In this document: in pieces, positions 1 through 64,000 of the stretch
How the letters are laid out: every line of letters begins with the position of its first letter
Numbering within the stretch: position 1 is the stretch's first letter
Source of the DNA: a virus
Direction: 5' to 3' (one strand)
DNA length: 64,000 bases
Virus record (IMG/VR): IMGVR_UViG_3300030107_002502
Span: 2,817-66,816 of that record
The notes under the pieces: generated by a model
The model's input: the letters and a program-made list of their open reading frames with translations, nothing else
Database searches by the model: none
Told to the model about the DNA's origin: nothing
Program-made: the position numbers and the translations under genes

Positions 1-3000
1 TTCGTAGAGCTTTTTATAGGAATCCCGCATTTCTTTATAGACTTGCTGTCCATTTTTACCGCCAGCTCTACCCATAACTTTCCAAAGTGGTTGTAATTCA
101 TCCCAACGCTGTTTTTTAGTTTTACCTTCTTCATCTGTTTCAGTATTTTCTTTTTTGCTTGTGTCTTCATATACACTTCTAGGTTTACTGGGGTCTACGT
201 GATATATAGTGCTTCTATGCACTAAAGTATTAAAAACCTTTATTAATTTTTTATTATTTTTATTATTTTTAAAAAATTCCCGCAAGCTTAGTATCGAAGC
301 TTCTGACAACTTGTCCATTTCACCGTCTTTACCAACATGCAGTTCGGCTGTTTTATGTAATTTAGCTCCTGTCTTTAACCCATAATGGCCTGCAACATCA
401 CCTAAAGCCTGAGTACCTAAAGTTAATAAAATTCCTTGGTTAGCTACTTTTTTACCTTTACCTATTTTATCTGATATATCATCTATAAGTTTTTTTACTG
501 TAGACCTATTATCTACTTTATTAAATACTTTAGTTTCTTTATCTATCTGCTTAACTATATCATTTAGATTTTCTGGCATACCTAGTTCGCTTGCATCTCT
601 ATGTTCAGGAGAAACAGTTAGTATAGCTTTTATAAGGGCATCGGCTTGATTTAGTGCAGAAGTTATTGGTGGTTTAGCATCCCAACCAGCCCAACGCCTT
701 ATCATATTGGCAATAATATTAAAGAATCTTACTAAAGCGTTAACAGGCTGTCCTTTAGTATTTATACTTGCAAGTTTTCTCTGAAACGCAGGATTACTAA
801 ATGCCTCTGCTACAAACTCATCTAAGTTTTTTGTACCATATACTGTATCTAAATGTTCCTTAACTTCGTTGTATAACTTATCAAGTTTTTTAGCTTCTGA
901 TCTTTTTAAACTTCCATCTTTAGCTTTTTCAGCCAATATATGAGATGTTGCTGCATGTGTCATTTCATGCATGACAACGTGGTAATTCATACCCCTTTCA
1001 GCGTCTAATTTTATTGTATTAGTTTTAGGATCGAATAATCCTGCTCGTGATACACCACCTTTATCTTTAAGATTTTCTACAACTTCTACTTTTGTATTAC
1101 CTACATTGTTCCCCAATTTTATTAGCATTTGCCCTATTCGTGAATGAGGAGCTTCTGCTGCCATAGCAAGAATAGCATTTTTAAGTGAGCCTTTATTTAA
1201 CAAGCTTTTTACTAGACCAGTAGTCGGTAAAGCAAGACGAGAAACAGCTTCTCTTGCAAGTGGCATAGATTCACTATCAAACCTATCGGAAACAACTGAA
1301 AATTCACCTAATTCTTCTGTTCTAGTAACACCTTCATCAGTTACTTCACCAATTACAACTTCTTCATTACCTCTATAATAGTCAGATAGGGTTATCCAGT
1401 CAGCTACGTCCATTTCTATTTGTTGTTTTTCAGTAAGACCTTTTGCTCTTCTTTCCAATACAACTATACTGTCATCATTTTTCTTACCTCCTTCATACTT
1501 TAAAAATAAGGTTTTCTGTAATAATTCCTCTTGTATTTTAATTTCTGAGTTTAAAGATTTCTGTGCGTCTTTAGATAGATTTGCCCGTATCCATTTTGCT
1601 GCAAGTTTTGCATTGGTATTACTTTGATGTTCCATGTGAAGCAAGACTGCTTCAGCAGTATTTTTTTCAGGTTTATATTTTGTTTCTATTTCTGTTGTTT
1701 CAAATGGGTCTGCATATAAATCCGGTTCTGCTTGGTCCATTAATGCTTTAATCTTAGATTTAGGTATATTTAAGTTATTTACTAATCTAAAAGCTATAGT
1801 TGTTATAGCATCTCCGGGCTCTACAAATTTAATAAAAAAGGCCCTAGCTGCTGCTTTACCTGTTTTATCTTCATTAGGTCTCATCTTATAAGAATCAGAA
1901 ACAGACTTAAAAATTAATAATGCATTTATCTTCTTTAAATCTGTTTCTGTAAACTTTATATCTATATCACGTATAGGTGTCCCATCTTTAGTACGTCCAA
2001 GAAAGGGCTCAGAAAAAATAACACGGTTTTCTACGAAAGCATGTATAGGTTTAAGATCACCCACTTTATACCCTCTAGGAATTTTATCTCCTTTTTTATA
2101 CCTAGGCCCTTGGTTTTTTATTTCCTCTACTTTATCACGTATTCTTTTGGCTTTATCGTACTCTGACTCTCCTGTTTTCTTATCTATCTGGAATACTGTA
2201 GCTAATTCTTCGTCTGTTACTTTTTTACCTTTACGAATTTTTTGTATTACAGGATCATTTTCTATTGCTACTTTTTCTTCTATACCTTTTGCATCGGCAC
2301 GTACTTTAGCCATAAATTCTTTTGCTTTTCTTGCTTCTTCCCTTTTTGCTTCTTCCCTAACTAATGTTTTTTCTTTCTTTTCTTTTGCTATTTGTTCTTT
2401 TTCTTTTGCTTTTTTTATTCTTTCCCTTGCTTCTTTTTCTTCTTTTAATAATTTTGCCCCTAATTCTTCATCGGTTAACTTATCTTCTTCCGCTTGTCTT
2501 GCTTCTTTTTCTTTTTCTTCTTTTACTAACCTATCTCTTTCTTCTGCAAACAAGTCAAGAATTACAGAAGGACTTAGTTTTCTTTTTGTTTCTTTTTTCT
2601 TACGTGTTTCTGCAGGAGTTTCATACTCTGTAACATCTTCTCTTCCTACAAGTGTCTTTACTGCATCTGTAATTGGGGCTTTTTTACGTTTTGTAACTTT
2701 TGGTTTAGGTGTTGCTTCAACACTGGTATCAAGAGGAGCACCGAGTCCCGCTTCTTGAACCCGTTTATTTATGTCTTCTTCACTAATACCTTCTTGTCTA
2801 AGAACGTTAACTTCACGTTTTAAAGCTTCTTCTCGTACAACATTACTTGCTTCTTCATCTGTTCTACCTTTCATTTTTTCAAATTTATAAAGGTCTACTG
2901 CTTCTTTTTGGCTTAATGGACGAGTTGGATCATCAAGTTCAAGTTTAGGATCAATTCTTTCTTCTGTTCTTGTAGTGTCTAGTCTTGGGCCTTCCTGTGT

Positions 3001-5022
3001 AACTTCTAATGGTGTTTGTAAAGCATTAACTTTAGCAGAAGAAATGTTAGCTAATGTAGGATCGACTCTTCTTTCTCCCACATCAGTTCTATCAACATCT
3101 GGCTGAGTAGTATCCAATCTTTCTTGGACAGGTCTACCAGCGAGTTTTTCGGTAATTCTTTTTTTGACGGCAGCCAACTGTTCCCCGTCCACGGAAGTAG
3201 TAGCTGCTGGTGGAATATCTCGTCTAGTATCTGCAACGCCTGCTCCACCTCCTTCTGTGTCAGCTGCTGTGTCAACAACTGCTTCTCCTGTAGTAACTTC
3301 TCCTGCATCTGGTTCTCCTACTGTGCTAACTTTTTGTCTTTCTACATCAAACTTATCTATTGATGTAACAGGTTCTTCTGTAACAGGCTTTTTCCCTGCT
3401 TCTAACTTGCTTTCTAATAACGCTTCTAATTTTATCCTGTCACTTTCAGGCACCATGTTATTTTTTCTATATTTAGCAACTTCTTCTTTAACTTTAGGGT
3501 CATTTATATCTGTTATTCCTTTTAGACGCTTACGAATAGCTGCCCGTGGTTTAACCCCTGCTTCATCTAATAGTGCAGTTATTGAAGTGTCTTGTTCTAC
3601 AGGAGCATCGAGCTTCTTATCTTGTTCTACAGGAGCATCGAGCCTCTCTATTTCTTTAGGCTTTACTCCGTATTCGTCTTCTGAAACAGGAGGGGGAGGA
3701 GTATCTACTCTACGTGCTACTCCTGCTTGTTCAAGTTCAGCTTCAGTTGCAGCTATTTCTTTTTCTTTATTTGCCAACTCCATTTCATTAGCTTGTCGTT
3801 TAGCATCTTCTAAAATTGCAGGGTCTATCTCGCCTTTTTCTGCTAGTTCATTTAAGGCATCCATTTGTTCGTCTATACTAGGAGTAACTTCTCCTTCTTC
3901 AGCAGCTAATTCTGCCGCTGCTTGGTCAACATCACCTGTTTCTGCTAAAAATCTTCTTTTTTTCCTGCTAAGGAATGTATCACCTAAGAGTTGTGTTATA
4001 AAACCTGCTGCTCCACCGTATCCACCAGCTTCTTTTGTACCTGCCCATGCATTAATATCATTATATTGTTTTTCTGTTAAATTCTGTAAAACATTAGCAA
4101 AGACTTCTTGCCCGCCTTCCACACCCGCACTTACAAGACCATTTTTAATTTTTTCTACAAATCCATCAACAAATTTAGGTCCAAATTTATCATTTAGTTT
4201 TTTCATTAATCCAATGTTTAGACTGGGTAAAAATCTTTGTATTGGGAAAAGTTCTGAAAGACCTATAGGAGTAGCCCAACGACTAGCTATTTGACGTTCT
4301 TCACGGGTAGCTCCGGCAGCTCTTGCACGTTCACTTTGTTCTCCAGCAGCCGCTGCTGACCCTAAAAGAGCTGTTGTTCCTAGACCCGCAGCCTGTTTCA
4401 CCGTTTTTGGTACAAGCAACCTTCCAGCCCACCCTAATCTTGTTGCTAAAGTCCCTAAACCTGCTGTTCCTGCTGCAACTGCACTAGCAGGTAAGAGAGC
4501 TGTTCCTGCTGCTACTACTGCTGCTGGGGCTATAAACCCTGCTACAGAACCTAGGGCATTACCTATACCTGAAGCTATGGAATCTTCATTTACTACTTTT
4601 CTTCCAACAATAGGAGCTTTACTGGCCTTATCTTCAAACCAATCGCCTACATCTAAGATACCTTCTCTTATAGCGTCTTCTGTTTCAGCACCAATAAAAG
4701 GTGCTAATTCAAGTGCTCCTAAAGCACCTGTTTCTCCAATACCTTTAAATCCTCGACCAAAACTAGCTAGAAAGTCATCATCAATAGATGTCATCCCATA
4801 ATCATAATCTTTTCCCGGTCCTTTTTTTGTGGGAGTCCAAACTTCTTTTTCTTTAGCTTGAGTTTGTGGTTGAGTTTGTGGTTGAGTTTGTGGTTGAGCT
4901 TGAGTTTGAGCTTTAGAAATTCTTCTTTCTACATACTTTTTAAGTAATGATTCAGAAGTACCTTCTGGGGCTTCAACTGTATAGGTTTTTCCATCAGAAC
5001 CTTGTATCGAAAAAGTAGCCAC
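1..5022 (-). CDS. Giant internal virion/ejection protein with a zincin-like metallopeptidase domain (3' end runs off the window)
   Basis: GTG at 5022 just after the upstream stop reads MATFSIQGSDGKTYTVEAPEG. The same frame carries HEMTH at 955-969, with AGLFDPKTNTIKL upstream and LDEFVAEAFSNPAFQ downstream, and is still open at position 1. Frame spot-checked, not every codon. Confidence 0.8.
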   Translation of the reverse strand, partial: MATFSIQGSDGKTYTVEAPEGTSESLLKKYVERRISKAQTQAQPQTQPQTQPQTQAKEKEVWTPTKKGPGKDYDYGMTSIDDDFLASFGRGFKGIGETGALGALELAPFIGAETEDAIREGILDVGDWFEDKASKAPIVGRKVVNEDSIASGIGNALGSVAGFIAPAAVVAAGTALLPASAVAAGTAGLGTLATRLGWAGRLLVPKTVKQAAGLGTTALLGSAAAAGEQSERARAAGATREERQIASRWATPIGLSELFPIQRFLPSLNIGLMKKLNDKFGPKFVDGFVEKIKNGLVSAGVEGGQEVFANVLQNLTEKQYNDINAWAGTKEAGGYGGAAGFITQLLGDTFLSRKKRRFLAETGDVDQAAAELAAEEGEVTPSIDEQMDALNELAEKGEIDPAILEDAKRQANEMELANKEKEIAATEAELEQAGVARRVDTPPPPVSEDEYGVKPKEIERLDAPVEQDKKLDAPVEQDTSITALLDEAGVKPRAAIRKRLKGITDINDPKVKEEVAKYRKNNMVPESDRIKLEALLESKLEAGKKPVTEEPVTSIDKFDVERQKVSTVGEPDAGEVTTGEAVVDTAADTEGGGAGVADTRRDIPPAATTSVDGEQLAAVKKRITEKLAGRPVQERLDTTQPDVDRTDVGERRVDPTLANISSAKVNALQTPLEVTQEGPRLDTTRTEERIDPKLELDDPTRPLSQKEAVDLYKFEKMKGRTDEEASNVVREEALKREVNVLRQEGISEEDINKRVQEAGLGAPLDTSVEATPKPKVTKRKKAPITDAVKTLVGREDVTEYETPAETRKKKETKRKLSPSVILDLFAEERDRLVKEEKEKEARQAEEDKLTDEELGAKLLKEEKEARERIKKAKEKEQIAKEKKEKTLVREEAKREEARKAKEFMAKVRADAKGIEEKVAIENDPVIQKIRKGKKVTDEELATVFQIDKKTGESEYDKAKRIRDKVEEIKNQGPRYKKGDKIPRGYKVGDLKPIHAFVENRVIFSEPFLGRTKDGTPIRDIDIKFTETDLKKINALLIFKSVSDSYKMRPNEDKTGKAAARAFFIKFVEPGDAITTIAFRLVNNLNIPKSKIKALMDQAEPDLYADPFETTEIETKYKPEKNTAEAVLLHMEHQSNTNAKLAAKWIRANLSKDAQKSLNSEIKIQEELLQKTLFLKYEGGKKNDDSIVVLERRAKGLTEKQQIEMDVADWITLSDYYRGNEEVVIGEVTDEGVTRTEELGEFSVVSDRFDSESMPLAREAVSRLALPTTGLVKSLLNKGSLKNAILAMAAEAPHSRIGQMLIKLGNNVGNTKVEVVENLKDKGGVSRAGLFDPKTNTIKLDAERGMNYHVVMHEMTHAATSHILAEKAKDGSLKRSEAKKLDKLYNEVKEHLDTVYGTKNLDEFVAEAFSNPAFQRKLASINTKGQPVNALVRFFNIIANMIRRWAGWDAKPPITSALNQADALIKAILTVSPEHRDASELGMPENLNDIVKQIDKETKVFNKVDNRSTVKKLIDDISDKIGKGKKVANQGILLTLGTQALGDVAGHYGLKTGAKLHKTAELHVGKDGEMDKLSEASILSLREFFKNNKNNKKLIKVFNTLVHRSTIYHVDPSKPRSVYEDTSKKENTETDEEGKTKKQRWDELQPLWKVMGRAGGKNGQQVYKEMRDSYKKLYE
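3590..3643. repeat. 24-bp direct repeat, 30-bp period, inside the giant gene
   Basis: TCTTGTTCTACAGGAGCATCGAGC at 3590 and 3620. Confidence 0.85.
4858..4911. repeat. 12-bp tandem repeat encoding a QPQT linker
   Basis: TGAGTTTGTGGT x3 plus degenerate copies. Confidence 0.85.
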
Positions 5023-5023
5023 A

Positions 5024-6811
5024 TTACGGTCCAGTAATTGTTATCTCACTAAGAGCTAACTGTTTTTCTTCAAGTATGTCTATCTGGTCATCAAGAGGAT
5101 CAGTAAGAGCTTTAATTTGGGTTGTAATTCCTTCCTCTACTTTTTTTATTTCCTCTAAGAACCATCCTCTCTTTGTTTTTGAAATAATACTTGTTCCCCA
5201 TTGATTTTGTTTTTCAATTAATACTGTATCATCCATACTATTTGCTTTTAATTGCATATCTGCAAGTATAGCATCCCATTGTGTTCTTATAGTTTTTTCA
5301 GCTTCAACTTTTAAATCTTCATATCTTCGAATCTGCTCCGTATATAGTGCTTCTTTTTTAGCATTACTATCCATTTTTGCTAGGAGTCGATTAGTATCTT
5401 GCTGGAGAGCCATATTTTTTAAGGCAGTATCCGCCTGTAGGTTAGCAATAATTGATTTTGTATGGTCTGAAGCCGCATTTATAGCTTCTAATGATTTTTG
5501 CTGATATATTTTTAAGTTAAAATCATTTTCAGCAGCCCATTTACTATAATAATAGGAACCATCAGCAGTTAATCCATCAGTTATGGCCTTATTATTAGCT
5601 ACATCTGCTACTAAGGCTTGGCCTGTTCTTTGTACATCTATTTGTTCTCTACCAGTAGCAAAATCCATAGCTTGTTGTCTTCTATCATATATATTATCTA
5701 CTATATCTGTATAAGCTTGTAACCCTTGTTTCCCCATTAATTGAGCAGCTTTATCCTGTTGAGCTAAAGCTTTCCCTCTACCTGTCATTATACCTACTCC
5801 TGGGTTATCAGTTGTTGCAGCACCTAACAGCATTTGTCGCCATCTATCCCTACTTAATCTACCAGGGTCTTGCTGAGCTGCATAAAGGCTTTCAAGTCCT
5901 CCAAATCTATCTTTAAATCCTTCTAATACTTCAGTATTATAACCTATATTTTGCGGTTGTTTTTTATAAAAATCTATAGAATCTTGAATTTTATCAAGAG
6001 GAGAGTCTTTAGCATCTAAAATACCTGCAGCATATTTTTGGCTAGAAGTATCACCTATATGACTTTTAATATCATCTGCTACCGTCATTTGATTTGTTTG
6101 CTCTGCTGTTGGATCGGTAAAAGTTGGGACTACTACTTGATTAGTAGTAGTTTTATTTTGTCCTAACATAGCCCCTTTATTTTTTTCTAAAAAACTGTTT
6201 ATTTGTGCAGCTTTATCTGCTGCACTTCCACTTCCAGCATTGATTTCATTAATATAATCTATTATCTGTTGTTTAGCCGTTTCATTAGTAACCCACGATA
6301 AATCAGGAACAGAACCTGTATCTTGAAAACCTATAATCCCACCTTTCGCAGCCCTTGTTATACCTTGCATATTTTGTGCGGGTGCTTTGGCAATTCCTGT
6401 CATAGCAGGATTAACTGGTGGAGATTGCTTATTCATTTGTGGAGATTGCTTGTTCATTAAAGCATTAATCCCAGCAGGTCCAAGTTTATTGGCTAAACCC
6501 ATTAATTTTTTCATTTGTGCCTGTTGTTGACGTTGTTTAGTATTTAATACTCCTGCAGTTTGCTTAACTTTATTACCAACATCTTCTTTAGCCATACCAA
6601 GAACTTCATTTTCACGTTGTGCAGCTATAGTATTAGGGTTATTTTGCATAGAAGCCATAATGCTATTTCTAGCATTCTGCATATCACTTTTTACTTGTTG
6701 TAAAGCAAGAAGATCAATCAGTTTCTGACTTTGTTGATACCTTTTTTGAAGAGCAGCCGGATTTGTTCCATATGTATTTACTCTATCCTGTAAGGCCTTA
6801 TCTATACTCAT
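5024..6811 (-). CDS. Putative internal virion/ejection protein
   Basis: 595 aa, Q/A-rich and helical, AAKGGII motif, at the end of the structural operon. Confidence 0.6.
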   Translation of the reverse strand: MSIDKALQDRVNTYGTNPAALQKRYQQSQKLIDLLALQQVKSDMQNARNSIMASMQNNPNTIAAQRENEVLGMAKEDVGNKVKQTAGVLNTKQRQQQAQMKKLMGLANKLGPAGINALMNKQSPQMNKQSPPVNPAMTGIAKAPAQNMQGITRAAKGGIIGFQDTGSVPDLSWVTNETAKQQIIDYINEINAGSGSAADKAAQINSFLEKNKGAMLGQNKTTTNQVVVPTFTDPTAEQTNQMTVADDIKSHIGDTSSQKYAAGILDAKDSPLDKIQDSIDFYKKQPQNIGYNTEVLEGFKDRFGGLESLYAAQQDPGRLSRDRWRQMLLGAATTDNPGVGIMTGRGKALAQQDKAAQLMGKQGLQAYTDIVDNIYDRRQQAMDFATGREQIDVQRTGQALVADVANNKAITDGLTADGSYYYSKWAAENDFNLKIYQQKSLEAINAASDHTKSIIANLQADTALKNMALQQDTNRLLAKMDSNAKKEALYTEQIRRYEDLKVEAEKTIRTQWDAILADMQLKANSMDDTVLIEKQNQWGTSIISKTKRGWFLEEIKKVEEGITTQIKALTDPLDDQIDILEEKQLALSEITITGP

Positions 6812-6822
6812 ATCTATCTCCG

Positions 6823-7806
6823 TTAACTTTGAGCTATATCGTTTGCAGTGGCTTCAAAATCTGCTGTTTTTCTAAATTTACCGTCTACATATTCTATTCC
6901 AATTTTTTCTAACGCTTTTTGCAACTCAGATAAATTAGTATCAGCTTCACTTCCTCCAAACAATTCATCATATACATCCATAATACCTCCACTAAGTCCA
7001 AGTGCCCTAGATAGTTCATTAGGAGTCGCATAAGCATATTGTTGTGTTTCAAGAGGTAGATTTTGCAATAATGACTGTTTATATTGTGCAACTTTAAGTG
7101 GGTAGTCTCGTTCATCTTCAAATTGTTTTATATCAGCTGCAATACCTTCGCCTTCTATAGCACGTTGTATAGCACCTAATTCAGCTTGTTTACCAATTAA
7201 CCCTAATCCATATTGATTAGCCATTTCCTGTGCTGCCTTTGCTTCATCTTGTTCCCGATTAAATTGAGCTAATGCTTTATCAAAAGCTGTAGCATACCCT
7301 TGTGTTGTAACATCTCCAATATTTTTAAGAAGAGCTTCATCAAAGGCACCTTCTAATACTGCTTGTCTACCGCCCCCATAAGAACCAGCAGCAGTCATAC
7401 GAGCAGCATTCTCCATTCTTTTTATTTCCGCTTCTCTTCTTAAATCTGCTATTGTATTTGCAGTTACACCTGTAAGATAAGGATTCATATAAGCTGCTCG
7501 ATCAGCTTGAGTCCAACTTGTAGGAGTAAAAATACCTATATCTTCAGTAGGCACAGTAAGTCCTGCTAGACCTGTAAATGCATCTGTCTGTAAATCTGAT
7601 GCTCCTGCTGTAAGAGGGCCTTCCCATGCTTCATACGGTATATCTGCCGCTGCAGCACCTTTACCAAGTACTTCTTGAGTAACATAGTCTCCTGCCCAAG
7701 GAGATAATGTTGATTCTATACCCGTTTGTTTACCTATAATATCTCCACCTGTAGCATCAGTAAAATCATCAGCTATTGGAGATTCAGTTCCAGTTCCATT
7801 TGCCAT
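6823..7806 (-). CDS. Putative DNA-ejection (pilot-like) protein
   Basis: 327 aa with YMNPY and AGSYGGGRQAV motifs typical of podovirus injection proteins. Confidence 0.6.
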   Translation of the reverse strand: MANGTGTESPIADDFTDATGGDIIGKQTGIESTLSPWAGDYVTQEVLGKGAAAADIPYEAWEGPLTAGASDLQTDAFTGLAGLTVPTEDIGIFTPTSWTQADRAAYMNPYLTGVTANTIADLRREAEIKRMENAARMTAAGSYGGGRQAVLEGAFDEALLKNIGDVTTQGYATAFDKALAQFNREQDEAKAAQEMANQYGLGLIGKQAELGAIQRAIEGEGIAADIKQFEDERDYPLKVAQYKQSLLQNLPLETQQYAYATPNELSRALGLSGGIMDVYDELFGGSEADTNLSELQKALEKIGIEYVDGKFRKTADFEATANDIAQS

Positions 7807-7815
7807 ATTTTTCTC

Positions 7816-9141
7816 CTATGCGGGCATGTATTGTTGTGGATTAATTTGTTTACCTTGTTGAATAGTTCCAGTACGTGCTTTTCTTATTCTATCCATCATA
7901 TCATATAATTGTTTAGCTCCTGCTTCTGAATTACCATTACCAAGACCACTTACAACATCTGCAGCAACTACAAACTCACCACCTGACAAAGCCGCAGGGT
8001 CTTTATTATCTATTGTAGCAGGTATAGTATCTGCCATACCATCTTTTGCAGAATTTAAATAGCGTGAAGGCATTCTTCCTTGAAACGTATCTTTAGAATT
8101 AGGTCTTGGTGATAAGTTTGTACTAAATTGATTTGTCATATTTGCTATTCCCCCACCAGTATCAAAAGAACGAGTATAAGGTTCATTTGCCATTATACTC
8201 GCTATACCACTTCTAATCCTACCTCCAGCTTTTTTCCCTAATTGAGCCATTTTCATACCCATCATATCGGTAGTTGCATCTAATACTTGAAGTATTTCAG
8301 CATCACTTAGTCGCCAAATCCAATCTGATTCAACATTATTTCTTACCCAATTTGCTATTTCTGGTCCACTAAGCTCTTGTTGTTGAGGCATTTCTACTAA
8401 AGCCCCTGATTGAAAAGCCTTAACAATATCAGCTACAGCTCCTCCTCTACGTAAAGTAGGTAGTTTATTATATTCTGTTGTTACCCAATCTCTATATTCA
8501 GGTGTACCTATTTCAGGAACATCGGTTCTACCTGTTACAGTTCTGTCTATTGTAATATCTGGAATTGCTGGATTAGTAGGTACACCTGTACCTGTTTTTA
8601 CAAAATCTGATAAAAAATGTGCTTTATCTGTTGAGGGTGGTGTAGGTGCTGCAGGTATAGTTTCTCTTGCGAGATTTGCAAGATTAGCAGCTTTCAATGC
8701 GTCTGCCTGTGCAGTTAAGTCAGGTATAGTTCCACCTTCTGGAGTATAGGCTACATCAGTAAAATACCTTTGTCCTCCACTTCCGGGTCTACGTGTAGGG
8801 TCATAAGTTCCGGGTACTCGTCTGCGAGAAGCTGTATATCTAGGTACCACTCCTTGATAGCCTTGAGGAGTAACTTCAGCTTTAGTCCATTCTTCAGGTA
8901 AAAATCCCAGTAAACTAGCTAATCCTGTACCACTAGCCGCTATTTTAGCAGGGTCCCATTGAGCGACTCCCTGTTTATCTTTTGTTTTTAATAGCCCTAG
9001 TACATCTTCTACAAGCCCAGTATCCTCATCTCCAAAATCAAAATCTGTAGCCCAATCCCATGCTTTTTCATACCAAGGTTTATTTTTTGTAGAAGAAGTA
9101 TTTAAAATCGAAAAGTCTTCATGTCCTGTTACGTGAGACAT
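7816..9141 (-). CDS. Putative internal virion protein
   Basis: 441 aa; C-terminal DGMADTIPA...ALSGGEFVVAADVVSGLGNGNSEAGA domain; operon position. Confidence 0.6.
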   Translation of the reverse strand: MSHVTGHEDFSILNTSSTKNKPWYEKAWDWATDFDFGDEDTGLVEDVLGLLKTKDKQGVAQWDPAKIAASGTGLASLLGFLPEEWTKAEVTPQGYQGVVPRYTASRRRVPGTYDPTRRPGSGGQRYFTDVAYTPEGGTIPDLTAQADALKAANLANLARETIPAAPTPPSTDKAHFLSDFVKTGTGVPTNPAIPDITIDRTVTGRTDVPEIGTPEYRDWVTTEYNKLPTLRRGGAVADIVKAFQSGALVEMPQQQELSGPEIANWVRNNVESDWIWRLSDAEILQVLDATTDMMGMKMAQLGKKAGGRIRSGIASIMANEPYTRSFDTGGGIANMTNQFSTNLSPRPNSKDTFQGRMPSRYLNSAKDGMADTIPATIDNKDPAALSGGEFVVAADVVSGLGNGNSEAGAKQLYDMMDRIRKARTGTIQQGKQINPQQYMPA

Positions 9142-11882
9142 TAGTTTCCTCCCTTTATAAGTTTTAACAACTCATCATTTGTATCATAAGGCCTTATATA
9201 CCTTGCTTCCTGTTCAGGACTACGAAATATACTACTAAAATCATATGGTAATTCTGCCATTTTTACTTCCTCTTCCTCTTCTGATACAGGTTGCATTATA
9301 CCTGGTTGTAATAATACACCTAGCTGATCCAACGTTCCCATTTGTCTAGGTATTTGCGGGACCATTTGTTTAGGTTTTTCCTTTTCCGTTTTACTAATCT
9401 GGTCTTTTACTACATCGGGTTGTAATTCTCCTAATTCACTTCCTGGACCCCCTTGGTCTCCAGCCATAAATTTAGTATCATCTTCACCATAAAAATCTTC
9501 ACCTTGCTCATCTATTTTATCCAAATAATCATCTAAAAAATTATCTTTTAATTCACTTCCTGGGCCTCCTTGGTCTCCAGCCATAAATTTGGTATCATCT
9601 TCACCATAAAAAGCTTTGCCCTGCTCATCTATTTTATCCAAATAACTATCTAAAAAACTATCTCCTGTATCTTTTACCACAGCTACGTCATCAGGGCTAC
9701 CACTTTTTGCTATTTCTGCTTGTAAAGCAATATGCTCTGCAATCGCTTGCATAGAATTATCAGGTAATGCATTAGGTAATATATTTGAACCTTCAGGAGC
9801 TTCAATTATAGAATAAGAACCATCTTCAGATTGTACATAGGTTTTTGTAGGGTCTAACATCGCTAGAAAACCAACAGATGTATCTTTATGAGGGTCCATC
9901 ATATCAAACCCTAAAGATTGTTGATATGTGGCATATGCTCCTACACTTGCATTCCCGTCATATCCTCCTTTACTAACAAAATTTTCATAGCTATCTATGG
10001 TTATATTATCTAACACGTTACCTTCTGTATCTTTTACTGTGTAATACCCATCAGTATTAAGACTTGGCCTTATAAATTCTTTTGATACTTTTTGCCCACT
10101 TGCATTATCCCATTGAGCAAAAGGGTCAAGAGGTCTATATTCTAATTTACCATCATCAGTTAAACTCATAACAGCGGCTCCACTAGCTATATCAGCTTGA
10201 CTAGCGTTAGCTGTAGATACTGGATTAACATAACTTGCTACTTCACCGATAGCTTGTTTTATTTCTTCTAATGTTTCAAATCTTGTTCCAAAATCTCCAA
10301 GTGTCTCTTCTAAAAAATTAAGTCCTAAATCAGTTCCTAATTCTTCCGTATTTATATTATCTAAGTTTTCAATTTTACCATTAGTTTGAGTTTCTATTAT
10401 AGATAAACCATTTTTTATCTGGGCTGGCGTTAAATTAGTTACATCTAAACCTGCAAGCCCAAGAGAATTTTGTAGTATATTAAATTGTTTTTGGTCATAT
10501 TCTTTTTTGTAAGATGCATTATGTGTATGCAATCCGTCATTTTTACCTATTGTTAACCAATGATAGTACGGGTCTTCATCTTCATCTAAATTATTTAATG
10601 ATGCGTACTCATCAGGATTAAAATCTTCATCCATACCCAAAGTAAATACTTTTTCTGCGGTACTATATACAGGAGCCATAGCTTCATCTAATTCTCCTGA
10701 TTCGTTAAATAAATTAGATTCTTCTTCTGTATAAGTTGCTTTTAGACTTTCAATATTAAGATTAGCTTCATCTATTTTAGATTTTAAATTATCTATTCTA
10801 GGTTTATAATTATTAAAATAATCCTCATTAAGTTGCGTTGCATGTTCATTATAAGCTGTTACAGCGTTATTAAGTGCAGTCCTTGTATCTACTGTAGGGT
10901 CTCTATTATCATTAACTCGAGCACTTTCCATAATATTATATAACCTGTCACGCTCATCAAAACGAGGATTTATTTCATTAACTAATGCATTATGGGCAGT
11001 AATTTTACTATCCCTATTTTGTTCTGTGGATTTAATGGAAGTAGCAGTCACCTGCATTTTGTCATAGCTGTTTTTTATATTTGTAGTAGTGCCTTTATCT
11101 TTTAATTTGTCTATAGTTAATTTAAACTGATTCATTCCCTGTTCTGCTACAGCATTAATGACTTCATTAGTCACATTACCACCAGTAATTGCTGCTGTAG
11201 CTGTTGAATTTATACTATCTGTTAATATTGCTATGGTACTTTCATCTAAATCTGTATATTCTGAGGTATATTTACTCACCAGGTCTGTTGTAATCTGTGA
11301 TCTTAAAATAGCATTAGTAATTAATTCAGGTGTAACTTCTCTTCCTGTAATAGAAGCAGCTAATCCTGTACTTATAACGGCTTGAGCCGATTTAGGTAAT
11401 TCAGTATATCCATCTATACTACCGAGCCCTGCTTCAATAGCCAAACCTGCACCCGCTAATATAAAGGCCTCTACAGGGTCTTGTCCTAATATGATTCCAT
11501 GAGTAGCACTTGTAACTCGTTCTCCTATTATCTGACCTGCTAATGCAGAAGAAGTAGCAGTTTCCGCTGCTGTACCTGCTGCTGCCCCTACTTTACCCGA
11601 AATTTGTTGTGCTACATATACCTTTGCCGCTGCTTCTATTACATCATTTACATCCCCGCCATTTTGAGCAACATCCGCAGCTTCAATCATAGGCATAACC
11701 CAATAGGCAGAGCCAGGAATAAAATACATAGTTGCTAATTGGGCTATGGCTTTTACAGGATCATCCTCTACTACAGCAACTACAGTATCAAATATAGGAT
11801 CAGCTACGTCATCAACAACAAAATCTACAGAATCATCTACAAATTCTACAATATCTTGAAGGGTTTCCATTACAAAACTCAT
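9141..11882 (-). CDS. Large acidic/coiled-coil virion-associated protein
   Basis: 913 aa ORF translationally coupled to both neighbours; internal 39-aa duplication. Confidence 0.65.
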   Translation of the reverse strand: MSFVMETLQDIVEFVDDSVDFVVDDVADPIFDTVVAVVEDDPVKAIAQLATMYFIPGSAYWVMPMIEAADVAQNGGDVNDVIEAAAKVYVAQQISGKVGAAAGTAAETATSSALAGQIIGERVTSATHGIILGQDPVEAFILAGAGLAIEAGLGSIDGYTELPKSAQAVISTGLAASITGREVTPELITNAILRSQITTDLVSKYTSEYTDLDESTIAILTDSINSTATAAITGGNVTNEVINAVAEQGMNQFKLTIDKLKDKGTTTNIKNSYDKMQVTATSIKSTEQNRDSKITAHNALVNEINPRFDERDRLYNIMESARVNDNRDPTVDTRTALNNAVTAYNEHATQLNEDYFNNYKPRIDNLKSKIDEANLNIESLKATYTEEESNLFNESGELDEAMAPVYSTAEKVFTLGMDEDFNPDEYASLNNLDEDEDPYYHWLTIGKNDGLHTHNASYKKEYDQKQFNILQNSLGLAGLDVTNLTPAQIKNGLSIIETQTNGKIENLDNINTEELGTDLGLNFLEETLGDFGTRFETLEEIKQAIGEVASYVNPVSTANASQADIASGAAVMSLTDDGKLEYRPLDPFAQWDNASGQKVSKEFIRPSLNTDGYYTVKDTEGNVLDNITIDSYENFVSKGGYDGNASVGAYATYQQSLGFDMMDPHKDTSVGFLAMLDPTKTYVQSEDGSYSIIEAPEGSNILPNALPDNSMQAIAEHIALQAEIAKSGSPDDVAVVKDTGDSFLDSYLDKIDEQGKAFYGEDDTKFMAGDQGGPGSELKDNFLDDYLDKIDEQGEDFYGEDDTKFMAGDQGGPGSELGELQPDVVKDQISKTEKEKPKQMVPQIPRQMGTLDQLGVLLQPGIMQPVSEEEEEVKMAELPYDFSSIFRSPEQEARYIRPYDTNDELLKLIKGGN
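9433..9657. repeat. 117-bp tandem duplication (39 aa)
   Basis: FLD.YLDKIDEQG..FYGEDDTKFMAGDQGGPGSEL occurs twice; DNA copies offset 117 bp. Confidence 0.9.
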
Positions 11883-12331
11883 TGTTTACTGCCAAATGCT
11901 ATCATTACTCTATATGTGCCTTCTTGTTTGGTACGGGCAATCATAAATTTAGTCGCTATATCTTGTATATTTTGTCCTACTATATTTAATAAATTACGCA
12001 TTTTTTCGCCATTAAATTGAGCACTATAATGAGTAATCCCTTTATTTTTTAAATGATTGAAATATTTTACTAAGTTATTTATGTAATTTCTAGCTGTATC
12101 AGCATTAAAAGCCCGCCCAAACATTTTATTTTTATTTTTTCCTTTACCTCTATGGGCAAGAAATACAGTATTTCCTACTTGTACTGTATCTGCACTAGAT
12201 AGAGTACCTTCTTTGGCAACACTTGCTAACGCTGAAGGTAAAGGAATACCACCTGTACCTAAATCTTTTGCAGCTATAGTTATTATATTAGCAGCATTTA
12301 ACAGTTTTTCTTTACTGTCTACCATTTCCAT
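11879..12331 (-). CDS. Hypothetical protein
   Basis: 150 aa, overlapping start/stop with neighbours. Confidence 0.65.
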   Translation of the reverse strand: MEMVDSKEKLLNAANIITIAAKDLGTGGIPLPSALASVAKEGTLSSADTVQVGNTVFLAHRGKGKNKNKMFGRAFNADTARNYINNLVKYFNHLKNKGITHYSAQFNGEKMRNLLNIVGQNIQDIATKFMIARTKQEGTYRVMIAFGSKQ

Positions 12332-12660
12332 TAGGTTATCTCCAATATACTTGCTACAACATGTAACCTGTTAGCAGTAGCTGCTGTAACCTTTAATATT
12401 TCACCTGTCTTTAATACAAGAGGAGCTGTTAACAATTCTGCAGTAGCATTTGCAGATATAGATTTAGTCTTGAAAAGGCTAAATGTAGCAGGAGAAGACT
12501 CTGCATCTGTTATAGTTACTGTTATAGTATCTGCATTACCAGAATCTTCAGAGACAATTATAGATTTAACAATAGATGTTGTTACTGAAGGAGCAGTATA
12601 TAAGACTGTCGCACTATTTGTTGTAAGGTCTTTTTTTGCATTTGTATAAGTGTTTGCCAT
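12331..12660 (-). CDS. Small virion beta-protein, paralog of 24405-24770
   Basis: Start moved to ATG 12660 (TAATG coupling); MANTY...SILEIT resembles MANTF...SIMEMT. Confidence 0.65.
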   Translation of the reverse strand: MANTYTNAKKDLTTNSATVLYTAPSVTTSIVKSIIVSEDSGNADTITVTITDAESSPATFSLFKTKSISANATAELLTAPLVLKTGEILKVTAATANRLHVVASILEIT

Positions 12661-12854
12661 TAGCCCATAAACCAAGCAACAGCTTCAGATTTATCTGCTG
12701 CACTTGCCCTTCTAAGAGTAGCATCTACTTGTGTAAAATAAAGCCGTAAAACATTACTGAATTGTTCTAGAGCCTCTCTATCATATTCATCAGGAAAATA
12801 AGGTATAACAGGTGTACGAAACGGTACATCATATCTAGTTTTATCAGTAGCCAT
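12660..12854 (-). CDS. Hypothetical tail-associated protein
   Basis: 64 aa coupled ORF following the tail hub gene. Confidence 0.6.
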   Translation of the reverse strand: MATDKTRYDVPFRTPVIPYFPDEYDREALEQFSNVLRLYFTQVDATLRRASAADKSEAVAWFMG

Positions 12855-14710
12855 TACCTTCTCCCATCTGGTCGTAAGTCAATACGAGGAGTACCTACCT
12901 GCCATGTAGTACCTAAACCAGTAGATTGTACTTTCATAGACATTTGCCGTCCTCGTACTCTTGTGTATATCTGACTTGTATATTTCTCTACTGGAGAGGT
13001 TGCTGAACGGGTAACAGTACCTGTATTAGACCCTCCTTCAGAAGTTGTTGCATGATAACCTGATCCAGAACTCCCTAAAGGATTCAAAGTAAACGAAACT
13101 ACAGGACTATCTGCGGTAGAACCATCAAAATTAACATCAGGTACCAAACGATATATAAATGCAAATCTATCCCCATCAGAAAGATCAAATTCAGCTGATT
13201 CAACATATGCAGTAATAGCCGATGGGCTGGAAGTAGAAGTTAATTTATCATCAATTCCTTCTTCATGGTTAACAAGATTGTAACTGTAGGTAGCTGCTAA
13301 TGGAAAATCCCGTAAACCTGAGTCAATCCATGCTGTACGAGCCATACTTCCATAATACCATATATCTTCTAAATAGTTATATATGACATATTTATCTATA
13401 TTATTGGAATCACTGGAACAATAAAACCACCATACTTCATGAAAAGATTCATTTGTACCTGAAAATACTTGCGGGTATTGTAACGTATTAAAATCATTAA
13501 ATATATACTTACGTACATCACAACGTAAAGGCTGTGTACGACCATCATATTTATAAAACTTATCTCTACCCATCCAATAAGCTACTCCGTTAGCATAAGC
13601 TACACATTTCTGGGAAGCTATAGATACATTTTCCCCGACAAGAGTAGCGTTCCATATATCAGGTAATTTAACATACTGCATTGAATATAAAGCCGAATCA
13701 GTCCATACAAGTATTTCTTGCCGTCCTTGAGTAGCTGCAACTATTTCAGTACCACGGGATAAACGTAAACTACCTGCTTGAGTTGTTAATGAAGGAGTCC
13801 AGTTTACAGCACTTTCTAAATCTGACCAACGAATTAACATAGGGTCTAAATCAGATGTAGTTGTAGAGTTAGTACCAAAAGCAAATACAAAACGACTAAT
13901 ATCTGATACAAGAAGTATATTTTGGACTGTAGGAACATCTGAAGCCCCATTTTCATCTGATAGTAATGCTGCTCTAGTATCAAGTGAGTCTGTAGCTCCT
14001 GCATCCCACCAGTAAATTTTCCCCCCGCTTGGGCCAAATATTAAATCTTCACCAAAATTAGATTGGTTCCATGTCCGAATATCATTTACAGAAGTTTCTC
14101 CAACTCCCCATGTCCCAGACCCCCAAGTAGATGCTCCCCAACCTGTTAGGGGTATCGCAAACGCAGTCCCTACATTTATCTGATAAGCAGCAGATACTGA
14201 TCCTCCCCCTGTACCGCTACCTGAAGCAGCAGAAGATACAGTTATATTATAGGTAGTAGAAGTTACTATATCTATTTGATATTCACCGTCTACTGTTACT
14301 CCATTAACAGCGGAAGCATTACTAAAAGTAACATAATCTTCGTCTACAAATCCACCTGCACTGTCAGTTACTAATACAGTTGTAGACCCGTTAGTGGTAG
14401 TAAATGGATTGGTTAAAGACACAGTAGCACGTAATGGTGTAATGTCGTTGTACGCTCCACCATTTTCTACGTAGAACTTTAAATGTGTACCTAAACCTAT
14501 AAAATTTTTACTTGATAACGTAATCCAATTAAACAAAGAACGGCATACCCCAAGAAAAGTAGATGAAGATATCTGGGCCCAGCCTCCAATTTTTTCTGGA
14601 GTTCCTTGACGAAACCTTATTTTATCACAATCATACCATCTACCTTCACTAGCATAACGAGTTTTCTCCCGATTAATTCCAGATTTTAAGGCCAGCCGTT
14701 TTAAGGTCAT
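12854..14710 (-). CDS. Tail hub/tubular protein (P22 gp10-like packaged-DNA stabilisation protein)
   Basis: 618 aa beta-rich; IRWSD, WTDSALY and C-terminal RVRGRQ...RIDLRPDGRR motifs. Confidence 0.7.
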   Translation of the reverse strand: MTLKRLALKSGINREKTRYASEGRWYDCDKIRFRQGTPEKIGGWAQISSSTFLGVCRSLFNWITLSSKNFIGLGTHLKFYVENGGAYNDITPLRATVSLTNPFTTTNGSTTVLVTDSAGGFVDEDYVTFSNASAVNGVTVDGEYQIDIVTSTTYNITVSSAASGSGTGGGSVSAAYQINVGTAFAIPLTGWGASTWGSGTWGVGETSVNDIRTWNQSNFGEDLIFGPSGGKIYWWDAGATDSLDTRAALLSDENGASDVPTVQNILLVSDISRFVFAFGTNSTTTSDLDPMLIRWSDLESAVNWTPSLTTQAGSLRLSRGTEIVAATQGRQEILVWTDSALYSMQYVKLPDIWNATLVGENVSIASQKCVAYANGVAYWMGRDKFYKYDGRTQPLRCDVRKYIFNDFNTLQYPQVFSGTNESFHEVWWFYCSSDSNNIDKYVIYNYLEDIWYYGSMARTAWIDSGLRDFPLAATYSYNLVNHEEGIDDKLTSTSSPSAITAYVESAEFDLSDGDRFAFIYRLVPDVNFDGSTADSPVVSFTLNPLGSSGSGYHATTSEGGSNTGTVTRSATSPVEKYTSQIYTRVRGRQMSMKVQSTGLGTTWQVGTPRIDLRPDGRR

Positions 14711-14713
14711 AAA

Positions 14714-15157
14714 TTACTCCACGTTTTTCATTCTTTCAATTAGACGTTTAGCACGATTAATTACTTGTTTGTACCATCTTGAATCCTGCATTTGAACAGA
14801 TGCTTCAAACCAATCTCCATCTTTAACAGCCTGTATCTTCTTTTTAAATTTGCTATAACGAGGATAGCCGAGATTAAACATCATATTTGCACATATATGC
14901 TGAACAGGCTCAGGCATAGAATCCCAATCTTCATATACCTTTTTGCAGTCTTTTATAACTGAATTTATATCCTGTTCAAATAGTTCGTCACATCTTTCCT
15001 GACTAATTGATGTACCTACTTCACAACCATGTTCTGGGTCTGACTCTAAAATCAAATGCCCCACTCCGCACGTGGGTAGGGAAAGGTGGTCTAAATAGAC
15101 CTCCAGCTTAATTCCTTCATCTTCAGCTATTTCTTGCTGTAACTTTTTTATATTCAT
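14714..15157 (-). CDS. Endolysin, T4-lysozyme-like (GH24)
   Basis: EDEG...YLDHLSLPTCGVGH catalytic pattern; NMMFNLG and DSRWYKQV; start moved to ATG 15157 behind GGAGG. Confidence 0.85.
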   Translation of the reverse strand: MNIKKLQQEIAEDEGIKLEVYLDHLSLPTCGVGHLILESDPEHGCEVGTSISQERCDELFEQDINSVIKDCKKVYEDWDSMPEPVQHICANMMFNLGYPRYSKFKKKIQAVKDGDWFEASVQMQDSRWYKQVINRAKRLIERMKNVE

Positions 15158-15230
15158 TATTAACCTCCAATTAATAGTAAAATTATACCTATTCCCCAAG
15201 TAATAAGTATTATTTCCAATTCAGCAGAAA

Positions 15231-15641
15231 TCATTTACCATTTTTTTTATTCATTAACTGTAACCCTGTTTTACCGAACCTATACCCAAATGAGCTTCCA
15301 ATGCAAATATATAAACATGTGGAGAACCACTGGGGTGTAGACTCTTCCAGAAAGATAAACCCTTCTTTAACAAAAGGTTGGCTCCACGGCAAGAAGGATG
15401 CTACTAATACCCCTCCAAAAATAATCGTCCAAAATTCGTCTTTCCAGCTCCCTGCCATTTGAGCAGTCAATGCTTGCTCATTAAGCATCTCTGACGTAGC
15501 AGAAGTCTTGTAAACCTCTGCTTCCGCTTTAGCTTTAGCTACTTTGACTTCAGTTTCTGCCTTTGCTTTATCAACTCTGCCTTGTAACCAAGTTCCCGCA
15601 AGAGAACTTATTGGTCCAATAATTGATGATAATCCTAACAT
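15231..15641 (-). CDS. Putative holin
   Basis: SWKDEFW followed by hydrophobic helices and a basic C-terminus; next to the lysozyme. Confidence 0.65.
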   Translation of the reverse strand: MLGLSSIIGPISSLAGTWLQGRVDKAKAETEVKVAKAKAEAEVYKTSATSEMLNEQALTAQMAGSWKDEFWTIIFGGVLVASFLPWSQPFVKEGFIFLEESTPQWFSTCLYICIGSSFGYRFGKTGLQLMNKKNGK

Positions 15642-15644
15642 TTT

Positions 15645-15914
15645 TTACCCTCTAATCTTTTTTGTTACCCATAAATAAAAAGCATAACAAGAAAACGCAT
15701 AAACAGTTGCTACACCGATATCTAGTAGATGCTCCCTCATATGATATATAAATTGTATTCCAGCTTCTAAATCACTACCCCCACCAGAACTGTCAGTAAT
15801 ATTAATTGTCTTTCCTTCAAAGCCAGTAAACGCACCTTCTTCAATAACTATTTCTCCATCTTCAGGTAGTTCTTCTGGCCCGGTAACTGTTTGATTGATT
15901 TCAATATTATTCAT
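15645..15914 (-). CDS. Small membrane protein
   Basis: 89 aa, C-terminal hydrophobic segment. Confidence 0.6.
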   Translation of the reverse strand: MNNIEINQTVTGPEELPEDGEIVIEEGAFTGFEGKTINITDSSGGGSDLEAGIQFIYHMREHLLDIGVATVYAFSCYAFYLWVTKKIRG

Positions 15915-16312
15915 ACTTCTTCTATCAGTCCTCGTTTAGCTTTTAATTCATTCAAATCTTTTTCTTTAGTGCCGCCATCATACTGCCAAGCATACCCACG
16001 ATCTACCATAAACTGGTTAAAGGGTGTTACATCATCATCCAGAGTAATCCAACCAAGCATACGACCATATTTACCATCTTTCTCAGTTGCTATGATAATT
16101 TCTTCGGCTTCCTCCAAATTTTTCTTTAAGTACTCTTTAGCTTCTAAACCCATTTCTTTTTCTGCTAAATTTTTTGTTCTACTTTCTGGAGTGTCAATGC
16201 CAGCAAGACGTACTCGTTCTTTCTTAAAAAGATCAAAACCTAAGTCAATGACAACATCTATTGTGTCGCCATCAACAACTTTGACGACTTCTTTTACTTT
16301 GTATTCGTACAT
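15911..16312 (-). CDS. Thermonuclease (SNase-like) family protein
   Basis: VVDGDTIDV, RVRLAGIDTPE and DGKYGRMLG motifs. Confidence 0.85.
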   Translation of the reverse strand: MYEYKVKEVVKVVDGDTIDVVIDLGFDLFKKERVRLAGIDTPESRTKNLAEKEMGLEAKEYLKKNLEEAEEIIIATEKDGKYGRMLGWITLDDDVTPFNQFMVDRGYAWQYDGGTKEKDLNELKAKRGLIEEV

Positions 16313-16449
16313 TACTTACTCGTTAACCAGTCCCAAAAAGTTTTTCTCTCTTTGGTACCTATAAGCTTTTGAATTAGCTTCATTAACCTATTTTCAATAG
16401 CAGGTTTTTTACTTTCTGCTTTTTTTGCAGGTCTACCTTTTTTAGCCAT
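16312..16449 (-). CDS. Small basic hypothetical protein (45 aa, not in ORF track)
   Basis: AGGAG RBS then MAKKGRPAKK...WDWLTSK; stop overlaps the next ATG. Confidence 0.55.
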   Translation of the reverse strand: MAKKGRPAKKAESKKPAIENRLMKLIQKLIGTKERKTFWDWLTSK

Positions 16450-16484
16450 TATTCTTCTCCTTACCCGTTAAATATTTTGGAACT

Positions 16485-16676
16485 TCACTTGCCTTCTTTT
16501 TTATCCACTTTTTGAGGGATGCAATAAGCTTTAACCCAGATTTTGTCTCCTGCGAGCGATTGAGACCAGTTCTGTGCTCCGATTTTGTAAGCATATCTAA
16601 GGCACGTATCCATATCACTGAAGTAGACACTTTCTTGCACCGTCCCGGATAAAAAAATTATTAATACCCATACCAT
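16485..16676 (-). CDS. Small hypothetical protein
   Basis: 63 aa, hydrophobic N-terminus, two Cys, coupled start. Confidence 0.55.
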   Translation of the reverse strand: MVWVLIIFLSGTVQESVYFSDMDTCLRYAYKIGAQNWSQSLAGDKIWVKAYCIPQKVDKKEGK

Positions 16677-17005
16677 TATTTACCATTCTCTTTTGACCTC
16701 GTAAAAGCTGTTGTCCCCATAAAAGTTGCAACAATACCTAAGTTTGCCACGATGTAGGTTGAAAGTAAAGCTGTTACCATTTCTACCCTTGTATCGGGAA
16801 TAACTGGGCTTAAAACCAAAACAATAAGGATTATAGAAGAAATAGACGAAACCCAGCAAAGCATTCTCTGTTGGTCTTGCATTTTGTCATTATTTTCAAG
16901 ACGTATCATCCGCTCTTCACGAGCTATTTCTTCATCGGTAACAACACCATCACCATCTAAATCATGTTTTAGGTATTTACTGTCTTTCTGTAATGTTTTA
17001 CTCAT
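16676..17005 (-). CDS. Membrane protein with an EF-hand-like DxDxDG loop
   Basis: DLDGDGVVTDEE followed by two hydrophobic helices. Confidence 0.65.
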   Translation of the reverse strand: MSKTLQKDSKYLKHDLDGDGVVTDEEIAREERMIRLENNDKMQDQQRMLCWVSSISSIILIVLVLSPVIPDTRVEMVTALLSTYIVANLGIVATFMGTTAFTRSKENGK

Positions 17006-17289
17006 TTAAAATTATCCTTAATACTTCTAATAACATTTTTTAAATTAAAGGGTTTCTCATTAGGTCTATACGGACATTGATATTGCCTTGGGCATTCTCC
17101 TGCTGCTAAAGGAACAATCTCTTGATATTCGGTATGATTTGCCCCAACATAAATACAAACCCTTTGTTCAGTTAATAATAATTGTTTAGCTAAACGACAA
17201 GTAGTCATTTGTACTTCTTTACTATAGGCTACTACAAACAAAAACGTAACCATACAAAAAATTATTAAAAGATAATAAATCCACCCCAT
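17002..17289 (-). CDS. Hypothetical Cys-containing membrane/secreted protein
   Basis: 95 aa, N-terminal hydrophobic segment. Confidence 0.6.
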   Translation of the reverse strand: MGWIYYLLIIFCMVTFLFVVAYSKEVQMTTCRLAKQLLLTEQRVCIYVGANHTEYQEIVPLAAGECPRQYQCPYRPNEKPFNLKNVIRSIKDNFK

Positions 17290-17290
17290 A

Positions 17291-17782
17291 CTATTTATCC
17301 ATCATTGCCATTGAAATAATCCAAACCATCCAAACTAAAGCTAAAGCACCTATTAAACTGGCAACACCCATAATTGTGTAATCACGAATCATATTTTTTT
17401 GTTCTTCTTTAGCGTAAATAGCTTCTTGTCTAGCTTTTCTAATACGTCCTTCCTCTCGTAACAACTCTTCCCATGCTGCGGTTCCTCCATAATTTCCTAT
17501 AATAAAATTCTTAAGTTCTTCTCTTTGCTTTTGAATTTTCTTTTTAGCCGCAAAGCTTTCCATAGCAACAGATTCGACAGAGCCGTTAAATAATTTATCC
17601 ATTACTGAGGGGTTGTTTGCTTTTTTACTTATATTATCAATATCGGAAACCGCTTTCATCCATTTTCCGATTTCCCCGCTTATTTCTTCCAGTTCTTTTC
17701 CAAACATTACGGCTTTTTTTATGGCCCCATAGGCTTGGGTAGCTCCTGAAACGGCTAAACCTAATGTAACGGGATCAAGCAT
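17291..17782 (-). CDS. Hypothetical membrane-anchored coiled-coil protein
   Basis: 163 aa, MLDPVT start, C-terminal TM segment. Confidence 0.65.
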   Translation of the reverse strand: MLDPVTLGLAVSGATQAYGAIKKAVMFGKELEEISGEIGKWMKAVSDIDNISKKANNPSVMDKLFNGSVESVAMESFAAKKKIQKQREELKNFIIGNYGGTAAWEELLREEGRIRKARQEAIYAKEEQKNMIRDYTIMGVASLIGALALVWMVWIISMAMMDK

Positions 17783-17811
17783 TGTTTACACCTCATATAT
17801 CTATAGGAAAC

Positions 17812-17979
17812 TCACTTAACTATAAGACCAATTAACAGGACAATTATTGTACCTGCGGTGCCGATCATAATATGCTCAATTCTTTTTATACGTAAAATAG
17901 TCTCTTTCCACCGTTCAGCACATACAGCTTCATGCGTATCTAATTGAGATTTAACTGATGTAACAGTGGGTTTTGCCAT
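17812..17979 (-). CDS. Small membrane protein (55 aa, not in ORF track)
   Basis: MAKPTVTSVKSQLDTHEAVCAERWKETILRIKRIE plus a TM tail; coupled start. Confidence 0.65.
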   Translation of the reverse strand: MAKPTVTSVKSQLDTHEAVCAERWKETILRIKRIEHIMIGTAGTIIVLLIGLIVK

Positions 17980-18194
17980 TAAGATACTTTACTTTCTTCT
18001 TTAGCTTGTTCAACAGATTGTATTAAAGAGTTTGTAAAAGCATTTTTAGCTACTCTTATAGCATCTAATTGAAACATCAATTTACTTTCCTGGGATTGTA
18101 AATCTCTAATTTGGGCAATCTGATATTTTTCTTTATCAGACATTTTATCAGGATTATACTCTTTCCCGTTTATATTTATTACTTTATCGTCCAT
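17979..18194 (-). CDS. Small coiled-coil protein
   Basis: 71 aa, AGGAG RBS. Confidence 0.65.
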   Translation of the reverse strand: MDDKVININGKEYNPDKMSDKEKYQIAQIRDLQSQESKLMFQLDAIRVAKNAFTNSLIQSVEQAKEESKVS

Positions 18195-18203
18195 TTTATT
18201 CTC

Positions 18204-18515
18204 CTATGGTTGACTTTCTCGCCAAGTTTTATAGTCAGCTTTAACGCTATCTGTCCACGCTGCATTAGCTATTGCCTGTACAGATGCATCTTCACCACTT
18301 ATGTCAGTCGCTGTGTGTGTCCATGTACCATTAGTTGCTTGTTGCGAACTGAAAGGTGCTAATAAGTGTCTATGGAAAGACTTGCTTATTTGTTTTTTAC
18401 TTCCGTCTGCTTGCTCCTCTAATACTTTTGTAGCTTTACGGACTTGAATATTCCATTTTTGGACTACTTCTATTTTATCATATTCTATCTGTTTAGTTAA
18501 ATCGCCTTGTGCCAT
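18204..18515 (-). CDS. Putative tail-fibre assembly/accessory protein
   Basis: 103 aa; IQVRKAT...SFHRH...WTD pattern; follows a fibre-tip gene. Confidence 0.55.
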   Translation of the reverse strand: MAQGDLTKQIEYDKIEVVQKWNIQVRKATKVLEEQADGSKKQISKSFHRHLLAPFSSQQATNGTWTHTATDISGEDASVQAIANAAWTDSVKADYKTWRESQP

Positions 18516-18530
18516 TCTTTACTCCTTATA

Positions 18531-19031
18531 CTACGCAGTATGGTATATTACGTTAAAATATATTTCTGTATTAGAATCTATAGAATTAGCGGCATCTGAT
18601 TGAAGGTCGCCATTATCTCCTAAAAATATTCTACATACTTGTTCACCTGCAAAAGTTGCCGCTACATAATTAGCCACATTTGACCCACTACCATGTACTA
18701 CTACAGCTTGGGATGCTCTATCCGAATCTTCTGATTCAGCAACCACAGCAAAAGGTAAACTAATTTGTGCATATCCTACTGGACTACTAACAGCACTCAT
18801 GGATAAGTCTGAAGATACTTGACATAAAGAACCTATTTTTCTATAACTTGCCGCATTGTTACTTGAATTAACTGTTATTGTTCCACTTGAAGAACAAGTT
18901 ACAGTTGCGTCATAAGTACCCTCTTCGTAGTCATCCAATGTGTTTGCATCTGCACTTGTAGTTTGACTGTCGGCAAAGTTAATTCCTGTAATCGTATCTA
19001 TTGAATTTGTTCCTATTTTTGATATTGCCAT
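18531..19031 (-). CDS. Short tail-fibre/tip domain protein
   Basis: ANTLDDYEEGT and YRKIG motifs common in marine phage fibre C-termini. Confidence 0.65.
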   Translation of the reverse strand: MAISKIGTNSIDTITGINFADSQTTSADANTLDDYEEGTYDATVTCSSSGTITVNSSNNAASYRKIGSLCQVSSDLSMSAVSSPVGYAQISLPFAVVAESEDSDRASQAVVVHGSGSNVANYVAATFAGEQVCRIFLGDNGDLQSDAANSIDSNTEIYFNVIYHTA

Positions 19032-19201
19032 TAGTCTGCATCCTCTATGGTTAATTCACCAGCATCTACTTGTCGTTTGATTTCAATGTAGTGTGAATTA
19101 GAATTATCTATTGGTATAGCAGTATTTCTTCCATCTAACACACACATAATACACAGATTTGTTCCATTCTCTGCAAAGTATTTTGGGTTTTTAAATTCCA
19201 T
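19031..19201 (-). CDS. Small fibre-accessory protein (56 aa, not in ORF track)
   Basis: MEFKNPKY...IPIDNSNSHYIEIKRQVDAGELTIEDAD; stop overlaps the next ATG. Confidence 0.6.
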   Translation of the reverse strand: MEFKNPKYFAENGTNLCIMCVLDGRNTAIPIDNSNSHYIEIKRQVDAGELTIEDAD

Positions 19202-19231
19202 AATAATTTTTCCCTATATTAAATTTCAGCA

Positions 19232-20314
19232 TCAAAAGTTACCATCTATTTCGGCATCAAAAGCTAAAACCATAGTATTTGCTCCTTGATGCACATCCAG
19301 TATATCACCAGAAGAATGACTACCACTTGCTCTTGTTAAAATAACATCGTTTAAATGTTCAGAACCAACAGTTGCTATAGTATCGCAATCAGCACCCCCT
19401 ATATCAGCATTAAATTCTGAAACTGTAGGAGTGGTTCTCATTTCTGGGTTATGATGAATAACAAATCTTGCTCGTGTTGTTGTATCTGCAAGGGCTGTTG
19501 CATGCATCCTTGTACTAGCACCAACATCCATTGATTTATGATAACGATAGCATTTTTGAAGGTTTTCCATAAATGAAATATGCTCAAAAGGTGTAGCCAC
19601 TTCGCCACATTCTAATTGTATTCCAGTTATATAGAAGTTATTAGAAGTATTATCCATACAATTAACTTGACCAACTGCTCTTTCATTAGCTGTTGTTCCC
19701 CATGTTGTACCTAAACTACTGCCACCAGCATAAGTAGAACCACTACCTAACCAAAATTGAAGTTGTAAAGCTGGTTCGTTGTCATCAGCAAAAGCACCAG
19801 TAGTATCCGCTGCAAAAGTGTGAGTTACATACTGCCATGTATCGGCTGAACTTATTGTATAAGCACCAGAAACGTGCCTAGTATTATTTTCATCATATAT
19901 TTGTACTGTGTGTGTTCCAGTTTTAGGTGAACGTACCCAAAATTGTAATGTTAATTTTTTAGCACTTGATGTTCCTTTTCGTATTCTTTGACAATTTTGA
20001 CCTTCAACCCTTTGTCTTAAAATATATAAATCACCAGCCGACATACTACCTTCAACTTGTGTCACATCAATCTTTAAACTGTTAAGAAATCCCTCTCCAG
20101 TAGGCACTTCAGTATCTTGGGTAACTGTAGCATGACCACCACCATACTGATAAAACTGCCATCTATCTAAAGCATATTTACCAGCATTACCAGTAATAGC
20201 CATCGATCCTCTCTGATAGACATCCATATTTCCATTAATTAATAGGTTGCGATTATTTAAAGCATCTTCACTATACGCTGCAGCTAAATCTGCAAAATCT
20301 CTACATCTACTCAT
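19232..20314 (-). CDS. Tail fibre/receptor-binding protein with carbohydrate-binding-like domain
   Basis: NRNLLINGNMDVYQRG...DRW...ITGIQLECGEVATPFEH...CYRY family pattern. Confidence 0.7.
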   Translation of the reverse strand: MSRCRDFADLAAAYSEDALNNRNLLINGNMDVYQRGSMAITGNAGKYALDRWQFYQYGGGHATVTQDTEVPTGEGFLNSLKIDVTQVEGSMSAGDLYILRQRVEGQNCQRIRKGTSSAKKLTLQFWVRSPKTGTHTVQIYDENNTRHVSGAYTISSADTWQYVTHTFAADTTGAFADDNEPALQLQFWLGSGSTYAGGSSLGTTWGTTANERAVGQVNCMDNTSNNFYITGIQLECGEVATPFEHISFMENLQKCYRYHKSMDVGASTRMHATALADTTTRARFVIHHNPEMRTTPTVSEFNADIGGADCDTIATVGSEHLNDVILTRASGSHSSGDILDVHQGANTMVLAFDAEIDGNF

Positions 20315-20928
20315 CTATCTATTCTCCTTCTTAATTCTTCATTCTCCTGAACTAATCTTGAACTTTCATTTAATAATGCTCCAACATCAATAAACTCGTA
20401 CCAACCTGTAGTAATATATTTATGTTCTGTTTTAGACACAATACCCCTATGTGTATGGGTAAAATCAGCAGGAAATATTGCAGAAAATCCTTTTGATGGT
20501 GTTAGTTTAAACTTTTGGTAATAAAATTCTGTACCACCTTCGTCATTTATATCATTTAAATATGTCATAAAAACTAAACTTCTATTATTGTTTGCTGAAC
20601 TTTGTCTTTCACAATGCCACTCTTTAAATCCTTCATTTGGTTTATAATGTTGAATATTCCAAGCCGAAAGTTTAATAGACGAACTGTAAAATTTATAAAT
20701 GTCACAATACGCATTAAAACCCTTCATCACATATTCTTGATACTTTTGAATAACAGGATTAGCGTTATCAGGATAAACTGTAACATCTGTAGATTTTTTT
20801 ACACTTTCATCAACTCCTGTTCCTGCTATTCCTTGTTTTTTATATTCCGTATTATTTTCATAATATTTTATTAAATCATCACAAAGAGATACGTCACCTA
20901 AATTAAATGTAAAAATAAAATTATCCAC
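20311..20928 (-). CDS. 2OG-Fe(II) oxygenase
   Basis: WHCE, FMTYLND, GGTEF, THRG and KYITTGW motifs; start moved to GTG 20928, overlapping the upstream stop. Confidence 0.85.
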   Translation of the reverse strand: MDNFIFTFNLGDVSLCDDLIKYYENNTEYKKQGIAGTGVDESVKKSTDVTVYPDNANPVIQKYQEYVMKGFNAYCDIYKFYSSSIKLSAWNIQHYKPNEGFKEWHCERQSSANNNRSLVFMTYLNDINDEGGTEFYYQKFKLTPSKGFSAIFPADFTHTHRGIVSKTEHKYITTGWYEFIDVGALLNESSRLVQENEELRRRIDR

Positions 20929-22936
20929 AATACAACGAACATGGAACTGTGTATGAACCATCCTCATAAGTATTTTGTTTAATATTTGTTAAAACTTTAC
21001 CTATTGTTTTTGTTCTAATAATATCATCATCTTGTTTTTTAGCTGTGCCATCGCCATTAGATGTTAGCAAATCTCCTTTAGCAACTGTCTGGTCTTTATG
21101 TACACGAACTTCAGCAGAACCTAAAGCATTTACATACATATCATTTACACAATCATCATCGTCATCCCAAGATTGAAATACTCCATAAACATTTGTACAT
21201 TCTGCTGTATCTGATATTTTACATTTAACGTGTTTATAATCCTCTTCTTTTTCTATTGTAGCTGTTACTGTTCCATACCTTTCAGAATTGTAAGTAAAAG
21301 TATCTCCATCTTTTTTACCATCAGGTAAAGATATGTATTCAACATGACTTTGTTTTATATCCCCCTCTTTAAATGTACCTTTTCTATCACCTAATTTTTT
21401 ACCAGATGGAATAATATCAGCCATCTTATAAACATCATCTGTTACATCATCTGCTGTATATTTAACCGACCATTTTGCTCTATACCAATCGCACATCTCA
21501 TCAAGTGTTTCCATTATAGTGCCTTGAAGAATTGCTGGTTTAGAATTATCCGTTAGCCTTGACCAGTGAGAACCTGTAAATGCGTTATAAGAAACTGTTG
21601 AAGCTGAAACAGAAATAGTTCCTTGAACAGAACCAGTACCTCGCATAATTTGAATAACATCACCATTTGAATTGTTACCAACTCTTTGTGCTTTTATAGC
21701 AATGGCATTTGCAGAAAAAACAGAATTTCCAGTTAAAGCCACACCTACTGTATCGGATGTTGAAGTGTGGTCTGCGGCTGTTAAAGCAAAATTATTAGTA
21801 GCAAAAACAGCACTCGCTGCTGAGTAGTCAGAACCACCATGCATCCTACAAACTTCTATTACTGATTGAGTTTCTCTTGCTGCTGCAAATTGTATTGAAG
21901 TTCCTGAATCATCACCTGCATTTGAATCAGAAGTATTTGCTAAACCTCTAATAAAGGCTTTTGTTTGACCATCAGCATCTGTAGCACCTGCATCAGCATT
22001 GGCAAGATTAACAAAACCAATATGCCCTAAAAAACCATTATCATCATTTGAAGAACCTGCAACTTGAATACAACCACCATTACTTCCTCTTACTACAATT
22101 CCTTCATCATTAGCTGGAGAACCTCCTAGTGATGCTAGGTTGTGTGTATCGCCTAAAGCCTGAATACCTACTGCAACAGCACCACCAGACATAATTCTCA
22201 TTTTTTCTGATGCAACTTCAGAATAACCAGTTTTAAAAACAAGTGATGTATTATTGGCTGATGCACTAAAGTCACCTTCAGAAACTGCTTCTATTGCAGC
22301 AGATACTAATTGTGCATCCGCACCTGCTCCCTCGTCTGGTGCTTGGAAAAAGATAGAACCAAGAACATCATCAACAGCAATGTCATTATCCCCTGCCTGA
22401 AATGTAAGTGATGGTTCTTTACCATCGCCTGTTCCAACGTGTTTTAAAACCAATCCATCGTCAGCACTATGCGTTAAAGTTATTTCTTGGTCATTACCAA
22501 ATAATATTTGACCACCATCAGCTAAGTATAAATCTGACCATTCTAAAGATGCAGAACCTAACGCTACTCCATCAGCACTTGATGGTGTTAATGCAGTAGA
22601 TACTCCTGCACTAAATCCTACAGCACCACCAAATACCCCTCCATCTGTTTTACTTACAGCATCACTTACACTAAACACATCATACACAATCACTTCAAGT
22701 ATATCGCTTGTGCTTAATGCTGATAAACTTCCTATAGTGTTAGCAGTTGTTGTAACATAATCTGTGTCAGGCTTGAGCAACACACCATTAAGGTACACAT
22801 CTACGTATGCACCATCTGTAAATGTTAGAGTTGCACCATTATCATCTGCTCCACTCTTAGATGTTTCATCACCTGTAGCAGTATAAATGAATCGGTTGCG
22901 TACTCCGAAATGTGGGGATTTTCCTATGTAGGGCAT
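20921..22936 (-). CDS. Tail fibre with a probable C-terminal autocleaving chaperone (peptidase G2-like)
   Basis: MPYIGKSP and VDVYLNGVLL N-terminus; YNAFTGSH junction; GDLLTSNGDGTAKKQDDDIIRTKTIGKV C-terminal domain. Confidence 0.7.
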   Translation of the reverse strand: MPYIGKSPHFGVRNRFIYTATGDETSKSGADDNGATLTFTDGAYVDVYLNGVLLKPDTDYVTTTANTIGSLSALSTSDILEVIVYDVFSVSDAVSKTDGGVFGGAVGFSAGVSTALTPSSADGVALGSASLEWSDLYLADGGQILFGNDQEITLTHSADDGLVLKHVGTGDGKEPSLTFQAGDNDIAVDDVLGSIFFQAPDEGAGADAQLVSAAIEAVSEGDFSASANNTSLVFKTGYSEVASEKMRIMSGGAVAVGIQALGDTHNLASLGGSPANDEGIVVRGSNGGCIQVAGSSNDDNGFLGHIGFVNLANADAGATDADGQTKAFIRGLANTSDSNAGDDSGTSIQFAAARETQSVIEVCRMHGGSDYSAASAVFATNNFALTAADHTSTSDTVGVALTGNSVFSANAIAIKAQRVGNNSNGDVIQIMRGTGSVQGTISVSASTVSYNAFTGSHWSRLTDNSKPAILQGTIMETLDEMCDWYRAKWSVKYTADDVTDDVYKMADIIPSGKKLGDRKGTFKEGDIKQSHVEYISLPDGKKDGDTFTYNSERYGTVTATIEKEEDYKHVKCKISDTAECTNVYGVFQSWDDDDDCVNDMYVNALGSAEVRVHKDQTVAKGDLLTSNGDGTAKKQDDDIIRTKTIGKVLTNIKQNTYEDGSYTVPCSLYCG

Positions 22937-24405
22937 TATGCATCCTCCAATGTCTTAACTTTAGCTTCCAATGTTTCTATTCTGGTCATGGCTTCTTGAA
23001 GTGCTTTTGTTAAAATTGGTATTAGTGTTCCTTGCTTTATGTGTTTTCGCATAACTGGTTCTTTTTTGCTTTTACCATCTTCATCTTTTTCAAAATCTTC
23101 TGGATTGCCACCAATGATGTTAGACTCATTAACTAAACTTGGGAAAACTGTTTCAAATTCTTGAGCAATAAAACCTAATAATTTTTTATCTTTTTTATTT
23201 GGGTGATAATCTTCATTCCAATAAAAGTTTCGAACTTTTAGTTTCTTAACATCTTCCCATTTATCTGTGGCATCTGTAATTGTATGCTTTAATCTTTCGT
23301 CAGAAGAAAGAACACCATCATCGGAAGTGGTAATATCACCATCACTTGTAACCTTCATTCTTATTGTTGAACCATCACCATCTGCACATTGTATGAACTG
23401 ATTGTTACTTGTATCTGGTGTTGCTCCAGAATAATTTATATATATACCCCAAGGACTTGAGCCATGAGAATTTTCAAAGACATTAGTCCAAGAATTATAG
23501 TTGGATTCAATTTCATGGTATTGTCCAGTAGCAGCAATCGCTGGTGCTGAATGATTAGAAAATTTCCAGTAATTATGATAGCTTATTATTGCATTTGTAG
23601 ATTCACTCCCACCACCAATATTTCTTTTAAATCTGGTCTGCCCATTCTCTCCATTGTTTTCAATTCTAAATGTTTGAGAAGCATTAGAACCATTTGCTCC
23701 TGTCATAGTTAAAGTAGAACCACCATCTGCAACAGTTGTATTTCTTCCTATTTGAAGTTCACCACTTGCAGTTATTCTTGCTCTTTCAATGGTCGTTCCA
23801 CCATCTCGTGTAGTCCAAACAATCTGACCATGTGCTGATGTTCCATCTGCTCTATTAGCTAAATGTGTAGCAACACCATCATCACCAGCAACTATTGAAT
23901 AAACTGTTTCTGAAGATTTAATAACTCTTAAACCCAATGAACCAGTTAAATCCATTTCAGAGTTTGCACCACCCATACTTACTTTGTCTGTGCCACCTAA
24001 TTTGAAATGTATGACATCATCGGTATCGGCTGTAATACTAGTATCGGCATCAGCATCTAGTATTAATTCTTGCCCATTAATGTCTACAGTTCCTGTAAAC
24101 GTACCACTTGTTGCTGTCAAAGGCTGTGCTGCAGGGTGTGTTACTGTACTTGCAGGAGCATTGTGATGCAACACGTAGATATTATTACCACTAGAACTGA
24201 CAGGTGCAGCCGTAAAGGTTAATGTCGTACCACTAACAGCATACGCTATTGTAGGTTCTTGCCTAACATTCTCTACAAAGACTGCAACTCCATTGGTTGT
24301 CGCAGCTTTAGACAACGTAAAAGCTACTGTGCTTCCATCTCCACTAAACAGGTCTTTAGTGACTGAAGCAAAGTTAAATGTCGGTTCGTTACCTACATAA
24401 GGCAT
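22936..24405 (-). CDS. Tail fibre with peptidase S74 intramolecular chaperone
   Basis: SSDERLK...GFIAQE...LTKALQE and terminal coiled coil. Confidence 0.8.
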   Translation of the reverse strand: MPYVGNEPTFNFASVTKDLFSGDGSTVAFTLSKAATTNGVAVFVENVRQEPTIAYAVSGTTLTFTAAPVSSSGNNIYVLHHNAPASTVTHPAAQPLTATSGTFTGTVDINGQELILDADADTSITADTDDVIHFKLGGTDKVSMGGANSEMDLTGSLGLRVIKSSETVYSIVAGDDGVATHLANRADGTSAHGQIVWTTRDGGTTIERARITASGELQIGRNTTVADGGSTLTMTGANGSNASQTFRIENNGENGQTRFKRNIGGGSESTNAIISYHNYWKFSNHSAPAIAATGQYHEIESNYNSWTNVFENSHGSSPWGIYINYSGATPDTSNNQFIQCADGDGSTIRMKVTSDGDITTSDDGVLSSDERLKHTITDATDKWEDVKKLKVRNFYWNEDYHPNKKDKKLLGFIAQEFETVFPSLVNESNIIGGNPEDFEKDEDGKSKKEPVMRKHIKQGTLIPILTKALQEAMTRIETLEAKVKTLEDA

Positions 24406-24770
24406 TAGGTCATCTCCATAATACTTAAAGTACCACTTAGTTTATCTGCTACAGAACAGTCTATTGTTATTTGATCTGTTGTTTCTAACACTACTTTATT
24501 TCCAGCCATCAACTCCAATGACGACCCAACAGGAATCGGTGCGTCTTTTATAATTATACTTGTTCCATTTGTTACGTTATTTGAACCACCTCTACTGCCT
24601 GTATCACTCACTAATCTTACAGTAGCTGTAACTTGTGAGGTGTGTATGTTAGATAAAACTAAACCAAGAACAACTGTAGTTGTACTACCTGCTACAGTAT
24701 ACACAACATAGGGCGTACCTGAAGATGCGGGTTCAGCCGCAAAAGTTACTACTTTAAATGTGTTTGCCAT
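24405..24770 (-). CDS. Small virion beta-protein (fibre adaptor-like)
   Basis: 121 aa; paralog of 12331-12660. Confidence 0.6.
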   Translation of the reverse strand: MANTFKVVTFAAEPASSGTPYVVYTVAGSTTTVVLGLVLSNIHTSQVTATVRLVSDTGSRGGSNNVTNGTSIIIKDAPIPVGSSLELMAGNKVVLETTDQITIDCSVADKLSGTLSIMEMT

Positions 24771-24784
24771 CTATTTCTCCTATA

Positions 24785-27763
24785 TTAGCCCAACGCAATG
24801 GCGAGGGCCGTAGCCTCGTTAGCGATTACTGTGTTTAATGCCGTTCCATCAACGGTTATGGCATCTGCTTCAAGAGTTCCATCTATATCAGCGTTTCCTG
24901 ATATATCAAGTGTCGTTGCGTCAAGCTCACCTGCCACAGTAACAACACCATCAGCTAATGTAATTAAATCAGTATCATCTGTATGACCGATTGTTGTTCC
25001 GTTTATAAGAACGTCATCAATGTCTAACGAACCACCAGAAATTAATCCAGTTGTAGTAATAGCGGAAGAACCTGTATCAATAGTTCCAAATCCAGATGTA
25101 ATCGAACCAGAGTTTAAAGCCCCTGTAGTGACTATGTTACTGCCACCAACATTATGTGATGAAAAATAAGTTGATACGGTATCTACGTTGGTCATACGCA
25201 TTGTACCACCATCGTTTATTAATATCCCATCTCCAGAAGCAACAGCCGTTGTTCCTCTTGCTGTACCCCCATCAATAAGGTTGATTTCTGCTGCAGTTGA
25301 TGTGACATTTGTCCCACCTATATCTAATGTCGTTACCGATATTTCACCAGCTATAGTTAAAAGACCATCAGCTACAGTCATCAAATCCGTATCGTCTGTA
25401 TGTCCTATGGTAGTTCCATTTATAAGAACGTCATCAATATCAAGAGAACCACCAGATATTAAACCTGTAGTTGTTAAATTTTCATTACCAAAATCAATCG
25501 TCCCACTAGAGTCTGTAATACTGCCATTAGCTAAAGTAAGATTACCTATGGTAGAACCTGTAGCTGCAGTTATAGTTCCAGTAAATGTAGAATTATCATC
25601 AGCAGTTATTGCCCCTACACGAATACTAGCGTAATCATCTATATCTATATTACCTGTAGTTGTACCATCTTCATCATTTGTATTAGCAAACACAAATATA
25701 TCTGCTGATTCATCCCATAAAATTGCACGATTGGCTATATTACTAGAAGAACCATTACCTCGAGTAAATATAATACCTAGATCATTAGCAGGAGATGCTG
25801 TAGTTCCTTGTGCTAATTTAATTAATGGGTCTGTAACTACTAAATTTGTAGTATCAATAGTCGTAGTTGTTCCGCTAACAGTTAAATTACCACTAACTGT
25901 TAAGTTATCTGTAATAGCTACATTACCATCCGTTACTTCAAGAGCATTTGCACCGTCAGTACCTATAATTACTAGTTTTTCATCAGATGCATCCCACAAC
26001 ATATGGTCGCCACTAGTAGCAGAATAAAAATAAACATCTTCTCCTGACCCTGCACTACCAAAAGATATTTCACTACCATCTGAAGTAATAGAATCAAGGG
26101 CAATATTACCTACATTTGTAATATTAGCGTCATTAAAGGATGTAGCACCAAAAGTATTAGAAGCCGCAGTAGATGTTATTCCTGCTGCTGCCGTTATACC
26201 GCCACCATCTGCAATAGTAATAGCGTTATCACCATCTGTATAACCAATATTAGCTGTTTGTACTTCTCCTGAAACTAAAGCGTTACCGCTAATGTCAACA
26301 GCTCCATTTATATCTATAGTGGTAGCATTAATCTCTATCTCTGTATCAGATACAAAATCCAGTACACCATCTGCTGATTGATGAATATAAGTACCAGAAT
26401 CGCCAAATTGTAATTGATCTGTACTGGAAAGTAATAATCCCGTATCGGCTACATGAGTAAGAGTTACATCTTGGTCGTCTCCAAAATTAATTACTGCTCC
26501 ATCAGCTAGGAATAAATCTGAAAACTGTAATGAAGATGTACCTAAATAAGCACCATCCGAAGCATCGGGAGCAAAACCTGTTGTAGCTGTTATAATAGTA
26601 CCTTGTACTGTACTTGCTCCAGTGATGGCCCCGCTTACTTCTAAAGCTCCATTCATATCTATGGTAGTAGCGTTAATCTCTATCTCTGTATCAGATACTA
26701 AATCCAGTACACCATCAGCAGATTGGTGTATATATGTGCCACTATCGCCAAACTGTAATTGATCTGTACTGGAGAGCAATAACCCTGTATCAGCTACATG
26801 AGTAAGAGATACATCTTGGTCATCTCCAAAATTAATTACTGCTCCATCAGCTAAAAATAAGTCTGAAAACTCTAATGAAGATGTACCTAATGCTGCCCCA
26901 TCTGAAGCATCTGGAACAAAGGCTGTAGTTGCTGTTATAGTAGTGCCTTGTATAGTACTTGCTCCAGTGATAGCACCACTTACTTCTACTGCCCCATTCA
27001 TATCTATGGTGGTAGCATTAATCTCTATCTCTGTATCAGATACAAAATCCAGTACACCATCAGCGGATTGATGGATATAAGTACCAGAATCACCAAATTG
27101 TAGTTGATCTGTACTGGAGAGTAATAATCCCGTATCGGCTACATGAGTTAATGTTACATCCTGGTCATCCCCAAAATTAATTACCGCCCCGTCAGCTAAG
27201 AATAAATCTGAAAATTCTAACGCAGATGTACCTAATGTAGCTCCATCCGAAGCATCTGGGACAAAAGCTGTATCAGCTGTTACGGTACTTCCGGATATGG
27301 TTGCAGTACCTGTAACTGTTAAATTACCACCAATGCCAAAGTTACCTGCTACATAGTTAAGACTTTCAACAACATTGGTGCCATCACAATATACAAACCC
27401 TGTTGACCCATTGGTTATAGCGATACCAGTTCCTGATGATGTTTTAATAGTTACTGTTTGTCCAGTAGCATTTTTTACAATATATACTTTAGTAGCGGCA
27501 GGACATATAAGAGTAGCTGCACCACTTAAATCAGTTGTTGTATCTGTAAGGTTTAATATAGCTGCCCTAGCTTCAGCGGTTGTGCCGTTTGCTGTTGAAA
27601 GGGTAGCAGAGTTACCGCTCCAAGTATTAATAGTTTTAGACCCTGCAATGGCTTCTTCAATCATTTTAGTTATATTATCATTAACAGTAGTACCCCAAGT
27701 ACCACTTAATTCTCCTTGTGTAGGAAGTGCTAATTTTAATATATCAGTATAGCTAGTAGCCAT
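24785..27763 (-). CDS. Long tail fibre with internal repeats
   Basis: 992 aa, T/G/D/S-rich; GELSGTWG N-terminus, ALAIALG C-terminus; three 115-aa repeats. Confidence 0.8.
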   Translation of the reverse strand: MATSYTDILKLALPTQGELSGTWGTTVNDNITKMIEEAIAGSKTINTWSGNSATLSTANGTTAEARAAILNLTDTTTDLSGAATLICPAATKVYIVKNATGQTVTIKTSSGTGIAITNGSTGFVYCDGTNVVESLNYVAGNFGIGGNLTVTGTATISGSTVTADTAFVPDASDGATLGTSALEFSDLFLADGAVINFGDDQDVTLTHVADTGLLLSSTDQLQFGDSGTYIHQSADGVLDFVSDTEIEINATTIDMNGAVEVSGAITGASTIQGTTITATTAFVPDASDGAALGTSSLEFSDLFLADGAVINFGDDQDVSLTHVADTGLLLSSTDQLQFGDSGTYIHQSADGVLDLVSDTEIEINATTIDMNGALEVSGAITGASTVQGTIITATTGFAPDASDGAYLGTSSLQFSDLFLADGAVINFGDDQDVTLTHVADTGLLLSSTDQLQFGDSGTYIHQSADGVLDFVSDTEIEINATTIDINGAVDISGNALVSGEVQTANIGYTDGDNAITIADGGGITAAAGITSTAASNTFGATSFNDANITNVGNIALDSITSDGSEISFGSAGSGEDVYFYSATSGDHMLWDASDEKLVIIGTDGANALEVTDGNVAITDNLTVSGNLTVSGTTTTIDTTNLVVTDPLIKLAQGTTASPANDLGIIFTRGNGSSSNIANRAILWDESADIFVFANTNDEDGTTTGNIDIDDYASIRVGAITADDNSTFTGTITAATGSTIGNLTLANGSITDSSGTIDFGNENLTTTGLISGGSLDIDDVLINGTTIGHTDDTDLMTVADGLLTIAGEISVTTLDIGGTNVTSTAAEINLIDGGTARGTTAVASGDGILINDGGTMRMTNVDTVSTYFSSHNVGGSNIVTTGALNSGSITSGFGTIDTGSSAITTTGLISGGSLDIDDVLINGTTIGHTDDTDLITLADGVVTVAGELDATTLDISGNADIDGTLEADAITVDGTALNTVIANEATALAIALG
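26300..27280. repeat. Three tandem 345-bp (115-aa) repeats
   Basis: ATCTCTATCTCTGTATCAGATAC at 26331, 26676 and 27021; outer boundaries approximate. Confidence 0.9.
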
Positions 27764-27803
27764 TTAAAATCTCCTTAAAATACTAATACACCATAATACA
27801 TTA

Positions 27804-28235
27804 TTATACAATACGGATTATAGCATTATCAGCGTCCGCTGTAGGAAATGTTATAGTAAAATTTCCTGAAGTAGACTCTTTATTTTCTCCAAAATCAAGC
27901 ACTGCAATAGCAGGATTTGTACCTCCAGATTTATAAATTAAAGCCCCTCTAGCTGTTATAGAAGAAGAACTCCAGGTTACATCTGAAAAATCTAAATAAG
28001 CTGTAGTACTAGACGAAGTGGGGTTAGTTGCAATAGTTAAAGTACTGCCCCCAGCTGTATAACCTGTACCAGACGCTTCATTTGTTGTTGAATAAACTGT
28101 AGTAGAAGCACTTAAATCTGCACTAGAAGTATATAATGCTACTTTAAATGTCTGGGAAGTATCACTACTAAAATCCATTTCCCCATTTAAAAGGGCTACT
28201 TTAAACGATGTACACATAGCTTGTGCTATAGCCAT
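27804..28235 (-). CDS. Virion structural protein
   Basis: 143 aa; MCTSFK...FKVALYT...ITARGALIY...VLDFG pattern. Confidence 0.65.
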   Translation of the reverse strand: MAIAQAMCTSFKVALLNGEMDFSSDTSQTFKVALYTSSADLSASTTVYSTTNEASGTGYTAGGSTLTIATNPTSSSTTAYLDFSDVTWSSSSITARGALIYKSGGTNPAIAVLDFGENKESTSGNFTITFPTADADNAIIRIV

Positions 28236-28243
28236 ATAAACTC

Positions 28244-28888
28244 CTAACTAACCGGATTCCTAGGTTGTCCAGAACGATACATATCCTGACGTAATTTCCC
28301 ATCTGAAGTATTTTTTAACAACGTTATAGATTGTAAATAATGTTTTTCATAAAGAGCAACCATATCTGCTTCCCCTTTCATAAACCTTATTGCTTCAACT
28401 AAAGCACCATTTAACAACGCTGTGTCAAAATTATCTCCTAAATATGTACCACCTGCAGTAACTATTGATGTAGGATACTTAGCATATATATGCTCTATTT
28501 CGTAATTTTGATCTGGTGTTGGTGCTAACATTAATTTTATCTTTGATCCTGAAGTGCTATGATAAGCATAAAATTTAGGTACCCCATACTTTGCACTCGT
28601 ATTTACAGGATAGGCATCCCTTAAAAAATTTACATCTTTATTTAAAACATAACTTGTAGTGCTACTACTAATTATAGCTAGGCTATAAGTATATAAATAA
28701 TCATCAGGTGTTGTATATAGCTTATTAGTAGCTGTTAAAGGACCACTATCTACATTACGCATTGCTGCTAACTCTACGGTATTATATATTTTCTGTTCTG
28801 CTTGTTGGGCAAACATAGCATACTGGTCATCTGTGAAGGTATTTTCACAGATATCAGCTATATTAGTTTTTAAAGAATTATAGTTCAT
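28244..28888 (-). CDS. Head-tail connector/adaptor-like protein
   Basis: 214 aa; PKFYA...APTPDQNY...LLNGALVEA pattern. Confidence 0.6.
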   Translation of the reverse strand: MNYNSLKTNIADICENTFTDDQYAMFAQQAEQKIYNTVELAAMRNVDSGPLTATNKLYTTPDDYLYTYSLAIISSSTTSYVLNKDVNFLRDAYPVNTSAKYGVPKFYAYHSTSGSKIKLMLAPTPDQNYEIEHIYAKYPTSIVTAGGTYLGDNFDTALLNGALVEAIRFMKGEADMVALYEKHYLQSITLLKNTSDGKLRQDMYRSGQPRNPVS

Positions 28889-28998
28889 TTCTTTTTCTTC
28901 TTATAAGATACTTTTTTACCTTTTTTCTTAGCTGCAGCTTTTGCCATAGCCATACCTTTAGGTGTATAAGGATAATGTTTCTTTCCTACTTTTGGCAT
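28885..28998 (-). CDS. Small Lys-rich protein (37 aa, not in ORF track)
   Basis: AGGAG RBS, MPKVGKKHYPYTPKGMAMAKAAAKKKGKKVSYKKKKK, ATGA overlap with next gene. Confidence 0.6.
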   Translation of the reverse strand: MPKVGKKHYPYTPKGMAMAKAAAKKKGKKVSYKKKKK

Positions 28999-29007
28999 AT
29001 TTTTCTC

Positions 29008-29361
29008 CTACGTAGTTGTTATCGTTACAGACCCTAAAGTTCCAGTAGCTACTAAATCATTAGGTGTTAAATCATAATGGTTTTGTCCAAGTCCTACAGG
29101 ACTCCAACCATACTGTGTATTTCTACTGCTTGTTAATTCAGCAAAATCAGGTCTGGGGTTTTGTATAGCCTGTGGATCGTGAACAGGATATTTACCAAGT
29201 TCATTCTGTGGATGATCTTCTTCCCAACATTCAGGACAAGCCTTTATATTTGTATCTCTTCCTCTTTCTATTAAACTTCTTAACTCACGTAATTTATACT
29301 GAAACCCGCATACATCACATATAGCTAATGCTCTTTTACTTGAAGCAAACCGAGCTACCAT
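29008..29361 (-). CDS. Hypothetical protein with CxxC...CxxC motif
   Basis: CDVCG and CPECW. Confidence 0.7.
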   Translation of the reverse strand: MVARFASSKRALAICDVCGFQYKLRELRSLIERGRDTNIKACPECWEEDHPQNELGKYPVHDPQAIQNPRPDFAELTSSRNTQYGWSPVGLGQNHYDLTPNDLVATGTLGSVTITTT

Positions 29362-29362
29362 A

Positions 29363-30043
29363 TTAGATTCTACCTACTCTTGGAACAAAATGTTCTGATG
29401 TTTTTTCTCTGTCTTCCCCAGCAGCTAAAGCGTATTGTTCATCGTAAGCGGCTTTTAACATCTCAATTCTAGGAGCCAAATCAGGTACTTTCATAGCAAT
29501 ATGATACGCTAACCCTGCTACAAGGGCAGGTAAAAACCTAAAACTCATGTCTGCAGTTTCTACTCCACTGCCTGCGTCTTCTACTCTTCGCATTCTCCAA
29601 TACACAAACGTATAACTTGTATCAGGAACAGGCCAAAGATTTATTCTTGGAGTAGCCAATCTTTCCACCCATACCTGTATGGGTCTTCCTGTTGATAACT
29701 TGTTAGGGATTGATGCGTAGGTACTCACACCTATACGACTTATGGTAAGATCAGACTGTGTGGAAGTATTACCAGCATTGGTTCGTATTACTTGGTCAAG
29801 TAAATCTATTGTATCGGCAGGTAAACTATATTGGGCTGTATCAGCAGTAACAGATATAGTACCACTATCAATCGTCCACATATTAATTCCACGATTTTGC
29901 CATTCAATGGTCATTAAATTCATTGACCTTCGGGCAGTCGCCAAATCATAACCAGAACGCATCTCACTGCCAGCTCGTTCCCAAGCTTCTTCAGCTATTT
30001 CCGTAAACTCTAGGTCAAACGCTGTGGTTCCTGAAGTAGCCAT
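29363..30043 (-). CDS. Head-tail adaptor / tail tubular protein A-like
   Basis: 226 aa; EEAWERAG...ARRSMNL...LWPVPD pattern; position after the capsid genes. Confidence 0.65.
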   Translation of the reverse strand: MATSGTTAFDLEFTEIAEEAWERAGSEMRSGYDLATARRSMNLMTIEWQNRGINMWTIDSGTISVTADTAQYSLPADTIDLLDQVIRTNAGNTSTQSDLTISRIGVSTYASIPNKLSTGRPIQVWVERLATPRINLWPVPDTSYTFVYWRMRRVEDAGSGVETADMSFRFLPALVAGLAYHIAMKVPDLAPRIEMLKAAYDEQYALAAGEDREKTSEHFVPRVGRI

Positions 30044-30051
30044 GTTAAACC

Positions 30052-30444
30052 TTAACTACTAAAATTTTCTTTAAAATACGTATCAACCTGTTCTAATAAA
30101 TCACTTTTATTTAAACGCCTGTCTAGTTCTATTCCATGATCTCTCATTAGAGCTTCCAACTCTACTTTAGTCATAGACCCATAATCAGGAACTTCCTCTT
30201 CCTCTTCCTCTTCCTCTTCGTCTACTTCAGGAGCTTCTTCTACTTCAGGAGCTTCTTCTACTTCAGGAGCTTCTTCTACTTCAGGAGCTTCTTCTACGGC
30301 TTCGTTTGGACCTTCTAACATTGCTAAAGCCTCAGCTTCGGTAAATATAGTTGTAGAAACAAGTCCACCACCTTTACGTTTTACATTATATACAGGTTCA
30401 TCGTTAATATTAGTACCAACTTGAACCATTTCTAAATCTGACAT
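30052..30444 (-). CDS. Acidic repeat protein with a small C-terminal helical (Rho-N/HeH-like) domain
   Basis: (EEAPEV)x4, poly-E, then MTKVELEALMRDHGIELDRRLNKSDLL. Confidence 0.65.
   Translation of the reverse strand: MSDLEMVQVGTNINDEPVYNVKRKGGGLVSTTIFTEAEALAMLEGPNEAVEEAPEVEEAPEVEEAPEVEEAPEVDEEEEEEEEEVPDYGSMTKVELEALMRDHGIELDRRLNKSDLLEQVDTYFKENFSS
30221..30297. repeat. 18-bp tandem repeat x4
   Basis: TCTACTTCAGGAGCTTCT unit. Confidence 0.95.
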
Positions 30445-30457
30445 AATTATCTCCTTA

Positions 30458-30727
30458 TTATGTTATTTTTGCCTTACGGAATCCCCTTTTGGCAATCCCT
30501 ACCCCACGAAGTGTAGAGCCTTTTTTAGTTTTTTTGGAGCTGCTTTTTACTGTTCCACCTTTTTTGCCCCCCATACCGCTTACTATTCGTCCTATTCTGT
30601 CCCCTCCAGGAGGATTATTACCAAAATGTAATTGGATCATAGCTTCTATTTCAGTTACTTTATCTAAATCTCCTGCTGATTTAGCGACTTCTAATTCTTC
30701 TAAAAGTGTTTGATATGGAGTTGCCAT
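30458..30727 (-). CDS. Small basic virion protein (KKGG...RGxG family, copy 3)
   Basis: KKGGTVK...RGVGIAKRGFRKAKI. Confidence 0.65.
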   Translation of the reverse strand: MATPYQTLLEELEVAKSAGDLDKVTEIEAMIQLHFGNNPPGGDRIGRIVSGMGGKKGGTVKSSSKKTKKGSTLRGVGIAKRGFRKAKIT

Positions 30728-31149
30728 TATATATACTTAGCCTTTCTTACACCCTTTTTAGCTATACCGCAGCCTCTGGGTCTACTACTTTTTTTAACTT
30801 TTCCACCTTTTTTATAGGTATCGCTTCCTGTTTCTACGCTTTTACCTAACGCTTCTTGTATTTTACCTCTATTCATCTTATTCATGCGAACAGATGTTGG
30901 CATTTCAGTAGGAGGTTTGGGTGGCATCCTACCTGCTACTTTTTTAACAGCTTTCATAACATTTTCAGGAAGTTTATTATATTGCCTTTTAAATTCCATA
31001 AAATTTTTAGGTGTATCTTTTCTTTTTAAAAATTCCTTTTTACTATCATCAGCTGCCTCTACCATAGCCTTTGTTAATGACTTTGGAGGTTCAACTGCGT
31101 CACCAGTTTTATACCCTTTAATTTGCTTATTCATGTCAGTCCTATTCAT
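30727..31149 (-). CDS. Small basic virion protein (KKGG...RGxG family, copy 2)
   Basis: YKKGGKVKKSSRPRGCGIAKKGVRKAKYI. Confidence 0.65.
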   Translation of the reverse strand: MNRTDMNKQIKGYKTGDAVEPPKSLTKAMVEAADDSKKEFLKRKDTPKNFMEFKRQYNKLPENVMKAVKKVAGRMPPKPPTEMPTSVRMNKMNRGKIQEALGKSVETGSDTYKKGGKVKKSSRPRGCGIAKKGVRKAKYI

Positions 31150-31158
31150 AATATACCT

Positions 31159-31533
31159 CTATAAATACTTGGTTTTCTTTATGCCACGCTTAGTTATACC
31201 ATAACCTCTGGGACTACTACTTTTTTTAGACTTTTTAACTTTTCCGCCTTTTTTATAAGAATCAAGAGTTTTTGTAAAAGGTGCTTCATCCCCAAGAGCA
31301 GAAGAAGCTGCTGCAAGTTGGTCTAAAGCTTCTGTGCTAGTATCTCTTATAGTTTCTACAGAACCTCTAGCCCCACCAGTTTGGGGTCTACCAATATTAC
31401 CCATACCCGGAGACCCACCTATACCCGGAGACCCACCTATACCCGGGTTAATTGGTCCTATAGGAGTTCTTCTTGGGTCACCTATACCCGGAGGTCCCCC
31501 TCTAAATAATTTTTTTACTTTTTTCTTTGCCAT
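31159..31533 (-). CDS. Small basic virion protein (KKGG...RGxG family, copy 1)
   Basis: YKKGGKVKKS...PRGYGITKRGIKKTKYL; GIGGSP repeats. Confidence 0.65.
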   Translation of the reverse strand: MAKKKVKKLFRGGPPGIGDPRRTPIGPINPGIGGSPGIGGSPGMGNIGRPQTGGARGSVETIRDTSTEALDQLAAASSALGDEAPFTKTLDSYKKGGKVKKSKKSSSPRGYGITKRGIKKTKYL

Positions 31534-31544
31534 ACCTTACTCCT

Positions 31545-32147
31545 CTAAGCGTAAAATACTGTTAACATATCAGTGACATCAAGTGTGTACTGAACAGTCA
31601 TACCACTATCAAATAAAACTCCTTCAGAAGGTATTGACCTATCTACAGTTTGGTTAGCTGTGCCTACTGTTCTGGCTGTAAAAAGAACTGTGCCGTCTTC
31701 AGGGGCACCATTATAAAAGGATACTGTACCTGCTGTACCACCAGAAACTACAGACATTCCTTTAAGTCTTATTCTATTGCTCCCTTCAACAGCTTGGGCA
31801 CAAAGTGAACCTGACCCAACTGTTATATTAGCAGCATATTGTGCTGAACATTCAACAGCAGATACAGTTAAAAAATACTTAGCCCCTGCAACAGTTTCTG
31901 CTGAACTTGTTGATGTTATAACTTCCGTCATAGAATCACCAAAAACATCTGTGCCTGTAATAGTACAGGTTTTAGCATTATCCCCAGTTCCCGCAGTTGT
32001 AACCGTAACATTTCTAGCTGCACCCCCTGCATGGGTAGTGTTAGCCATAGTTGCTGAAGTATCTGGCCTTGCTGCGGTAACTAAACGATCCGCATCAGCG
32101 GCATTTACGTCACTTACCGTTAAAACTTTTACATCTGAAATTCCCAT
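31545..32147 (-). CDS. Virion structural protein
   Basis: 200 aa, T/A/G/V-rich, AGGAG RBS. Confidence 0.6.
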   Translation of the reverse strand: MGISDVKVLTVSDVNAADADRLVTAARPDTSATMANTTHAGGAARNVTVTTAGTGDNAKTCTITGTDVFGDSMTEVITSTSSAETVAGAKYFLTVSAVECSAQYAANITVGSGSLCAQAVEGSNRIRLKGMSVVSGGTAGTVSFYNGAPEDGTVLFTARTVGTANQTVDRSIPSEGVLFDSGMTVQYTLDVTDMLTVFYA

Positions 32148-32159
32148 GTAAATCTCCTT

Positions 32160-32184
32160 AAAAAATGTGGGGGTTTCCCCCCAC
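32160..32184 (-). terminator. Intrinsic terminator
   Basis: Minus strand GTGGGGG-GAAA-CCCCCAC followed by ATTTTTT. Confidence 0.65.
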
Positions 32185-32205
32185 TAGTTTGGGGGAATGA
32201 AACTA

Positions 32206-33108
32206 TTATATGTCCATCCATACAAGAGAATATTCTGTGGTAGCATTAACAGCCATTACTTGACCAATATTCACAAGTGTGGACCCTGAACTTGGTTCAA
32301 CCGCTCCTGCAGTTGAATCCGACCTCATACAGTTATGACCAAGAACTAAAGTACCCTCAGTTAATATCGCCTGTGGGCCATATACTGTAAACCAACCATA
32401 ATAATCAGCTGTCATATCAATAACTGTGCATCCTACTACTGATCCTGCTTCTGCTGTAGGAGCAACAACTACCTGTGAGTATGGATTATGTATTAATGAA
32501 AGTTGTGAGCTTGTTGTTAACGCTGTTTTAAGAGCGTCATATGTAGTAATAACAACACTAGGATCATCTGAATGGTCGTGTGCAGGGTTAGATTTTACCC
32601 TCATTGTCTGGCCTTCACCATTAACATCATTTGCCCAGAGATAACCATCTGCATACTCGTTAAGAGTTAAGTCATTACCACCTGTTTCAACAGAAATAGC
32701 TGTTTCACCTGCATCTACAGCAGCAGTTGCTGTCATATTTAAGTGGTTTGAATCTTGAGCTTGATGTGCGACCAGCTTTCCTGCTGTAACACCAGTACCG
32801 CCTAATAATCCATATCTATAAACGTTATTTCCATAATGAAGCATACTACCTAAAGGAAAAAGTTGAGTTGAACTTTCTGCCCAAGGATTAGCTGTGCCGT
32901 ATTGACTTCCACCTTTACCGATAACTAAATCAGTAGGGCCATAGCCTGTAGCAGCAGCGTACTGTACGTGCCCGCCACCAGTACTGTATATATTACCGCT
33001 TGAATTAACGACAAAATTATCTGTGAAAGTACCAAGAGTGCTACTCTTAGTTACTTGCTTAAACCCGTTTTCTGATCGGACGGAACCGTTAAAAGTTGTA
33101 TTAGCCAT
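32206..33108 (-). CDS. Capsid decoration/spike-like structural protein
   Basis: 300 aa immediately after the MCP; MANTTFNGSVRSENGF start; YYGWF motif. Confidence 0.55.
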   Translation of the reverse strand: MANTTFNGSVRSENGFKQVTKSSTLGTFTDNFVVNSSGNIYSTGGGHVQYAAATGYGPTDLVIGKGGSQYGTANPWAESSTQLFPLGSMLHYGNNVYRYGLLGGTGVTAGKLVAHQAQDSNHLNMTATAAVDAGETAISVETGGNDLTLNEYADGYLWANDVNGEGQTMRVKSNPAHDHSDDPSVVITTYDALKTALTTSSQLSLIHNPYSQVVVAPTAEAGSVVGCTVIDMTADYYGWFTVYGPQAILTEGTLVLGHNCMRSDSTAGAVEPSSGSTLVNIGQVMAVNATTEYSLVWMDI

Positions 33109-33164
33109 GTTAATCTCCTTGTCTCGGCTACTGTCAGCTTACGCTGTCAAGGTTAATTTATTAT

Positions 33165-33193
33165 AGTATATAGTAAAAAAGGGTGACTAGCAA
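33165..33193 (-). promoter_or_regulatory. Putative sigma70 promoter embedded in the MCP terminator
   Basis: Minus strand TTGCTA (33193-33188), 17 bp, TATACT (33170-33165); an overlapping TATAAT at 33165-33160. Confidence 0.45.
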
Positions 33194-33204
33194 GCCACCC
33201 TTTT
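33175..33204 (-). terminator. Intrinsic terminator after the major capsid gene
   Basis: Minus strand GGGTGGCT-TGCT-AGTCACCC then TTTTTT. Confidence 0.8.
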
Positions 33205-33216
33205 GATTTTTTGCGG

Positions 33217-34125
33217 TTAAGCTCCTGGGGAGCCAAAGATACCTAACGGATCAGATACGCCAAAGCTATATCTTTCTCTCGCTTTATATCTACTGTTACC
33301 TGTGTCGAAATCAGCATCCATAGATGTTGACATTGCGGTACGAACAAAATGTTTTAGTCCGTTTGGTACATCTGTTTTAACAAACCAAGCATCTGTATCA
33401 GTTAGATAGTGGTTTACAGTGTAGCCTTCTGGAATAGAACCATTGTTCTTAATCGCATTAAGGTCATTATCTGCGGTAGATACACGTCCTTCTGTTTCTA
33501 ACAAACGAGTCGCCACAAACTGTAGATTCGGTGGAATGACCAGTTTACGAGGTCTAGCTGCAATTAGCAGTCCTCTTTCATCTGTCCATCCAGCAATCTG
33601 AATAATAGCCGCTTCCAAGGAAGTTTCATTAAGGTCAGCTGCGGTTGAAGGTTCATTAGAGTTGGTGCCACCTGAAACTAATGGGTGTGCTGTAGAACAA
33701 AGTTCTAACCCATCGCCATAAGTGTACCCAGAATCGAAAGCATTGTTCAAGATAGAAGCTGCTTTAACTTGCTTTGTATACGCCATAGCACGAGCGAGTG
33801 CTTTAGTATAACGAGATGACAAAGAGTCATACAAGTTATCCTCAATAGCTTCTTCAGTAACTGAAAAACCCATTGCAATAGTCTCGTGGTTATAACGAGC
33901 AGTCCATGCTTCTTGAGCATTATCATACTCGATAGCTGAACCTTCGTCTTTAACAGGTGCAGCTGAAAAGCCTGATAATTTAGTTTCTTCTTCAAAAGAA
34001 CGATCTGAAGATTCTTTATCAAAAATTTCAGTGTGTTCTTCACCATACTTCGCATATTCCATGCCGAAAAGGGCATTTAGACCAGGAAGTAGTTCTTTAA
34101 GTAATTGAGCTCTTGATATCGCCAT
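33217..34125 (-). CDS. Major capsid protein
   Basis: 302 aa MAISRAQLLKELLPGLNALFG...RYKARERYSFGVSDPLGIFGSPGA; strong terminator downstream. Confidence 0.9.
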   Translation of the reverse strand: MAISRAQLLKELLPGLNALFGMEYAKYGEEHTEIFDKESSDRSFEEETKLSGFSAAPVKDEGSAIEYDNAQEAWTARYNHETIAMGFSVTEEAIEDNLYDSLSSRYTKALARAMAYTKQVKAASILNNAFDSGYTYGDGLELCSTAHPLVSGGTNSNEPSTAADLNETSLEAAIIQIAGWTDERGLLIAARPRKLVIPPNLQFVATRLLETEGRVSTADNDLNAIKNNGSIPEGYTVNHYLTDTDAWFVKTDVPNGLKHFVRTAMSTSMDADFDTGNSRYKARERYSFGVSDPLGIFGSPGA

Positions 34126-34137
34126 TGTCTATCTCCC

Positions 34138-34773
34138 TTATAAGCCAGTTGCAGTACGGTATGCGTGACCACCCACAGAAATATTACTGCTTTCATAGGG
34201 GGCATTAAACACAACGAGAACTTCTTGAAAAGCATCGCTACCGGTTTTTGTATCCTCAACCACATCAATTATTTTGAGTGGAAGTGAAAGTGTAGTAGCA
34301 ACGCTACTGCTGAGTAAAGCTAACTTAGCTCGTCCATTAGTAGTATTTAATGTATTACTAATAATCGTAGCATTGTTACCAATAACAGTTCTTGCCACTG
34401 TAGCCACAGTTGTGGTTGCAGAACAGACAGCTACTTTCATTACTACGTCAGGGTCATCAACAACAAATGCGTCAATGTCACTAGCAACGATGCTGCCAGG
34501 ATATTGGTTGTTGAATGTTAACTGACTAGTGTTTGGGTCAGTATACTGACAGCCCATGAAAATACCTAATGTACCAGTAGCACCAAAAGCTGTTGTACTT
34601 GCGTCACGATCAACAGTTCCGTCACTTACACGTTTTACTAGATCACCTTTGCCAATAGCTGTACCGTAGTTACTAGCTATTCTCATTTGGCGAGTAGCAC
34701 CACTGTAAGAACGACCACCGATCAAACCAACGGGCACAAGCCCGTATGGAGCATCTATAGTTGGATAAGCCAT
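34138..34773 (-). CDS. Minor capsid/cement protein
   Basis: 211 aa directly upstream of the MCP; APYGLVPV...GIFMGCQYTDP pattern. Confidence 0.6.
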   Translation of the reverse strand: MAYPTIDAPYGLVPVGLIGGRSYSGATRQMRIASNYGTAIGKGDLVKRVSDGTVDRDASTTAFGATGTLGIFMGCQYTDPNTSQLTFNNQYPGSIVASDIDAFVVDDPDVVMKVAVCSATTTVATVARTVIGNNATIISNTLNTTNGRAKLALLSSSVATTLSLPLKIIDVVEDTKTGSDAFQEVLVVFNAPYESSNISVGGHAYRTATGL

Positions 34774-34804
34774 AATTTTTCTCCAAATTTATCCTATATT
34801 AAAA

Positions 34805-35254
34805 TTAATTACCTTTGCCGAAAGTAACCTTCGTTTTCCTATCATTAAATAAAGGCATACGAGGGTCATTTTCTCTCATGAGATTGTTGTCAACTGATTG
34901 TATTTGAGCATCTGCCTGTTTAGCAAAATAAGCATTACGCTCATCAACCAATTCTTCTGGAGCTTTACAAAGCATCAACCCCCCGATTACAATGTTATCC
35001 TTGAATTTTTCATTTTCAATCGTAACAATCGTAATTTCAGGATGGTCTACTGCCTTTACAGGCTCCCAACCTTCTCTGAGTTTTGAGGAAACGTTAGTGG
35101 CATCTACTAAGCCTTGAGTGCTAACCCTAACCCAGTGATACTTATATCCCGGCTCAGGATTTGGAGATGGTAAAGTCTCCGGACGCTGCCAAGCCTTTTT
35201 GCGGGTTGTTCTTTCACGTGTTTCAAGTTCTCTGTCAATTCTATTTTCAGCCAT
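34805..35254 (-). CDS. Conserved head-module protein
   Basis: 149 aa; YHWVRVS...LREGWEPV...GGLMLCK. Confidence 0.65.
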   Translation of the reverse strand: MAENRIDRELETRERTTRKKAWQRPETLPSPNPEPGYKYHWVRVSTQGLVDATNVSSKLREGWEPVKAVDHPEITIVTIENEKFKDNIVIGGLMLCKAPEELVDERNAYFAKQADAQIQSVDNNLMRENDPRMPLFNDRKTKVTFGKGN

Positions 35255-36275
35255 TTTCTTTCCTCATTTCTTCTGCAACCTGTTTGGCGTATAAATCTAG
35301 TGGTACTCCAAGCCTTTTAGCTATACTCACCTGTGTTTGCGTTAGTGTAACCTTTTTAGGGGCTGTGCTCCGTGTAGCGGGTGCAACCACATTTGATTGT
35401 CGTTTCTTAGGCTTCTCAACCTCCGGTTTTTCTCCCCCTTCAAAATTTTCAGGGAATAATTGTCGCATCCGAGCATCTATGGTTTCATAGTACTCATCAG
35501 TTCGGGCGTATTCAGGCCCTTTTTCTTTGACAAGTTTAGTATGCAGCCCCAATGCGAGACTTGTCATCTCATCGTCTGTACCAAACCAGGTATTGGCTTC
35601 CGCCCATTTCTTGGTCCGTACATCCATCGCTGGAGCGGTTTCTTTATTCTGTTCTACAGGAGTATCTCCTTCCTGTAAAGTAGGAACTTTAAAATTTTCT
35701 AACTTATCTGCTTTAATTTTAGCAGAAGTTAAAGTTTCTTGTGCTGCGAGTATAGCATCTGTGTCTCCTGCTTCATAAGCATCTTTATATGCTTTTTTAG
35801 CACTTTCCAACTCTTTTTCAGTAGCTTTTTTAGCTTGTTCAAGCATAGCTGTCTGATTTTTACCGACAGTACCTTTTAGTTTTTTATTTTCTTCAATAAG
35901 CTGTTGGGAATAACGTTCAAGTTCATTTTTCTCACGTGTAGCTTGCTCTTTAGCACGTCTTTCATCATGATAACCTTTACTGAAATGTTTTATTCTAGTA
36001 CGTACTTTTTCAGAATATTCACCTAATTCTTCTTCAGTAACTTCAGTAGGTGGCTCGGATACTTTACGGCCTCTATCAGCTTCCGGTGTATCATCAACAA
36101 CCTCAACCTCCATCTCACTTGCAGTATCATCAGTTTTACTTTCAACCTTTTTTTCTTCTGGTTTAGATTTTTCTGAGATATCAACTTCGATAGCACTAGA
36201 TTTTTCAATCTCGATATCAGGTTTTTTATTTTCTTTTTCATCTGGGAATGTATATTCTACTTTTTCAAATGCCAT
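35247..36275 (-). CDS. Putative capsid scaffolding protein
   Basis: 342 aa, acidic N-terminus, coiled coil, C-terminal IAKRLGVPLDLYAK. Confidence 0.65.
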   Translation of the reverse strand: MAFEKVEYTFPDEKENKKPDIEIEKSSAIEVDISEKSKPEEKKVESKTDDTASEMEVEVVDDTPEADRGRKVSEPPTEVTEEELGEYSEKVRTRIKHFSKGYHDERRAKEQATREKNELERYSQQLIEENKKLKGTVGKNQTAMLEQAKKATEKELESAKKAYKDAYEAGDTDAILAAQETLTSAKIKADKLENFKVPTLQEGDTPVEQNKETAPAMDVRTKKWAEANTWFGTDDEMTSLALGLHTKLVKEKGPEYARTDEYYETIDARMRQLFPENFEGGEKPEVEKPKKRQSNVVAPATRSTAPKKVTLTQTQVSIAKRLGVPLDLYAKQVAEEMRKENG

Positions 36276-36284
36276 TATACCCCC

Positions 36285-36668
36285 CTATGCTCTCTGTACG
36301 CCACGAGGATCAGCTACAACAGCTTCTATTGAATCATCATTCATTAGCCGATATTCTGCCCCGTTAATTTTAAATCTTGTTCCAGTATTGGCACGAAACA
36401 TGACGTAATCACCCTGTTTACACCATGCTCCTTCAGGGAAACGCTCTTTGTCACTATAAGCTTGAGTACCCATGTCAATAACAACTCCGATAATAGACAT
36501 TATATTTTCATAATGCTTTTCTTTATCTGTTTTTAATAATTCAGTACCCTCATATTTGTCTTCTACTTTTGGTAACGCTACCAATACCCTGTAACCTACA
36601 GGTTTAGGTAATTGTAGTTCCAATTCTTCATCGGATACATTTATTTCTTGTAAATCTACTCTATTCAT
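36285..36668 (-). CDS. groES: GroES-like co-chaperonin
   Basis: PVGYRVLV...GDYVMF...GTRFKINGAEYRLMNDDSIEAVV; start moved to ATG 36668. Confidence 0.8.
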   Translation of the reverse strand: MNRVDLQEINVSDEELELQLPKPVGYRVLVALPKVEDKYEGTELLKTDKEKHYENIMSIIGVVIDMGTQAYSDKERFPEGAWCKQGDYVMFRANTGTRFKINGAEYRLMNDDSIEAVVADPRGVQRA

Positions 36669-36858
36669 TATCTTCCTCAAATTGATTTCGCTGGAGGTCT
36701 TTAATAATTGAAATACTTGACTCGAGACCCCGTACCAAGCCAGTAACTTCCTTATATTGGGAGAAATCTTTAGGTCCTCCTGATGTAAGAAATTTCACAG
36801 AGGACTCTTTTTGTTCCTCGATTTGTTCTATAAGCACGTCAAAGACGGTTTTAGCCAT
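36661..36858 (-). CDS. Hypothetical protein
   Basis: 65 aa between portal and GroES. Confidence 0.65.
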   Translation of the reverse strand: MAKTVFDVLIEQIEEQKESSVKFLTSGGPKDFSQYKEVTGLVRGLESSISIIKDLQRNQFEEDNE

Positions 36859-36861
36859 AAA

Positions 36862-39333
36862 TTATCCTTTAGGTTTAGTTTCTGGTTTATCTTTAGCTTT
36901 ATCTTTTTTAACAGTATTAAGTAAATCGACACCAGTTTTAAGCTTGTTAGCCTCTCTAGCGTCTTTCATTTTTACTTTCTCTTTTTTAGCGTTCAAGGTT
37001 AATTCTGCCTGATCCATCTGGATATCTGCCTGATCCTTTATTGCTTTACGCTGTAGTTCAGCAGCTTTTAATTTATTATCATCAGCATCTTTCTTGGCTT
37101 TACGCTGTACTTCTGCCGCTTTCAGTTTTAATTCCTGCTGTTGCATTTGTATAATCGGGTCTTGTGCTTTCTGCTGTGCTTCACGTTGTGCCGCTTGCTG
37201 TTTATGTGCCTGTGTAAGCTGTCTGCCTGCATCGGCAACCAGACGTGCGAGATTAACTTCAACTTCTTCAGGGAGTTCTTCGTTAGGTGGAGGTAACGGA
37301 GCTCCTAATTTCTCTTCGATCTGTTTGCGGTAGTTAAACCCTAGATGTTCAGCTATATGTGCCTGCAAGGATGCCATAATCTGTTTTGCCTGTGGATTCT
37401 GTCCTATAAGCTGGGCAACCATCGGGTCTTGCATAAAGGCCGTATGAGTAGCAATATGAGCATCATGATCCTGATAAATAAACGCTTTCATCGGTTTACC
37501 GACAAGGGCGTTCATATTTTCGCTTACTGGATCAGATGGTTTAATATCTTCTTTTGTCGGTACAAGCTTATCAGCATTTTTGACCCCCAGTACTTCTATC
37601 ATCTGCCTGTGAAGTTGCGGCAGGTCATATATTTGTGGAGCCTGTGCTGACATCTGTAATACAGCCTGATACTGAACAACCCTTTGAGCCATTGTAGAAC
37701 TGTTGGGATCACTAACAGGTATGACATCAACCATTAAATAGTCAGCTTGCCTTGCCCCAACCTCTCCTCTAACAGGTTGGTATGCGTATTCTGCAGGTGC
37801 ATATTCTGATAGTATTGCTTTTAACAGTTTAAATTCCTGCTTCATTGCATAATGAACACGTGCCTGTACAGCAGCCATAGGCTTCAATGTACGTTCCAGT
37901 AATGCCAATGTGGTTCCTACAGGAGCATTTGCCGACATGTCGGATATGTTCATATCGCTTATAGCCCCTAATCTTCTGCCTTCGGTAGTAATCTTATCAA
38001 GTAACTGCAGTAAGGTTGCACTTGGTTCTTTATATGGAAGGGGCATAATATTATCCCGTATACTACCAGAGGGTACATCTACATCTTTCCACTCTCCAGG
38101 TTCTATCGGGGCATCATCACCCTTAATACGCAGCCCTCTTGATTTTAACCCGCCTGGGAGATTAGCGAGAGTCCCTGCATCTACTAGCTGACGTATTAAG
38201 GATGTTCCTGCACGAGCATATCCACCTATAATATGAATAAGCCCAAGTCCATAAAAGCCAAAACCCGGAACGTATACATAATGAACAAAATGCTGTCTTT
38301 TTAGTTTAAGTTCATCATCAGGACTCCAATTCCTACGTATAGCCAAAACTTTATTAGAGCCACGTTCTATGGTAACTATATAGGGCTTTGCTATCTCTTC
38401 TTCACTGTTATCTATACCTTCTATGACAATATCTGCATGAATTTCGTATACAGCATATCTATTGTCATCTGTAAGGGAATATCCGCCTTCTTCTGCTTTC
38501 CGTACTTCTATATCAGTATGAAATGCCTGTGGTTCCCCTAAATCTTCCACTTCACGGTAAAACTTGTTAGCCTGAAGTTTCTTTAATTCATTTTTAGTCT
38601 TACGCATTATATGCGTAACACGTTCAGCTGTTTCTATATGGGATGCCCCATAAGGAATAATTACATCTTCTGCAGGAATATAAATAGCACATTGCCTGCC
38701 TATATTCGGATCATAATAAACTTTCTTAAATGCCGAACCTGACAAACCAAGACTGTACAGTAATCTTTCATGCTCAGACCTGTACTCCACCATATTCTCA
38801 GTAAGTTCATAATTCATATCCCCTTTAACACGGGTAGCTGCTTCTTCCTTTTCCTTTGTTTCATCACCTATAATTTTAGTTTTTACAGGTCCAAGTGCAG
38901 GAAATGTTTCACTCATAGTTTCTGCCTGAAACCGTATAGCCGCTTCGGCAAGGACTGTAGAATAGACACCACAGGCTCCTTCCCAGGGGTCAGTGCGTTC
39001 TTCGTATTTAAACCCTAACACGTCAAGCCCTTTTACAAATGTATCCGCCCAGTCTTTCCTACTGTCTACATCAGACTCAACCAGATCAATAAGCTCAGAA
39101 GCCAGATTATCAAGGACATTCTCCTCAAGTGTTTCGGCAAGGTTACCATCAAACTCGGTTTCCCCTGCCTCTTCTCCCGGAATCAGGGTAACTTCTACGC
39201 TACCATCATCAAGAGTAACCATATCGGGATTTACAATTTCAATCTCTAAATCCGGTTCAGGCAGTTTACCATTTTTCTTTATTTCTTCCTCTATTCCCAG
39301 AGGAGCTGGAGATATCCCTTTTTCAATAGCCAT
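36862..39333 (-). CDS. Portal protein
   Basis: 823 aa after the terminase; GSAFKKVYYD, GFGFYGLGLIH and a Q-rich coiled-coil C-terminal extension. Confidence 0.85.
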   Translation of the reverse strand: MAIEKGISPAPLGIEEEIKKNGKLPEPDLEIEIVNPDMVTLDDGSVEVTLIPGEEAGETEFDGNLAETLEENVLDNLASELIDLVESDVDSRKDWADTFVKGLDVLGFKYEERTDPWEGACGVYSTVLAEAAIRFQAETMSETFPALGPVKTKIIGDETKEKEEAATRVKGDMNYELTENMVEYRSEHERLLYSLGLSGSAFKKVYYDPNIGRQCAIYIPAEDVIIPYGASHIETAERVTHIMRKTKNELKKLQANKFYREVEDLGEPQAFHTDIEVRKAEEGGYSLTDDNRYAVYEIHADIVIEGIDNSEEEIAKPYIVTIERGSNKVLAIRRNWSPDDELKLKRQHFVHYVYVPGFGFYGLGLIHIIGGYARAGTSLIRQLVDAGTLANLPGGLKSRGLRIKGDDAPIEPGEWKDVDVPSGSIRDNIMPLPYKEPSATLLQLLDKITTEGRRLGAISDMNISDMSANAPVGTTLALLERTLKPMAAVQARVHYAMKQEFKLLKAILSEYAPAEYAYQPVRGEVGARQADYLMVDVIPVSDPNSSTMAQRVVQYQAVLQMSAQAPQIYDLPQLHRQMIEVLGVKNADKLVPTKEDIKPSDPVSENMNALVGKPMKAFIYQDHDAHIATHTAFMQDPMVAQLIGQNPQAKQIMASLQAHIAEHLGFNYRKQIEEKLGAPLPPPNEELPEEVEVNLARLVADAGRQLTQAHKQQAAQREAQQKAQDPIIQMQQQELKLKAAEVQRKAKKDADDNKLKAAELQRKAIKDQADIQMDQAELTLNAKKEKVKMKDAREANKLKTGVDLLNTVKKDKAKDKPETKPKG

Positions 39334-39343
39334 AATTTACTCC

Positions 39344-40897
39344 CTAATAATAAGCCGATCTTCTTTTAAAATACTGTGTTTCATCAGGTTCGTCACTGGG
39401 TAGTCTTATAAACCCTCCCTGTCTGAACCTCATGAGTGCCATAACTGTAGAATCAACCAAGTCATCATGACTCATAAATGGAAATCCTGCAATCTCTTCT
39501 ATAACTTCTTCTGCCCATCTTGTCTCCGGAACCCATACAAGTCCTGAAGATACAATATCAGAAACAGAATTTAAGCGAGCCAGTTTATCTCCTGAGCCTC
39601 TATGCGGGGTATACTCCTGTATAGGCAGTCCCATTCTTCGCATCTCCTGATACAAGGCTGTCCCCGAGTTTTTCTTCTCCACAATAAACGCATCGGGTTC
39701 CCACGCAGAATATTCTCCCATTGCTAATTCTTTTAGCTCTGGAAACTCCATACGCTTTTTTATACTATTTAACAAGATAATATTATAATTATCTTTACTT
39801 TCATTTAAAAATACACCCCAAGTTGTCAGGGCAGTATAGTCAGCCCTGTTATGGGTTTCTGCTGCAGCATCAAGCGACATTATAATATACTCGCATGATG
39901 GGGGATTTGGCTCTTTCCACATCTGCCACCATTCCCTTTTAACCAGAGCAGCCTCTTCTGCGGTTGGTTCCTGCTGATACTGAGCATTCCACTGGAATAC
40001 GGGCATAGAGGCCTTGGTGCGGAGCAGTGCGTTCAAATCAAAGAACTCGGGCCACAAGGGCTTTTGTACAGATTTGTTTGTTTCTTTTTCCACAACATCC
40101 AATATAGCAGGAAATTCTACAACTTCGTACTGGTCAGACATATTATTGTTTACCATGTCGTTTGTAACACGCCCAGTAAGATCATCCATATGCCATCTTG
40201 TCTGTATAATAGCTACACGACCCCCCGGCATCAGACGTGTACGAGCACCAAAAGTAAACCATTCATAAGCCTTCTCAAATACACTAAAATTACCATTAAT
40301 AACGTCCTGTTCCGAATGCGGGTCATCCACCAGAAGTAAATCAGCACCACGACCAGCCAATGCAGAGCCAATACCGCAAGCATAATACTCACCGCCAAAG
40401 TTTGTATTCCATCGTCCTGCTGACTTGGAGTCAACAGCAAGCTGTACTTCAGGGAATATCTTCTTGTAATCGTCAGACGCAATTAAATTACGTACCTTTC
40501 TACCAAAATCCACCGCCAAATCGGTTGTATGTGATACCATCATCACTTTTTTATTAGGATTTCTACCAAGAAACCACGCAGGAAACATAATGGACACAAG
40601 CTGGGATTTACCGTGTCTAGGGGGAATATTGACACAAATCCGGTCTTTTTTGCCCTGCTCAATGTCCATTAACAGGTTAGCCAGTATCCTATGATGTTTT
40701 CCAACTTTATAGTCAGGCTGCATATGTTTGCAAAATTCAATCAAATCATCGTAAACCCGATCCTTATATTTACGATTTGACAATTCATCGACCAATTTAT
40801 TTATTTCTGTTACTTCTTCAGAGGAATATTGGTCAAGATTGTCCAGCATTACGGTAATTTCTTCTTCAGAAAAGTCTATAGCGGCTTCAGCTGTCAT
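39344..40897 (-). CDS. terL: Terminase large subunit
   Basis: Walker A PPRHGKS, Walker B LLLVDDP, QTRWH, nuclease SLDAA and HDDLVDS; start moved to ATG 40897. Confidence 0.92.
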   Translation of the reverse strand: MTAEAAIDFSEEEITVMLDNLDQYSSEEVTEINKLVDELSNRKYKDRVYDDLIEFCKHMQPDYKVGKHHRILANLLMDIEQGKKDRICVNIPPRHGKSQLVSIMFPAWFLGRNPNKKVMMVSHTTDLAVDFGRKVRNLIASDDYKKIFPEVQLAVDSKSAGRWNTNFGGEYYACGIGSALAGRGADLLLVDDPHSEQDVINGNFSVFEKAYEWFTFGARTRLMPGGRVAIIQTRWHMDDLTGRVTNDMVNNNMSDQYEVVEFPAILDVVEKETNKSVQKPLWPEFFDLNALLRTKASMPVFQWNAQYQQEPTAEEAALVKREWWQMWKEPNPPSCEYIIMSLDAAAETHNRADYTALTTWGVFLNESKDNYNIILLNSIKKRMEFPELKELAMGEYSAWEPDAFIVEKKNSGTALYQEMRRMGLPIQEYTPHRGSGDKLARLNSVSDIVSSGLVWVPETRWAEEVIEEIAGFPFMSHDDLVDSTVMALMRFRQGGFIRLPSDEPDETQYFKRRSAYY

Positions 40898-41492
40898 CTG
40901 ATTTCTCTTCCAGACCAAGTTCCTTGTCTGCATCGAAGGATTCCCCTTCAATAACAACCGCATCTTCCACTTCTTCTTCAGGACTCATTAATTTTTCCAG
41001 CTTTTTACGTAATTTTTCCTTCAAATCACTTGTTGACTGGTGTGTTATGGTCACTTCCGACTTTTCTGCGAACAATCCAACATCAGAAATCTTACCAAGA
41101 AGCTCCAAAGCACGTATACGTACTTTCGCATCGGGGTTTTCTGTCTCCAGAATCAGCTTATTTGTTACCATATGCCTTATATGTACGGAATTTTTAACAA
41201 CAGCCTTGCCAAATTCACTTAAAATACCATCAGTCAGCATAAGGGAAGCAGGTGTAAGGGCTGCCGCCTTGTTGTTTGTGACCTTTTTAGAGGTTTTTTC
41301 AGGGTTATCGGCATAAGAAGTAGCTAACTTAGCCGCTACATCCTTATCTTCAGCAGTCGGTTCAAGGTCAAGCCCCTGTTCCTCAAGCTCTTTTGCTGTA
41401 TTAGCGGAAGCTTTGGTGCGAGTCTTCAGGTCCACAGACTTCAAGTCCGGTGGTTTTTCAACACCAACTTCAGGTTCTACAAGTATAGTCAT
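40887..41492 (-). CDS. Putative terminase small subunit
   Basis: Directly upstream of terL; RIRALELLGKISDVGLF motif. Confidence 0.65.
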   Translation of the reverse strand: MTILVEPEVGVEKPPDLKSVDLKTRTKASANTAKELEEQGLDLEPTAEDKDVAAKLATSYADNPEKTSKKVTNNKAAALTPASLMLTDGILSEFGKAVVKNSVHIRHMVTNKLILETENPDAKVRIRALELLGKISDVGLFAEKSEVTITHQSTSDLKEKLRKKLEKLMSPEEEVEDAVVIEGESFDADKELGLEEKSDDS

Positions 41493-41915
41493 ACATAATA
41501 TATCGCAGGTTTAATTACCGTTAACTACTATATATACAAAAAAAATTTTTTTACAAGCGGTTTTTGGGTCCCATATAGGGGGCCTTCCTATATTTCAAAA
41601 TTTTACAGATTATTCGTGTAAAATGATATTCTTAAGAAGAAGATGGTACCAATTCAAAATTCGGGGTGCATGGGGGGGCGTATGCTTTCCCATAGCAAAA
41701 AATGGCCTTTTGAAACCAGTTTTTAAGTATTTAAACTTATTATATAGTGTTGTTTTGTGTTTATCTATTGTAATTCATATCATTTTATGCTTATATATAA
41801 TCATCAAGCAGGCAAATGCTTGGCGACTAGCCAAGTTTAAAGTATTGCCACGTTGTGGCATTAATCAGATACAATGTCTGAGCGGCTTGGTTAGTGGATG
41901 TCATAGGAGTAACTC

Positions 41916-42692
41916 ATGACAAAAACTAAAGAAGTTGTGGCGGCAACTGAAAACGCACCTATCGTTGAAATCTCAAAGGCAGTGAGGGAGCTAAAAGCTC
42001 TTCCTGATTTTGGTAGTGATCTTATTGTTAGATCATTGCAAAAACAAACAGAGGGAGCCAAGCTTGAAGGTGATTTTGTAGAGTGGTGTTTTAAGGAAGA
42101 CATTCCTAGCACTCATTTTATTTCACCTAATGAAGTCAATTCAAATAAGGCCAAGAAAACTTATTTGAAAAGCACTGCCTCTGCTGAGTTTTATGCTGAT
42201 TGCATAAACAAGGCTAGGCTTGGTAAATTCGGTGAGCTAGGAGCTAAGGCTCTTGGCTTAGCGAGTGCAGAGCAAGTTAGGTACCATCCTGACTTTGTAG
42301 ATACTAAGCTAGGCGGAGATAACTGGGCTAGATGGTACACTGCAAATAACAGTGTGGCTTCTGGTATAGTTTCCGATTGGAAAGCTAAGCTTGAACGTTT
42401 CGAGAAAGCTGAGGCCAAGAAGAAAGCCTATAAGGCTGAGATTGAACTGGCTGAGAAAGAGGGCCGTAAGCCTAACCTTGCTCAGTTCAATGACGAGAAA
42501 GGTGCGAATCAGAAACGAAAGACCATTGGTCAAAAGTTTCAAGCCCATCTTGACAATGCTCTGAAGAGTCTAACGACTTGGAAGAATATGGATAATGTTC
42601 CAGATACAATCCTGGTTGTGGCTGAACAGTATGCTAAGGACATCAAAGCAATGATGGCCGAGGCCAAGAAGGCTGAGAAGATTCGCCAATAA
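41916..42692 (+). CDS. Hypothetical protein, first gene of the rightward arm
   Basis: 258 aa, AGGAG RBS, K/A/E-rich. Confidence 0.75.
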   Translation: MTKTKEVVAATENAPIVEISKAVRELKALPDFGSDLIVRSLQKQTEGAKLEGDFVEWCFKEDIPSTHFISPNEVNSNKAKKTYLKSTASAEFYADCINKARLGKFGELGAKALGLASAEQVRYHPDFVDTKLGGDNWARWYTANNSVASGIVSDWKAKLERFEKAEAKKKAYKAEIELAEKEGRKPNLAQFNDEKGANQKRKTIGQKFQAHLDNALKSLTTWKNMDNVPDTILVVAEQYAKDIKAMMAEAKKAEKIRQ

Positions 42693-42710
42693 CTTCACAA
42701 TAACTAAGAA

Positions 42711-42736
42711 GGGGGGCAGGGATAATCCTGCCTCTC
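42711..42736 (+). terminator. Possible terminator hairpin
   Basis: GGGGGGCAGG-GATAAT-CCTGCCTCTC, weak U-tract. Confidence 0.4.
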
Positions 42737-42762
42737 TAATCCCTAACTTATAGGAGGCTACT

Positions 42763-42996
42763 ATGCCAAAAGCAAGTAGAAACTTTGTCAATCTTGACAG
42801 AGTAAATGAGGCTGATCTTTTTAGAAATAAAAAGGTTTTATCTTTAACATCTAAAGAGGAGGCTATAAGGAATTTCATAGATAGTAATTACTATCAACAT
42901 GTTATGCCTACTATAATCAAAATGATTGTAGGACCTGAGCTAAAGCATGAGCATTCGCTCATTGAAAAAGAGCTTAAGAAATGGGGTACTAAATGA
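42763..42996 (+). CDS. Hypothetical protein
   Basis: 77 aa, AGGAGG RBS. Confidence 0.65.
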   Translation: MPKASRNFVNLDRVNEADLFRNKKVLSLTSKEEAIRNFIDSNYYQHVMPTIIKMIVGPELKHEHSLIEKELKKWGTK

Positions 42997-43193
42997 GGGC
43001 CCGTGCAATACATAGGGAGGAGCCGACTATGGCTCCTCTTCAGAGAGTAACCATATATCTAACTCATAAAGAAATGGATATGATGGAGAATAAATGTAGA
43101 GAATGTGAAGAAGCATTTGGCTTCCGTCCTACAACAAAACAGCAAGGTGATATGTATAAGCATGCATACTTTGCACATAGGAGTAACAAATGA
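42993..43193 (+). CDS. Hypothetical protein
   Basis: 66 aa; alternative start at MAPLQ behind GGGAGG. Confidence 0.55.
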   Translation: MRARAIHREEPTMAPLQRVTIYLTHKEMDMMENKCRECEEAFGFRPTTKQQGDMYKHAYFAHRSNK

Positions 43194-43375
43194 GTGAATA
43201 CTTTATTAACTTTGTTAAGCTTATATTATTCATAGCTTCCGTTTGCCTGTTATGGTTATCAGGCGGGGAAGTACTAAGCGATGCAGGGATAGGAATTACA
43301 GTGATATACACTGTGTCAGCTATTGCCTGCTTACTACTAGGCATGTCCATTTGGATAGATATGAACGGTAGATAA
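43190..43375 (+). CDS. Small two-TM membrane protein
   Basis: 61 aa, two hydrophobic helices, AGGAG RBS. Confidence 0.6.
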   Translation: MSEYFINFVKLILFIASVCLLWLSGGEVLSDAGIGITVIYTVSAIACLLLGMSIWIDMNGR

Positions 43376-43381
43376 TAGATT

Positions 43382-43414
43382 GGGGATACAGAGGTAACAT
43401 TCTGTATCCCCTTT
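43382..43414 (+). terminator. Terminator-like hairpin
   Basis: GGGGATACAGA-GGTAACAT-TCTGTATCCCC-TTT, perfect 11-bp stem. Confidence 0.7.
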
Positions 43415-43572
43415 GATACCAGTGTTAAGGGGAGCGTAGAGCCTCTGACATAAAAAAAGATTGGCTTGAGTCCTCAATCACAGGGTTACTCGTTAGTGAT
43501 TCACTAACGAAATGACACTCGGAGTAGCAACGAGTAGCACTGAAACCAGTGTTTGGTGGAGCGTAGAGCCTC
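43414..43572 (+). repeat. 32-bp imperfect direct repeat x2
   Basis: TGAWACCAGTGTT-N4-GGAGCGTAGAGCCTC at 43414 and 43541. Confidence 0.85.
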
Positions 43573-43617
43573 ATGACTCGTTAGTGAATCACTAATGAAC
43601 TTGTTAGCACGTGTTTG

Positions 43618-43962
43618 TAATGTTCCATAATGTTCCATGAATGTTCCATAATGTTCCATAACTGTGGAACATTATTGTTTTGTTATGTTTTGTTTAGTTC
43701 TATTAGTAGCAATGAGTTTTTGTCCTATCAGAACTTGCAGTTTAGTATAGTTTTATAAATATTTTATAATGTTCCCTTTTAGGAAAATTGGACTCCGTCT
43801 TATTGAGATATATTAGCAAGTTTTCAAATGTTCCTCTGTTCGAGAGACCCTTCTGAGCGTAGTCCAATTTCCGTTTTCACGGCAACATTGGAACATTCTA
43901 ATTAAATCAATGACTTACACAGTAGCACTGTGGAACATTACAGTACATTACAGTACATTACA
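43618..43962. repeat. Iteron-like AATGTTCC / GGAACATT cluster (candidate origin or terminus)
   Basis: AATGTTCC at 43619, 43629, 43640, 43650, 43768, 43827; inverted TGGAACATT at 43665, 43889, 43931; then CAGTACATTA x2. Confidence 0.85.
43905..43917 (+). promoter_or_regulatory. IHF-consensus site
   Basis: AATCAATGACTTA matches WATCAANNNNTTR exactly. Confidence 0.5.
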
Positions 43963-44026
43963 TAAAAACACACAATATAACATACTTTGACACGTACACC
44001 TAAGCAAATTAATTATTAGTTACCTA

Positions 44027-44055
44027 TTGACATTCCTCGATAGATGTGTTATAAT
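44027..44055 (+). promoter_or_regulatory. Consensus sigma70 early promoter
   Basis: TTGACA (44027-44032), 17 bp, TATAAT (44050-44055), with extended -10 TG and AT-rich upstream sequence. Confidence 0.88.
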
Positions 44056-44084
44056 AATAGTATAATAAAGAAAGGATAAAAATT

Positions 44085-44273
44085 ATGAGTAAGAAAAAAT
44101 CTGTTAGTGAAACACTAACGAAGAATATTAAAAAAGCAAGAGAGCAATTACAAAAAGAAGTTCAAGAGTTCATTAGGTTCAACAATAGAAAAATGAATCC
44201 TATTGAAGCACACGAGTATTTGCATAAGGTAGTTGCTCGCAATTTTAACCAACCAAAGAAGGAGGACATATAA
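44085..44273 (+). CDS. Small basic early protein
   Basis: 62 aa, first ORF after the promoter, AAGGA RBS. Confidence 0.65.
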   Translation: MSKKKSVSETLTKNIKKAREQLQKEVQEFIRFNNRKMNPIEAHEYLHKVVARNFNQPKKEDI

Positions 44274-45184
44274 TGTCTGAACAAAATAAAACTGTTAGTG
44301 ATTCACTAACCGAAACTGTACCATCACTCTCATCAAGTGCAATGCTAGTCGATTTGCAGATATCTCAGTTTACTGGTAGTAAAAAAGATAAGAAGGCATC
44401 AGAACAAGTTACTGCAATCAACAACGCAGACAAGGGTGTCGCCAACGTACACAAGAAACTGCTTGGTAACTGCAAGGAACTTGATGACATCAAAAAGCAC
44501 GTTGGTGAAACTCGTAACCATTACCATTATGCTATGACTATGCCTTGGTCGAATATGGGTTTGCGATTATTGACAACACCTAATTACTTTAACTACCATA
44601 AGGCTATGACCGAACGGCAGGCTACTTTCGCATCACTTGTTGACACGTTTCTACAGAGTTATGAATGGAAGGTGTCGCAGGTAAATGCTAATCTTGGTAA
44701 CTTGTTCAATCGTTCTGATTACCCAACACTTAGTGAGATGAAACGCAAGTTTGCTTTTAATCTTGATTACCCACCATTACCCGATGCAGGCGATTTTCGT
44801 ATTGACATTGGTAATGAAGGTAACAAGGCTTTGAAGGAAAAGTACGAAGGTTACTATGCCAAACAACTGGAGAACGCAATGGGTGACGTGTGGACACGTT
44901 TACACGAGAGCCTATCAAATATGTCCGAACGTCTTGACTATCAAGGCAAAGGAGATAAGAAGACCTTTCGAGATACTCTCGTATCGAATGTTGAACATAT
45001 GATGGGTCTTCTTAAAACATGCAACGTAACGAATGACCCTAAGATGGAGCAGGCACGTATCGAACTTGATGATGTCTTGCGTGGTGTCACACCCGATGCT
45101 TTGCGTGAAGACGATTACCTACGTTCGCAGACTAAACAGTCTGTTGATGAGGTCATCAAATCATTACCATCAATTAACTTTTAA
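44273..45184 (+). CDS. DUF3150-like early protein
   Basis: 303 aa; SAMLVDLQIS...KKD...MPWSNMGLRLL...DYP pattern; precedes the AAA/VWA pair. Confidence 0.55.
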   Translation: MSEQNKTVSDSLTETVPSLSSSAMLVDLQISQFTGSKKDKKASEQVTAINNADKGVANVHKKLLGNCKELDDIKKHVGETRNHYHYAMTMPWSNMGLRLLTTPNYFNYHKAMTERQATFASLVDTFLQSYEWKVSQVNANLGNLFNRSDYPTLSEMKRKFAFNLDYPPLPDAGDFRIDIGNEGNKALKEKYEGYYAKQLENAMGDVWTRLHESLSNMSERLDYQGKGDKKTFRDTLVSNVEHMMGLLKTCNVTNDPKMEQARIELDDVLRGVTPDALREDDYLRSQTKQSVDEVIKSLPSINF

Positions 45185-45227
45185 TCCGTTAGTGAATCAC
45201 TAACACAATCTCTAAAGGAGAAACAAA

Positions 45228-46319
45228 ATGAGTATACAAGCAACTAGAGCATACGCTCAAAACCACGATGAAGTATGTAACACAATCATGTCCATGCCTT
45301 GGAACACAACATTAGTCCAAGGTCATATGGGTATTGGTAAATCAACATTACTTGAGATGTTGAAGAAAATAACTGGACACCTTGCATTCTATGTGGACTG
45401 TACCACGTTGGATATTGGTGACATAATGATACCCAAGATTAACCATCTTGAAGGTGTGGACTTTGTATCGTATGCAATCAATGAAGCCTTTGGACTTCAT
45501 AAAAACGAGCCCGTCATCATCATGCTTGACGAGATTGGTAAAGCCAATCCATCAGTAAAGAAAGGTCTTACACGTTTCATGTTGGAGCGACAGATTGGTA
45601 ACTACAAGCTACACCCTAAGTCGTTATTGTTTGCGACAACTAACTTATCTGCTGAGGGTGTCGGTGATATGTTTGAAGCACACCAATGTGATAGGCTCAA
45701 CATGATTGAGATGCGTAAGCCTACATCAGAGGAATGGCTTTCCTATGCCGTCAATGAGGATGCTGATTTTAATATACTTGGCTTTGCCAAAGAGTTTCCT
45801 CAAATCTTTGATGACTTCCGTGATGTAAAAAATCCCGATGACAACCCATACATCTATCACCCACAAGCCGTTGGTCGTGAGAAGTTTGTTACACCTCGTG
45901 GCTTAATGAAAGCAAGCCACCTGTTGAAGGCTCGTGATAAGATGACAGATAACTCGTTAATGAGTAATCTTATCGGTACTCTTGGTCAACGGGCATCTAT
46001 GGACTTGATGTCTTTCGTTAAGTTGGCTGATCAAATGCCAAAGCGAGAGGATATCATCAAAGACCCAAGCACGGCTAAAGTTCCCGACAGTGCGAGTGCT
46101 ATTTGCATGGTCGTATTTAGTGCGTTGGCATCAATGGACAAGGACTTTATAAATCCTTGGATGACTTATCTTGATAGGCTTGATAAAGAGGCTCAAGGTA
46201 TGTTTGCCAATGGTGTGCGTGATGGCAAGTATGGCAAGCAGTCACTTGTTATGACAAATGCGAAGTTCACAGAGTGGGCTAGAAAAAATAACTATATGTT
46301 CGCATCGGACAAAAAATAG
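45228..46319 (+). CDS. MoxR-like AAA+ ATPase
   Basis: Walker A GHMGIGKST, Walker B IIMLDE, sensor ATTN, TPRG. Confidence 0.85.
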   Translation: MSIQATRAYAQNHDEVCNTIMSMPWNTTLVQGHMGIGKSTLLEMLKKITGHLAFYVDCTTLDIGDIMIPKINHLEGVDFVSYAINEAFGLHKNEPVIIMLDEIGKANPSVKKGLTRFMLERQIGNYKLHPKSLLFATTNLSAEGVGDMFEAHQCDRLNMIEMRKPTSEEWLSYAVNEDADFNILGFAKEFPQIFDDFRDVKNPDDNPYIYHPQAVGREKFVTPRGLMKASHLLKARDKMTDNSLMSNLIGTLGQRASMDLMSFVKLADQMPKREDIIKDPSTAKVPDSASAICMVVFSALASMDKDFINPWMTYLDRLDKEAQGMFANGVRDGKYGKQSLVMTNAKFTEWARKNNYMFASDKK

Positions 46320-46350
46320 TTAGTGAATCACTAACGGAAAGGAGAGACTA

Positions 46351-47556
46351 ATGTTAACCATAGGTAAAACATTAAGTGTAGAGCAACGATTGCAAAAGGC
46401 AGTCGTTGACATCATGGCTAATCCAAAGTACATCGCACTTGCAGGTGTACTGATGATTGGTGAACGTGCAGTAACAGATGACCCTGCGATAGGTACGGCT
46501 TGTACTGACGGCAAGAATGAGATTTATAATCGTGAGTTCTGTGAGAAACTCAATGACGCAGAGTTACGATTTCTTATCTTGCATGAGAACTACCATAAGT
46601 TGTATCGGCATATGATAACGTGGCAACATCTGTCCAAGGAAGACCCTCTACGAACTAACATGGCAATGGACTTTGTTATCAATATCAAATTGGTAGATGA
46701 TAACAAGGATAACTTTGCCACGATGACGGGTATACTTGAGAAAGGTTGTCTCAACGAGAAGTATCGTGGTTGGGATACGGCACGGGTCTTCAAAGACTTA
46801 CCCGAAAGTGACGATGAATGTGGTGGAGGTCAAGGCAATGGTCAAGGTGAACCATTCGATATTCACGATTGGGACGGAGCTGAGGGTCTTAGTACCGAAG
46901 AGAAGAACAAGTTATCACGTGATATTGATGAAGCCATACGCCAGGGAGCGATGATAGCAGGCAAGGTCGGCAATGGTGCTGACCGAGAACTGACCGAGTT
47001 GCTCAAGCCACAGATTGATTGGCGACAAGTATTGCGTGAGTTCGTCAAGGACACGTGTGCAGGCAAGGACTTCTCGACTTGGCAAAGACCGAACAGACGT
47101 TTCATTGGGTCGGGTATTTATATGCCAAGTAGTTTCACCGAGAGGGTCGAGGGTATTGCCGTTGGTGGTGATATGTCGGGTTCGATTGGCGAACGTGAGC
47201 AGGCAGTTATACTTACCGAGGTTTCAAGTATGGCTGAGATTGTCAAGCCATCGTGGTTGCGTATGCTCTATTGGGATACCGAAGTTGTTGGTGACGAGAA
47301 GTATGAGATGCACGAACTGGATAACTTTGTCAAGTCTACCAAGCCAGTAGGTGGTGGTGGAACTGACCCTAGTTGTGTGCCTCTGTACTTGCAGACCCAC
47401 AAGATAACACCTCAATGTGCAATTATGATTACTGACGGATATGTCGGTTCTTGGGGTAAGTGGAGTTGTCCAGTGCTTTGGGTCATCATTGACAACGATA
47501 GTGCTACGCCTAGTGTTGGCAAGTATGTTCACGTCAAGTCACACGAAATCTGTTAG
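46351..47556 (+). CDS. Metallopeptidase-like plus VWA domain protein (DUF2201 type)
   Basis: TACTDG, HENYH (HExxH), MIDAS DMSGS, GGGGT and ITDG. Confidence 0.85.
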   Translation: MLTIGKTLSVEQRLQKAVVDIMANPKYIALAGVLMIGERAVTDDPAIGTACTDGKNEIYNREFCEKLNDAELRFLILHENYHKLYRHMITWQHLSKEDPLRTNMAMDFVINIKLVDDNKDNFATMTGILEKGCLNEKYRGWDTARVFKDLPESDDECGGGQGNGQGEPFDIHDWDGAEGLSTEEKNKLSRDIDEAIRQGAMIAGKVGNGADRELTELLKPQIDWRQVLREFVKDTCAGKDFSTWQRPNRRFIGSGIYMPSSFTERVEGIAVGGDMSGSIGEREQAVILTEVSSMAEIVKPSWLRMLYWDTEVVGDEKYEMHELDNFVKSTKPVGGGGTDPSCVPLYLQTHKITPQCAIMITDGYVGSWGKWSCPVLWVIIDNDSATPSVGKYVHVKSHEIC

Positions 47557-47638
47557 TGAATCACTAACGAGTTACCACGGCAGTTGTAAAATGCAGCGGC
47601 AGCTGCAAGCCAGTTAACTTATCGCAGGAGAACTTGTT

Positions 47639-47755
47639 ATGAGAGGAAGAAACCAAAAAAGTAAGTTTGCCTATCGTAGAATTAAAAAAATACAAAGGGC
47701 ACGAAAAGATAAATTTAAACCCACAACCAATAGGAGGACAAAATGGGTAAAATAA
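47639..47755 (+). CDS. Possible small basic protein (38 aa)
   Basis: AGGAG RBS at 47626; MRGRNQKSKFAYRRIKK. Confidence 0.4.
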   Translation: MRGRNQKSKFAYRRIKKIQRARKDKFKPTTNRRTKWVK

Positions 47756-47922
47756 AACAAGTAATAATTGAAGCAGAGGAAATGCTCGTGGAGTTGTTGA
47801 ACGACATGGGCATGACTAACGACCAAGCCTTGCGAACTATCGAGAATAAACTCGGTAGTTTAGGTAGGGAACACGCTGAAGGTCTATTAAAAATGTGGAA
47901 GGAGGAAGACAATGGGATATAG
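47743..47922 (+). CDS. Hypothetical protein (59 aa, not in ORF track)
   Basis: AGGAGG RBS; MGKIKQVIIEAEEMLVELLND. Confidence 0.65.
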   Translation: MGKIKQVIIEAEEMLVELLNDMGMTNDQALRTIENKLGSLGREHAEGLLKMWKEEDNGI

Positions 47923-48448
47923 AAGTCAAGTCCATTTGTTGTTTGGCATGAGCAGTAAATCTCATCTGCAACAACTGGTATCTGTGTATCGGATGTTGCC
48001 TGCCGTTCAAAAGCATAACCTAATGGAGCAGTGGGATTATCATGTTGAAGAAAAGTGTGGGGATATGTCACGTAACTTTGACATAAACTATTTGCATTTT
48101 TACGGAAACGATTGGAAATGGTACGATGAGTATGATGAAGTGCAAGCCTTACAAGCCATTTTAGACCTAGGCAAAAAGTTTTGGTCTGAAAGAAAGTTTC
48201 CCTTTGCGTATCGGTTGGTACGCACGGGGGAAGATAGTGGTGATGTCGAAGAATATAACGACACTACTGTAACAGATGAGGATACAGATACGAAAGGAGC
48301 AGAGGACGCAGAAACTATGTCTGAGTTCTTTCAAGAACTTATCTATCCTTATAACAATATAGAAGTCAATATTAAGCAATATGTTAGTGAATATGAAGCT
48401 GAGACTGATGAACTAATAACAAAACTAGAAGAAGGAGAAACTAAATGA
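47912..48448 (+). CDS. Hypothetical acidic protein
   Basis: 178 aa; MGYRSQV...WKWY...RTGED pattern. Confidence 0.7.
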   Translation: MGYRSQVHLLFGMSSKSHLQQLVSVYRMLPAVQKHNLMEQWDYHVEEKCGDMSRNFDINYLHFYGNDWKWYDEYDEVQALQAILDLGKKFWSERKFPFAYRLVRTGEDSGDVEEYNDTTVTDEDTDTKGAEDAETMSEFFQELIYPYNNIEVNIKQYVSEYEAETDELITKLEEGETK

Positions 48449-49590
48449 GTATGTATAATACGTATGGAAGAATGTTCCATTTTAATAACTTTGAGCAAGT
48501 AGCACAACACTACAGAGAAACCAAGCCAATCGCAGGGAAGTTCAAACATTTGAACATCATACCCGTTGGCGATAGGAAACGTAAATGGGAACGTATTGAG
48601 AAGATATCGGATGATTGCTACGCACTCTATAATGCTGAATTAGGTGACCCCATATGCCATAACGAGGCTTGGAAACCAACGTACTTCAAGGGTTTAACCC
48701 CCGAGATATCGTTGGCACTTGCACCGATTGTGTGGACACGTGTTAAAGGTGGCTACACGATACGTATACGTAACGGGTCGGGTGATCATGCTCATGTTAG
48801 CAGATATTCATTCCTCAATCGTGCTATGCCGAGCAGTTTGGGGTTTGTGCAGACTGGTAACGGCAGGCAGTATATAAAATGTGGTGGTGTTGACTACTAT
48901 TTACCTAAGAGTAAATACGAGTGTGATTATAAGGTTGCTAGAAGTGGTGACGAGTACAAGCAATGGGAAGGAGTGAAAGACGACCATCATTATCTGACGT
49001 TCTACCACGATGATTTGGGAGACTCAGCATCTCATAGTACTGGTTGGAAACCATACACTAACACGTTTACGTTTCAGTATCCCAAGTCACGTATCGACAA
49101 GGAGGAGAAAGCCAAACACAAAGAGAATACCGATAAGTTTTGGGATTGGATTTGTGCAGTAGCACCTCTCATGCCCACGAATGGTGGTTGGGATACACCC
49201 GAACGTAAGAATTATGAGGGGTACAACAGTCGAATGGCAGATGAAGCCAATGACTATCTAAACGATGTGGCTGTTAATTATTATAGTCGTAGTAGCACTA
49301 GTCCTTTGGGTGGTAAAAATGAGACATGTGCCAAAATTGTCAAGGAAATGATGGCTGATGAAGAACATCCGTTGCGTTTGCCAATGGCTTGGGCATTTGT
49401 CAATACTGTAAATGGTGGTGGTTATTATAACAACGAGGTTAACGAGTTTGCAAGCGTTACAAATCAAGAGAAGGCAAGTAAGATACGTGCTAAATATAAT
49501 CGTTGGATTAATACCCAACTTAACCTAGTGAAAAACCACGAGTCGGGCAAGGTGCTCGTTAGTGAATCACTAACAAAAAAGGAGAAGTAA
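48445..49590 (+). CDS. Hypothetical protein
   Basis: 381 aa, AAGGAG RBS. Confidence 0.75.
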   Translation: MSMYNTYGRMFHFNNFEQVAQHYRETKPIAGKFKHLNIIPVGDRKRKWERIEKISDDCYALYNAELGDPICHNEAWKPTYFKGLTPEISLALAPIVWTRVKGGYTIRIRNGSGDHAHVSRYSFLNRAMPSSLGFVQTGNGRQYIKCGGVDYYLPKSKYECDYKVARSGDEYKQWEGVKDDHHYLTFYHDDLGDSASHSTGWKPYTNTFTFQYPKSRIDKEEKAKHKENTDKFWDWICAVAPLMPTNGGWDTPERKNYEGYNSRMADEANDYLNDVAVNYYSRSSTSPLGGKNETCAKIVKEMMADEEHPLRLPMAWAFVNTVNGGGYYNNEVNEFASVTNQEKASKIRAKYNRWINTQLNLVKNHESGKVLVSESLTKKEK

Positions 49591-49767
49591 ATGAGTAATC
49601 AAATAATTGATAAAGTTAAAGAGCATTGTAAAGACGAAATAGCAATCAATGAGGAACACCCTTGGGAAACAATATCAGATGGCACTGGAGATATATGCCG
49701 TGGTCGTTTGGAGTTTGCCGAAGGTTTACTTGAACGAATTAACATATGGGAGAAAAAAAATGGGTAA
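49591..49767 (+). CDS. Hypothetical protein (58 aa, not in ORF track)
   Basis: AAGGAG RBS; MSNQIIDKVKEHCKDE. Confidence 0.6.
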   Translation: MSNQIIDKVKEHCKDEIAINEEHPWETISDGTGDICRGRLEFAEGLLERINIWEKKNG

Positions 49768-49951
49768 GAAGTTAACCCTTAAAGAAATTCAAAGTCGAAT
49801 AGATGACCTTGAAGGGAAGTACTATAAAGGTTGGAGCAATTCTGAGGAATGGTGGAGGGTTACTGGAGATGTCAACCCGACAGACCGAAGGCTTTGGACT
49901 TTATATCACGGACTAAAAAACCAAAGAAAAAAGGAGGAAGTAAATGAGTAG
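49760..49951 (+). CDS. Hypothetical protein
   Basis: Start moved to ATG 49760 (MGKKLTLKEIQ) behind GGGAG. Confidence 0.6.
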   Translation: MGKKLTLKEIQSRIDDLEGKYYKGWSNSEEWWRVTGDVNPTDRRLWTLYHGLKNQRKKEEVNE

Positions 49952-50444
49952 TCTATTACTTAGTTATCCAGTCATAGATAAAATCATAAAAGTTGCACCT
50001 TGGGGAGCAGAGATTAGCGAATTTGGAGAATTCCCTAGTGGTGCTATTGATGATGGAAAGTCGTGTTCTGAAAAATGTATTAGAAGAAATCTACTATACC
50101 AAATGAAAGAAATAGACATGGAAGCAACTCGTGAATACCATAAAAAGTATCCACCAAAAGTTGGTAATGAAGTTGTGGTATTTAATACATCTGGTGGTTT
50201 ACATCATAAACAACACAAAAGAATTTCTACAATAACAGATAGAGGTCGGTTAATTGTAGAGCATGGAATGGCGTATGCAGGTGTTTCTTTTTGGAAATCG
50301 GGGCAAAACTGTAAAGCACCAACTGGTCAAACTTGGCTTGTGCCTATTGAACTTTATGAAATAAAAATACTTAATCATGAATTTGGTTGTAAAAATTTCA
50401 AAATATATTTTCCCGAAACCTTAAAGGAGGAAGTAAATGAGTAA
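49944..50444 (+). CDS. Hypothetical protein
   Basis: 166 aa, flanked by identical 21-bp RBS/start repeats. Confidence 0.7.
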   Translation: MSSLLLSYPVIDKIIKVAPWGAEISEFGEFPSGAIDDGKSCSEKCIRRNLLYQMKEIDMEATREYHKKYPPKVGNEVVVFNTSGGLHHKQHKRISTITDRGRLIVEHGMAYAGVSFWKSGQNCKAPTGQTWLVPIELYEIKILNHEFGCKNFKIYFPETLKEEVNE

Positions 50445-50682
50445 CATTCGTTACCCAAAAGAATGGTGGGATTTCAAGGGGGTAACACCCCCACCCACCG
50501 AAGACACGTATGTGGACCCATCCGAAGAAGAAGTGGTTCGCATAATAACACGTTTAATTTCAACTTACATGCCAGTAGAACAAAAGAACTACGAAGAGCA
50601 TGGTAAACCCGAAGGTCATATGTATCTTGACCTTTTAGTACTAAAGAAAGGATTGGATAATCATGAGCGTACTAAAACATAA
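50437..50682 (+). CDS. Hypothetical protein
   Basis: 81 aa, AGGAGG RBS. Confidence 0.65.
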   Translation: MSNIRYPKEWWDFKGVTPPPTEDTYVDPSEEEVVRIITRLISTYMPVEQKNYEEHGKPEGHMYLDLLVLKKGLDNHERTKT

Positions 50683-51622
50683 AATGGTGGCTTTCACCAA
50701 AGAAGAACTCGACTATAAAAAGGTTCACTTTGACGAAGGTACGAACGAAGAATATATTAGACAATGCAAAGCAAAGAGAAAACGCTTACTTGAATATGCT
50801 GAAGCACTAAGTAGTGAAATACGTGGTACCACGTTTGCAAATAAAGATGACAAGTCTTTGTATGTGTTCATGGAAGGCGAATACATGTGTATGGGTTGGA
50901 TCGGATACGGAGATTTTTTAGCTACTGTAAACGCTGAAGAAAATTCATTCGTTGTGTACTCACGTCATATCCAAAATATGAAGTATTCTGATTATAATAG
51001 TGAACAGCATTACATGGTGCAAAGTGTAAATATGGGCACTGCCATAAAGAACTGTAAGAAGTACTTACGTAACTACAGTACAGTAGAAATGGCTGACATC
51101 CAGTTGAGTGACGTAAAACACCATGCCACCAACAGAGTTGGAGAAATGGATAGGGATGCTAGAAATCAAATCTCTAGTGTTTTGGAGACAAGTACCTATA
51201 AACCCGAAACATCGGGGGTGTTCAACACTTTACGTCATGTACTCAAAAGTGGGCTTGAGTTTCCCGACAAGGAGTTCAAAGATAAACTTGTTCAGATGTA
51301 TAACAAATATGACGAGTATCTGAGAAACAAAAGTGCTCCCGTTAACATGTTATACGTCAAGGTCTATGAACGTCTGGGGAAACGAACCTTTGATGTGGTT
51401 GATATAGGCAGGGTTGCTACTGGCAAGGAACAAGATGCGTCTTTGCATTACCGAACTTTGCGAGAAAAACCTCTTCAAAAATATGATGACGATACTTTGC
51501 CCGAATACCTTATTGGCAAGATATCGGTATTATCTATGGTCGAACCCAATACTTATGTTGACGATGTTGGTTTTCGTAGTAAGATAGAAAACACCTTTTA
51601 TGTAGTGCGTGATGACAAGTAA
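50663..51622 (+). CDS. Hypothetical protein
   Basis: 319 aa; C-terminal LPEYLIGKISVLSMV...VDDVGFR resembles that of the next gene. Confidence 0.75.
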   Translation: MSVLKHKMVAFTKEELDYKKVHFDEGTNEEYIRQCKAKRKRLLEYAEALSSEIRGTTFANKDDKSLYVFMEGEYMCMGWIGYGDFLATVNAEENSFVVYSRHIQNMKYSDYNSEQHYMVQSVNMGTAIKNCKKYLRNYSTVEMADIQLSDVKHHATNRVGEMDRDARNQISSVLETSTYKPETSGVFNTLRHVLKSGLEFPDKEFKDKLVQMYNKYDEYLRNKSAPVNMLYVKVYERLGKRTFDVVDIGRVATGKEQDASLHYRTLREKPLQKYDDDTLPEYLIGKISVLSMVEPNTYVDDVGFRSKIENTFYVVRDDK

Positions 51623-51911
51623 CCACGTAATGGTAAGTGACGACAAGATACTTCGTGTCTGCGTACATAAAGATAGGAATATCATCAGTATAATAAATTT
51701 AGATACTAATGCTCTTGACACGACAGATGAGGGTATCTATATTAATATAGAAGATGTACCCGATTGGATACAGAGGAGGTTAGCCGTTCTTATGATGGTG
51801 AACACTCACGGAGCCGATATAACCACCCCCGAGATTGAGGGGGTGGGAAGGCGAATATCAAACGGAGGTGCTGAAGCTGATTGCTTTTGGGTATACAAAG
51901 ATAATCGTTAG
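51612..51911 (+). CDS. Hypothetical protein
   Basis: VPDWIQRRLAVLMM...EGVGRRIS; its stop lies inside a palindrome copy. Confidence 0.7.
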   Translation: MTSNHVMVSDDKILRVCVHKDRNIISIINLDTNALDTTDEGIYINIEDVPDWIQRRLAVLMMVNTHGADITTPEIEGVGRRISNGGAEADCFWVYKDNR

Positions 51912-51939
51912 TGATTCACTAACGGATTAATAAAAAGGG

Positions 51940-51965
51940 GGGAAGGTGCTAGTCATCTTCCCTTT
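51940..51965 (+). terminator. Terminator-like hairpin between two palindrome copies
   Basis: GGGAAGGTG-CTAGT-CATCTTCCC-TTT. Confidence 0.6.
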
Positions 51966-52013
51966 GATGCCAGTGTTTTGTTAGTGAATCACTAACGGAT
52001 TGAGGAGGTAAAA

Positions 52014-52238
52014 ATGAGTGAAGGTAAGAATAAAGTATTTTATAGATATGCTTTTAAAGACTTAGTTTTAGAAAATCCAATGTACGGAGCTGGATTAGAG
52101 TATGTCAAAGTAATTTGTACGGACGAGGGCGAAGAATTTAAAACAAAGGTGAGGTTTATCGGTTTCGAGGATGAGGATGGTAAAGCGTTAGACGTAGATG
52201 ATATTATGGTGGTTGCCAAAAGTGGACAAAGAAAATGA
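52014..52238 (+). CDS. Hypothetical protein
   Basis: 74 aa, GAGGAGG RBS. Confidence 0.65.
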   Translation: MSEGKNKVFYRYAFKDLVLENPMYGAGLEYVKVICTDEGEEFKTKVRFIGFEDEDGKALDVDDIMVVAKSGQRK

Positions 52239-52663
52239 TTGAGGCTCTAGTTTGCATGGCTACTGCCATATATTTTGAGGCTCGTGGTGAACCAACTGTT
52301 GGGCAGATAGCCGTAGGACAAGTTATCATGAGTCGTGTAGCTGACCACAGATACCCCGACAGTGTATGCGATGTAGTCAAAGAAGGATATTATTACTCTT
52401 GGAACCCCAGTATACCTATTCCCGATAAATGCCAGTTTTCATTTTGGTGTGACGGCAAACCCGAAGAAGTTACAGATAAAGAAGCTTATGCTTGGGCAGA
52501 AGAAATTTCTTGGGGGTTGCTTGAGGGAGATTTAAACATGATTGATCTAACCGATAGTGCAACGCACTACCATGCGTGGTGGGTTAGACCATCTTGGAGT
52601 AACAGATTTACACGTACTGTTAGGATAGACGAACATATTTTTTACCGTTGGGAGATGGATTAG
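52235..52663 (+). CDS. Cell wall hydrolase, SleB/Hydrolase_2 family
   Basis: AIYFEARGE, CQFSFWCDG, ATHYHA and HIFY motifs. Confidence 0.88.
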   Translation: MIEALVCMATAIYFEARGEPTVGQIAVGQVIMSRVADHRYPDSVCDVVKEGYYYSWNPSIPIPDKCQFSFWCDGKPEEVTDKEAYAWAEEISWGLLEGDLNMIDLTDSATHYHAWWVRPSWSNRFTRTVRIDEHIFYRWEMD

Positions 52664-52664
52664 C

Positions 52665-52997
52665 ATGAATGCAAAACATTATGAATGGAACAACCACGAA
52701 GATACATATGAAGAAGCACTGAGACGTAGACTTATAAGCTTAGAAAAAGAAAACGATATTTTAAGATCAGATTTAAGAGAACTTACAAAAGTATTTTATA
52801 AATTATTGGAGGGTAAAAACGTGACTAAATTTTCAGATGAGTTTGTACAGAAAGTTCAAAACTTTTACAAGGAAGGTAAGAAACAAAAGAAGGCAAGCAA
52901 CGATAAAGTATTTACGATTGAGGATGTAGTTGAGAAGTTCGGTATCTTACCTAATCAAGTAAAAAGAATTTTATATATTAGAAAGAATGGAAAATGA
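52665..52997 (+). CDS. Hypothetical protein (possible internal GTG start at 52821)
   Basis: 110 aa; in-frame GGAGG...GTG suggests two products or a fusion. Confidence 0.55.
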   Translation: MNAKHYEWNNHEDTYEEALRRRLISLEKENDILRSDLRELTKVFYKLLEGKNVTKFSDEFVQKVQNFYKEGKKQKKASNDKVFTIEDVVEKFGILPNQVKRILYIRKNGK

Positions 52998-53332
52998 CAC
53001 CCGAGGCAAAAGTTAAGAAGAAAGTGATAGCACAGTTAAAACTTATGGGTGCATATTATTTTTATCCAGTAACGGGGGGTTACGGACGAAGTGGAGTTCC
53101 TGACATAGTTGGATGTTTTGGTGGTAACTTCTTTGGGATTGAATGTAAAGCAGGAAGCAATAAGCCCACCCCTTTACAGCAAAAAAATTTAGATGATATA
53201 GTAAAACAAGGTGGGATAGCTTTGGTTATTAATGAAGAGAATGTAGGTAGCGTTAGCAAATTATTAAGTACAGTAGCCCAACGGGGAACAGATGGAGAAA
53301 CAAAAAAAGATGGTCTTTTTATACGATTTTAG
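52994..53332 (+). CDS. VRR-NUC family nuclease / junction resolvase
   Basis: TPEAKVK...GVPDIV...IECKAG...LQ motifs. Confidence 0.85.
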   Translation: MTPEAKVKKKVIAQLKLMGAYYFYPVTGGYGRSGVPDIVGCFGGNFFGIECKAGSNKPTPLQQKNLDDIVKQGGIALVINEENVGSVSKLLSTVAQRGTDGETKKDGLFIRF

Positions 53333-53404
53333 GGGGTACAATCATCCACGGGGATATCGTTTCACCCCTCTGACGGGCTTTAAAACAAGCCGTTTTTTGA
53401 AGGA

Positions 53405-53668
53405 ATGTTTAAAATGAGCCGTTGGATATATGATGTACCTAATTTTATTCCTTGGGATTTCCCTACCCCCGAAGATGAACATGACGAGACTTTGGATTAT
53501 TTAGAAAAGAGAATGAACTCTAAAGCATACAATAAAAATTTTATATTTGATATCATGGGGGTTTCAGATAACAGAACACAAGCCGAGAAGTTGGATGCCG
53601 AAGTAAGAAAGAGTAGGCGTGAAGGAGGAAAGAAAACAGTTAGGTCAATAAAATATGGAATTAGATAG
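53405..53668 (+). CDS. Hypothetical protein
   Basis: 87 aa, AAGGA RBS. Confidence 0.55.
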   Translation: MFKMSRWIYDVPNFIPWDFPTPEDEHDETLDYLEKRMNSKAYNKNFIFDIMGVSDNRTQAEKLDAEVRKSRREGGKKTVRSIKYGIR

Positions 53669-53916
53669 AATACAGAGTGTTTTTTTAATGTGGTTTTTTG
53701 TAGTTTTGTTTGTTCCACATTTTAAATCTTTTCATACTCTGTGGGGTAAGCAGTGAGAGCCCTTGGTTTGTACTCATGGTTACCATTAATCCACTGCAGT
53801 AGTGGCATACGCCTCCTTTCAAAATGTATGTGACTCTACCTATAGAAGTATAGTAAAATACTAATCCCCCCGAGAGTCCGTCTTGGGGGGTACCTAGAAA
53901 TTAACGGGAGAATTAA

Positions 53917-54180
53917 ATGACAGTAATTGATATATCGCAGGAAAACGTGTTTCCACTTATGAAGGTGGCAAGAGCATTATCAAAAGCAGATAATTTAAAC
54001 ACACAAAAAATTTTAAAAGAGATGACAGAAAAAGATACCCTTCATTTTGTTGAGGTCTTTAATAAGTATTTTGGGGATTTATGCAAAATGGAATGGGATA
54101 CTCAAGATAACCCTAAAGGGTTTAAATTAAATATAGTAGCAGATCGCATAGATGAATTTAATGCAAAAATAGGAGCATAG
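53917..54180 (+). CDS. Hypothetical protein
   Basis: 87 aa, GGGAG RBS. Confidence 0.65.
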   Translation: MTVIDISQENVFPLMKVARALSKADNLNTQKILKEMTEKDTLHFVEVFNKYFGDLCKMEWDTQDNPKGFKLNIVADRIDEFNAKIGA

Positions 54181-54183
54181 CAG

Positions 54184-54621
54184 ATGGCAAAAGACAAACA
54201 AAAAATATGGAAATACTTGTTAGAGAACAGATTAGCCACAGCCGAAGAAGTATCAAAGAAAACAAAGGTAGACTTAAAGGTCGTTCGCAGGGCCATGAAT
54301 TCTATAGGCACACCTAAACATGTTATAGAGAAAGAGGTTAAAGAGAACCGTTTAGCACTGTTGCAAGAAGCCATTAACCTTACGGGTGGGGATAGAGCGA
54401 AGGACTATGGCAATGCAGTAGATAACCATCGGCATATAGCAAAAATTTTTAACGCTATAACGGGTCATGAATTGACGGCACGGGATATAGCACTATTGCA
54501 TACTTGCACTAAACTTTCGAGAGGACAGACAAGCCCTACAAAGCGAGACCATTACGTAGATAGAATGGCGTATGCAGGTATTGAATATGAATGTGTTATG
54601 TCGGAGGAAGAAAATGAGTAA
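54184..54621 (+). CDS. DUF6378-like protein with N-terminal HTH-like segment
   Basis: LQEA...GDRAKDYG...IA...KLSR...DHYVDRMAYA. Confidence 0.7.
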   Translation: MAKDKQKIWKYLLENRLATAEEVSKKTKVDLKVVRRAMNSIGTPKHVIEKEVKENRLALLQEAINLTGGDRAKDYGNAVDNHRHIAKIFNAITGHELTARDIALLHTCTKLSRGQTSPTKRDHYVDRMAYAGIEYECVMSEEENE

Positions 54622-55141
54622 AAGAATATCAGCATCAAAATTAACTGGCTCAAGTAAAGCACACGAGACAAGATGGTATATAAAAGGTAAAAGAGATAGA
54701 TTTGAAGAACATAAAAAAGTGATAGATGATTTTCAAATTAATTGTTCTGAAAATCATGAAACTTATAAAGCACCAAATGGTTACGTCAGTACCTTTAGAA
54801 AAACTAGAGTATCAGCCTACGATAAGAAAAAAGAAGTATGGATAAGAACTGTAGATACTAGAGGTAGAGAAATAAATTATTTCTATCCAGTTAGAGGAAG
54901 AACATATTTTATAGCAGTTGATTTCTTTAACTACGATTACTTTAACACTGGCAAAGATTACAAACTACATAGAGGTAGAAATTGTAGTTCATGTTTGAAA
55001 GAAGAATATGACAAACTTAAAAAAGGATATTGGCTTTTGTTAGATAAAAAAGAATTATACTTTTTTGATACAAGATTTCAATATTTGCTTTGGGTAAAAA
55101 GCCCAAGACCTAAAAAACCAAAGAGGAAAGGAGGTAGATGA
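54614..55141 (+). CDS. Hypothetical basic protein
   Basis: Start moved to ATG 54614 behind GGAGG; K/Y-rich, AT-rich codons. Confidence 0.65.
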   Translation: MSKRISASKLTGSSKAHETRWYIKGKRDRFEEHKKVIDDFQINCSENHETYKAPNGYVSTFRKTRVSAYDKKKEVWIRTVDTRGREINYFYPVRGRTYFIAVDFFNYDYFNTGKDYKLHRGRNCSSCLKEEYDKLKKGYWLLLDKKELYFFDTRFQYLLWVKSPRPKKPKRKGGR

Positions 55142-55144
55142 GTA

Positions 55145-56968
55145 ATGGACTTAATAACGCTTGACTTTGAAACTTATTATAGCAAAGATTATTCATTAAA
55201 GAAACTAACCATAGAGGAATATGTCCGAGACCCACGCTTTGAAGTCATAGGCATTGGCGTAAAAGTAAATAACGGGGAAACCGAATGGGCAAGTGGAACT
55301 CATGACCAAATTAAAAATTACCTCAAAAGGTTTGACTTTGGAACTTCTATGGTACTTGCTCACAATACTATGTTTGATGGTGCCATTCTTAATTGGAAGT
55401 TCGGGATTGTACCCAAAGTTTTTACCGATACTTTATGCCTTGCCCGTGCTTTATTTGGTGTGGAAACTAGCCAAAGTCTTAGTGCACTTGCCGAGAAATA
55501 TAGAATCGGAAAAAAGGGAACGGAGATATTCAATACGCTTGATAAAAGAAGGGAAGAATTTTCAGAGGAAGAACTGAGCCGTTTCGGTGACTATTGCGTA
55601 AATGATGTAGATTTAACCTACGAACTATTTAAATTGATGGGTCGTGGTTTTCCAAGAAAAGAATTTAAACTTATAGATTTAACTTTGCGTATGTTTATAA
55701 CTCCAGTACTTGATTTAGATACTGGGTTGCTTGAACAGCACATTACAGAAACACGTGAACACAAAGAACAACTGCTTGAAAAAGCAGGGGTTGATAAAGA
55801 TGACTTGATGAGCAACCCCAAGTTTGCAGAGGTGCTTAAATCGTTTGGCGTGAAGCCCCCCATGAAGATAAGTCCGACAACTGGGGAAGAAACATTTGCC
55901 TTTGCTAAATCAGACGAAGAATTTAATGCTTTATTAGAACATGAAGATGAAAGGGTTAAAGCCTTAGTGTCAGCACGTTTGGGTACCAAAAGTACCCTTG
56001 AGGAAACACGTACTAAGAGGTTTATAGATATATCTAAACGTGGGCTGCTACCGGTCCCAGTTAGATACTACGCAGCCCATACTGGGCGTTGGGGTGGTGA
56101 CGACAAGATAAACCTACAAAATTTACCTAGCCGTGGAACACATGGTAAGAAGTTAAAGCGTAGTATCATAGCCCCCCTGAAGCATTCGCTCGTTGAAGCA
56201 GACTCCTCACAGATTGAGGCTAGGGTGTTGGCATGGTTTGCACAGCAGAATGATTTAACAGAAGCATTTACCAAGGGCGAAGATGTATACAAGAAGATGG
56301 CATCTCGTATCTATGATGTACCCGAAGAAGATATTACAAAGGAACAGAGATTTGTTGGTAAGACAACCATACTGGGTGCAGGCTATGGTATGGGGGCGTT
56401 GAAGTTTCAAGCACAGCTTAAGACGTTTGATTTTGATATAAGTATAGAGGAAGCTAGGCGTGTCATTGGCATTTATCGTGATGCCAACTGGAAGATTAGC
56501 CAGTTATGGAGAAACGCACAACATATGCTAAAGAACATGGTCAATGGCGAAGGGTTCAATTTTTCTAAAAGCACAATAGAAGTACTACCTCAATACTACT
56601 CACTAAGACTGCCATCGGGTTTGCAGATGAAGTATGAAGATTTAAAGGCTGACCAAACAGATGGGGGCACGGAGTTCCACTACCAAACTAGGCGAGGTCG
56701 CACAAAGATATATGGTGGTAAGGTTGTGGAGAACATATGCCAAGCCCTCGCCCGTTGCATAATTGGCGAACAGATGTTAGAAATTAGTAAGAAATATCGT
56801 GTAGTCCTTACAGTGCATGACTCGATAGTATGTTGTGTACAAGATGAAGAAGTAAAAGATGCACAGAAATATATAGAGGAATGTATGCGTTGGATACCCG
56901 ATTGGGCTGAAGGACTACCGATTGACTGCGAATCGGGAATTGGTAAAAACTATGGAGACTGTGAGTGA
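55145..56968 (+). CDS. DNA polymerase, family A, with 3'-5' exonuclease
   Basis: Exo LDFET, AHNTMFD, YCVND; HTGRWGG, NLQNLP; motif A DSSQIEAR; motif B RFVGKTTILGAGYG; motif C TVHDS. Confidence 0.95.
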   Translation: MDLITLDFETYYSKDYSLKKLTIEEYVRDPRFEVIGIGVKVNNGETEWASGTHDQIKNYLKRFDFGTSMVLAHNTMFDGAILNWKFGIVPKVFTDTLCLARALFGVETSQSLSALAEKYRIGKKGTEIFNTLDKRREEFSEEELSRFGDYCVNDVDLTYELFKLMGRGFPRKEFKLIDLTLRMFITPVLDLDTGLLEQHITETREHKEQLLEKAGVDKDDLMSNPKFAEVLKSFGVKPPMKISPTTGEETFAFAKSDEEFNALLEHEDERVKALVSARLGTKSTLEETRTKRFIDISKRGLLPVPVRYYAAHTGRWGGDDKINLQNLPSRGTHGKKLKRSIIAPLKHSLVEADSSQIEARVLAWFAQQNDLTEAFTKGEDVYKKMASRIYDVPEEDITKEQRFVGKTTILGAGYGMGALKFQAQLKTFDFDISIEEARRVIGIYRDANWKISQLWRNAQHMLKNMVNGEGFNFSKSTIEVLPQYYSLRLPSGLQMKYEDLKADQTDGGTEFHYQTRRGRTKIYGGKVVENICQALARCIIGEQMLEISKKYRVVLTVHDSIVCCVQDEEVKDAQKYIEECMRWIPDWAEGLPIDCESGIGKNYGDCE

Positions 56969-57630
56969 GTATTACTCCTTGGTCATTCAGTAGGATAAAA
57001 GCATTTGAGCAATGCCCGAAACAATTTTACCATATTAAGATAGCTAAAGATTATGTGGAAGAAGAAACTCATGCCATGCGTTATGGTACTGAGGCTCATC
57101 TAGTAGCTGAAGAATATATTGGTAGCAATAAGCCCGTGCCTAACAAATTTAAATTCATGAAACCAGTGCTTGACTCACTTAAAGCTAAAAAAGGAGAAAA
57201 GCATTGTGAAATGAAGTTAGGACTCGACAGGGGACTGAAGCCGTGTAGCTTTACATCAGAACATGTTTGGTGGCGTGGTATTGTTGACCTCGTAATCATC
57301 AAAGATAAGAAGGCGTGGATTGTAGATTATAAGACAAGTAAATCTGCATTATATGCTGATAAAGGGCAATTAGAACTTATGGCACTTGCAACATTCAGAT
57401 ATTTTCCGAAGGTGGAAAAGATAAACGCAGGGTTATTATTTGTTGTATCTAATAATTTTATTGCAGAAACTTATACTAGTGATATGATTGTTCCATTATG
57501 GAAAAAATGGATAGGTAATTTTAAACGCATGAAAACAGCTTATGACAAAGACATATGGAACGCCCGTCCCAGTGGTTTATGTAAACGTCATTGTGTTGTT
57601 ATAGAGTGCATACATAATGGGAGTAATTAA
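56965..57630 (+). CDS. PD-(D/E)XK exonuclease (RecB/Cas4-like)
   Basis: WSFS...CP, GIVDL...VDYKT...QL and C-terminal LCKRHC...C cysteines. Confidence 0.85.
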   Translation: MSITPWSFSRIKAFEQCPKQFYHIKIAKDYVEEETHAMRYGTEAHLVAEEYIGSNKPVPNKFKFMKPVLDSLKAKKGEKHCEMKLGLDRGLKPCSFTSEHVWWRGIVDLVIIKDKKAWIVDYKTSKSALYADKGQLELMALATFRYFPKVEKINAGLLFVVSNNFIAETYTSDMIVPLWKKWIGNFKRMKTAYDKDIWNARPSGLCKRHCVVIECIHNGSN

Positions 57631-57887
57631 TGGCGTACACTAAATCCCCAAGACCTTATAAAAAAGAATACAAGAAGCAAAAAGCCCGAGGTGAGCATCC
57701 TGCTAGAATGGAACGTCAACGTGCAAGAAGAGCCTTAGATAAAAAAGGTGTTAACAGAAAAGGTAAAGATGTTAGCCACAAGAAGATGTTGAGTAAAGGT
57801 GGCAGTAATAAAGACGGATACAAATTAGAAAGCCCATCTAAAAATAGAAGTAGAAACGGGCAAAAGAAGAAAAAGACAAAAAAATAA
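57630..57887 (+). CDS. Small basic HNH-like protein
   Basis: KDVSHKKMLSKGGSN...SKNRSRN, a degenerate HNH pattern. Confidence 0.55.
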   Translation: MAYTKSPRPYKKEYKKQKARGEHPARMERQRARRALDKKGVNRKGKDVSHKKMLSKGGSNKDGYKLESPSKNRSRNGQKKKKTKK

Positions 57888-57993
57888 GGCTCTAGGAAGC
57901 GTCAGGAGTGCCTTGTTTTAACCCTCCGTGTATGATTGCACCCTAGAAAAAGACTAAAATCACAGATTTTTATCTGTTGCGAAGGAGAAAATT

Positions 57994-59529
57994 TTGAAGA
58001 TATTTGATGGTAGAGCACTACTGCTCAAGTTACGTAACCCATTTAAAGTCATAGAAGCAATACCAAAAAGTAAGAAGCTATCAGCCCATGAGATTGTTGT
58101 GAACTGGGGGTTAGAAGAAGCACAAACTTTAAACAATTTAAATATTAACGTATTATCACCTATACATAAACGCTATGGCTGGCCAGGGAACCATAAACCT
58201 TTCGCTCATCAGAAAGCTACAGCCTCATTTTTTACACTTAACAAGAAATCTTTTTGTTTTAACGAGCAAGGTACGGGTAAAACTGCTAGTGCTATATGGG
58301 CATCAGACTATTTAATTAAGGAAGGGGCGATAAAAAGAGTATTAGTTATATGTCCTTTATCTATAATGGATTCAGCATGGGGGGCTGATTTAGCTAGTTT
58401 TGCTCCCCATCGTACAGTTGATATTGCATATGGAAAAGCATCCCAACGCAAGAAGATAATAGAAAACAACGCAGAGTTTGTTATTATTAACTATGATGGT
58501 GTGGAGATTGTATCTGAAGAAATACTTAAAGGGGGATTTGACCTTGTAATAGTAGATGAAGCAACACATTATAAAAATGCCCGTACAAAAAGATGGAAAA
58601 TATTAAATAAAATATTACAAGTTAACACGTGGTTGTGGATGATGACAGGAACTCCCGCTGCTCAAAGCCCTTTAGATGCTTACGGGTTAGCAAAACTTGT
58701 GAACCCAAAAAGCGTACCTAGGTTTTTTGGTTCGTTTCGTGACATGGTGATGAATAAAATTACACAGTTTAAGTGGGTACCAAAAGCTAATGCAAAAGAA
58801 ATAGTATTCAACGCCTTACAGCCTGCTATACGATTTACTAAAGATGAGTGCCTAGACTTACCACCAATGATTTATGTAAAGCGTGAAGTAGAACTTACTC
58901 GTCAACAGATGAAATATTATAAGCTATTAAAAACAAAGTTAATTATGAACATCACGGGCGAACAGGTAACAGCTATGAATAGTGCTGTAGGTATGAACAA
59001 GTTACTGCAAATATCAGCAGGGGCAGTATACACTGATGATGGAGAGACTTTAGAGTTTGATATACAGCATAGGTATAGAGTACTCAAAGAAGTTATTGAT
59101 GAGTCAAGCAAAAAGGTCTTGGTATTTGTACCTTTTAAACATGTAATAGATATACTAACAGATAAACTTCGGGCAGATGGGATACCCACTAATATTATAC
59201 GAGGTGATGTATCCGCACCTCAAAGGACAGCTATATTTAAACAGTTTCAAGAAACATCAAATCCACGTGTTCTGGTTATACAACCTCAGTCAGCGGCACA
59301 TGGTGTTACGTTAACAGCCGCAAATACTGTTGTATGGTGGTCGCCTACTAGTTCGTTGGAAACATACTCTCAAGCTAACGCACGTGTTCACAGGTCAGGA
59401 CAAACACATAAATGTACTGTTGTTCAATTACAAGGTTCCACCGCAGAAAAACACGTTTACAGGCTTTTAGATAATAAAATAGACGTACACACAAAAATAA
59501 TAGAACTTTACAAAGAAATACTTGACTAA
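57994..59529 (+). CDS. SNF2-like superfamily 2 helicase
   Basis: EQGTGKT, DEAT, MTGTP, HGVTLT and QANARVHRSGQ; TTG start behind AAGGAG. Confidence 0.9.
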   Translation: MKIFDGRALLLKLRNPFKVIEAIPKSKKLSAHEIVVNWGLEEAQTLNNLNINVLSPIHKRYGWPGNHKPFAHQKATASFFTLNKKSFCFNEQGTGKTASAIWASDYLIKEGAIKRVLVICPLSIMDSAWGADLASFAPHRTVDIAYGKASQRKKIIENNAEFVIINYDGVEIVSEEILKGGFDLVIVDEATHYKNARTKRWKILNKILQVNTWLWMMTGTPAAQSPLDAYGLAKLVNPKSVPRFFGSFRDMVMNKITQFKWVPKANAKEIVFNALQPAIRFTKDECLDLPPMIYVKREVELTRQQMKYYKLLKTKLIMNITGEQVTAMNSAVGMNKLLQISAGAVYTDDGETLEFDIQHRYRVLKEVIDESSKKVLVFVPFKHVIDILTDKLRADGIPTNIIRGDVSAPQRTAIFKQFQETSNPRVLVIQPQSAAHGVTLTAANTVVWWSPTSSLETYSQANARVHRSGQTHKCTVVQLQGSTAEKHVYRLLDNKIDVHTKIIELYKEILD

Positions 59530-59556
59530 CACATTGTTAGTAATTATATATAATTA
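59522..59556 (+). promoter_or_regulatory. Putative promoter overlapped by two palindromes
   Basis: TTGACT-17-TATATA; ACTAACA-CAT-TGTTAGT at 59525-59541; TAATTATATATAATTA at 59541-59556. Confidence 0.5.
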
Positions 59557-59579
59557 TATGATAATAACAGGAGATATTA

Positions 59580-59972
59580 ATGAGTGAAGTCTCTGCCGAT
59601 AAACTAACAAAGGCATATATAAAGATAAGAGCAAAGCGAGCAGAATTATCTAGGAATTTTAAATCTGAAGATGATTTGCTTTTAGAGCAGTTAGAAAAAA
59701 TAAAAAGTGCACTCCTCGACTACTGTTCAGAACAGAATGTTGAGAGTGTCAGAACTTCTGAAGGTTTGTTTTATAGGTCTATTAAGACTAAGTATTGGAC
59801 AAGTGATTGGGAAGCCATGCACAAATTTATACTAGAGCATAACGTACCCGAACTTTTGGACAAACGGCTTAACCAAACTAATATGAAGCAATTCTTGGAA
59901 GAAAACCCCGATGTACTCCCTCAAGGATTAAATAAAGACACGGAGTACGCAATAGCAGTGAGGAAAGCATAA
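59580..59972 (+). CDS. Conserved hypothetical replication-module protein
   Basis: 130 aa; YIKIR...SVRT...DWEAM...LLDKRL pattern. Confidence 0.7.
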   Translation: MSEVSADKLTKAYIKIRAKRAELSRNFKSEDDLLLEQLEKIKSALLDYCSEQNVESVRTSEGLFYRSIKTKYWTSDWEAMHKFILEHNVPELLDKRLNQTNMKQFLEENPDVLPQGLNKDTEYAIAVRKA

Positions 59973-60226
59973 TGGATAATCCAAAATATGTACCAATCGA
60001 AGATGTGGCAAAATACTTCTCAGTATCCATATCTACAATCCGTGCGTGGGTTCGTCAGAATCAGATACCTAAAGATACTTATATAAAAGTAGGTAATACT
60101 TATAGGTTTTGTGTTGATGATATGGCTAACGCACTTACTAAAGCAAAAGACCCCGAGAAAGAGACACAAGAAGAATTTCAGACTCAAGCAAGGGAAGCTT
60201 TTGATAACATAGACGATGATGTTTAA
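59972..60226 (+). CDS. Excisionase/MerR-like helix-turn-helix protein
   Basis: IEDVAKYFSVSISTIRAWVRQNQIP...KVGNTYRF. Confidence 0.8.
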   Translation: MDNPKYVPIEDVAKYFSVSISTIRAWVRQNQIPKDTYIKVGNTYRFCVDDMANALTKAKDPEKETQEEFQTQAREAFDNIDDDV

Positions 60227-60246
60227 CAAACTAATGGGAGAATGAA

Positions 60247-60933
60247 ATGGCATCAGAAATAAAATTAAATCATAATATAAATAATGTTGAGGCTTTGTGG
60301 CCTCGTATAGATAAGCCATATAGGTATGACACTATGGAACAAAGAACTATTCCTTGTAATCCTACTGATGATGGTGCAAGTTATACTCTTCAGTTTCGTA
60401 TGACTACTGAGCAAGCCAAGGATTTGTGGAGTAAGATGGCTCACGCATACTTGAATAAAAAAGAAGAGAGTTGGCCTGCAGAGTTTGACAGACCTTTTAA
60501 GAAAGAAGAAGATGGAACTTGGACTTTTAAGGCGAAGTTAAAAGGTGCTTATGGCACTGATGCAACTAGAAAACCTACACAATATGACGCAAAGGGTGTT
60601 AAGTTACCCGATGATTTCCAGTTAACTACTGGTAGTAAAGTTAATATTGCCGTAGTGTTTGTTCCTTACTACATGCGTGAGGCAGGAGTATCATTAAGAT
60701 TACGTGCCGTGCAAGTTCTTGAATTAAAGGAAATGAAAGAAGAATCTCCTTTTGCTTCTGTAGATGGATTTCAATTTAGCAAAGAAGATAATCCTTTTGA
60801 TGCAAAAGCTAAAGTTGAAAAACCAACTGAAGAACCAGTAACAGAACCAAAAAAAGTTACTAAAAAATCCACACCTACTCCAAAAGATGTTGACGAAGAT
60901 TTAAGTGCAATCGTTGCTGATTGGGACGATTAA
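60247..60933 (+). CDS. Single-stranded DNA-binding protein (T7 gp2.5-like)
   Basis: TGSKVN...GVSLRLRAVQV core and acidic-aromatic C-terminus ADWDD. Confidence 0.75.
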   Translation: MASEIKLNHNINNVEALWPRIDKPYRYDTMEQRTIPCNPTDDGASYTLQFRMTTEQAKDLWSKMAHAYLNKKEESWPAEFDRPFKKEEDGTWTFKAKLKGAYGTDATRKPTQYDAKGVKLPDDFQLTTGSKVNIAVVFVPYYMREAGVSLRLRAVQVLELKEMKEESPFASVDGFQFSKEDNPFDAKAKVEKPTEEPVTEPKKVTKKSTPTPKDVDEDLSAIVADWDD

Positions 60934-61016
60934 ATACTATACTGCGACTAGGCTTATGCTGAAAAGGGTATGCACCTATACCTCTGTCGCAGTAACTTTT
61001 GGTGTAGGGGGAAGTT

Positions 61017-63824
61017 GTGGAAACAAAAACATTTTTAGAAAGAGCATTAGGGAATGAAGGTAGTTATTGTGTATTTGCTTTCAGAACCCGTGATGACAAG
61101 AGATTACAGAAATTTTATACATCTATAGACCATGTTATAGATGTAGCTACGAATTTAGATAAAGAAGGTTATGATGTATATTTTGCGTTAGCAACGTTCA
61201 AAGAAGCGGGATCACGTAAGGTAGACAACGTGAAACAGCTTAACAGTTTCTTTTTAGATTTAGATTGTGGGTTAAGCAAAGATTACAAAAGCCAAGAAGA
61301 TGCTATCAAAGCATTAAAATTATTTTGTAACAAATTTAGATTACCTAGACCTACCATGATTAATTCGGGTAGGGGCGTACATGTGTATTGGTTCTTAACA
61401 GAGCCAATAGGTTTAGATAATTGGTTACCCGTTGCCAGCCGACTAAAGACATTATGTGCACAGAATAACTTGTTAGCAGACCCTGCTGTAACGGCAGATG
61501 GGGCCCGTGTGCTTAGGATACCGAACACGCATAACTATAAAACTGATCCACCAAGTGAGGTAGGTTTATTCGGTAATGAAATGGCAGAAGCTATACATAT
61601 AGATTATTTTGCGGAGTTACTAGGGGAAGATGTAATTCAAGTACCCCAAAAACGAGAGCAGGAAAACAATCCTACTTTAGATGCTTTAAGAGGTAATATT
61701 GAAAGTGTATTTAAAGATATACTTACAAAAACCTTAAATGGTAAAGGTTGTGAACAATTAAAACATATTATTAAAAACCAAGAAGAAATAAGTGAACCCT
61801 TATGGAGAGCAGGGTTATCAATTACTAAACATTGTGTTGATGGTGATAAAGCTTCGCATATAATTTCTAAGAACCACCCTAATTATACACGAGAAGAAAC
61901 TATCAGGAAAATGGAAGCTATAAAAGGTCCATACTTGTGTGCTACGTTTGATGAATACAATCCTGATATATGTATAAACTGTCCTAATTGGGGTAAGATA
62001 AAATCTCCTATAACACTAGGACATAGAGTACGAGAAGCTACCGAAGAGGACAATGTTGTTGAAGCTCCTGCGTTTGACCTTCCCGATACTCCTCTTAACA
62101 AATATACAATTCCAATGTATCCTAAACCATACTTTAGAGGTGTAAATGGTGGTGTTTATATCCGTAGCACAAACGCTGATGGAGAAGCAGAAGATAAACT
62201 AATATACCATAACGACTTATACGTTGTTAGACGACTGAGAGATATAGAAATTGGGGAAGCCGTAGTGATGCGTTTACATTTACCTAGGGATGGGGTACGG
62301 GAATTTACATTACCCCTAACTGCGGTGACTTCTAGAGAGGAATTTAGAAAATACATGTCTATGCAGGGCGTGGCAGTAACAAGGATGGATGAACTAATGA
62401 CATATACAACAACATGGGTAAACGAGTTACAGGCAAACAGCGTAGCTGATGAAGCACATAAGCAATTTGGTTGGTCGAACGAGGAATGTAAATCCTTTAT
62501 ACTAGGTAATCAGGAAATACTTAAAGATAAAGTGGATTTTAACCCTCCTTCTACACAAACAGCAGGATTATTTCCTGCCTTTGAACCAAGAGGTACTATG
62601 GAAGGTTGGAAAGAGGCCATTAATTTTTACAATAGGGAAGGCTTTGAATTACATCAATTTGTAGTTGGTACTTCTTTTGGCTCCCCGTTGATGCAGTTTT
62701 CACCTATAAACTGTGCAGGGCTCCATATATACAGTAAGGAGTCAGGAGTAGGTAAGACAACAGCTATGGCAGCTGCAGCTTCTGTGTGGGGTAGACCTGA
62801 AGACCTTATTATTCATGAACGGGACACATTTAACACCAAGATGAATAGGGGGGAAGTGTATCATAACTTACCTTTATATATGGATGAATTGACCAATACG
62901 CATGGTAGAGAATTGAGTAACATAGCCTATCAACTTACGGGTGGTAGACAAAGAGGGCGTATGTCCAGTGGTAGTAATACTGAACGGATTAGAGGTGAAT
63001 CTTGGAGATTGCTTGCTGTAACTACTGGTAATACAAGCATGATAGAACGAATAAGCATAATAAAGGCAATGCCTAAAGCGGAAGCACAGAGAATAATGGA
63101 GTGCAGGGTTAAACGCATACAGTTTGAAACTAAGGAAGAAACAGACGTGTTTAGCAGTGCCATACAAGATAATTGTGGTCATGCAGGCAAAGAATATATT
63201 CAATTTGTAATGCGAAACCTTGACGGAGTTAAAAAATTATTGGCTGATATACAGTTAAAAGTAGATACAAAAGCAGGGCTTACAGCTGAAAACAGGTTTT
63301 GGTCTGTATTAATTACCTATACTATTACAGGATTGATATTAGCCAAGAAGGCAGGGTTAGTAAATTATGATTCTCATGCTATATTTAAATGGAGTGTAGA
63401 TCAACTTAAAGAAAATAAACGTCAGGTAGACGATATGAGTATTTCTGTTGAGGAAGTGTTAAATGACTATATACATGAGCATTGGAGTAATGTGCTATGG
63501 ATAAAAAGCACAGATGATTTACGTAAACAGACAGATAAAGAGCAAGTCATAATACCCGAAGCGTTACCAAGAGGTAAGTTAGTTGCACGATATGAAACAG
63601 ATTTGAAGAGAGCTTATCTTGTTCCTAAACCTTTAAAGGTTTGGTGTGGCGATCAACAGATAAATTATAACTCGTTTGTACATGATTTACAGCACAAGCT
63701 TGGGGCCCGTAGGAGTAAGATGAGGCTGAGTAAGGGCACCCATATGAATTTACCTCCCACAGATGTAATCGTAGTAGATTGCTCAATAGACAAAGAGGAA
63801 GGTCTTGGTACTCAGGCAGAATGA
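61017..63824 (+). CDS. Primase-helicase fusion (AEP/RepB-like primase plus DUF927-type NTPase)
   Basis: FLDLDCG, SGRGVHVYW, RVLRIP; Cys cluster GPYLC...CINC; Walker A ESGVGKTT, MDE, TGN. Confidence 0.8.
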   Translation: METKTFLERALGNEGSYCVFAFRTRDDKRLQKFYTSIDHVIDVATNLDKEGYDVYFALATFKEAGSRKVDNVKQLNSFFLDLDCGLSKDYKSQEDAIKALKLFCNKFRLPRPTMINSGRGVHVYWFLTEPIGLDNWLPVASRLKTLCAQNNLLADPAVTADGARVLRIPNTHNYKTDPPSEVGLFGNEMAEAIHIDYFAELLGEDVIQVPQKREQENNPTLDALRGNIESVFKDILTKTLNGKGCEQLKHIIKNQEEISEPLWRAGLSITKHCVDGDKASHIISKNHPNYTREETIRKMEAIKGPYLCATFDEYNPDICINCPNWGKIKSPITLGHRVREATEEDNVVEAPAFDLPDTPLNKYTIPMYPKPYFRGVNGGVYIRSTNADGEAEDKLIYHNDLYVVRRLRDIEIGEAVVMRLHLPRDGVREFTLPLTAVTSREEFRKYMSMQGVAVTRMDELMTYTTTWVNELQANSVADEAHKQFGWSNEECKSFILGNQEILKDKVDFNPPSTQTAGLFPAFEPRGTMEGWKEAINFYNREGFELHQFVVGTSFGSPLMQFSPINCAGLHIYSKESGVGKTTAMAAAASVWGRPEDLIIHERDTFNTKMNRGEVYHNLPLYMDELTNTHGRELSNIAYQLTGGRQRGRMSSGSNTERIRGESWRLLAVTTGNTSMIERISIIKAMPKAEAQRIMECRVKRIQFETKEETDVFSSAIQDNCGHAGKEYIQFVMRNLDGVKKLLADIQLKVDTKAGLTAENRFWSVLITYTITGLILAKKAGLVNYDSHAIFKWSVDQLKENKRQVDDMSISVEEVLNDYIHEHWSNVLWIKSTDDLRKQTDKEQVIIPEALPRGKLVARYETDLKRAYLVPKPLKVWCGDQQINYNSFVHDLQHKLGARRSKMRLSKGTHMNLPPTDVIVVDCSIDKEEGLGTQAE

Positions 63825-64000
63825 TCTAAACCCTGATGGCATAAGGATTAGAGTCAACTGGGAACACATGTTAATAAGTTACTCTGTATTTATCTTGTGT
63901 ATTAACACCCGGGCAGCTGTTAAGCAAATAAAAGACATTGCAAAACGAATGAATTGGAGTGTAGAAACTCGAGTTGTTATAGAGGAGGGTAGACTGGGCG
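63805..64000 (+). CDS. Hypothetical protein (partial, runs off the window)
   Basis: TTG behind GAGGAAGG; open frame MVLRQNDLNPDGIRIRVNW...IEEGRLG. Confidence 0.55.
   Translation, partial: MVLRQNDLNPDGIRIRVNWEHMLISYSVFILCINTRAAVKQIKDIAKRMNWSVETRVVIEEGRLG

What the first reader, a model, noticed from the sequence alone, without database searches (positions are those of the whole stretch)
43492..51996. Ten copies of a 17-bp palindrome punctuate the early operon at gene junctions
Seen: GTTAGTGA(A/T)TCACTAAC at 43492, 43580, 44103, 44294, 45188, 46319, 47552, 49558, 51907 and 51980, and not noticed elsewhere in 64 kb. Copies supply or touch the stop codons of four genes (ending 45184, 46319, 47556, 51911). 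Three lie inside coding termini and all read VS(E/D)(S/T)LT, so the DNA appears to be constrained over the protein. Most lie downstream of the consensus promoter rather than on it, unlike a simple operator. Inference, unresolved: an array of sites for a dimeric protein acting as a transcription roadblock, looping or parS-like loading system; recombination joints for swapping early-gene cassettes; or RNA processing marks. The best candidate here for an undescribed system.
Basis: partly seen in the sequence, partly recalled or inferred. Interest (0 to 1): 0.88.

Follow-up and report, generated by a model that had tools for sequence, protein, structure and literature searches.

The report
Gene-junction palindrome array in a marine phage
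Ten copies of one 17-base palindrome mark the gene boundaries of this marine phage's early operon; related phages carry their own versions at the same boundaries, and one carries self-cutting RNAs there, so the marks probably punctuate the early messenger RNA.

Summary
There are 8 exact and 2 one-mismatch copies, all within 8.5 kb of a 66.8-kb phage genome, against 0 expected by chance.

The array is not private to this phage. Among 81 loci that encode the neighbouring DUF3150 protein, 33 carry an array of 4 or more perfect palindromes, in at least 13 lineage-specific versions. Most of the other loci carry other junction motifs.

A copy lies at the DUF3150 gene start in 44 of 66 loci, against 6.9 expected. 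In one relative, L134, the same junctions hold six type II hammerhead ribozymes. The central base is biased by strand in several versions.

- **Best reading (0.42):** RNA hairpins that punctuate the early polycistronic mRNA, read by a factor not yet identified.
- **Main rival (0.33):** operators for a dimeric DNA-binding protein, as proposed for the 17-bp repeats of Cluster O mycobacteriophages (PMC4351075).
- **Not supported:** a ParB/parS system, a virion RNA polymerase, a host regulon motif.
- **Mixed evidence:** crossover joints for gene exchange.

No reader protein was found and no RNA data exist. This scan has noted similar junction palindromes in other phages (e.g. e1-6103210).

The parts
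43492..43508 (.). Palindrome copy 1 (exact, centre T). It lies in the non-coding spacer between a terminator-like hairpin and the iteron region.
43580..43596 (.). Palindrome copy 2 (one mismatch, last base T, which gives a G-T pair on the + strand). It directly abuts the iteron region.
43600..43965 (.). Iteron-like region, a putative replication origin. It holds AATGTTCCA repeats in direct and inverted order around an AT-rich core. Relatives have their own iterons at the same place.
   Evidence: inference
44027..44055 (+). Consensus sigma-70 promoter of the early operon (TTGACA, 17-base spacer, TATAAT, with TG before the -10 hexamer).
44103..44119 (.). Palindrome copy 3 (centre AAA). It covers codons 7-12 of the 62-aa first gene, roughly 40 bases downstream of the predicted transcription start.
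44294..44310 (.). Palindrome copy 4 (exact). It covers codons 8-13 of the DUF3150 gene (44273-45184). The site is kept at this position in relatives that carry other palindrome versions.
45188..45204 (.). Palindrome copy 5. It starts 3 bases after the DUF3150 stop and ends 23 bases before the ATG of the AAA ATPase gene (45228-46319).
46319..46335 (.). Palindrome copy 6. It shares its first base with the ATPase stop codon and ends 15 bases before the ATG of the DUF2201 VWA/metallopeptidase gene (46351-47556).
47552..47568 (.). Palindrome copy 7. It contains the TAG stop of the VWA gene. Homology to L027, and to one environmental strain, ends at its right edge.
49558..49574 (.). Palindrome copy 8. 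It lies inside the 3' end of the 381-aa gene and ends 16 bases before the next ATG (49591).
51907..51923 (.). Palindrome copy 9 (centre T). It contains the TAG stop of the last early gene (51609-51911) and is followed by a terminator-like hairpin.
51940..51965 (+). Terminator-like hairpin (GGGAAG, 11-base loop, CTTCCC, then TTT) that closes the early operon. It is followed by the box TTTGATGCCAGTGTTTT.
   Evidence: Read by eye from the output. The terminator scan did not list it because the loop exceeds 8 bases.
51980..51996 (.). Palindrome copy 10. It ends 17 bases before the ATG at 52014 and opens the next transcription unit.

Best explanation
The palindromes act on the RNA copy of the early operon. 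Each folds into a short hairpin (7-bp stem, 3-nt loop) at a cistron boundary, usually between the upstream stop codon and the Shine-Dalgarno sequence of the next gene.

A sequence-specific factor reads these hairpins. It may be a phage protein or a host protein; it has not been identified. It binds the hairpins and perhaps cuts there. The result would be that the long early transcript, made by host RNA polymerase from the promoter at 44027, is divided into units. Each unit's stability or translation could then be set separately, or the whole early set could be switched off together.

**Shown:**
- the array itself, and its restriction to the early region;
- lineage-specific versions at homologous junctions;
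- enrichment of sites just upstream of ribosome-binding sites;
- strand bias of the central base in several versions;
- replacement of the palindromes by self-cleaving hammerhead ribozymes in one relative.

**Inferred:** that the palindromes do the same job as those ribozymes; that the reading happens on RNA; and that a dedicated reader exists.
For: 1. **Ribozymes at the same junctions.** In L134 the homologous early operon has no palindrome family (best family count 1). L134 has a divergent terminase, a DUF3150 protein 30% identical and a VWA protein 32% identical. It carries 7 copies of a hammerhead core, and 6 of them pass Rfam's curated score for type II hammerheads at 41.7-51.4 bits. The geometry is stop, 0-4 nt, element, 14-23 nt, ATG. 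One copy ends 23 nt before the DUF3150 ATG and one lies upstream of the VWA gene. Clustered hammerheads that flank single genes in prophages have been shown to cleave, and were proposed to cut long phage transcripts into gene-length mRNAs (PMC3088659, passages read).

2. **Strand bias of the centre.** This is unexpected for a symmetric double-stranded site. On the sense strand, TACTGTC-N-GACAGTA has A 70, T 16, G 5, C 4. TTCCTAC-N-GTAGGAA has C 16, G 0. TTAGTCG-N has C 6, G 1. In L089, 13 of 14 centres start with A without a matching T on the other side. In the window, all 5 copies that sit just upstream of a ribosome-binding site have centre A.

3. **Variable centre length.** It toggles between 3 and 4 nt among close relatives and within single genomes. 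L027 has 11 sites of 18 bp and 1 of 17 bp; L024 has 4 and 1. The same toggle occurs in two other versions, GTTATAC and GTTATCA. A loop tolerates this more easily than a rigid dimer does.

4. **Placement near starts.** Of 246 distinct perfect sites, 99 lie 8-35 nt upstream of a start codon preceded by a ribosome-binding site. Among random positions inside the same arrays the figure is 432 of 4934.

5. **Foldability.** All 10 copies fold as predicted hairpins, at -6.2 to -12.4 kcal/mol with z-scores of -2.3 to -4.4.

6. **Restriction to the early unit.** This holds in the window and in the two relatives read further out, G001 and G002.
Against: - No RNA data exist for this phage (see Tried and rejected).
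- No endoribonuclease or RNA-binding protein was identified.
- Hammerheads were found in only 1 of 35 relative loci scanned, and not in the window. The equivalence therefore rests on one lineage.
- Several copies lie between a terminator-like hairpin and the early promoter, next to the iterons. That DNA may not be transcribed. Examples are window 43492 and 43580, L032 2743, 2961 and 3157, and the sites of L027, L029 and L030.
- Some copies sit inside reading frames: window 44103 and 44294, and L032 4343 in mid-gene. A cut there would destroy the message.
- Arms that never vary within a genome, around a free centre, are the classic signature of a dimeric DNA-binding protein. In the window version the symmetry runs to the centre (8-1-8).
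- Imperfect copies show no excess of G-U-compatible changes on the sense strand: 7 GT or TG against 9 CA or AC, most of them at the outermost position.
- Over all 10 copies the window's own centres are 7 A to 3 T, which is not significant.
Confidence: 0.42

Rival explanations
1. The palindromes are double-stranded DNA operators for a dimeric, lineage-specific phage protein. Bound at about ten places from the origin-proximal spacer through the early operon, the protein represses or blocks host RNA polymerase. That would shut off or time the early genes as a group. Alternatively it couples early transcription to the neighbouring origin. This would work like the stoperators of Cluster A mycobacteriophages or the global repressors of broad-host-range plasmids.
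For: - The site has dyad symmetry, with arms invariant within a genome and a variable centre.
- At least 13 versions exist. Many keep the outer GTTA...TAAC while the inner bases vary, as expected for a diversifying family of DNA readers.
- Copies lie upstream of the early promoter, beside the iterons. A copy lies 40-60 bases downstream of the consensus promoter in three lineages: window, L027 and L032.
- Copies lie inside reading frames. A mid-gene copy has shifted by 9 bases between L032 and L033, so a site is kept near that spot independently of a junction.
- An imperfect 30-bp version (L119) occurs in both orientations relative to transcription.
- The authors of the Cluster O study read their 7-3-7 repeats as sites for dimeric DNA-binding proteins (PMC4351075, passages read).
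- The TACTGTC lineage encodes a small protein with a sigma-70 region 4 helix-turn-helix (E 3.5e-9) inside the array.
Against: - No cognate binder was found.
- The 62-aa first gene is absent from L028, which keeps the sites.
- The 110-aa helix-turn-helix candidate has relatives in 12 loci that lack both the array and the DUF3150 module.
- A presence/absence test found no gene family shared by all 34 array-bearing loci.
- The fold of 'gene A' was too poor to use, at pLDDT 49.5.
- Sites of 17 and 18 bp are mixed within one genome.
- The centre is biased by strand.
- Sites are enriched just upstream of ribosome-binding sites.
- Ribozymes occupy the same junctions in L134.
Confidence: 0.33
2. The palindromes are mainly crossover points. 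They are short conserved linkers at which related phages exchange, gain or lose early-gene cassettes, as PeSL elements do in T4-type phages.
For: - Homology between the window and L027 ends at the right edge of copy 47552-47568 and 2 bases before copy 44103.
- One environmental strain (X3) skips 47568-47620.
- Contigs of X3 and X5 carry about 128 extra bases exactly at copy 46319. One X1 contig diverges inside copy 49558.
- PeSL-mediated shuffling is documented (PMC2839356, abstract read).
- This scan's earlier follow-ups on other phages favoured this reading (e1-6103210; unchecked).
Against: - As many breakpoints lie at junctions without a palindrome: 47828/48431, 47931/48412, 49935/50430 and 49599/50423. 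The last pair falls between two similar ribosome-binding-site and ATG stretches.
- Breakpoint 52010/52232 lies 14 bases past a copy and has a 7-base microhomology.
- All six breakpoints beyond 52.6 kb lie where there are no palindromes.
- Two small genes are swapped in order between L094 and L032 at boundaries without palindromes.
- Gene order around the sites is conserved between lineages that share only 40% protein identity.
- This reading does not explain why every copy in a genome changes version together. It also does not explain the strand bias.
Confidence: 0.08
3. The palindromes are hairpin promoters. Extruded as single-stranded DNA hairpins, they would be recognised by an unrecognised phage RNA polymerase, as in coliphage N4. 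Each early gene would then get its own transcript starting just upstream of its ribosome-binding site.
For:
- The phage shares the N4 gp24-like ATPase (about 26% identity) and a VWA partner with N4-like phages.
- A 2500-aa virion-type 'polyvalent' protein sits where N4 has its virion polymerase.
- A new 5' end just upstream of each ribosome-binding site is also what the L134 hammerheads produce.
Against: - No polymerase signal was found in the 2500-aa protein. PHROGs gave 0 families on a 1674-aa fragment, the PDB sequence search gave 0 hits, and Pfam gave only LPD39. The nearest Atlas clusters carry LPD22, LPD38 and LPD39.
- A perfect consensus host promoter heads the operon.
- Two copies lie downstream of start codons.
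- A perfect palindrome gives no direction.
Confidence: 0.05
4. The palindromes are parS-like loading sites for a ParB or KorB-type clamp. The clamp would condense, segregate or silence the origin-proximal part of the genome.
For: About ten 17-bp palindromes cluster on one side of an iteron-rich putative origin. They are denser near it, with spacing growing from about 0.1-0.5 kb to 2.3 kb.
Against: No ParB_N domain was found in the window's genome, in G001, in G002 or in Pag-Yong1: 0 of 4 at E up to 1. The same search rang in 11 of 14 control genomes.
Confidence: 0.03

Closest known systems
17-bp dyad repeats of Cluster O mycobacteriophages (Corndog and relatives; PMC4351075, passages read)
   Same: The format is identical: 7-bp inverted arms around 3 free bases. 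The arms are invariant within a genome and the centre varies. The motif is absent from host genomes. Many copies are intergenic or in the first codons of genes. The function is unknown.
   Different: Corndog has 34 copies spread over the whole genome, about a third of them inside genes. The authors judged them not closely linked to translation starts. They saw no orientation signal and no link to indels.

Here there are 10 copies, confined to the early operon and enriched upstream of ribosome-binding sites. Many versions occur across relatives, and a ribozyme replaces the palindrome in one lineage. The sequence and the host phylum are unrelated.
Clustered hammerhead ribozymes flanking single genes in prophage operons (PMC3088659, passages read)
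   Same: The elements recur at cistron boundaries of phage operons. In L134 they sit at the very junctions where the window has palindromes.
   Different: The window has no ribozyme core: Rfam gave 0 matches at the gathering score and 0 at E up to 1. A 17-base hairpin cannot cut itself, so a trans-acting reader would be needed.
RNase III processing sites between the early genes of coliphage T7
   Same: A handful of conserved hairpins at the gene junctions of an early operon transcribed by host polymerase. They cut it into single messages.
   Different: As I recall, T7 sites are long irregular hairpins of about two helical turns. They are also sequence-invariant.
Stoperators of Cluster A mycobacteriophages (as described in PMC4351075, and recalled)
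   Same: Many copies of one short site are dispersed through operons, mostly in short intergenic gaps. The site differs between lineages and matches a cognate reader.
   Different: Stoperators are asymmetric, oriented with transcription and bound by the immunity repressor of temperate phages. Here the site is a dyad. No repressor or integrase was seen, and the array covers only the early operon.
PeSL cassettes of T4-type phages (PMC2839356, abstract read)
   Same: A repeated regulatory element stands between small early genes, and gene content varies nearby.
   Different: A PeSL is a strong sigma-70 promoter plus a terminator stem-loop. Here there is one consensus promoter for the whole operon, and the element is a bare 17-mer. 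Only some breakpoints coincide with it.
CRISPR repeats read by Cas6-type endoribonucleases (recalled)
   Same: Identical short palindromic repeats in one transcript. Their sequence is lineage-specific and co-varies with a dedicated hairpin-specific RNA cutter. This is the logic proposed for the novel case.
   Different: The spacing here is irregular (73-2349 bases) and is set by genes. No cas genes were seen in the proteins scanned.

Membership tests
Cluster O-type 17-bp dyad repeats | Two 7-bp inverted arms separated by 3 bp, with invariant arms and a variable centre | tested here: met
   (in L028 the centres are AAT, ATT, ATA, ACA, ACT and GGT); definition from PMC4351075
Cluster O-type 17-bp dyad repeats | More than 30 copies located throughout the genome, not closely linked to translation starts | tested here: not met
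   There are 10 copies within 8.5 kb of 66.8 kb. Of 246 sites in this phage group, 99 lie 8-35 nt upstream of a start preceded by a ribosome-binding site, against 432 of 4934 random positions.
Hammerhead ribozyme (type II) junction array | Conserved catalytic core and three stems, scored by the Rfam model RF02276 | tested here: not met
   The window gave 0 matches at the gathering score and 0 at E up to 1 over 43000-52500. The feature is met only in relative L134, with 6 matches.
ParB/parS or KorB-type system | A protein with a ParB N-terminal domain encoded by the element | tested here: not met
   PF02195 was found in 0 of 4 genomes at E up to 1. The control search rang in 11 of 14 genomes.
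N4-type hairpin promoters | A virion or phage-encoded single-subunit RNA polymerase | tested here: not met
   The 2500-aa protein gave no PHROG match (on a 1674-aa fragment), no PDB sequence match, and only LPD39 in Pfam. Its Atlas neighbours carry LPD22, LPD38 and LPD39. Sequence-based methods can miss a divergent polymerase.
N4-type hairpin promoters | A hairpin with a 5-7 bp stem and a 3-nt loop (definition recalled) | tested here: met
   A 7-bp stem and 3-nt loop are predicted for all 10 copies.
PeSL cassettes | Each element combines a strong sigma-70-like promoter with a terminator stem-loop | tested here: not met
   Only one 12-of-12 promoter lies in 41-56 kb. Promoter-like hits overall numbered 51 against 42.3 expected from shuffles. 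Just 6-16 nt separate a palindrome from the ribosome-binding site.
PeSL cassettes | Insertions, deletions and replacements between relatives end at the elements | tested here: inconclusive
   About 4 breakpoints lie within 5 bases of a copy: 44101, 47568/47570, 46319-46323 and 49564. At least 5 breakpoint pairs inside the array region do not.
Stoperators (Cluster A mycobacteriophages) | An asymmetric site oriented with transcription | tested here: not met
   The window site is a perfect dyad apart from its single central base. The centres are 7 A and 3 T. Other versions do show centre bias.
Host regulon motif (mimicry of a host operator) | The same motif recurs in bacterial genomes | tested here: not met
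   The exact pattern was found in 11 single-copy stretches across unrelated taxa in 185,579 species genomes. No genome held more than one copy.
T7-type RNase III sites | About two helical turns of double-stranded RNA (recalled) | tested here: not met
   The predicted stems are 7-10 bp.

The most novel reading that the evidence does not exclude
A large group of aquatic phages, those with the DUF3150, AAA ATPase and VWA early module, uses a hypervariable 'address' system for its early mRNA. Each lineage has its own short hairpin and a co-evolving, still unknown sequence-specific endoribonuclease or RNA-binding protein. This is the logic of CRISPR repeats and Cas6, applied to cutting or silencing an operon at every cistron boundary. 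The system is functionally interchangeable with self-cleaving hammerhead ribozymes. The same explanation might then reach the unexplained dyad repeats of Cluster O mycobacteriophages and the junction palindromes of other phages.
Probability: 0.2. Interest if true: 0.85.

Novelty: new variant of a known kind. Interest (0 to 1): 0.62.

Why it matters
Arrays of one short palindrome at phage gene junctions have been reported, in Cluster O mycobacteriophages, and repeatedly noted in this scan. No mechanism has been established for them.

This case adds three handles that make the question testable:
- a series of at least 13 palindrome versions at homologous junctions of one conserved early module;
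- a strand bias of the central base;
- a relative in which self-cleaving ribozymes occupy the same junctions.

If the ribozyme equivalence holds, these palindromes are RNA punctuation marks. Finding their reader would uncover a new family of programmable, sequence-specific RNA-processing or RNA-binding proteins.

If it fails, the array is a compact example of a global DNA operator system in a lytic phage. Its natural specificity variants would still be useful for studying the co-evolution of a reader and its site.

Tried and rejected
**Three-frame stop cassette.** The window's palindrome holds TAG, TGA and TAA in two frames. Other versions, such as ATACTGTCAGACAGTAT, have no stop in any frame (read). 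Rejected.

The centres in L028 (ATA, ACA, GGT) and the 18-bp forms in L027 break GANTC. Not the conserved feature.

**Host operator mimicry.** Rejected.

**ParB/parS.** Rejected.

**Virion RNA polymerase.** No sign of one.

**The 62-aa protein as binder.** Its gene is absent from L028.

**The 110-aa coiled-coil plus helix-turn-helix protein (52665-52997) as binder.**
- Its short-type relatives share about 30% identity. They occur with both 17-bp and 18-bp sites.
- They also occur in 12 loci that lack both the array and the DUF3150 module.
- A search for close relatives of the window's own type found none.

**'Gene A' (41916-42692).** It is positionally conserved and fast-evolving. The fold had mean pLDDT 49.5 and was not searched further.

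**The 84-aa HTH_17 protein.** It is 78-86% identical in four loci with the same palindrome. No locus with another version covered that region, apart from one weak match in G001 at E 0.005. No covariation test was possible.

**Gene presence/absence against array status.** Across 34 array-bearing and 39 array-less loci, only lineage-restricted families came up. The test is confounded by relatedness and by fragmentary contigs.

**Profile of the DUF3150 family against PDB sequences.** Nothing below E 0.9.

**Literature on DUF3150.** One unrelated preprint.

**Pag-Yong1.** No paper in the library.

**The HTVC023P-type pelagiphage paper.** It has no mention of palindromes, promoters or hairpins. HTVC027P itself has no array and shares only the terminase.

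**Phage 7-11 paper (PMC4331800).** Not relevant to palindromes.

**RNA evidence.** No RNA holder was listed among 24 public runs. This is no evidence either way.

**Sense-strand G-U test on imperfect copies.** Uninformative: 7 against 9, mostly at the outermost position.

**Megablast of the region against named phages.** No match.

**Supplementary files.** Those of the papers cited were not opened. The figures and alignments of PMC3088659 and PMC4351075 may bear on the gene contexts quoted.

Full report
**1. The observation**

The 17-base pattern occurs exactly 8 times in the window, with none in 100 shuffles. Allowing up to 3 mismatches adds only 43580 and 44103.

The window covers 64 kb of a 66,816-base virus record rated complete. 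That record holds the same ten places and no others at up to 1 mismatch. The copies span 43492-51996.

For 45184 there is a 3-base gap.

The shared reading VS(E/D)(S/T)LT is forced, because the other two frames of the palindrome carry stop codons.

**2. What the DNA is**

The minus strand up to 41.5 kb encodes the terminase, portal, capsid and other virion proteins. It ends in a 2500-aa protein with an LPD39 domain.

The plus strand from 41.6 kb carries these elements in order:
- a separately transcribed 258-aa gene ('gene A');
- a non-coding stretch with AATGTTCCA iterons (43600-43965);
- the only perfect sigma-70 promoter (44027-44055);
- an operon of small genes that includes a conserved triad. 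The triad is DUF3150 (named from the annotation of a homologue, and from Pfam on a relative), an AAA ATPase and a DUF2201 VWA/metallopeptidase;
- replication genes further on.

The ATPase resembles N4 gp24 at about 26% identity. The terminase is closest to those of pelagiphages and a 'Planktothrix' phage. DNA runs that hold the sequence are marine metagenomes.

**3. Anatomy of the array**

- Two copies lie between a terminator-like hairpin and the iterons.
- One lies about 40 bases downstream of the predicted transcription start, inside the first gene.
- One lies in codons 8-13 of the DUF3150 gene.
- Four lie 15-23 bases upstream of an ATG, with the ribosome-binding site in between (45188, 46319, 49558, 51980).
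- One holds the stop of the VWA gene.
- One holds the stop of the last early gene, just before a terminator-like hairpin.

The array therefore begins at the origin-like region and ends where the early operon ends.

**4. Relatives**

The exact pattern is found in 22 IMG/VR stretches. Eleven of them are relatives at 70-90% protein identity. Several have the palindrome upstream of the helicase gene, where the window lacks it.

Loci found through the DUF3150 protein carry arrays at homologous junctions with other sequences:
- GTTAGTGA-NN-TCACTAAC in L027 and L029;
- GTTAGTCC-NN-GGACTAAC in L030;
- ATACTGTC-N-GACAGTAT in L031-L033.

The cultured phage Pag-Yong1 (69% GC) has GGTTCAG-N-CTGAACC at its early junctions. 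The recurring unit there is TGA, tcc, palindrome, about 12 nt, GGAG, about 6 nt, ATG.

A profile search gave 80 loci. I examined 81 (those 80 plus L030) together with the window:
- 33 loci and the window have a family of 4 or more perfect palindromes with 7-base arms, in at least 13 versions. Shuffled controls never exceeded 1.
- Of 16 loci examined for repeated 11-mers (15 without a perfect family, plus L124), 14 had another repeated motif of 4 or more copies. Most were imperfect or longer palindromes.
- In 44 of 66 loci with a repeated 10-mer family, a copy lies within -150 to +80 of the DUF3150 start, against 6.9 expected.

In the two relatives read further out, the sites stop at the end of the early region.

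The DUF3150 N-terminus changes with the palindrome version. Selection therefore acts on the nucleic acid, not on the peptide.

**5. The layout is conserved**

In the window, L027 and L032 the order is the same:
- gene A with its own promoter and terminator;
- a palindrome;
- lineage-specific iterons;
- a consensus promoter;
- a palindrome 40-60 bases downstream;
- the operon, with palindromes at its junctions.

**6. Evidence that bears on mechanism**

*For an RNA reading:*
- The key result is L134. Its early operon is homologous and has no palindrome family. It carries seven copies of a hammerhead core, and six pass the Rfam threshold for type II hammerheads. They have the same stop-element-ribosome-site-ATG geometry, including the junctions upstream of DUF3150 and of the VWA gene.
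- Clustered hammerheads around single prophage genes cleave in vitro. They were proposed to cut long phage transcripts into gene-length messages (PMC3088659).
- The centre of the palindrome is strongly biased by strand in several versions: A 70 to T 16; C 16 to G 0.
- In ten TACTGTC arrays the last site has T where the inner ones have A.
- The centre length toggles between 3 and 4 nt, even within a genome.
- Sites are enriched 4.6-fold just upstream of ribosome-binding sites.
- All ten copies fold as modest hairpins.

*For a DNA reading:*
- The symmetry is perfect, the arms are invariant and the centre is free.
- Many versions keep the outer GTTA...TAAC.
- Copies lie in a spacer that may not be transcribed.
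- Copies lie inside genes.
- One imperfect version occurs in both orientations.
- The published reading of the Cluster O repeats points the same way.

*Limits:* hammerheads were found in 1 of 35 loci scanned and not in the window.

**7.

- The 62-aa gene is dispensable in L028.
- The 110-aa helix-turn-helix protein travels with a cell-wall hydrolase into phages without arrays.
- There is no ParB.
- There is no polymerase signal in the polyvalent protein.
- The gene A fold failed.
- The association test was confounded.

**8. Recombination**

Comparison with L027, and with contigs of three other marine samples, shows some breakpoints at palindrome edges: 44101, 47568-47570, 46319-46323 and 49564.

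At least as many lie at junctions without a palindrome. Several of those fall between similar ribosome-site and ATG stretches.

I read recombination as a side effect at most.

**9. Verdict**

The feature is real, under selection and widespread in one large group of aquatic phages. Its kind is known but unexplained.

I commit to RNA punctuation hairpins read by an unidentified sequence-specific factor, at 0.42. A dimeric DNA-operator array follows at 0.33.

The link to hammerhead ribozymes and the series of palindrome versions are, as far as my searches went, not in print. They make the question testable.

Noticed in passing
L134:6085-11275: Six type II hammerhead ribozymes (Rfam RF02276, 41.7-51.4 bits), plus a seventh copy of the core near 4786, sit at successive gene junctions of a phage early operon on an 88-kb contig. 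Each lies 14-23 nt upstream of the next ATG.
   Followed up: partly
window 43600-43965 (also L027:2600-2960, L032:2770-3130): An iteron-rich, AT-cored non-coding region lies between gene A and the early promoter. Each lineage has its own iteron (AATGTTCCA, TAATGTTCG, TGTTCACT). It is a likely replication origin for the 935-aa primase-helicase.
   Followed up: partly
window 41707-41722, 43411-43450, 43543-43577, 51963-51979: A recurring box of the form TTGA-NN-CCAGT follows terminator-like hairpins. At two places it continues into a conserved GAGCGTAGAGCCTC stretch just upstream of a palindrome. Relatives (L027, L029, L030) have the same box. Its function is unknown.
   Followed up: no
window 47639-47755: A 38-aa, very basic open frame (MRGRNQKSKFAYRRIKK...) follows palindrome 47552. 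A similar frame starts right after the homologous palindrome in L027. It could bind nucleic acid.
   Followed up: no
L028:4743-4801: This relative lacks the body of the 62-aa first gene. Two palindromes are left 42 bases apart, apparently fused in frame to the DUF3150 gene.
   Followed up: partly
L027:1684-1719: A second, different 19-bp perfect palindrome (CAACCAATGTCATTGGTTG) directly abuts the GTTAGTGA palindrome between the promoter and the start of gene A.
   Followed up: no
L032:4649-4927 and L033:1254-1574: The TACTGTC lineage encodes a 92-106-aa protein with a sigma-70 region 4 helix-turn-helix (E 3.5e-9; weak KorA-family match). It lies inside the array, and a palindrome lies in its own 3' end.
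   Followed up: partly
L094, L096, L097, L101, L113, L115, L129, L138, L032, L033 (last site of each array): In ten TACTGTC-type arrays the central base is A at nearly all inner sites but T at the last site. In L094 and L096 the three origin-proximal sites are also T, where the homologous sites of L032 have A.
   Followed up: partly
L119:2640-11980 (also L121, L140): A 30-bp junction element, GGACATTCTTAG-N6-CTAAGTTTGTCC, occurs in both orientations. It always has the same two non-complementary positions in mid-arm (T-T or A-A), which suggests a conserved internal loop in a folded form.
   Followed up: no
OL906435.1, OQ594354.1, PP438419.1: Three phage records attributed to different cyanobacterial hosts have the same length (65,014 bases) and give identical matches. 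The one read here has 69% GC. The true host may be a co-cultured heterotroph.
   Followed up: no
window 52235-52997 and L055-L068: The cell-wall hydrolase gene and the neighbouring small helix-turn-helix gene travel together as a two-gene module into phages that lack the DUF3150 triad.
   Followed up: partly
L094:5194-5610 versus L032:4254-4652: Two adjacent genes of about 200 bases each are in swapped order between two relatives of the same palindrome version. Neither boundary is at a palindrome.
   Followed up: no
L110:16408-16474: A match to the Rfam int-alpA RNA (49.7 bits, gathering score 35.8) in a DUF3150-bearing phage contig.
   Followed up: no
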